This document shows positions 1-28,847 of a DNA stretch of 28,847 nucleotides, piece by piece. The position numbers and the translations under genes are program-made. Source of the stretch: Raillietiella orientalis (Eukaryota); assembly GCA_036172245.1 (NCBI GenBank), contig JAYWIR010000024.1:3100001-3128847 (forward strand). Reading direction: 5' to 3'. The notes beneath the pieces were generated by a model that had not been told where the DNA came from, searched no databases, and saw only the letters and a list, made by a program, of their open reading frames with translations. Every line of letters begins with the position of its first letter. Position 1 is the first letter of the stretch.

Positions 1-61
1 AGCATGGACTTCCGCAACTTTCCCTTCGACGACCAGCGGTGCATCCTGAACATCGAAAGCT
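1..61 (+). CDS. Cys-loop ligand-gated ion channel subunit (GABA/Gly/GluCl-type lineage), internal exon carrying the Cys-loop; 5' part lies outside the window
   Basis: Translates as SMDFRNFPFDDQRCILNIES, matching the Cys-loop signature (C)xMDxxxFPFDxQxCxLxIESY. It is followed by the donor GTGAGT at 62 (phase 1). Confidence 0.9.
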
Positions 62-792
62 GTGAGTCATCATCGGGTCCGCGCCGCAGCGCACGTCTTC
101 GCGGCTGGCGGGAGCAACGCCGGTCGTCCGTGAAGGCGGAGGCGTGGAAAAGGGAAGGGAGGGGAGAAGCCCCGCGGGTTTGCGGACCTTCCCTTCTCGG
201 AGGCACGAGCGGGAAAGAACGCGCGGAAGAGGGCGGAGCAGGAGGGATCGGGGGAAGAAGAAAGGAATGTCTTGGTGGCGACTGCCGAGACGAGCTTGCA
301 CTTGCGCGCGCAGCAAGATGGCCGCGCCTTCGGGGAGAACTCGGAGGACGAATCCGGGGCACTTCCTCATCTGCAGCTTCTCGCGGAGGGGATGAGCAGC
401 AACAGCAAAAGAAAGAAAGAAAGAAAAGCGCCTACTCCTCCCTTGGTCGGTGCTGCCACTTTCGTTTTTCCTCCAGTTCCTTCGTCCCCCGCGAGAGGCT
501 GCAAGCGCTGCGAGAATTTCCGGAAGAACCCACGGCGCAGCGGCGGGCAGGGCTGACTCTGGACAGGTCGCATAGCGCTAGTCCGTCCCGGCGAGCCAGC
601 CACGATCTGTGCCAGCGTCCTGGGAGGGTAGGTGGGTCCTCTGGTCAACCGTTTTTCTGCGCAACGAGGGGAAACGGGGACAGACGCGCCTCCAACTGGG
701 AACTGCGCCTGCGCCTGCGCTTAATCACGACCTTCCCTGCCCGAGTGCGCATCCTGACCCCCTATTTCTCTTCCTTCTCCTTCCAAATGGAG

Positions 793-918
793 ATGGCAGG
801 ACCGCTGATAGGATGCTTCTGAACTGGGAGAACTCCAGCCAGTCCGACCTGGTGGGCTCCGCCTCCGCAGCCGGATTTACGCTGTCCGTCACCAGCCTGG
901 AAGTGACTGTCTCAGGAA
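793..918 (+). CDS. Cys-loop channel exon (extracellular domain, loop B to loop C region)
   Basis: A polypyrimidine tract precedes AG at 791-792. The split codon T|AT restores ESY, giving YGRTADRMLLNWENSSQSDLVGSASAAGFTLSVTSLEVTVSG (ESYGxxxxxxxxxW pattern). Donor GTAAGG at 919 (phase 1). Confidence 0.8.
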
Positions 919-1667
919 GTAAGGAGGAGACTTGGGTTGCCATGGGGCCACCAGAGAGAGCGCCTGCGCGGAGGTGGGCTCGGAGGCAAAGGCTGGGGGC
1001 GAAGTCCTGGGGAAGAGGTGTGGGTGTTTCCCGCCGGTGGAGAGCGGTGCACTTGGCAGCCGCGTCTGGTAGGGAGGGAAGTGGAGGAAAGGGGGCGGGT
1101 GGCTGACGTGTAGGAGAGTCTTCTCCTCCCCTATACCGCGCTTTCCCTTTTAACCGCCGCTCGCTCCTCCGATGAGGCGATCCTCTCCAGGACTGCTCGC
1201 TCAAGGCCACGGAAGACTCAAGAAGCAACAGGCTCTGAGGTAGGGAGATGCCTGTGCCCGCCCCCTGCCTCTCCACCAAGAAAGCCCTGGTGACATCGCA
1301 GCGTCCACGACCCCATAGGAATTTGCCCCGGACTCTTTCTCTCCGTCATGGAAGGAATGACGAAGAGACCAGCGACTAGTGGCTGCGTCCCCGTGCACCG
1401 CGAATGCGCGTCAGTTCCGTCGCACTCCAAGCAGGGGCCACCCTCCCCCTGTCCTGTCCTGATCCTTTCGGTCATCGCCAGAGAGTGAAAGAGAGAAGCA
1501 CAAGGATCTTGGACATTCGCGGATGGCCGCTCATTCTTCACTGGAAGACGAGGCAGAGCTCGGAAGCGAAGGAACTCAAATAGCGGCAGCAGATGAAGAA
1601 GAAGAAGCTGATCTGCTGCATCAAAGGAGGCCGTGACTGCTCCAGCACTCTCATTCTCCCTCCTCCC

Positions 1668-1718
1668 CACCACCACGACCACCACAACCACGACGACCGC
1701 AGACACCACCACCATCAC
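1668..1718. repeat. Imperfect (CAC/GAC/AAC)n trinucleotide microsatellite, intronic
   Basis: caccaccacgaccaccacaaccacgacgacc...caccaccaccatcac. It explains the poly-His, poly-Thr and poly-Val runs in the ORF track. Confidence 0.8.
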
Positions 1719-3008
1719 GGTCTCCTCGTCCGACCTACTGAGGGTCGATGCCTCTGCTGCCCTTCGTCATCTTTCACAGGGCGTAGCAGCTCACCTCTCC
1801 AGGCCGCCTTCGCTGACCCTCCGGACGCTTCTCTCCCCCCCTTCTCGTTCCGTTCCATCCCATCTCGAGAGGCGGGGGTTCTTCCTAGTCGCCCCGCTTT
1901 GGGGTGCCTGCAGGGGGCAGCCCCCCCTGCACGCCGCACTCTGAAAGCAGCTCCTAGGCACTACCCGTCGCAGCGGCGGGCAGTGGCTTCGCCCTGTTCG
2001 CGCGCCACCCGTTTGCCCTGAGGGACTGTTCCAGGAGTAGGACGCGGGATCTCCAAAGGAGGTTCCGGAGGACGGCATCCGCTCCAGGGAAATGGAGGTG
2101 GAGAGGCAGGTCGATCGTGGTGAAGGAGATGGCCCGCAAGGACTCCCCTGCAGAGGGAGGATTCGGCTCTGTCCCGGAAGCGTCCGTCTTCTCCAACCTT
2201 GGGTTTGCTTTGGATGCTGCTGCTGTGCATAGGAAGTACAGGTTCTCCCTCCTGGGCCTGTCTTCCCCGCATACCGGAAGTAGGGAGCGACACGGTCCCG
2301 GGGTTTTCTCTTGAGATTTGAGAGTGGAAGGGCGGCTGGATCCGGCTTCCAGAGAGAAGACCTCGTGCCAATGTCGCCGTTTGGAGCGTCCGCGGAGCCT
2401 CCTCCTCCTCGGAAAAGTTGCCGAGCGAAATCTCCAAGACTCTACTCCACACTCCAGGGCCCGCGGCGCATCCGATCAGGATGTGGGCATTCGGAGCGCG
2501 GAGGTGCGCAGCGGCGCCAGGGACCTTCCGCAGGCACCCACGCAAACACGTCATCCGTGACGCACTCGCGCGCGATTCTCTCTCCCTCGCGCTCCCGGAT
2601 CGAGGACGCGCGTGGCTTGCGTGCCGCTACGCAGCTCGCCTGTTCCGCTCTCCTCCGGGGCTCCTCGCAGGAGCTCCGAGCCCGGGAGGAGTCGCCTCAC
2701 CTCCCGCCTTCCTTCCAGCGTGCCGGTGTCTGTCGACCATCCTCGGGATACGAGCACGCCGAGATGGACGACTCGGGAGGTCAGCAGTGAGCCTTTGCAT
2801 TAATCTCTGGTTCGGAGGACACCCTGAACGCCGCTCGGCTGCCCGCGTCCTCTTGCTCCCTTGTTTCCTCCGCCTCCTTCCTTGGGAAAGCCGACCCACC
2901 CCGCAACATGCGCCATCGATATTTACATACACACGCACAAAAATTGCCGCGGGCGGCGGCAGCTGCCTCGCGACTCGTGTGCCTGCTTTTCTCTCCCTCT
3001 CCCCACAG

Positions 3009-3340
3009 AGTACTCGAGGGCGACAGCCGTCCTTTCCCTGAAGAGGAAGGCCACATCCTACGTCTCGCTGTTTTATCTTCCCACCATCCTGTACACCCTA
3101 CTGCCGTGGATGACCTTCTTCTTCGGCAGGCGAGGATTCGTCCTGCAGATGGCAGCCGGCTTGTACTCCATAGCGATGATCACCCTGCTCAGCCTCTCCA
3201 TGCACTGGAACCTGCCGGCGGTCGACTACGTGAAGGCCTCGGACGCGTGGGTCTACGTCTGTACCGCGCTGGTGGTGCTCATTCTGGTCCACAACCTCCT
3301 CGCGCACTCCGCCTACGAGCTGGACTCCTACGCGTATCAC
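3009..3340 (+). CDS. Cys-loop channel exon encoding pre-M1, M1, M2 and M3
   Basis: Acceptor CCCCACAG at 3001-3008 is phase-compatible (A|AG = K). Translation: KYSRATAVLSLKRKATSYVSLFYLPTILYTLLPWMTFF...LPAVDYVKASDAWVYVC, matching GxYSRL..LKR, YxPxxL..W and LPxVSYVKAxDxW..C. Donor GTGAGT at 3341 (phase 0). Confidence 0.92.
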
Positions 3341-4320
3341 GTGAGTAGCTGGGGCTCGTGTTCTGGCGGGCGGATAGATCTGGTTGCCTCTGAGGGGCCG
3401 GGGTTTCACGGAGGGGAGGGAAAAGGAAGCTGCGGCAAAGAGATTCCCCTTGGCTCGTCGCGCGAGAGCGCTGGGACTGCCCCGTTGAGAAGGAGGCCCG
3501 TTGGGGAGCAGGCCACGCTCGCCTCCGGCTCCCGCCCTGTGACAAAGTGGGGGTCGGACAGCTCTTCTCTAGGTTCCAATGAGAACGCCGCCTGAACCAT
3601 TTTCGACGGCGGAAGCGAGACCGCGCGGTTTTCACACCCCCTTGCGCGTACCACAGAGAGGGAAGCGCGAGCTCGGCATCCTGACGTGGTGCCACCTTCT
3701 CAGGACGAGGTCAGGTCGGTTCCAGTTCGCTGTTCTTCAGCTGTCCGAGGGTGCAGGAGAACCCTCTGGGCTCACGAGCTGGAGTCACGGAGACCCTCCA
3801 CCTCCAGAGAAACCTTCGGGAATTCTCCCGAGATGAAGTCGTTGCCAGCCGGTGCCGAAGCGGCTCCCAGCACGCACGTCGGGAGCAGCCCTCTCGGTGG
3901 AATCAGTCCAGCAGCGAGAAACGACCGACGCGAGTTCGCTTCCAGAAAGCGCTGTGCTGCGACCCCATCCGCCAGCGGAGGCACTCGCCAGTCGGCGACG
4001 GGAAGCGCGAAGAGCATTCCCACGTACCGGAACCGGAAGGAAGGGCGCTGATGATCGCTCGGAGCTTCCCGTGATGTTCCACCTATCGTCACGGACCTAC
4101 TCCGCCTGCCCTCCAGACAAACTCCCACCGAGTTTTGCCTAGCCCCCCAGACGCCACGTTGAATTCAGTGAACAGCCCCAAGAGTAGCCCCGTCAAGCAT
4201 GGCATTCAGAGGCATGCAGCCTCCGATTCCGGAGCGATCTCCTCGGAAACCGAAGCACATTGAATCCAAGTTTCCCAGCACCCGCGAAGCTGATGGAGAT
4301 TGGGATTTCACGGAGAGAGT

Positions 4321-4497
4321 GGAGCCACGCTTAGGAATCAATGAAGCCACCGTTGGGAAGAGTGAAGCCACCATTGGAAAGAGTGGAGACATTATTCGAA
4401 AGTCAGGTCACCACGGGATTGAGGGCAGCCATTGGAAACAGTCGAGCTACCATCACATACAGTGAAGCCACCATTGGATACAGTGAAACCAAAGTTC
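4321..4497. repeat. Degenerate 21-bp minisatellite, intronic
   Basis: Units such as gaagccaccgttgggaagagt, gaagccaccattggaaagagt, gagctaccatcacatacagt and gaagccaccattggatacagt; roughly 7-8 degenerate units. Confidence 0.8.
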
Positions 4498-5876
4498 GTC
4501 TTTCAGAGGACGTCGGAACACGCACTTGCAAAGCAGGTGCTTTCGAAGACATTCACCCTTTACAACCGAAGAGGCACTGTTGGGAAAGGCGCACCCTTCA
4601 AGGTTCTGCGCAGTGACTCTTTCATCGTCGCCGACGATGAACTCACCACCCTCGTATCCTGAAAACTTCATTCCGTTCATCCCGGATGTGTTCCAAGCTG
4701 CCTCTCTTCGACTCGGCACTTCACGCCGCCCAGTCCGAGACATCCGGTCGGAAATCGCAAGACACGCAGTTGGGAATTCCGGATTGACCGATAGACGGAA
4801 AAGTACGGATCTGCGAGATGGAACATTTGCGAGATGAATGCGGGATGGTAAGCAGCCACGCTCCGCTGACACGAGAACGGGAGAGTAAGCAAAGATACCG
4901 GTATTCGCACACGTTTGGAGGAAGCTCAATCGATCTTGTGCGGAGGATCTGCGGTTTGGATGGCTCTCCCTCTTGCCACCGACTCTTCCTTTGGGTGTGG
5001 TTTTCCTTGGAAGCTGCTACGCAGATGCTGTTTGAGGGCGGACATGCCACTGTGGTCGAGCAGAGGAGAAGAAAATCGTCAGTCGGGGCTCGTAGAATGT
5101 GCCTTTGAAGAGAAGAGACAAAGTGCTTGTCATTCGCAGATTCTATTTACGTCCATCTGTTCTACACAAGTGATGTACGGGGAGGTACAACCAATGAACA
5201 GGGGATTTTCCACCATATTCGCCACTTCTGGACTGTTTTCTCCATTTGATCGTTCAATCTAACGAGGATTCTTCGTCTCGGCTGGTATCCCAACCTATGC
5301 ATCCAGCGCGCCTCCTTGGAGAAGCGCATGCTGAAGCTGATATGCTCCACCCACCTTTGCTTCTATGAAAACTGGTGGTTTTCTAAGATTTCCTGACAGT
5401 GAGAGCCTGCGGCGATCTCGCTGACGGTTTCTGGTACTCCTTTGTCGATAAACTGGGAAGCTAGTCTCCTGAACCTGCTTTCCTTCCTTCGCCTCTTTTT
5501 CTGTGGTGCTCCTTTAGAGGATTCGTACGAGGAGGGGGCGTCCCATCTTCCTGGAGCAGCAATTTCGGCCTCAGTTCGGATGCTGGGTGTGGTGCTGAAA
5601 GGCGCTACTTATGTGCTCTCTGAGAAAAATAGAAATTCGTGCAGGCGGAACACTTTGATCTCGTCCAGAAGGCTGAGAAGCAATGGTACCAAGTGCCGGC
5701 GAAACGCGGAGGTTTCTTAAATTTTCATCTTGCCTACGCAAGATCAATCGGAGGGCATCTCAAATTCTTGTTCAATGCGCTTGAAGATTCGCGATTCGAG
5801 GACTGTGGTGAACTTTTGGAATGGAGGACTTTCTTCGCGCCTTGCCGTCAGTGACTCAAAAGCTCGGATGTTTCAG

Positions 5877-6044
5877 GAAACTGCAACGGAAAACGGCAAG
5901 GCCCACTTCGAGATGGAAGGTCCAAACCAAGGGAAGTCGTTGTACAACTCCAAGTACGAGAAAGTGCTCTCCGTCTTCCGCTGGACGTACCCGATAATTA
6001 TGATCTTCATCATCATGATATACTTCACGACTGTGGCTCTATAA
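5877..6044 (+). CDS. Cys-loop channel terminal exon (end of M3-M4 loop, M4, stop)
   Basis: Acceptor TTTCAG at 5871-5876, phase 0. Translation ETATENGKAHFE...KYEKVLSVFRWTYPIIMIFIIMIYFTTVAL* fits the M4 pattern RxxFP....Y. Additional loop exons between 3341 and 5876 cannot be excluded. Confidence 0.8.
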   Translation, partial: ETATENGKAHFEMEGPNQGKSLYNSKYEKVLSVFRWTYPIIMIFIIMIYFTTVAL

Positions 6045-6163
6045 AGCATGTCCAGAGTGTTGGCGAAGAAGCCGATGATTTCATCGGCTCACGACTTCTT
6101 TGTAAATATGCGCTCGGAGCACCATTCGGGCGCAAATCAGATCCTTCATCCCCGACGGAGAAG

Positions 6164-6169
6164 AATAAA
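6164..6169 (+). promoter_or_regulatory. Candidate polyadenylation signal of the channel gene
   Basis: AATAAA about 120 nt after the stop codon, followed by T-rich sequence. Confidence 0.55.
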
Positions 6170-6800
6170 TTTTTGATCCATTTTTCATCTTGGGGGACTC
6201 CTTTATTTAATTTTGCGCTTGCTGAGGTTTCTGAATCAACTGAGCAGCTTTTGTTTTACCCACAGGCATGCACGTGCGCTCTCGCTTTTAGATCCCCATC
6301 TTGCATTACATGATGCACCCATGTACATTGCAGACTTGCCCTGGAGAATCCACATGACGGCGACTCACTGAGCGCAAGGATCAGCATCTGAAGATTTTGG
6401 GACCTGGCTCTGGATAGGGATAGTATTTCTGAAACGGTTCCTTTCTCCTCCTCTCCTTCCCCCACGTAATGAGATCACGTGTTCGTGACCACCGTTCAAG
6501 GATGCCTGCCTCACCCGGGCTTATCTCCTCATGCTGGGACATATGTCCTCGTCGAAGTCTGCTTCCCGTCCTGTCGACAGCTGAGGGCGTGCGTCCCAGG
6601 GTGACGAGAACGTTCCGCGCTGCAAATGGGGTCTCGAGACTTTTGCGACGTGGTGTCGCCGCGAGTCCCCGGAATTCCCTTTATAGCACGGCGGACCAAT
6701 GCCCTCCAAATAGGTATTCAACTGACCGTCCTTTGGAGTTCTTCTGTTTTCGCTGCTTTCCTTCCAGTTTTTTTTCTTTTTTTTCTATGTGTGTGTTTTT

Positions 6801-7090
6801 CGACCCGCGTTGGCGGCCACTCGGCTGCGGTCTCCGCACGTGGCATCGAGCGTCGCGGGTTCGAATCCCCACGTAAAGGGTCGACGCCGAGAAACGGGTG
6901 AGTCGTGGGTTTCGAGTTCTCCCGCAAGATGACGCTGGTTGGCCTACGGGCTTCGGGTGCGGCCACGCGTGGAAGCCGGATCCCCCCTTCGACTGGCCGG
7001 GATTGGAAGTTGACCTTCCGGGATCCTTCCAGGAATCAAGAAGCACTGATTCCATTCGGGTTTCCCCTCCGGTTGTGAAGATGGCTCCAC
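6801..7090 (+). mobile_element. tRNA-derived SINE-like repeat, copy A
   Basis: A-box-like TGGCGGCC..CGG and B-box GGTTCGAATCC at 6858-6868. Clearly homologous to 12190-12460, e.g. cccgcaagatgacgctggttggcctac.ggcttcgggtgcgg and ttccaggaatcaag. Confidence 0.65.
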
Positions 7091-7856
7091 CCTCCATTGC
7101 GTGCCATGGAGCTGGTTGATACACCCCCTTCGGGGGGCTGCCGCTCCAGAGTGTAGGGGGGTTAGGGGTTCCCTTCAGAGACACCCCCTACCATCCCAGG
7201 TTTAGCCGCACTGCTACTGCGCTGCTGTAGTGAATCTCTGGTGTACAGGCAGCAGCCTTCAAAATATGCAAAGTGCCCAGAAGGGCACCTGCAGCAAGCA
7301 AAGTCCGTGACACTCACATCTTAAGCATCGTGCTTTTAGAGCGCGTGATTTGGGGGCACACGATTTTCATCCTCTTTTTATCCCCCGGTTCAGAAGAGGC
7401 TGAGAAAGTGACCGCTCTCCCGCGTTTTAAAATATGCGACGCCAGGAGCGCGATTCGGGAAACGTAGGCAAGCAGCGTCTCTTTTTGCTAGCGCGCTTTC
7501 GGCCGTTCTTGTCTTTCGTCGTCCATCCAGGAAGATCGGCTTTCGAATCGCGCAGGAGCTGAAGCCAAGTCGTTTCGTCGGCCTCAGACTGCGTTTACGA
7601 GCACCCGCTCTTCTCCGTCCATCGACGCACTCCCACTTGAAAACGGCATCCGACACACAGGTTGCTGAGCGCGATTCCCAAGATCGCCGGTCTACAAAGA
7701 ATTTGCCGGGTTGCCCGAGTGGATCGCTGCTTGTTTAAAGAGCTGCCAGCTTCACACCTCTGGATGCTTCCTTTCCTTGGATCAGTTCCCTGCGGCAATC
7801 CCCCTTGCTTGAATGCATCCACACTGGTTGTCTGCGGAGCATGCACCACGGAAATA

Positions 7857-8746
7857 CGAGGAGGATCTCAAAAGTAAGGGCGGATCGGTCATAAAGAAAG
7901 AACAACGAATAAGGGAAACAAAAATGTATTAGTGGTTCCAAGCACGTGCATCCTCACGTCATTTTTCTAGGTAATCTCCATGTTTTTTTCCTAAATACTT
8001 CTGATACCGTAGAACGAGCTCTTTGAAACCTCTTCATGAAGTTCCGTCAGGCCTGGGAGTCCAGGCCAGTTCAGCACTGCAGTTTTCCACTCCTCCTTAC
8101 TTCCTCGAAGCGTTGAGCCACTTCTTGAGGTGGAAAGGAGAGGTTGATTGATTAAAAAGTTCCCATTTGAATTTCTGAATGGTCTGGAATGTGCGGACAC
8201 GGCAGTGTGTGGGACCAAAAGGGTGGACCTAATGGAGCGTGGAGCCACCATCACTTCTCTTCGTCCACTGTGTAGGAACACTTTCCAGACTGCGGCTCGC
8301 CACTCAACAGAACCGACAGCGTGGAAGGCTGAGATCAGAAATTTTCTTCTCCTTCACGACAACGCGAGCCCACACACTGCTGTCCTCAGATTCCAGACAA
8401 TTCAGAAATTCAGATGGAAACTTTTTGATCACCCAGTCACCTCGCGCCCAGTGGCCACCACGTCTTCCTTCCTGCACCTCGAGAGGTGGCTCAACGATTC
8501 GAGGAACGGGAGGAGGAGTTGGAAACTGCAGTGCTGAACTGTCTGAACTCCCAAATGGAGGAGTTTCATGCAGAGGGTTTCAAAGAGCTCGTTCTACAGT
8601 ATCAAAAGTGTTTGGAGAAAAAAAGTGGTGACTGCGTAGGGAAGTGACATGGGAATGGATGCATTTGAGACCACTAATATATCTTTGTTTCTCTCATCTG
8701 TCCTTTCTTTATATCCGATCGACCCTTACTTTTAAAATGAACCTCG
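7857..8746. mobile_element. Non-autonomous fold-back mariner (Tc1/mariner) derivative
   Basis: TA flanks at 7855-7856 and 8747-8748. Termini CGAGG...AAAAGTAAGGG..GATCGG and the reverse complement. Frameshifted transposase motifs DLMERGATIT..TLSRLR..LLLHDNASPHTA..W..FDHP. Segment 7857-8213 is an inverted copy of about 8369-8746. Confidence 0.9.
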
Positions 8747-9766
8747 TACAAGCACGTGAAACCTGGGAAGAAAGGATTGTCCCAGCATCTCCGTAATCAA
8801 TCTGTCCTCCCTATCTCGTCCTCCTGAAATGGTCAGCTGCGGTTTTTAGTACTTCCTTGAATTCTCGTCGAGGGTTTGACAAGAAGCCCTATCGTTCGAC
8901 TGCTTCTTTCGTTCCCAGTTCAGCACGAGTCGGGACTCCTCGCTGGTTTGGAATTCCCCTAGCCATGCCGTCTCACCTGACAAAGTCTTGAAGATCCCCT
9001 CACTTCAGCAGGTACTGAGTGGCCTGAATCTTATTTATAGCCTTCTCTTTCGGAAAAATGACTGATGGGTTGTCAGCAACATGAGCCCCTCCAAAGTGTT
9101 CTCTTCCCCAAAGGGAATAACACATCCTCTCTCAAAGATCACAGCTTTCTCGCAGAGGAAAGTTGAATGTCCTCGAAACCGACCTCTGTTTGCAGATTGC
9201 TTGGAACCTTCCATCATCCATCACTCGGTGTTCCCTATAGGTGTGGCTCACTGTACCTGGATTTCCGCACGCAAATCCTGAAATGCGCGCTCCACTCTCA
9301 GCAACCAAAGAGTCAGCTCTCTCGATCATCGTCAGTTCGTCAGGATGCAGGGGTTCCAAGGACCGCGATGGCCTGCACGAGCTACATACGATTCTTACTG
9401 TCGAGCAAGACGGATAATGACCCCCAAAATTTAACACGGCAAGGGTTCTCTCTGCTGGATGCCTCCGAAGCACCCATGCAGCCGAAACACCAGAGGACGA
9501 TTCGCCTTGGGCGCCGCGCACCGGCGAAACTGGAACCCATCGGACCTGGCACAGTGGCGAAAGTCGTGGGTTCGAATCGCAGCAGTGAACCTATTTGTTC
9601 GTCTGTCTTGATTCTCCTAATCAGGAGTTGTTCCACACGCCACCGGCCCCACTGCTTTGTTCATCATCATTTTGACCTATTTCGGTCGTTGCATACCGTA
9701 AGCCATGACCAGAGACAAACCCCATCCAAGTGCCGTGTTACCCGCAGTGACCACTACCTGAGTTTG

Positions 9767-10559
9767 TTTTAGAACCTGGTAACGCTGGGGAGTTTATTGT
9801 AAAAATAATAAACATACATGTGTAGGGTAATCGTCCCTACATTGTCCGAAAATGTTCGGAACCAGCAGAGTAACCTGCACGCAGGCCGGCGAAATTCGCC
9901 TTGGCAGCGGAGGGGGACGGAGCAAACAAAAATAAAAATAAAACAAAAAAATATATACCAAAAAATGGGAGGGTTAGGGAAAGCATCACTGTCCGCTGGA
10001 CGGCGTTCTCTGCACTCTTTCCAGGATGCTCGCAAGTTACATCCGAGTATGCCTCAGGTAGGGCCATCTTGTTGCCGTCCGCGGGAAGCGCAGGGCGAAG
10101 CAGATGGCGTCCCTCTCATTCCGTTCTCCTCTCGCGTAGCCCCACAATCCCACGTAGGCAGCAAAGAGTTCCTGGAGATGCGGAGGGCGAATGGGCATCG
10201 CGCACGAAGAGGCGCTTCATCAAGTCCCTGGAATTGTCGGCCGGTGCACCAAGGGCAACCACAAGTGCCTGAAGGAAACACAGTCTACAAGCAGGTGCGG
10301 GAGCGATTCCCGTTCCCCGCACCTGCAGCGGTTTGGGTCCGCCGCTCCCCGGGTCCAGTGAGAGCAGCGGACCATGCACGGGAGATCCCCATGCAACAAC
10401 AGAAATGCCGACAACTCAGGGGGAGGGTGTGGTTGTTCTTCAGCGTGTGGCGGAGACCAGCTTCCATGTCTTTCCTGTGAGATTTCCAGCAGCTCATTCC
10501 AGCCCAATTGTCCTTTCGATGGGGCACTTGGGGTCTCAGCACTCATAAGCTGGCCCCAT
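9767..10559 (-). mobile_element. 5'-truncated L1/Tx1-like non-LTR retrotransposon, copy 1 (decayed ORF2 C-terminal zinc finger plus 3' UTR)
   Basis: Minus strand reads LLLHGDLPC..HWTRGAADPNRCRCGERESLPHLLVDC (zf-RVT-like). Candidate TSD CTGAGTTTG at 9758-9766 and 10560-10568. Confidence 0.85.
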
Positions 10560-11907
10560 CTGAGTTTGGTGTGCCCTGCGTCTCGTCTATTGCGTACCTG
10601 CTGCAGTACCAACAGCTCTTTCACGAGATCCACGGTTCGCGTTTCCTCCTCTTCTTCGAGCGTTTTTGATCGATCGTGTTCATCGCAACACTTACAGAGC
10701 GTCTTTTGGAGAGGCCTCTCGAAACGGTAAGGAACCACTCGTGAAGCAAAGCGAGTAAGGAGTGCACTGGTAAGAAAGGCGACCCCCGAGCGCAAACACG
10801 GCGAACACAGACAGATCGACGACTTTGCTTGAATTGAGGCAGCAAGAGCGTTAATGTGAATGAGGAACGCCCACATTCTTATGTCTACCCGTCCACCAAC
10901 ATCAGACAGCTGGTCAGTTCTTCGCGCTCGTTGCTAACCAGTGGCACAAGGGATCGAAGGTTCATTGGATTCGTCCATCCGTTCGTTCATCCTTTCCGTG
11001 AATTCTCCTTTGAGGTGTGTCTTGAAAGCTTTTGCCGTAACTGGGCGGGTTCGGTTGCCACTTCACAGAGCTCTGTGCCGGCAACGCTCGTTATGCAGCC
11101 AGTTCACCGAGACATTGGGAAGCCAGAAACACATGCCTTCGCACAGAAGAGTAGCCTTCTTCTCAAACGAGGCATCAGCAACCTTCAGCTAACGTGCACG
11201 CAAGCAGCGGCACTTCCTTCCGAGGACAGATGCATCGGACAGTCCTGCAAGGATCGCTTGAGGGTGCAGTCTGAGGTGGCTTTCCAAGAACGCGCGTCAC
11301 CCTCACCGTCACCCCAGTCGCCGTTGGGCGTTGAGGGATGTTTAGATCGGCAGCGGGCAGCCCGTTTTGCCCCGACGCGCCGCACTCAGCACGAGGGCAA
11401 CGAGTGGGCATGCTTCGCAAGCACCCACAACAAGGATATCTACGAAGTGCGTATCAGCCCCATCTTGATGACGCTGGGTTTCCGAGTTTATGCCATCGCA
11501 GTCATCTCGAGGACTCTGGCGCTTTCTCCAAGGCGGGTCGTAAACTATTCTCTTGGTCCAGCGACTTCCTATGCAAAGCTCGGAAACGTCACCGGAAGGA
11601 AATTTGAAATTGCGACGCATTACAGGAGTCTCTAATGGCTTCTGCATGTGACTCATGGGAATCCTTCTACGCCGATGCGCCAGCAGGTGGGACCATCACG
11701 TGCAGTTTGCCCGCAGGCAACAAGATGTTTCGTAGGTATTTGTCATCGCGGTGTTCTTTTGGACCGGCTGCCTGCAAAACTTAAGCGAACGAAGCGAATG
11801 GCAGCGGAGAACCGATTGTCCGTGCAAATGCGACCGTGCACATAGTTGTAAACAGGTATGGCTGATGGGAATGTACACATAGGTTTGTACGCAAGCATTA
11901 TTTTCAG

Positions 11908-12117
11908 ACTAGATTTTTCCTCTGGTTGCGCGATGCTTTCGATAAGGAGGTGTCACTGTCCGTAGTGAATGCGCGTACCGTTTTGAAGAGCATCAACGCA
12001 CTCACGAATGTGTACCATACGGAAAATTCAGTTTCAATTCGACGCAAGAGAGATTTGGAATTTGAAATCGTTTCGAAGATGATCACACCTCGTGGGTGTG
12101 TTTGTCTCGCTTCCATG
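11908..12117 (+). CDS. Possible isolated exon with weak Kelch-repeat-like spacing
   Basis: TTTTCAG acceptor, 70 open codons (phase 0-0) and a weak donor GTAAAA. Ends NSVSIRRKRDLEFEIVSKMITPRGCVCLASM. No partner exons identified. Confidence 0.2.
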
Positions 12118-12189
12118 GTAAAACTGTAGGCAAGCTGCGAGATCGAACGCCTGCGATCTTCCGAGGAGGGCAACCCAACTTCGTCTCAA

Positions 12190-12460
12190 CGGTCCTCGTT
12201 GGCAGCCGCATGGTTCTGCGGTCTCCGAGCGTGGCACCAAGAGTCGCGGGTTCGAATCTCCACGTGGAGGGTCGACGGCGAGAACGGGGAATGAGTCGTG
12301 AGTTTCGAGTTCCCCCGCAAGATGACGCTGGTTGGCCTACAGGCTTCGGGTGCGGGTTCCCCGGTCGGCTGGTAGGGACTGGAAGTTGACCTCCTCCGAT
12401 ATTCTTCCAGGAATCAAGGAACCCTTCGAAGTTTCCCTCCAGTTGTGAAAAGGGAGCTCT
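12190..12460 (+). mobile_element. tRNA-derived SINE-like repeat, copy B
   Basis: B-box GGTTCGAATCT at 12249-12259. Collinear homology to 6801-7090. The element may continue to about 13000. Confidence 0.65.
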
Positions 12461-14137
12461 CTCCCTTTCGGGGCGGGAAAGGGGGGAACATCCTCCATCT
12501 CGTACCGTGGAGTTCGTGGATCGATACCTCTTCAGGGTGTGAAGAAGCGCACTGTTCCCTCCGGGAGTGACCCTCGCAAAGAAAATTCGGAAACGTTTCT
12601 TCGGAGTTCTCTCCAGAGGAGAAAAGAAGGAGCTGATCCTTTCCGGAGGATCCCTCCGGAGAAGAAACGAGCGGTAACCCTCTCCGGAGAGAATAAGGAA
12701 GGAGGTTCTTTTCTGGAACAACAAGGGTGGAGAGGTTCCCTTTGTGAGAGGAAGGGTCCCTTTCTGGATTTGTGGGAACCACCACACGAATTCCTTCCGT
12801 GGTACTCCCTGTAACTTGAAGGGCTACTACACGTACTCTCAGGTAGCGTGGACAGCTTCGAAGAGCCTTGTGAGCCTCCAGGAGCGCGACGGCTCCCGAG
12901 TACTTTGCGAACCAAGAAAACCCGGAAAAAGAGAAAAAGCGAGAAAGAAAACAGCGAAACAGAGGAACATCAGCAGGGATCGGTTCGGCGGCTATTCCTC
13001 ACCCCTGAAGGAAGCGGTGGGAAGTGCCCCGTCTCACGCGTTGCAGGACTACGGCCTGGAATCGGAAGTTCGCTTTCTGCAGCTTCTCTTCGATGCGCAG
13101 CCTCCTGACGGAAATGCTGTCGAAGAAAGAAAGCGACGACAGGCATGGAAGCTGTCAGTTTACCTCCCTTGGGGTTCTCCGTATATCCTGAACGAGGGCG
13201 GCGCCAACTCGAGCATGACTTCGTCGCGCAAGCAACGGAAAAGCTTAACGTCGATCAGTACCAACGCCTGCTGATGTTCGTTTTGTTGCTGTTGTTTGGT
13301 TGCAGCCACAGCAAAATGGCAACAACGATGACTGCAAAATGACGACGCTGTCAGTAACCTGCTGCCATCATTGGTTTCGGCCCTTCTTTGGGAAAGAGGG
13401 GAACGGCACCAAAGCAGCCAGAGCGGCGCGGAACAACCTGGCCGATGAGTAGGAACGGTACCACGCGTGCAGCTTCGAGGTTATCCAAGTTTCGGTTGCC
13501 ACTCAGAGTGCGCTCGAGTCTGAAATGGCCCTAGAGGGGAAAAAAAAATGCCCTCGTGGCTGCAACAGCTCCAGGGTAACTCCAGTCAGTACACCAATTT
13601 GACACTTTGCGCAAAATTGTGGACTAGTTTCTGGTGTGCTCAGGAACGCCATATCCTCCAACGATGCGCTGGAGGCGCTGGACTTCTTTAGCTGCTGTTG
13701 CACGACCCACGTAGGCAGACTGGATTTGGCTATCCCCGGAAGCATCTATCCTCACTTCTGGTAGCTCACCCGGATCTCCTACCTCCCTCAAAATTACAAA
13801 TCCTGGAGGCAGAAGGCACTGGAGGGAGTACTAGATAGGCACTTTCCAAGTGCGCCCAGAGAAACTTCGGCTGCTGCGGAAACTAATAGGCAGACCGCTA
13901 AGAAATATCATGCAAGAGTGGACGCAGTGGTCCCGGACAACCGTCACACCGCTTGTTGCAGCATTGTCTTCCCTCAGAGCACACAATGACAGCAGCTCAC
14001 CGTGGGATGGGGAGCACTGCTGCAGAATGACAGGAGTCGAGAAATTTCTCGAAAGCTGCAAGACGACTGGATTCATGTACGGCGCCAATCCTCGTTCCCG
14101 GGTGAAGAGACTCCTTCGGTGAGGAGACCGACTCGGT

Positions 14138-15590
14138 TTATCATCCGGCCACGCCAGGACGTTTCCTATAAAAAATAAAAAACATACATGTGTAGGGTAA
14201 TCGTCCCTACATTGTCCGAAAATGTTCGGAACCAGCAGAGTAACCTGCACGCAGGCCGGCGAAATTCGCCTTGGCAGCGGAGGGGGACGGAGCAAACAAA
14301 AATAAAAATAAAACAAAAAAATATATACCAAAAAATGGGAGGGTTAGGGAAAGCATCACTGTCCGCTGGACGGCGTTCTCTGCACTCTTTCCAGGATGCT
14401 CGCAAGTTACATCCGAGTATGCCTCAGGTAGGGCCATCTTGTTGCCGTCCGCGGGAAGCGCAGGGCGAAGCAGATGGCGTCCCTCTCATTCCGTTCTCCT
14501 CTCGCGTAGCCCCACAATCCCACGTAGGCAGCAAAGAGTTCCTGGAGATGCGGAGGGCGAATGGGCATCGCGCACGAAGAGGCGCTTCATCACGTCCCTG
14601 GAATTGCCGGCCGGTGCACCAAGGGCAACCACAAGTGCCTGAAGGAAACACAGTCTACAAGCAGGTGCGGGAGCGATTCCCGTTCCCCGCACCTGCAGCG
14701 GTTTGGGTCCGCCGCTCCCCGGGTCCAGTGAGAGCAGCGGACCTTGCACGGGAGATCCCCATGCAACAAAAGAAATGCCGACAATTCAGGGGGAGGGTGT
14801 GGTTGTTCTTCAGCGTGTGGCGGAGTCCAGCTTCCATGTCTTCCTGTGAGATTTCCAGCAGCTCGCCCCAGCTCAATGGTCCCTTCGATGGGACACTTGA
14901 GATTGAAGCGTCCGTGAACAGGCCCGAAGAACAACCACCTAATTCCTTCGTTCAATTGTCTATTGCGCAACTGACCATCCATTTGGCCGTCTGGTTACTG
15001 CCCAGGTGCTACCTGAGGGAGGGCGGGGCCGCGACAAGGGAGGTTCTTTGCGCCCACGCACGCGTGGCGGGCTGCACGATGACGTCCTGCAGCAAGCGGT
15101 TCTTGTTGGAGGAGTGCAGCATTCGCTGCCGCAGCCTCAGGCTCGCTTCGTTGTTTTTGTGTTTTCCATGCGCGGACGGTTTCCTGCAACCAGGAACCAC
15201 CTCGCGCGGTCTGAAAGAAGACCCAGTAGTTGGTCCTGGTCAGCTCGGCCAGTGGCCGGAGCTCCAGTCCGCAGCTGGACACGTTTGTTTACGCCGCCGC
15301 TCCAAGAAAGAAGACCGTCCCGCGTAGCCGGTGGCTCGCTTGACCAGTCAGCGTGCGGGCTCGTGCCAGTTCCTGCTCCAAAGCTTCGTCACTAGGGCAA
15401 GTGTCCACCACCGGAGCTACCGCTCCAGGCGATCCAGCGTCACGGGGCCGAGGCCTCCGTCGCGATGCATAGCGCACAAGTGTTTCAAGAGGACTCGCTG
15501 CCTTCCTCTACCCCACAGGGAGATTCTCAGGAGTTTTCTTTTTCTTGGACCTGAATGGTGTGCCCTCCAAGGACCTCCCGGTTCCCTCTC
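14138..15590 (-). mobile_element. 5'-truncated L1/Tx1-like non-LTR retrotransposon, copy 2 (decayed)
   Basis: Minus strand has LWGRGRQRVLLKHLCAMHRDGGLGPVTL (the FxW..RV....L.....GGLG post-RT motif of L1/Tx1 ORF2) near 15435-15520 and the same zinc finger as copy 1. Contains stops and frameshifts. The 5' boundary is approximate. Confidence 0.85.
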
Positions 15591-15599
15591 TGTGTGAGG

Positions 15600-16231
15600 A
15601 CACTTCCCTGTTCCCGCTCCGTTCCCGGACATACCATGGAGACCAACGCGAGTCACGGACAGGTCAAGAGAATCCTGGATTCTCTTCTGACCAGGGAGGG
15701 GAAACTCAAGGAGGAAGTGGCAGTTCTGCTGTTTACACACCGGGAATTCCAGTGCAATCAGCGCAGGAACCTGGTTCCCAGGGGAGTTGAAGTCTCCCCG
15801 AACTGTTCCAGGCGACGGAATCGATCCCGCACCTCCTATTGTCCTGCAGTGCCTTGGAGGACGCGTGGCGGAGACCAGCCTTGGCAGTCCGTCATCCTCA
15901 GGCCACAGCTTCGTGCTTGCTGCGGCGCATCGTCACTCAAAGAGAGCTGAAGACGGACGCCGCGATCGCAACCATCTGTGGCATCCGAAAAGGAAGAAAA
16001 GAAAGGAAACCAAAGACCTCGTTCCTACCTTCCTGCCTTGTTTCTATCTATTTATTGTCCCCTCCCTTTGTTCCCCACTTTTCTAGAAGCGGGCTACGTG
16101 CCGGTGGTCATCCCAAATGAACCTTTCTTTTTGTTTTTTTGTTTTTGTCATCTTCTGTATTTAGGGGACACTTTTCCCCTGGATTGTAGTTTATTTTAAA
16201 ATAAACGTGCCGGCGTGACCCCAGGTACAAA
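15600..16231 (+). mobile_element. 5'-truncated L1/Tx1-like element, copy 4 (more divergent family member, decayed)
   Basis: Frameshifted LLFTHREFQCNQRR..VSPNCSR../ESIPHLLLSCSALEDAW zinc-finger remnant, a T-rich 3' UTR, and terminal AATAAACGTGCCGGCGTGACC similar to the other copies. Boundaries approximate. Confidence 0.7.
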
Positions 16232-19200
16232 TCCGAGCATTCCATCCCGGAAACGTCAGGTTCATCCTTTGACCCGAGCTGGAAGTGTTTTCTCCTCCAT
16301 CATCCATCTCTTCATCTGCAACTTCTTTCGCAGATAAGGATAACTGCTCGACTTTTCGTGTTTCTGCGCGTGTCGCGAACCCCCCGCGCGGAGAAGGTCA
16401 GATCTGCGTGAAGACGTGGATCAGGAGTTTCTTACCATACGCAGCAGCTCAAGCTGGTCCATATAAAGTCTACAGATACTTGAAGAATCATCTCCGCGGA
16501 TTTGATGCACAGATGTCCGATGACAAACGTGAAGAGGATGCGGGCTTCCAAATGAAGCGGAAGCAGGGCATCCTGTTTGCATCCCGAGAGCTAGACACCC
16601 ATCTCCGCACTCTTCTTCCCTGTCCCGAGTCCCTTCCCGTGTCTTTTGCTTGTGAGCTTATGCATACACAGCAGCCTCACGTAGGACGCGGGAAACGTTT
16701 CCCATTGTATCAACACGCGTTCTACGAGCCCTACTCACTCGTGATCAAATAGCATCCATGAAAAATATGAAATGTCTCCTAAACGTGATAAAGACGCAAT
16801 ATTTATTATTCAATATTCGAAACAGCAAAGGAAATTCGATGTCCTCATTCATCGTTCGACTTGAAGATAAAAAAAAAAAAAAAATTGTAGGCATTTCTTG
16901 ATGGGTAACCAATTTAAACGATTCCGTCGTCTCAGCTCCACCACTCTTGTTGTTGGAAACTGCATCTTCTTGCGCTACGTTGTTCGCAAAAAAAAGGAAC
17001 GAAATGGAATTCGACCTACTAAAATCACGTGTTTGTGTTCCGGCAATATATGCAACATATATAGATAGATAGATATCCGCGAAAAAGGATATATCTCGTA
17101 AAGGAACACCGAAGCATTCATCCATCACTCATCATCTCTTTTGCTATCGAAGAAAGAGCCATGCATCTTAAGGGTTGCCGCTCCATGAGAAGCACATCTG
17201 ATGACGAAGGTTTCGTGCAACATCCCGATTCGAGAATGCCGCTACTCAGAGCGAGGATTGAATTCGAATCGTTCGACCCGGAAGTCAAGGGCGACCCATC
17301 AAATAAGGGCGTCAGCGAAAGGGAAAGTTCTCTTTGCGCTTTGATGGTGTCTCATTTTCTATTTCTTACGGGGAGGGAGCTTTCCATTCTCATTATGCCT
17401 GGAAATCGCCTATCGACACCTCCCCTTGAAGAGTTGATTTTTTCTCTCCCCTTGTGAGAACCAATGGGAATTTGTGCCTCGTTCTCGCTTTCTGTAGAGG
17501 GCTGCCCTCATGCCGTGAAGGGAAGCCGCGAACGCTTCCTCACCTTCTTCATCGAACACTCCTCCTTCATTCATTCAGCTTGCAAGTCAAAAGTCATCCT
17601 CTTGCAGACTGCTCGCACTTCCGCAGTCTCCCTCCGAGTATCACTTCGCTCTTTGCATAGTGGGAGGGATTCGCCTCATGCCGTTATCAACGAACATTTC
17701 TTGAGCTGTCCGACGTTACTCTTCACCGACAAGATGACAGTGTACGATCCATCGCTTAGCCATGGCTACCCCCATGTAACATAACACTTATTAAGCACCA
17801 GCACTCGCTACCCTCTCGCCATGCACCTGCAGTCAGCTTGGGGATCCTCTTGCAGCTTGTACGCCGTCTCAGTAGCATCATCCCGTCGTTACGAAGCTGT
17901 AGATACCACAAACGAAACAGTCAGCAACGCTCCATAAAACGAATTCTCTACCTTCACCTGGGAAATTACGTGCGTAGTTACTATGCATAATCCACAAAGG
18001 ATAATACATCTGCATAAGATTATAATGCGATTTCTTTACATTCCTGTATATTATACAACTGCATAAATCAAAACCACGTTATGCATTCGCACATATTTCT
18101 GTGATGTCGCATGCTCTTGTGGCGTTCCTACATCGAAGCATGGCATCTCCTCTTATCTGGGACGTAACATCATTCCATGCACGCTGCTTCCCATGTCGAT
18201 ACATTTCGTCAGATAAAACCACCGATTTCGCTCTTCCTCCATAAACAGCCATTTTCCGTACAGCAAACAACGCTCAGTGCTCACTTCTTGAGTTTCCCGG
18301 ATTCCCGAATTCTGCAGGATCGTTTTCCTCGGCCGGATAACATTTGCGAGCATCGTCCATGCAGCACTTCAATTTGGAGAACGTGGCAACACTGAGAATC
18401 GGCCAGGCTTTGAACGAGGCGCCACGCTGGTCCCGGAGCGCCGCTTCAACCCGTGAGCCATCGTCGCTTTGCTCCCTCGCGGTTCGTGCAAAAAACAACC
18501 AAGTGATCAAATGAAGGCTCTCTCCGGAATGTGCAACTCTCCTGTCGGTCCTTCTGGCGTGCTTTCCCTTCCAGCTGTCGCGTGCAATCTCTTCCTGCTT
18601 CGCTGCGCCTCATTTCGCTCCGTCTAGAGGTTCCGGGAAAACTTTCCACTCACTGTTCTCTTCCCCTCTACCTCCCATCTCCTTGTCTCTGCTCCTTCCC
18701 ACAGAAAATAAATGCTCGCTTCTTAACACCAAAAATCCTTCAACGCCTCTGCACATTAATTAAAAGAGTGTTTCACGGTGCTTAACAGTGCCAACGAAGT
18801 GCTAAGGACGACCACTTTTCCACAAAGAATGTTTTCTTTTCTTTTTTTTGTGCAAACTGTGAAACATAAAAGTCTCGTTACCTCGTTTTTTTTTTTTTTT
18901 TCTTTTTCTACCTCGGAGAAATGTGTGTACGCGTTCTCCGAGCCAACAGCAATTATAACGAGGAGATACGGATATGAGGCACAAAAATTAGCATAGCCGT
19001 CATCTGTTGAAAATCAAGGAACTTCGTTTTTCTGACGATGCACAGCGCTTGCTGAACCATAGGGATCAAGAGGCCACGGAAGACAAGGGGTAAGTCGTCA
19101 TACTGGACGTCACTTGCTCCTTCGTAAGCGCCCCATGAACTCCGAGGAAGCAAGGCAGAGAGAAAGAGGGCAAACAACGATGACTGCCTCTCCACAACCA

Positions 19201-21222
19201 TCAAAGAGCTCCGGTAAGGGCACCTGTCGTGGAACCCCGCACATCCGGAGATGAGACCCAGGAAATCTAACGTGTCCAGAGGACTGAGGACCCCGTGTCA
19301 CGATGCGGAACTCGTCAGCAAAGCGATGTGTGGCAACGTCCAGCTCTGCCCAGGTACTTCCTGAACCTATCGGTTGGGTCATCGGTCGTTGTGGCGACCG
19401 CTGCTGCATCGCTGCCTCGATGTGCACTTTGAATATATGAGGTTCATCTGTGAAAGTGACTCGGACTTACAGTGTTGAACGACACATTCCATTCCGAAGC
19501 AAAACAAGCCCATCTTGTGCAAGGATGCACACTTTGCTCACCCATCTAACTATTGACTGCTCAAGCTGTGCAGATGAAGGAGTTCGCTGGAAAATGGGGA
19601 TGCGGACGCATCGGAAAGAGATGTGTTGTAACCGCAGAAGAAAGCAAATCACGAGCCTTCCGACGCACGTTTTCTTATTCTTTCCGAGTAATGAGAAATG
19701 CATTGCTACATACAGAAGATGACGTAATTTTCAAGTAGGACATGGCTACTTCCAGACCATGCATTTCCAAAAGTTCCTCTATGCCTCTTCCGATGGTATG
19801 CCTCCAAACCGAACAAATCATCAGGCTTGTTTCTTTCGTGGCTCTGCTTCATAGGGAACGTTTACGAGATGAGTTGCCTCGCAATCACCACGGGCCATCT
19901 TGAGTTACCTGCATGTGCATTTTTTGCTGATCGCTGTCTCGAGTCGGCGGCCCAGACAAGAGCGCTCGGTCAACTGAAGGGGAGGCGCAACTTGCCGGTG
20001 ATTGCGAAAAGTCGACAGCATGTCTTGAAAGAATGCAGAGTGAATCCGAATACAGAACTGAACAGACATTTCCCTACTTTGCTCCGTTTTCCGCCAACTT
20101 TTGAGTACATTTCTTTTGCAGTAATCTTTCGCTTTTGATCAAAATCCAGCTTCAGATGTGCAACCATGGTTAGAACAAAGAGTAAGCACACTCCCTCAAG
20201 TTTCGAATCTCTACTGAACCCAAATTATTATGTGAAATTTTAGAGTATCCGAATTTTAGAATGCGCGGAATGTCGAATCTCTAGCAATCCATTGAAAACC
20301 TGAAATCGGACCCAAAACATGGAATTGCTCTTATTATTCCTGTGATTCCTTTGAAAATGAATCTTTAGTTTCATGTGAATTCCTACACACGACATTCTAT
20401 TCTATCTTCCATTGCTGCTGATGCAGCCCCTACCGTGGTAGTAGAAAGGACCGCGAACCAGCAAAGCACTGGCCAGAGAGACACTTCTCGTGCAAACGAG
20501 GAGAAGAGAACGGTTCCTTCCCAAGCGTCCACCGTGCAATTTTCCTTTTCTGGGAACCATGACGATTTAAGATTGCGATGCTCCCATTCCATCTCGAAGG
20601 AATTTTCCACTCGGGCGAGAGTATCTTCCTATCATTCATGGCAGTTGCAAAATCGTACACAACCCATGCATCATGAGAAAAATACATATACACGCAGTTG
20701 TAGCATTTGCAGTCCGTAGAATTGGACGATTTCAAGTACGATCGTACAAGACGCCAAAAGCCATTTGCGACTGCGGATTCTATTTTGACTTTAGAATGAA
20801 CAGTGTCCGTGCTCACGGATTCCTTCCGCGGGGAGGCTTTGTTTTTACAAGATCGTGTTACAGTCAGCGTTACAGTGATCTTTGCACATCCGCGCTGCCG
20901 TATGTTTTGGAATACGCTCCAAAATATTGCGTTTTCTTTTCCCTTGCAAAAGCTACTGAAATCCTCTTATCTTGACTAACATGAGACCTTTCTTCCTGTA
21001 CAGGTAATTGGGAATGATTTTCCGAATGTTCAAATCTATTCCATCCTAGATGCGTTTGTTCATTCCAAGTAATTATGTCCACATACAACTATGTCATCGA
21101 TAATAATTGCCGATGGAATTGTTGAAGTTGTCGTATATTCATGTTTCCTTTTGTATGTGTTCTCCTTCATCTTCCAATTGTACACATATCCTTTCAAGAC
21201 CTATGTTTAGGCTAACCGAATT

Positions 21223-22068
21223 TCTCCTGCCGTATCGCAGGCAGAGAGAAGTTGATGAGCGGCTGGTCCATGGGGGAACTGGCGGACGCCACTACCCCTA
21301 GCGTCCAGCCGAGAGGTCTAGTGAGATGGGGCGAGCTGCTCGGCATCCCGATGGATGACCTGAAGTGGCCCCCGCTATTTATTGGTTCGAGGATCCTCCC
21401 CCTGAAGTGGCAGGAGTCGGCGCTTCTGTTGTTGCATTGGGGCCTGCCCTGCAACGCACGCCGCCACCACTGGACTAGGGGTCGAGTAGATCCTGCCTGC
21501 ATCAGGTGTGGGGAGCGGGAAACCCTCCCCCACCTCCTTGTTGATTGTGCTGCCCTCCGACCCCTGTGGGAACGTCTTCGTGCCTCCCTACGGATCCAGG
21601 AGGGCAGCCAGCCCAGAGACGTGTTTCGGCTTCTGTTCGTGCAGGATGCCCTGCGACCAGCCGCTGCCCTGGCTGCACTTTGCTGCGTCCGTGGGATCGT
21701 GACGTGCTGGAGCGACGTGAGAACACCGAGCCACGACAGGGTTGCCGTCGAACTTGCAGTCCGCTACCTGAGGATTGCGACCAGATGGCCCCACCTGGGA
21801 ATCATGCGGACGGACCTCGAGGGCATCCTGCAAAGGATGGACCCTCCTCCCAGTGGTCAGTGATCCCTCCCCAACCCTCCAAAATCTTTTTGTTTCTTAT
21901 GTTTTATTTTTCTTTTTGTTTTTCCCCCATCCCCTTCCGCTGCCGAGGAGAGTCGCGCCGGTCTGCGTACCGGCAACCCGGCAGGTCCTGTTGAGTTGGC
22001 CGTAGTGGGGCCTCGTACCACGAACAATAGAGAATTTTAATAAACGCCCCGGCGTGACCGGGTGGCAA
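21223..22068 (+). mobile_element. 5'-truncated L1/Tx1-like element, copy 3, with uninterrupted ORF2 C-terminus (to stop at 21863)
   Basis: LLLLHWGLPCNARRHHWTRGRVDPACIRCGERETLPHLLVDC is an intact CxxC..H....C finger. Perfect 11-bp TSD CTAACCGAATT at 21212-21222 and 22069-22079. Confidence 0.9.
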
Positions 22069-23247
22069 CTAACCGAATTGGGTTTGTAAGATTGGTCACG
22101 AGACTCCCTGAAGTTTTCCATCAATTTACACAAACATAAGCTTTGTCATTTCTCAATTTCTAAGCACGAATGATACAACCCTTCAACATTTTCAACTCAG
22201 AGTTCCTTATTTCCATAATGCATGCGTTCCAGAAATTCCTCTATTCGTCATATTTTCCTTTTAAAACTGCTTGTTGATGCGCTTTTCATGGCATCATATT
22301 GCTTTTACGAGTGGCACATTTTCGGGTAACCTCCCCAGAATGCTTTCTCTTATACCGTACAAAAACAAGGAGAACAGCTCGCGCGTCTTCAACATCACGG
22401 ATCTGACTTTCTATGCATAGTATTTCGCATCTATTCAATTGCCAGACTGCTGCTCTCTGCTCCATCAGATTCAAAGGAAACTTCCAAGGCTACAAGTGCA
22501 AATGGCCTCTGTAGTCAAACGTCGGACTATTTTGACCTTTTTTTGTAAATATTTCTTACGCATAAATATTTAGTGTACTATAACGTTGAATTTTTATTTG
22601 AAAGTTCGCATTTTCTTTAGTAGAATACTTTAGTTGGAGCCGCTTTATAATTGTCAATTTCCGTATATCTAGTCATTCGTTCATGATTTTGCTCACTGAA
22701 ATTAGCAATTGAAAATGACGTTTGGATAAAAAGTAGTTGCGCAAAACATTCTTTGAGTCGAACGCATTCAATGAAACACCCGAGACTGACTGATTTTCAA
22801 TTGAATGACGAATATTTCGCACATTTGCCTATCCCGTTAAGATTTCGATTTTTCTTCCTCACTTCTATGAAAAAACAGAATAAACACGAAAAGTGAACTT
22901 GTCGTTGTGAAAGTGAAAGAACAAGCCAAAAAAAATAGCAATTGGTGCAACTTTTATTTGAAATAAGGTGGCACCTGTGAAATTGCCAGAAAAAGAAGTG
23001 CGGGAATTGAAATATCTTTTGGGAGGTGTGTATTTGATTCTGACACGACAAAACGAATTCATCACTGCTTGATTCGTGCATTGTGAATGCCCTGTTTTTG
23101 CTTGCCCCTTTCGTGTGTTGATTTAGTAGTGGATGTGAAAGTGGTATGTCGCTTGTTAGTGATCTCGAAGAAAGTTTGCGTTGAAGATTGTTGTTGTGGA
23201 CGGAAGTAACTTTTTTTTTCCCGGAAAGAACAACCTTGTAAAACAAA

Positions 23248-24624
23248 ATGGGCAAGAAATTTTCCATGGAGAAAGCCGCCTCAATCCCGGCAAAGTCCCC
23301 GAGAGCTTCTAGCAGTTCAAGTCAGGAGACTGGGGATAGTAACGTCCAGGTAGATGTATCCCTCATTGAGAACGAAGACGAGAAAATGTTGAAAGAGATG
23401 GATGCAATTCGCTATCCGCTGGCCTACTCACCAAGAGTAGAAATTGAAAGATACGTTCCACTTCCAATGGAAAGCATGTCCTCCAATTACTCTTCCACCG
23501 TTGACATTAGTGAGATGGGAAGCATAACCCCCTTGAAGGCCGGAAAGGCATTGAGATTTGATGCGTATTCTGCAGACCTGATCACACCCCAATCCTGTGA
23601 AACCTCTTCCATAACAAAGTCACGTATTCCTTCTTCACATTCTCCCAACATTTCTTGTGTAACTAACACTGATTTTTTAAGCATTGTTGAAAAAATGAAA
23701 AGATCCAGAAGTTCAGCATCTATGCTAGATGTGAAATGCCAGTCTCCAAAAGACTTTTCCGAACCCACCAAGCAAAGTCATTATTTTACCAGACAATCAG
23801 TTCATTCAGAGGCTGAACGTGCAGCTGACATTTCCCAGAAAAGCCGTCTTGATACATTGGTGAGAAGTCCTGCCTCCCAAAGGTCAAGTGTTGCACAGGA
23901 ACACCCAAATCCCCCAAAATCGAAAGCACTTCATTCTTCAGTTGCATCTCAGCATTTCCTTTTTGAAGAATCAGAAACGTTAGCTGCTTCAAGTGTTCAT
24001 ATTGCACGAAACTCCACCGAATTTGCAAGTATTGGAAGTGCAGGATCCACACTAGTTCAGATGGATGCCAAATTGAGATCACCAGCAAGAAAGACAAAAG
24101 AGAAGACTGTGCTGCAGGTGAAGTCCAATAACCTCACTAACCCACAGCTGTCAGTTGATGTAAGGAAGAGGAATAAACTTGCAACTACCATCAAATCTTC
24201 CAGGAAAGCTTCCAAGAAAAGATCTGATGATGATGAATTTGATACATTTACTTTTTTGAAGGCACATATGCTAAAAACATTCACAAAGTCATTTATTGCC
24301 GATTTAGCTTCAGAGTTACATTTGGATAAAGATGCTTTGAATCTTTTGGTGGAAGTTATACATAAAATGTGTTTAAATGGGTTGAACAGTATGATGCAAT
24401 ATGCACTTGAAGACTGTCGACTTGACATTCAACCAGTAGATGCCATTAGACTGTTATATGAGAAAGGCTTCATAAAATCCAAGTGGGATTTTTTCCAGCT
24501 CTGTTCCAAGTATTTACCATGGGCTCATGCTGAAAAATTGTTACCTAAAACTTCCACCGATGAAAATGCGATTGGTTTGGACTGGCAACAGATGAAGTGG
24601 GGTGATGTCGATTTATCCAAATAA
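23248..24624 (+). CDS. CENPT: Probable centromere protein T (CENP-T/Cnn1/Cnp20-like), 458 aa, single coding exon
   Basis: The longest ORF in the window, with a good start context (aaacaaaATGg). About 330 aa of Ser-rich low-complexity N-terminus with S/T-P sites. The C-terminus LHLDKDALNLLVEVIHKMC..LNSMMQYALEDCRLDIQPVDAIRLLYEKGFI..DFFQLCSKYLPWAHAEKLLP follows the CENP-T histone fold and its diagnostic extension pattern (A.HA.R.T...ED..LL..RQG.......L....LP.E....L.P). Confidence 0.75.
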   Translation: MGKKFSMEKAASIPAKSPRASSSSSQETGDSNVQVDVSLIENEDEKMLKEMDAIRYPLAYSPRVEIERYVPLPMESMSSNYSSTVDISEMGSITPLKAGKALRFDAYSADLITPQSCETSSITKSRIPSSHSPNISCVTNTDFLSIVEKMKRSRSSASMLDVKCQSPKDFSEPTKQSHYFTRQSVHSEAERAADISQKSRLDTLVRSPASQRSSVAQEHPNPPKSKALHSSVASQHFLFEESETLAASSVHIARNSTEFASIGSAGSTLVQMDAKLRSPARKTKEKTVLQVKSNNLTNPQLSVDVRKRNKLATTIKSSRKASKKRSDDDEFDTFTFLKAHMLKTFTKSFIADLASELHLDKDALNLLVEVIHKMCLNGLNSMMQYALEDCRLDIQPVDAIRLLYEKGFIKSKWDFFQLCSKYLPWAHAEKLLPKTSTDENAIGLDWQQMKWGDVDLSK

Positions 24625-27600
24625 GTGGATTTTATTGCAGATTATATTACTTTAATACGGCTGTGCATGAAGTTATGATGGCGAAAACAAAGATATTTCT
24701 TCATGCCTTGTTTGAAGTAAATAATAGAATTTAACTTATTCTTTACTTGGAAACAGCATAAATGAACACCGGAGAGATCCATTTACAGATCGGTCTACAT
24801 TTTGCCAATTACAAGTGCGAGCTCCTACTAAACTACTAAGTAAATTATCAGGTTCATGATCCCCATTCTTCGTCAATGGCAAGAGCTCCATGCGTTCATT
24901 GCACTACTCTTCTACCATTGACGGATGAGCAGTATGCAGAAAGGAACTAATTTGAAAACAAAACCGAACGAGTAGTGCGCTTCAGTTCAATTAAAGAATG
25001 CAATGCAGTGCACTCGTGCTAATTTTCATCATTGTGCTCGTCTGACTTTTCAACCCCTGAAATTTGTAAAAACCGGAGGCTTAGTCTTCGCGAAAAAATC
25101 CTTTTTTTGTTCGTCTTCCTTTCGTTTTCCGTTCCTGTCAACACCATCTTCGTCTTCACGGCAACTGCTTCTTCGTCCCACATCTTGGTTTGCCGCTTTT
25201 CACTTTTTTCCACCTTCTTCGGTTGACTCATCCCGTTTGTCTGCTCCCTCCCCTCCGTTCGTCAGTCAGCTCCCTTCCTTCCTCCTGCTCACCTGCTTTT
25301 TTTCACGTTCGATTCCTCCGCCGCCGCCGCCATCTCTCTGTCTTCCGAGTCACTTTTCTTTGCCTTTCTTTCTTTTGCCCCCTTTCCTTCCCGTTTCCAC
25401 CCCTTCCTCCCTTGTGCCAGTCCGATTCTCTAAAACGCATCTTTCCTGGTTTTGTTTTATTCTTCTCTGGAACGGCCCCCGTCCGTCCAGATGGGAACTT
25501 TCTCACTTTCCCGTCATCCGGCGCCACGCCTCCGATTCCTGAAAACGAAAAGTCTGACTTGCCCGCATGCCACTCCCTCAGCTTACCCACACCACCACGA
25601 GAGGTGGCTCGGAGAGCGTGCACGCATCCCTCCCCACTCCCATGGGAAGGATATGGACGGACGTGTGGTGCCCCCCGACACCACACAGCCCGGCTGCTCT
25701 TCTCTTTGAGGTCCGCATCAGGGGAGCGCCTCCAGGTGTGCGCGATCAGCCCTGCGATCTGGAAACGGACGCAGCAAAGTTCGAGAATCCCCAGGCACGT
25801 GCACCTACCTCCTTCCTCAAGATGCAGAGGGTGGCTGCTGCCCCCACACCGCACGCCAGCCAGGTCTTGAGAGACGGCATGGCTTCCAAGCAGGAAATAG
25901 GAGCTGGCAGAGCACAGGATCAATTTCGCGTGGAGGAAATCCCTTCAGCTTCTCGGTCCTTTTCTTTTTTTTTTTTTTTGGAATGGAGCGTATCCTAGGA
26001 AACGATCTCGGCTAACGTGGGCTTCGTCTGCCGAGTGGCACTGGTGAGTTACGCGCTGCCCATTTGCGTGGCGATGTCGATGCTCAAGGATTCCCATCTA
26101 GGATGCAAGAAGAGCGAAAGCAAAAACTAATACCGTGGCTTCCGGACACCCGAAATCTCGGAAGGCTCTTCCCTGTTTTCCCCTTCTTTTCCCCTTCTTG
26201 CCAAACCATTCTGATCGTTTCCTTCGTTCCGCCATCTTCTTTCGCTCTGCCTGTCGCTTTTTCTCCTTCCAACGACCAGCCTCCCTTTCTTCATAACCTT
26301 CTTAACTTTATTCCTAGGTCTCTCATCGTACCCCTATTTTATCCCGCTTTTTCATCCCCCTGCCTTTTTCCGCGTCTTCATTATCAGAGCAGTTTCATCC
26401 CCTGCTTCCCTCTTTTTGTTGCCTACCCAGTTTTCTCAATTACTGAAGAATGTTGCTCTATTCCCTTCCCACAATTCTTTTGGCGCGAGGATTTGCTCCG
26501 AGACTTTTTATTATCCACCTTGCAAAATACAGAAGGTACAAGAAGAACACTTTTCGTATTCACGCTGTTCCGCAGCTGCTCTTCTTTCCTTCATGAATCT
26601 TTCTCAAGAACACGGAGCGAATTCTGCAGCCATGGGGAAACTTCAGTGGTTGCGGATACGAGGAGACGCTGAAAAGCTTCGGGATACCGCAATCTTCCTG
26701 CGGGTGCACTCCCATTCGCCGCTCATTCTACTCAGCTTCATGACGGTGTCATGTGGAGAGCGAGGTTTCCTCATGAGTCGCTGTCACGTGGCTGTTTGCA
26801 ATGGCGCACAGCAACCACAAATATCCATTTCGCGAGTTGCGCTTGGCGACTGCATTTCCGCCTGAATCCATCGCGATCGGTTTCCGTAAGCAAGTCAGCA
26901 GTCGACTGCGGTCATGTTGTTTCTTCTGGTGTTTCGGTTCCTCGTGCACTAATGCACCCATTGAATTTTGTGCATCATGTCTGGAAAGGGTGGTCTGTGG
27001 CCAAGTCGTGCCCATTTCAACATGAAAGATTACGGATGTCTGAAAGGACGCTTCCAAGTGTGCTGATAGGAAGCGCCTACAAAGGAGTCTGAAGCAGGGG
27101 CCGCGTCCTTTCCAAAACGAAAAAGCGTATTCGTAGGAGGAAAGAGGCCAGTAGCGGAGGGCGGAAGTACAAAGGAGGGAAGAATTAAAGGCTGCTTCGG
27201 TGCTGGATGGTCGACTTTTGGTGCAAATACCGCGTAATCGATAGCAACAAAGTTCTCTCCAATTTTCCATTGGCGACTTCAGGTGCCGTCGTGTGTTCAC
27301 CTCGCTTCGGTGCAGGTGGATGGCGGTATTGCGTCCTCGCAAATCTCACCTCCGAGAAGTGTTGCAGGAAACCTTGGACTACAACCTTCCTCTCATCGTT
27401 CCACCACAAGAAAAAGGCGATGCAACCCCATGTCAGTTGAAAACGGAGTTCCCTCTTTCACAGTGGACTGTTTGCTCTCGTGCGTGCTCTGCCCTCAGTT
27501 CCTCATCTGGATTGCTCTTCGCGGATTAGGTCAACCGCTTTGAAAAAATGGAATCACGATGGGCAACCGCTGAAAAAAGCGACCCCACGCTGTTGATGTC

Positions 27601-28847
27601 TTTTCGTTGGGGCGAGCGGTGCCCCCCCTGACCGCCTACGTCCTTCTGCAATCAGGAAAACCGGATGCTTCGTCCACTGGCGTCGGAATTGTGCACGCCA
27701 TTGCGAAGGTATTGACGTGCGGCTACACTGGCAGAACTGGCATCGCAGCGCTTGCATTGCATGTCCGTGGGAAAGGCAAACATTCCACTCAGTTTTTATC
27801 TTCCGACGAAAGAGGATGTTGTTCAAGCGCTGCGCACGACCCCAAATCCCGTCTCTTGGTTGCAGGAAGGTTGGTTGCCTTTTCTTTTTAATTCCAGAAA
27901 GGAGGTAGAGCTAACCGTTCGCCATCGCACTAGCCGGGAGGAACACAAAGAGTCACTTCTCTTTGTGTTGCTTTCTTCCGAGGACTGAGAAAGAGTGGGA
28001 AACGTTGCAGTGTTTCTCAATTGATTGGAAACAGAATTTTGAAATGGGAGGACAGGAGTCTCTTGGAATCGTGGGGTTATGCACAATCCTTTATGGAAGA
28101 CAATGGACAGGATGATCGAAAACGTTCAACTCTTCTCCATCACAGGGAGGAAATCCTCAACAACGGAAGCTCTGGACCAGGAGCGGAGGAAGCAGCCACG
28201 CAAGGTTCCAGGAACCGCATGGCGTGAAGCTTGCACGACTGCCGGTACGTGGGAACGGTCGCGGAAGCAACGGGGAGAAAGGCGGGTTGGGTTTTTGTTG
28301 CTAAAGAGAAGCCTCTTTAGGAGGTTTGCGTTGCCTCTCACCTCGCTGCAATGGTGGATGCAGAGCAAATCGGAGGCGATTGGTCGCCGAAGGGCAACTC
28401 ACCGGCAGCTGGTGCTCGACGCACAGATTTGCGCGCGACACGCTAGGTCACTGTTATGCACCACCGTCCGCGAACATCCGCGCTTTTTCTACTCTCCGAT
28501 TGCTGTCGATGATCCCGCTGAGCGACAGGCGCCACTCCCGGTCGTTCGTCTTCTTCGACGAGTCCGCATCCTTTCTCAGAGACGTGGCTGGCGTCCAGTT
28601 GGACGTGAGGATTCGACAAGCCCAACAAAGTCCGCATCGTTCGAACACCGGTGTCCAGGGTTGTTTCCGCACACTGTTCTCGCACTCCTATCTTCTTCCC
28701 TCCGCTTGCACCTCCTCGTTTCCCTCCAGCGCCCTCCCCCCCCTTTAAGAGCTTCTCATGCGTCATGAAGGATGCCTTCTTTGCAGTTCCCGCGCCGACT
28801 GTCGCCGACGCCCGCTAAAGTCAGGTCGCAACGGGCGCCTTCATTTC

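Follow-up and report, generated by a model that had tools for sequence, protein, structure and literature searches.

Does the 458-codon open reading frame at 23248-24624 (+) of the window, the 28,847-nt stretch of DNA analysed here, encode CENP-T, the kinetochore protein that ties chromosomes to the spindle in cell division, and if so, is its histone fold of the kind that pairs with CENP-W? A first-pass annotation had described this frame as a divergent, intronless CENP-T-like gene and found its presence in an invertebrate surprising. The surprise was overstated: CENP-T is known across arthropods. Beetles are the only insect order from which it has not been reported, and outside the insects it has been found in ticks, Limulus, a shrimp, and a millipede (PMC12678787). 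Since the family is already described across arthropods, the ORF would be a further member of it, one that mainly closes a gap in its tree. The most likely reading is that it encodes a divergent, fast-evolving CENP-T of this known family, from an arthropod lineage that is probably unsampled.

The reading frame and its second copy

The frame runs for 458 aa without interruption from an ATG in good context, with an in-frame stop two codons 5' of this ATG. The probability of 458 open codons by chance at the local base composition is ~2e-13, and the other five frames carry 13-36 stops over the same interval. The upstream stop and the improbability of such a frame by chance indicate that the ORF is real. 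Its description as intronless stands insofar as the coding frame is uninterrupted, and the term applies to the genomic frame, which is known from DNA alone. The ORF lies within an AT-rich island (GC 0.38-0.43), while the rest of the window is GC-rich and full of repeats, and its GC3 of 0.38 equals that of the CENP-L exon described below.

The genome that was searched, a 210 Mb assembly in 491 contigs, contains a near-identical second copy at G000:C30:21607-22980, in which 4 of 1377 nt are changed (I195F, R200H, and two silent changes). The block that carries this copy (14465-28847 in the window) spans at least 14.4 kb; one instance lies at the end of contig C24 and the other opens contig C30, and the two are 97-99% identical, with a divergence of 0.29% in the CDS versus 0.28-0.31% in the flanks. 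On the 5' side of the block the two contigs differ (18 kb compared), and the edge falls in a repeat. Either this segment was duplicated very recently, or the assembly forks here. With only 4 differences, a comparison of the two ORF copies has no power to reveal selection.

The source animal

Mitochondrial COI points to a pentastomid (tongue worm), a parasitic crustacean. Armillifer armillatus (77%), A. agkistrodontis (76%), and Linguatula arctica (75%) are in the top four of the 120 matches listed, and a tree of 16 rows, 15 of them picked from those matches and with the pentastomids as its only crustaceans, joins the sequence to these three species with 100/100 support. Placing it with a mite or with a psocid instead is rejected (p-AU 0.0005 and 0.001, respectively), and the sequence has 17 states in common with the pentastomids alone, compared with 2 in common with the mite alone. 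The mitochondrial composition (A 36, C 29, T 28, G 7%) resembles that of A. agkistrodontis, which is both support for the placement and a warning of compositional attraction. The animal is therefore probably a pentastomid (Pancrustacea, Oligostraca), and an arthropod in any case. No oligostracan appears in the species list of PMC12678787, and a literature search conducted largely outside subscription papers found no kinetochore paper on pentastomids or Oligostraca.

The mitochondrial contig (G000:C282) has ~560 nt of noncoding sequence between cox1 and cox2, trnK moved beside trnR, and a tRNA cluster G-E-N-F-A-S ahead of nad3. The 54 COX1 matches across the genome point to many NUMTs.

A CENP-T_C match that covers the two-helix extension

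In a search against 24,736 Pfam models the sole match of the ORF was CENP-T_C (PF15511), with an E value of 5.5e-5 and 23.7 bits, or 7.1e-6 and 26.5 bits for the domain only, and both scores fall below the gathering cut-off of 28.1 bits. The match places 94 residues (aa 338-431; nt 24259-24540) on 94 model positions (9-102). As a best match alone this is not diagnostic, since H4 of this genome reaches 33.1 bits with the same model, above the ORF. At the level of the profile, the feature that separates the ORF from H4 is its coverage of the two-helix extension specific to CENP-T. The model has 21 matches in the genome, and only the ORF and its second copy continue past position 79 to position 102; the H4 and CenH3-like controls end at 77-79. 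Twenty of these 21 matches were translated (15 + 5), and they include what we take to be H4, H3, H4 remnants, a CenH3-like exon, and a TAF9-like exon. The genome's H4 and the CenH3-like exon each match 7 histone-clan families versus 1 for the ORF, which matches no Histone, TAF, or TFIID model at E values up to 10 and does not match the CENP-S family (PF15630). The profile search proposed with the first-pass annotation thus prefers CENP-T_C to the CENP-S, TAF, and H4 families and covers the extension, at a score under the cut-off. A language-model feature search of the ESM Atlas also placed a CENP-T cluster first, at 0.88 with 172 shared features, a result at the level of a lead, with the next family at 0.81.

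The histone-fold domain (aa 338-406; 24259-24465, +) comprises alpha1, a long alpha2, and alpha3, as assigned from PF15511 and from the helices of low-confidence AF2 models. It is followed by the extension (aa 408-433; 24469-24546, +), which corresponds to PF15511 positions 80-102, is predicted as two helices, and ends in YLP...LLP. The motif had been given as LP.....LLP; the extension is present, with LP and LLP six residues apart rather than five. Aligned by eye with vertebrate CENP-T, D360-P433 extends over 74 aa without gaps with 14 of 74 residues identical (~19%), and the extension aligns gaplessly with that of mayfly CENP-T at 10 of 26. The comparison sequences for vertebrates and mayfly come from the supplement of PMC12678787. 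The gapless alignment claimed for the last ~100 aa holds from alpha2 on only, because alpha1/L1 is possibly offset by one residue, and a 25-aa C-terminal tail (24547-24621, +; AF2 pLDDT <50) follows the domain. The alignment by eye also bears out that EDCRLD (aa 388-393; 24409-24426, +) occupies the L2 loop position where vertebrates have HAGRKT, so that the K and T of the vertebrate loop are lost and acidic residues gained. In chicken CENP-T this loop presumably holds a DNA-binding lysine, a point for which we found no literature match.

Direct sequence comparison was less informative. PDB sequence searches with the ORF returned LRR and dehydrogenase noise only, with no match to solved CENP-T, and phmmer against 1.84 billion representatives returned 3 ankyrin-repeat proteins only and no true relative. 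A word search with aa 325-445 found none among 59 candidates (lengths 251-802 only), and the extension alone, a short query, had no match in Pfam or PDB sequences and none usable in the Atlas. Ankyrin-repeat and LRR identities were rejected, as these scores add up matches to a short motif that recurs, and neither family appears in the Pfam result. Against pieces of the genome's own H4, H3, CenH3, CENP-S, H2A, and H2B the ORF shows no significant similarity (P 0.12-0.65), while P is 0.013 for CENP-X and 0.005 for a POLE3-like protein (9 proteins compared).

Two AF2 single-sequence models, with pLDDT of 53 and 63, have the expected helix order. They run alpha1 upstream into one long helix, show a break in alpha2 at ~aa 380, and fold up into a compact bundle; the extension is modelled as two helices with pLDDT ~68-79. 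Foldseek with a low-confidence model ranked chicken CENP-T (3vh6_A) 23rd (E 3.1, TM 0.32). VIA-align, whose stated noise level is Z ~8, matched the low-confidence models only to generic bundles, with Z no higher than 7, among them cyclin/TFIIB-like and spidroin structures at Z ~6, and its match lists contained no histone folds. Lone histone folds modelled without an alignment or a partner are expected to collapse.

The N-terminal arm and the basic patch

Ahead of the domain is a Ser-rich arm (aa 1-305; 23248-24162, +), which by analogy with the family we presume to be a flexible linker to the outer kinetochore. The disorder attributed to this arm is plausible given a Ser content of 18.5% over ~330 aa and the lack of a Pfam match in aa 1-329, but a crude FoldIndex is borderline at 0.006. 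The eight S/T-P sites are present as described (S17, S61, T94, T113, S132, S166, S207, and S278), as are the two full CDK sites TPLK (T94) and SPAR (S278), but in 10,000 shuffles of aa 1-330 their enrichment was marginal for S/T-P (8 versus 4.4 expected, P 0.043), and the full consensus, at 2 versus 0.65 expected (P 0.14), did not exceed chance. No TPRxLL-type Spc24/25 motif was recognised in the arm, where no S/T-P is followed by the vertebrate pattern. Two amphipathic segments are candidate outer-kinetochore binding helices, one at aa 40-58 (23365-23421, +; hydrophobic moment 1.22) and one at aa 140-152 (23665-23703, +; hydrophobic moment 1.39), 8 residues past S132-P. Between arm and alpha1 lies a basic patch (aa 306-325; 24163-24222, +) with 10 K/R in 20 residues, which by analogy with silkmoth is a candidate DNA-binding or NLS region.

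Other kinetochore genes in the genome

A CCAN context exists for the ORF, since the genome encodes CENP-S, CENP-X, CENP-L, a CENP-K exon, and a CenH3-like gene. CENP-X was found with an E value of 6.8e-13, and CENP-S is a separate gene of two exons on contig C13. The CENP-L candidate at G000:C18:1850600-1851361 (E 6.5e-9) is a 186-aa exon, which ends in a frame break that may be a tiny intron or an assembly error. The C-terminal exon of CENP-K at G000:C6:3165696-3165842 has a Pfam E value of 3.6e-4 and only two matches in the PDB, both to human CENP-K (E 0.044 and 0.16). The setting of this exon is GC-rich (GC3 0.67), whereas the other kinetochore genes lie in AT-rich DNA. At G000:C23:387928-388600 (-) is a divergent H3 with introns of ~45 nt, an Arg-rich tail, and a lengthened loop 1, which on these features we read as CenH3-like. 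Introns are present in CenH3, CENP-S, CENP-X, and CENP-K of this genome.

Contigs C17, C28, and C45 carry divergent variants of H2B as well as a divergent H3 variant that is duplicated, and several H3/H4 copies in the histone clusters of C8 and C39 are frameshifted, which suggests assembly base errors or pseudogenes.

The exon-by-exon search, which is of low sensitivity, gave no matches for the profiles of CENP-I, CENP-N, CENP-M, and CENP-C and only E 8.3 for CENP-H. CENP-W was likewise not detected by the profiles PF15510 and PF00808. In the same search Ndc80 reached E 0.065, Spc25 E 1.9, and Mis12 E 0.009, and because these controls were barely seen the blanks for CENP-W, I, N, M, H, and C carry little weight. 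Three PF15510 matches were considered as CENP-W and rejected, one as noise and two as exons that we take to be Dr1-like and POLE4-like. No CENP-W-like sequence was found among the 41 PF00808 matches, 25 of which were translated (22 + 3) and 16 attributed from their location to histones, CenH3, or neighbouring exons, and a general histone-fold search scored only 40 candidates. The partner survey suggested with the first-pass annotation therefore recovered CENP-K, CENP-L, and a CenH3-like gene, and at this low sensitivity detected no CENP-W, CENP-I, or CENP-N. Together, the profile match with its extension, the Atlas score of 0.88, and the separate CENP-S, CENP-X, and other CCAN genes support the identity first proposed for the ORF, that of a CENP-T/CCAN component.

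How the protein may work

In other species, CENP-T contacts DNA with alpha1 and with basic residues upstream of it and docks on CENP-K through its extension, and its CDK-regulated N-terminal motifs recruit Ndc80 and Mis12 (PMC12678787, PMC5371998, PMC9252888). The observed reading frame, the profile match with the extension, the domain order, and the co-occurring CCAN genes allow a mechanism to be proposed on this pattern. The C-terminal histone fold, of the canonical length seen in vertebrates and shrimp, would pair with a small, divergent CENP-W; the basic patch and alpha1 would grip centromeric DNA; and the extension would dock on CENP-K of CENP-HIKM. In mitosis, CDK1 would be expected to phosphorylate the Ser-rich arm, which could then recruit the Ndc80 complex, the Mis12 complex, or both. 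Loss-of-function data in silkmoth point to Mis12 and not Ndc80 (bioRxiv 10.1101/836262). DNA grip and CENP-K docking are reasonable expectations because the basic patch, the extension, and a CENP-K gene are all present. The loss of basic charge at EDCRLD, which according to the first-pass annotation could alter DNA binding, need not matter, because insects have lost the L2 loop altogether and still bind DNA, and the silkmoth protein binds DNA with alpha1 and the upstream basic residues rather than with L2 (PMC12678787).

An important question is whether CENP-W is present and undetected or has been lost. From the start of alpha2 to the LP of the extension we count 63 aa, as in vertebrates, versus 55-56 in a moth and a mayfly that have the monomeric fold, a count made by eye from an approximate anchor. 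This spacing favours a canonical, CENP-W-dependent handshake, and we consider it probable that the ORF is a CENP-T orthologue and CCAN subunit whose canonical fold is paired with a CENP-W that escaped detection. It is rather unlikely that CENP-T works here after the loss of CENP-W, its fold being stabilised by itself (through a helix at aa 332-345 or the tail) or by CENP-X as partner. Such a loss would be consistent with the detection of CENP-S and CENP-X but not CENP-W, with the long alpha1 helix and collapsed bundle of the AF2 models, and with the degenerate L2 loop, and at least one origin, perhaps a second, of CENP-T without CENP-W is known from arthropods (PMC12678787). However, the spacing is canonical, the genome search was blunt enough that the near-universal Ndc80, Spc25, and Mis12 gave the E values above and only 40 candidates were scored, and the collapse of a partnerless, alignment-free model is expected anyway. 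An independent loss in this arthropod, with a fold of canonical length that shed its L2 contact loop, was stabilised in cis or by CENP-X, and kept CenH3 and CENP-S/X, is given the same low probability.

Departing further from an undetected or lost CENP-W, the ORF could derive from CENP-T without being a kinetochore linker, as a silent or degenerate retrocopy or a repurposed chromatin protein, which we regard as improbable. It is intronless, versus the intron-bearing CenH3, CENP-S, CENP-X, and CENP-K, it sits among LINE remnants, its L2 loop is atypical, and between copies its CDS is no more conserved than the flanks (0.29% versus 0.28-0.31%). Yet with 4 differences the copies are too close for measuring selection, no intron-bearing parent was found in the genome, all 458 codons are intact behind a good ATG context, GC3 equals that of the CENP-L exon, and extension residues are conserved with both insects and vertebrates. 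We give slightly less credit still to the idea that the domain is not CENP-T at all but H4-like, a TAF, a CENP-S paralogue, or a cyclin-box-like or repeat-like helical bundle that matches by chance. The Pfam score under the cut-off, the cyclin/TFIIB-like and spidroin bundles that are the models' best structural matches (Z ~6), and the ankyrin-repeat and LRR proteins that are the top sequence matches would fit this idea, but the structural scores are below the noise level of Z ~8 and the ankyrin and LRR scores are repeat sums for families absent from the Pfam result. Moreover, the ORF matches no other histone-clan family, the genome's H4, H3, CenH3, CENP-S, H2A, and H2B align with it without significance (P 0.12-0.65), and a long arm followed by a terminal fold and extension is the layout of CENP-T.

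Comparison with known CENP-T proteins

With vertebrate CENP-T the ORF shares a low-complexity arm, a histone fold with extension, the spacing from alpha2 to the extension, S/T-P sites, and a basic patch, whereas the vertebrate HAGRKT loop is replaced here, no TPRxLL motif was recognised, and identity is ~19% over 74 aa. Compared with the canonical CENP-T/W systems, it has a single coding exon and its CENP-W is undetected. Partnerless forms are reported from insects and ticks, while the canonical fold together with CENP-W is reported from Limulus, a shrimp, and a millipede (PMC12678787). We liken the ORF to the canonical proteins of Penaeus, Helicorthomorpha, and Limulus by their description, not by sequence. 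With the monomeric CENP-T of insects (Bombyx mori and others) it shares a degenerate L2 and an undetected CENP-W, and its extension is closer to that of insects (10/26 with mayfly) than to that of vertebrates. Unlike the insect proteins, it does not have the shortening of 7-8 residues between alpha2 and the extension, its arm is ~330 aa where theirs is mostly >900 aa (PMC12678787, bioRxiv 10.1101/836262), and its genome keeps a CenH3-like gene and CENP-S/X. The insect-type fold has a shortened alpha2-alpha3 part, with alpha3 lying parallel to alpha2 and the extension occupying the CENP-W slot; the canonical length counted by eye argues against it here, and the low-confidence models did not resolve this geometry. 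The tick CENP-T that lacks CENP-W resembles it in canonical helices and a helix-forming segment before alpha1 (PMC12678787 Fig. EV5C-E), but ticks are a different arthropod lineage, and for some of them a tail or helix is modelled as filling the CENP-W slot (PMC12678787). CENP-S and histone H4 have a related H4-type fold that scores on PF15511, but both are without the extension and the long arm, and their genes lie at other loci of this genome. The supplements of bioRxiv 10.1101/836262 list further CENP-T sequences, which could include non-insect taxa.

If the probable reading is right, CENP-T extends to Oligostraca, the tongue worms and their kin, a reduced endoparasite keeps a CCAN, and the view gains support that the partnerless fold of insects arose only once insects had split from other pancrustaceans. 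The divergent sequence is useful for building arthropod CENP-T profiles. A true absence of CENP-W would raise the importance of the ORF, as it would add a third structural answer to the problem of a histone fold without a partner and would break the proposed link between the absence of CENP-S/X from the kinetochore and the loss of CENP-W.

Other features of the window

The 3' part of a gene for a Cys-loop ligand-gated ion channel occupies 1-6044 (+). It includes a ligand-binding exon (LBD) at 1-60 (PF02931 E 4.9e-5), a transmembrane exon at ~2999-3292 (PF02932 E 0.0015), and a probable last exon at ~5900-6044; the gene is single-copy, with its nearest paralogues 25-27% identical. An element of ~900 bp at 7855-8750 has long terminal inverted repeats, with arms at 7909-8030 and 8576-8697, and many copies genome-wide at 71-78% identity. 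Within it, the frame at 8148-8537 is what we take to be a remnant of a mariner transposase, which Pfam did not confirm for this frame. LINE-like remnants lie at 9801-10933, 14171-15327, and 21216-21863, with zf-RVT matches at E 6e-4 and 0.0085. The edge of the block in common with contig C30 is marked by a 300-nt direct repeat whose units at 9801 and 14171 match exactly. A short repeat is present in two copies (85-95% identical) at 6825-6962 and 12216-12355; it contains a B-box-like GGTTCGAATC and is possibly a tRNA-derived SINE.
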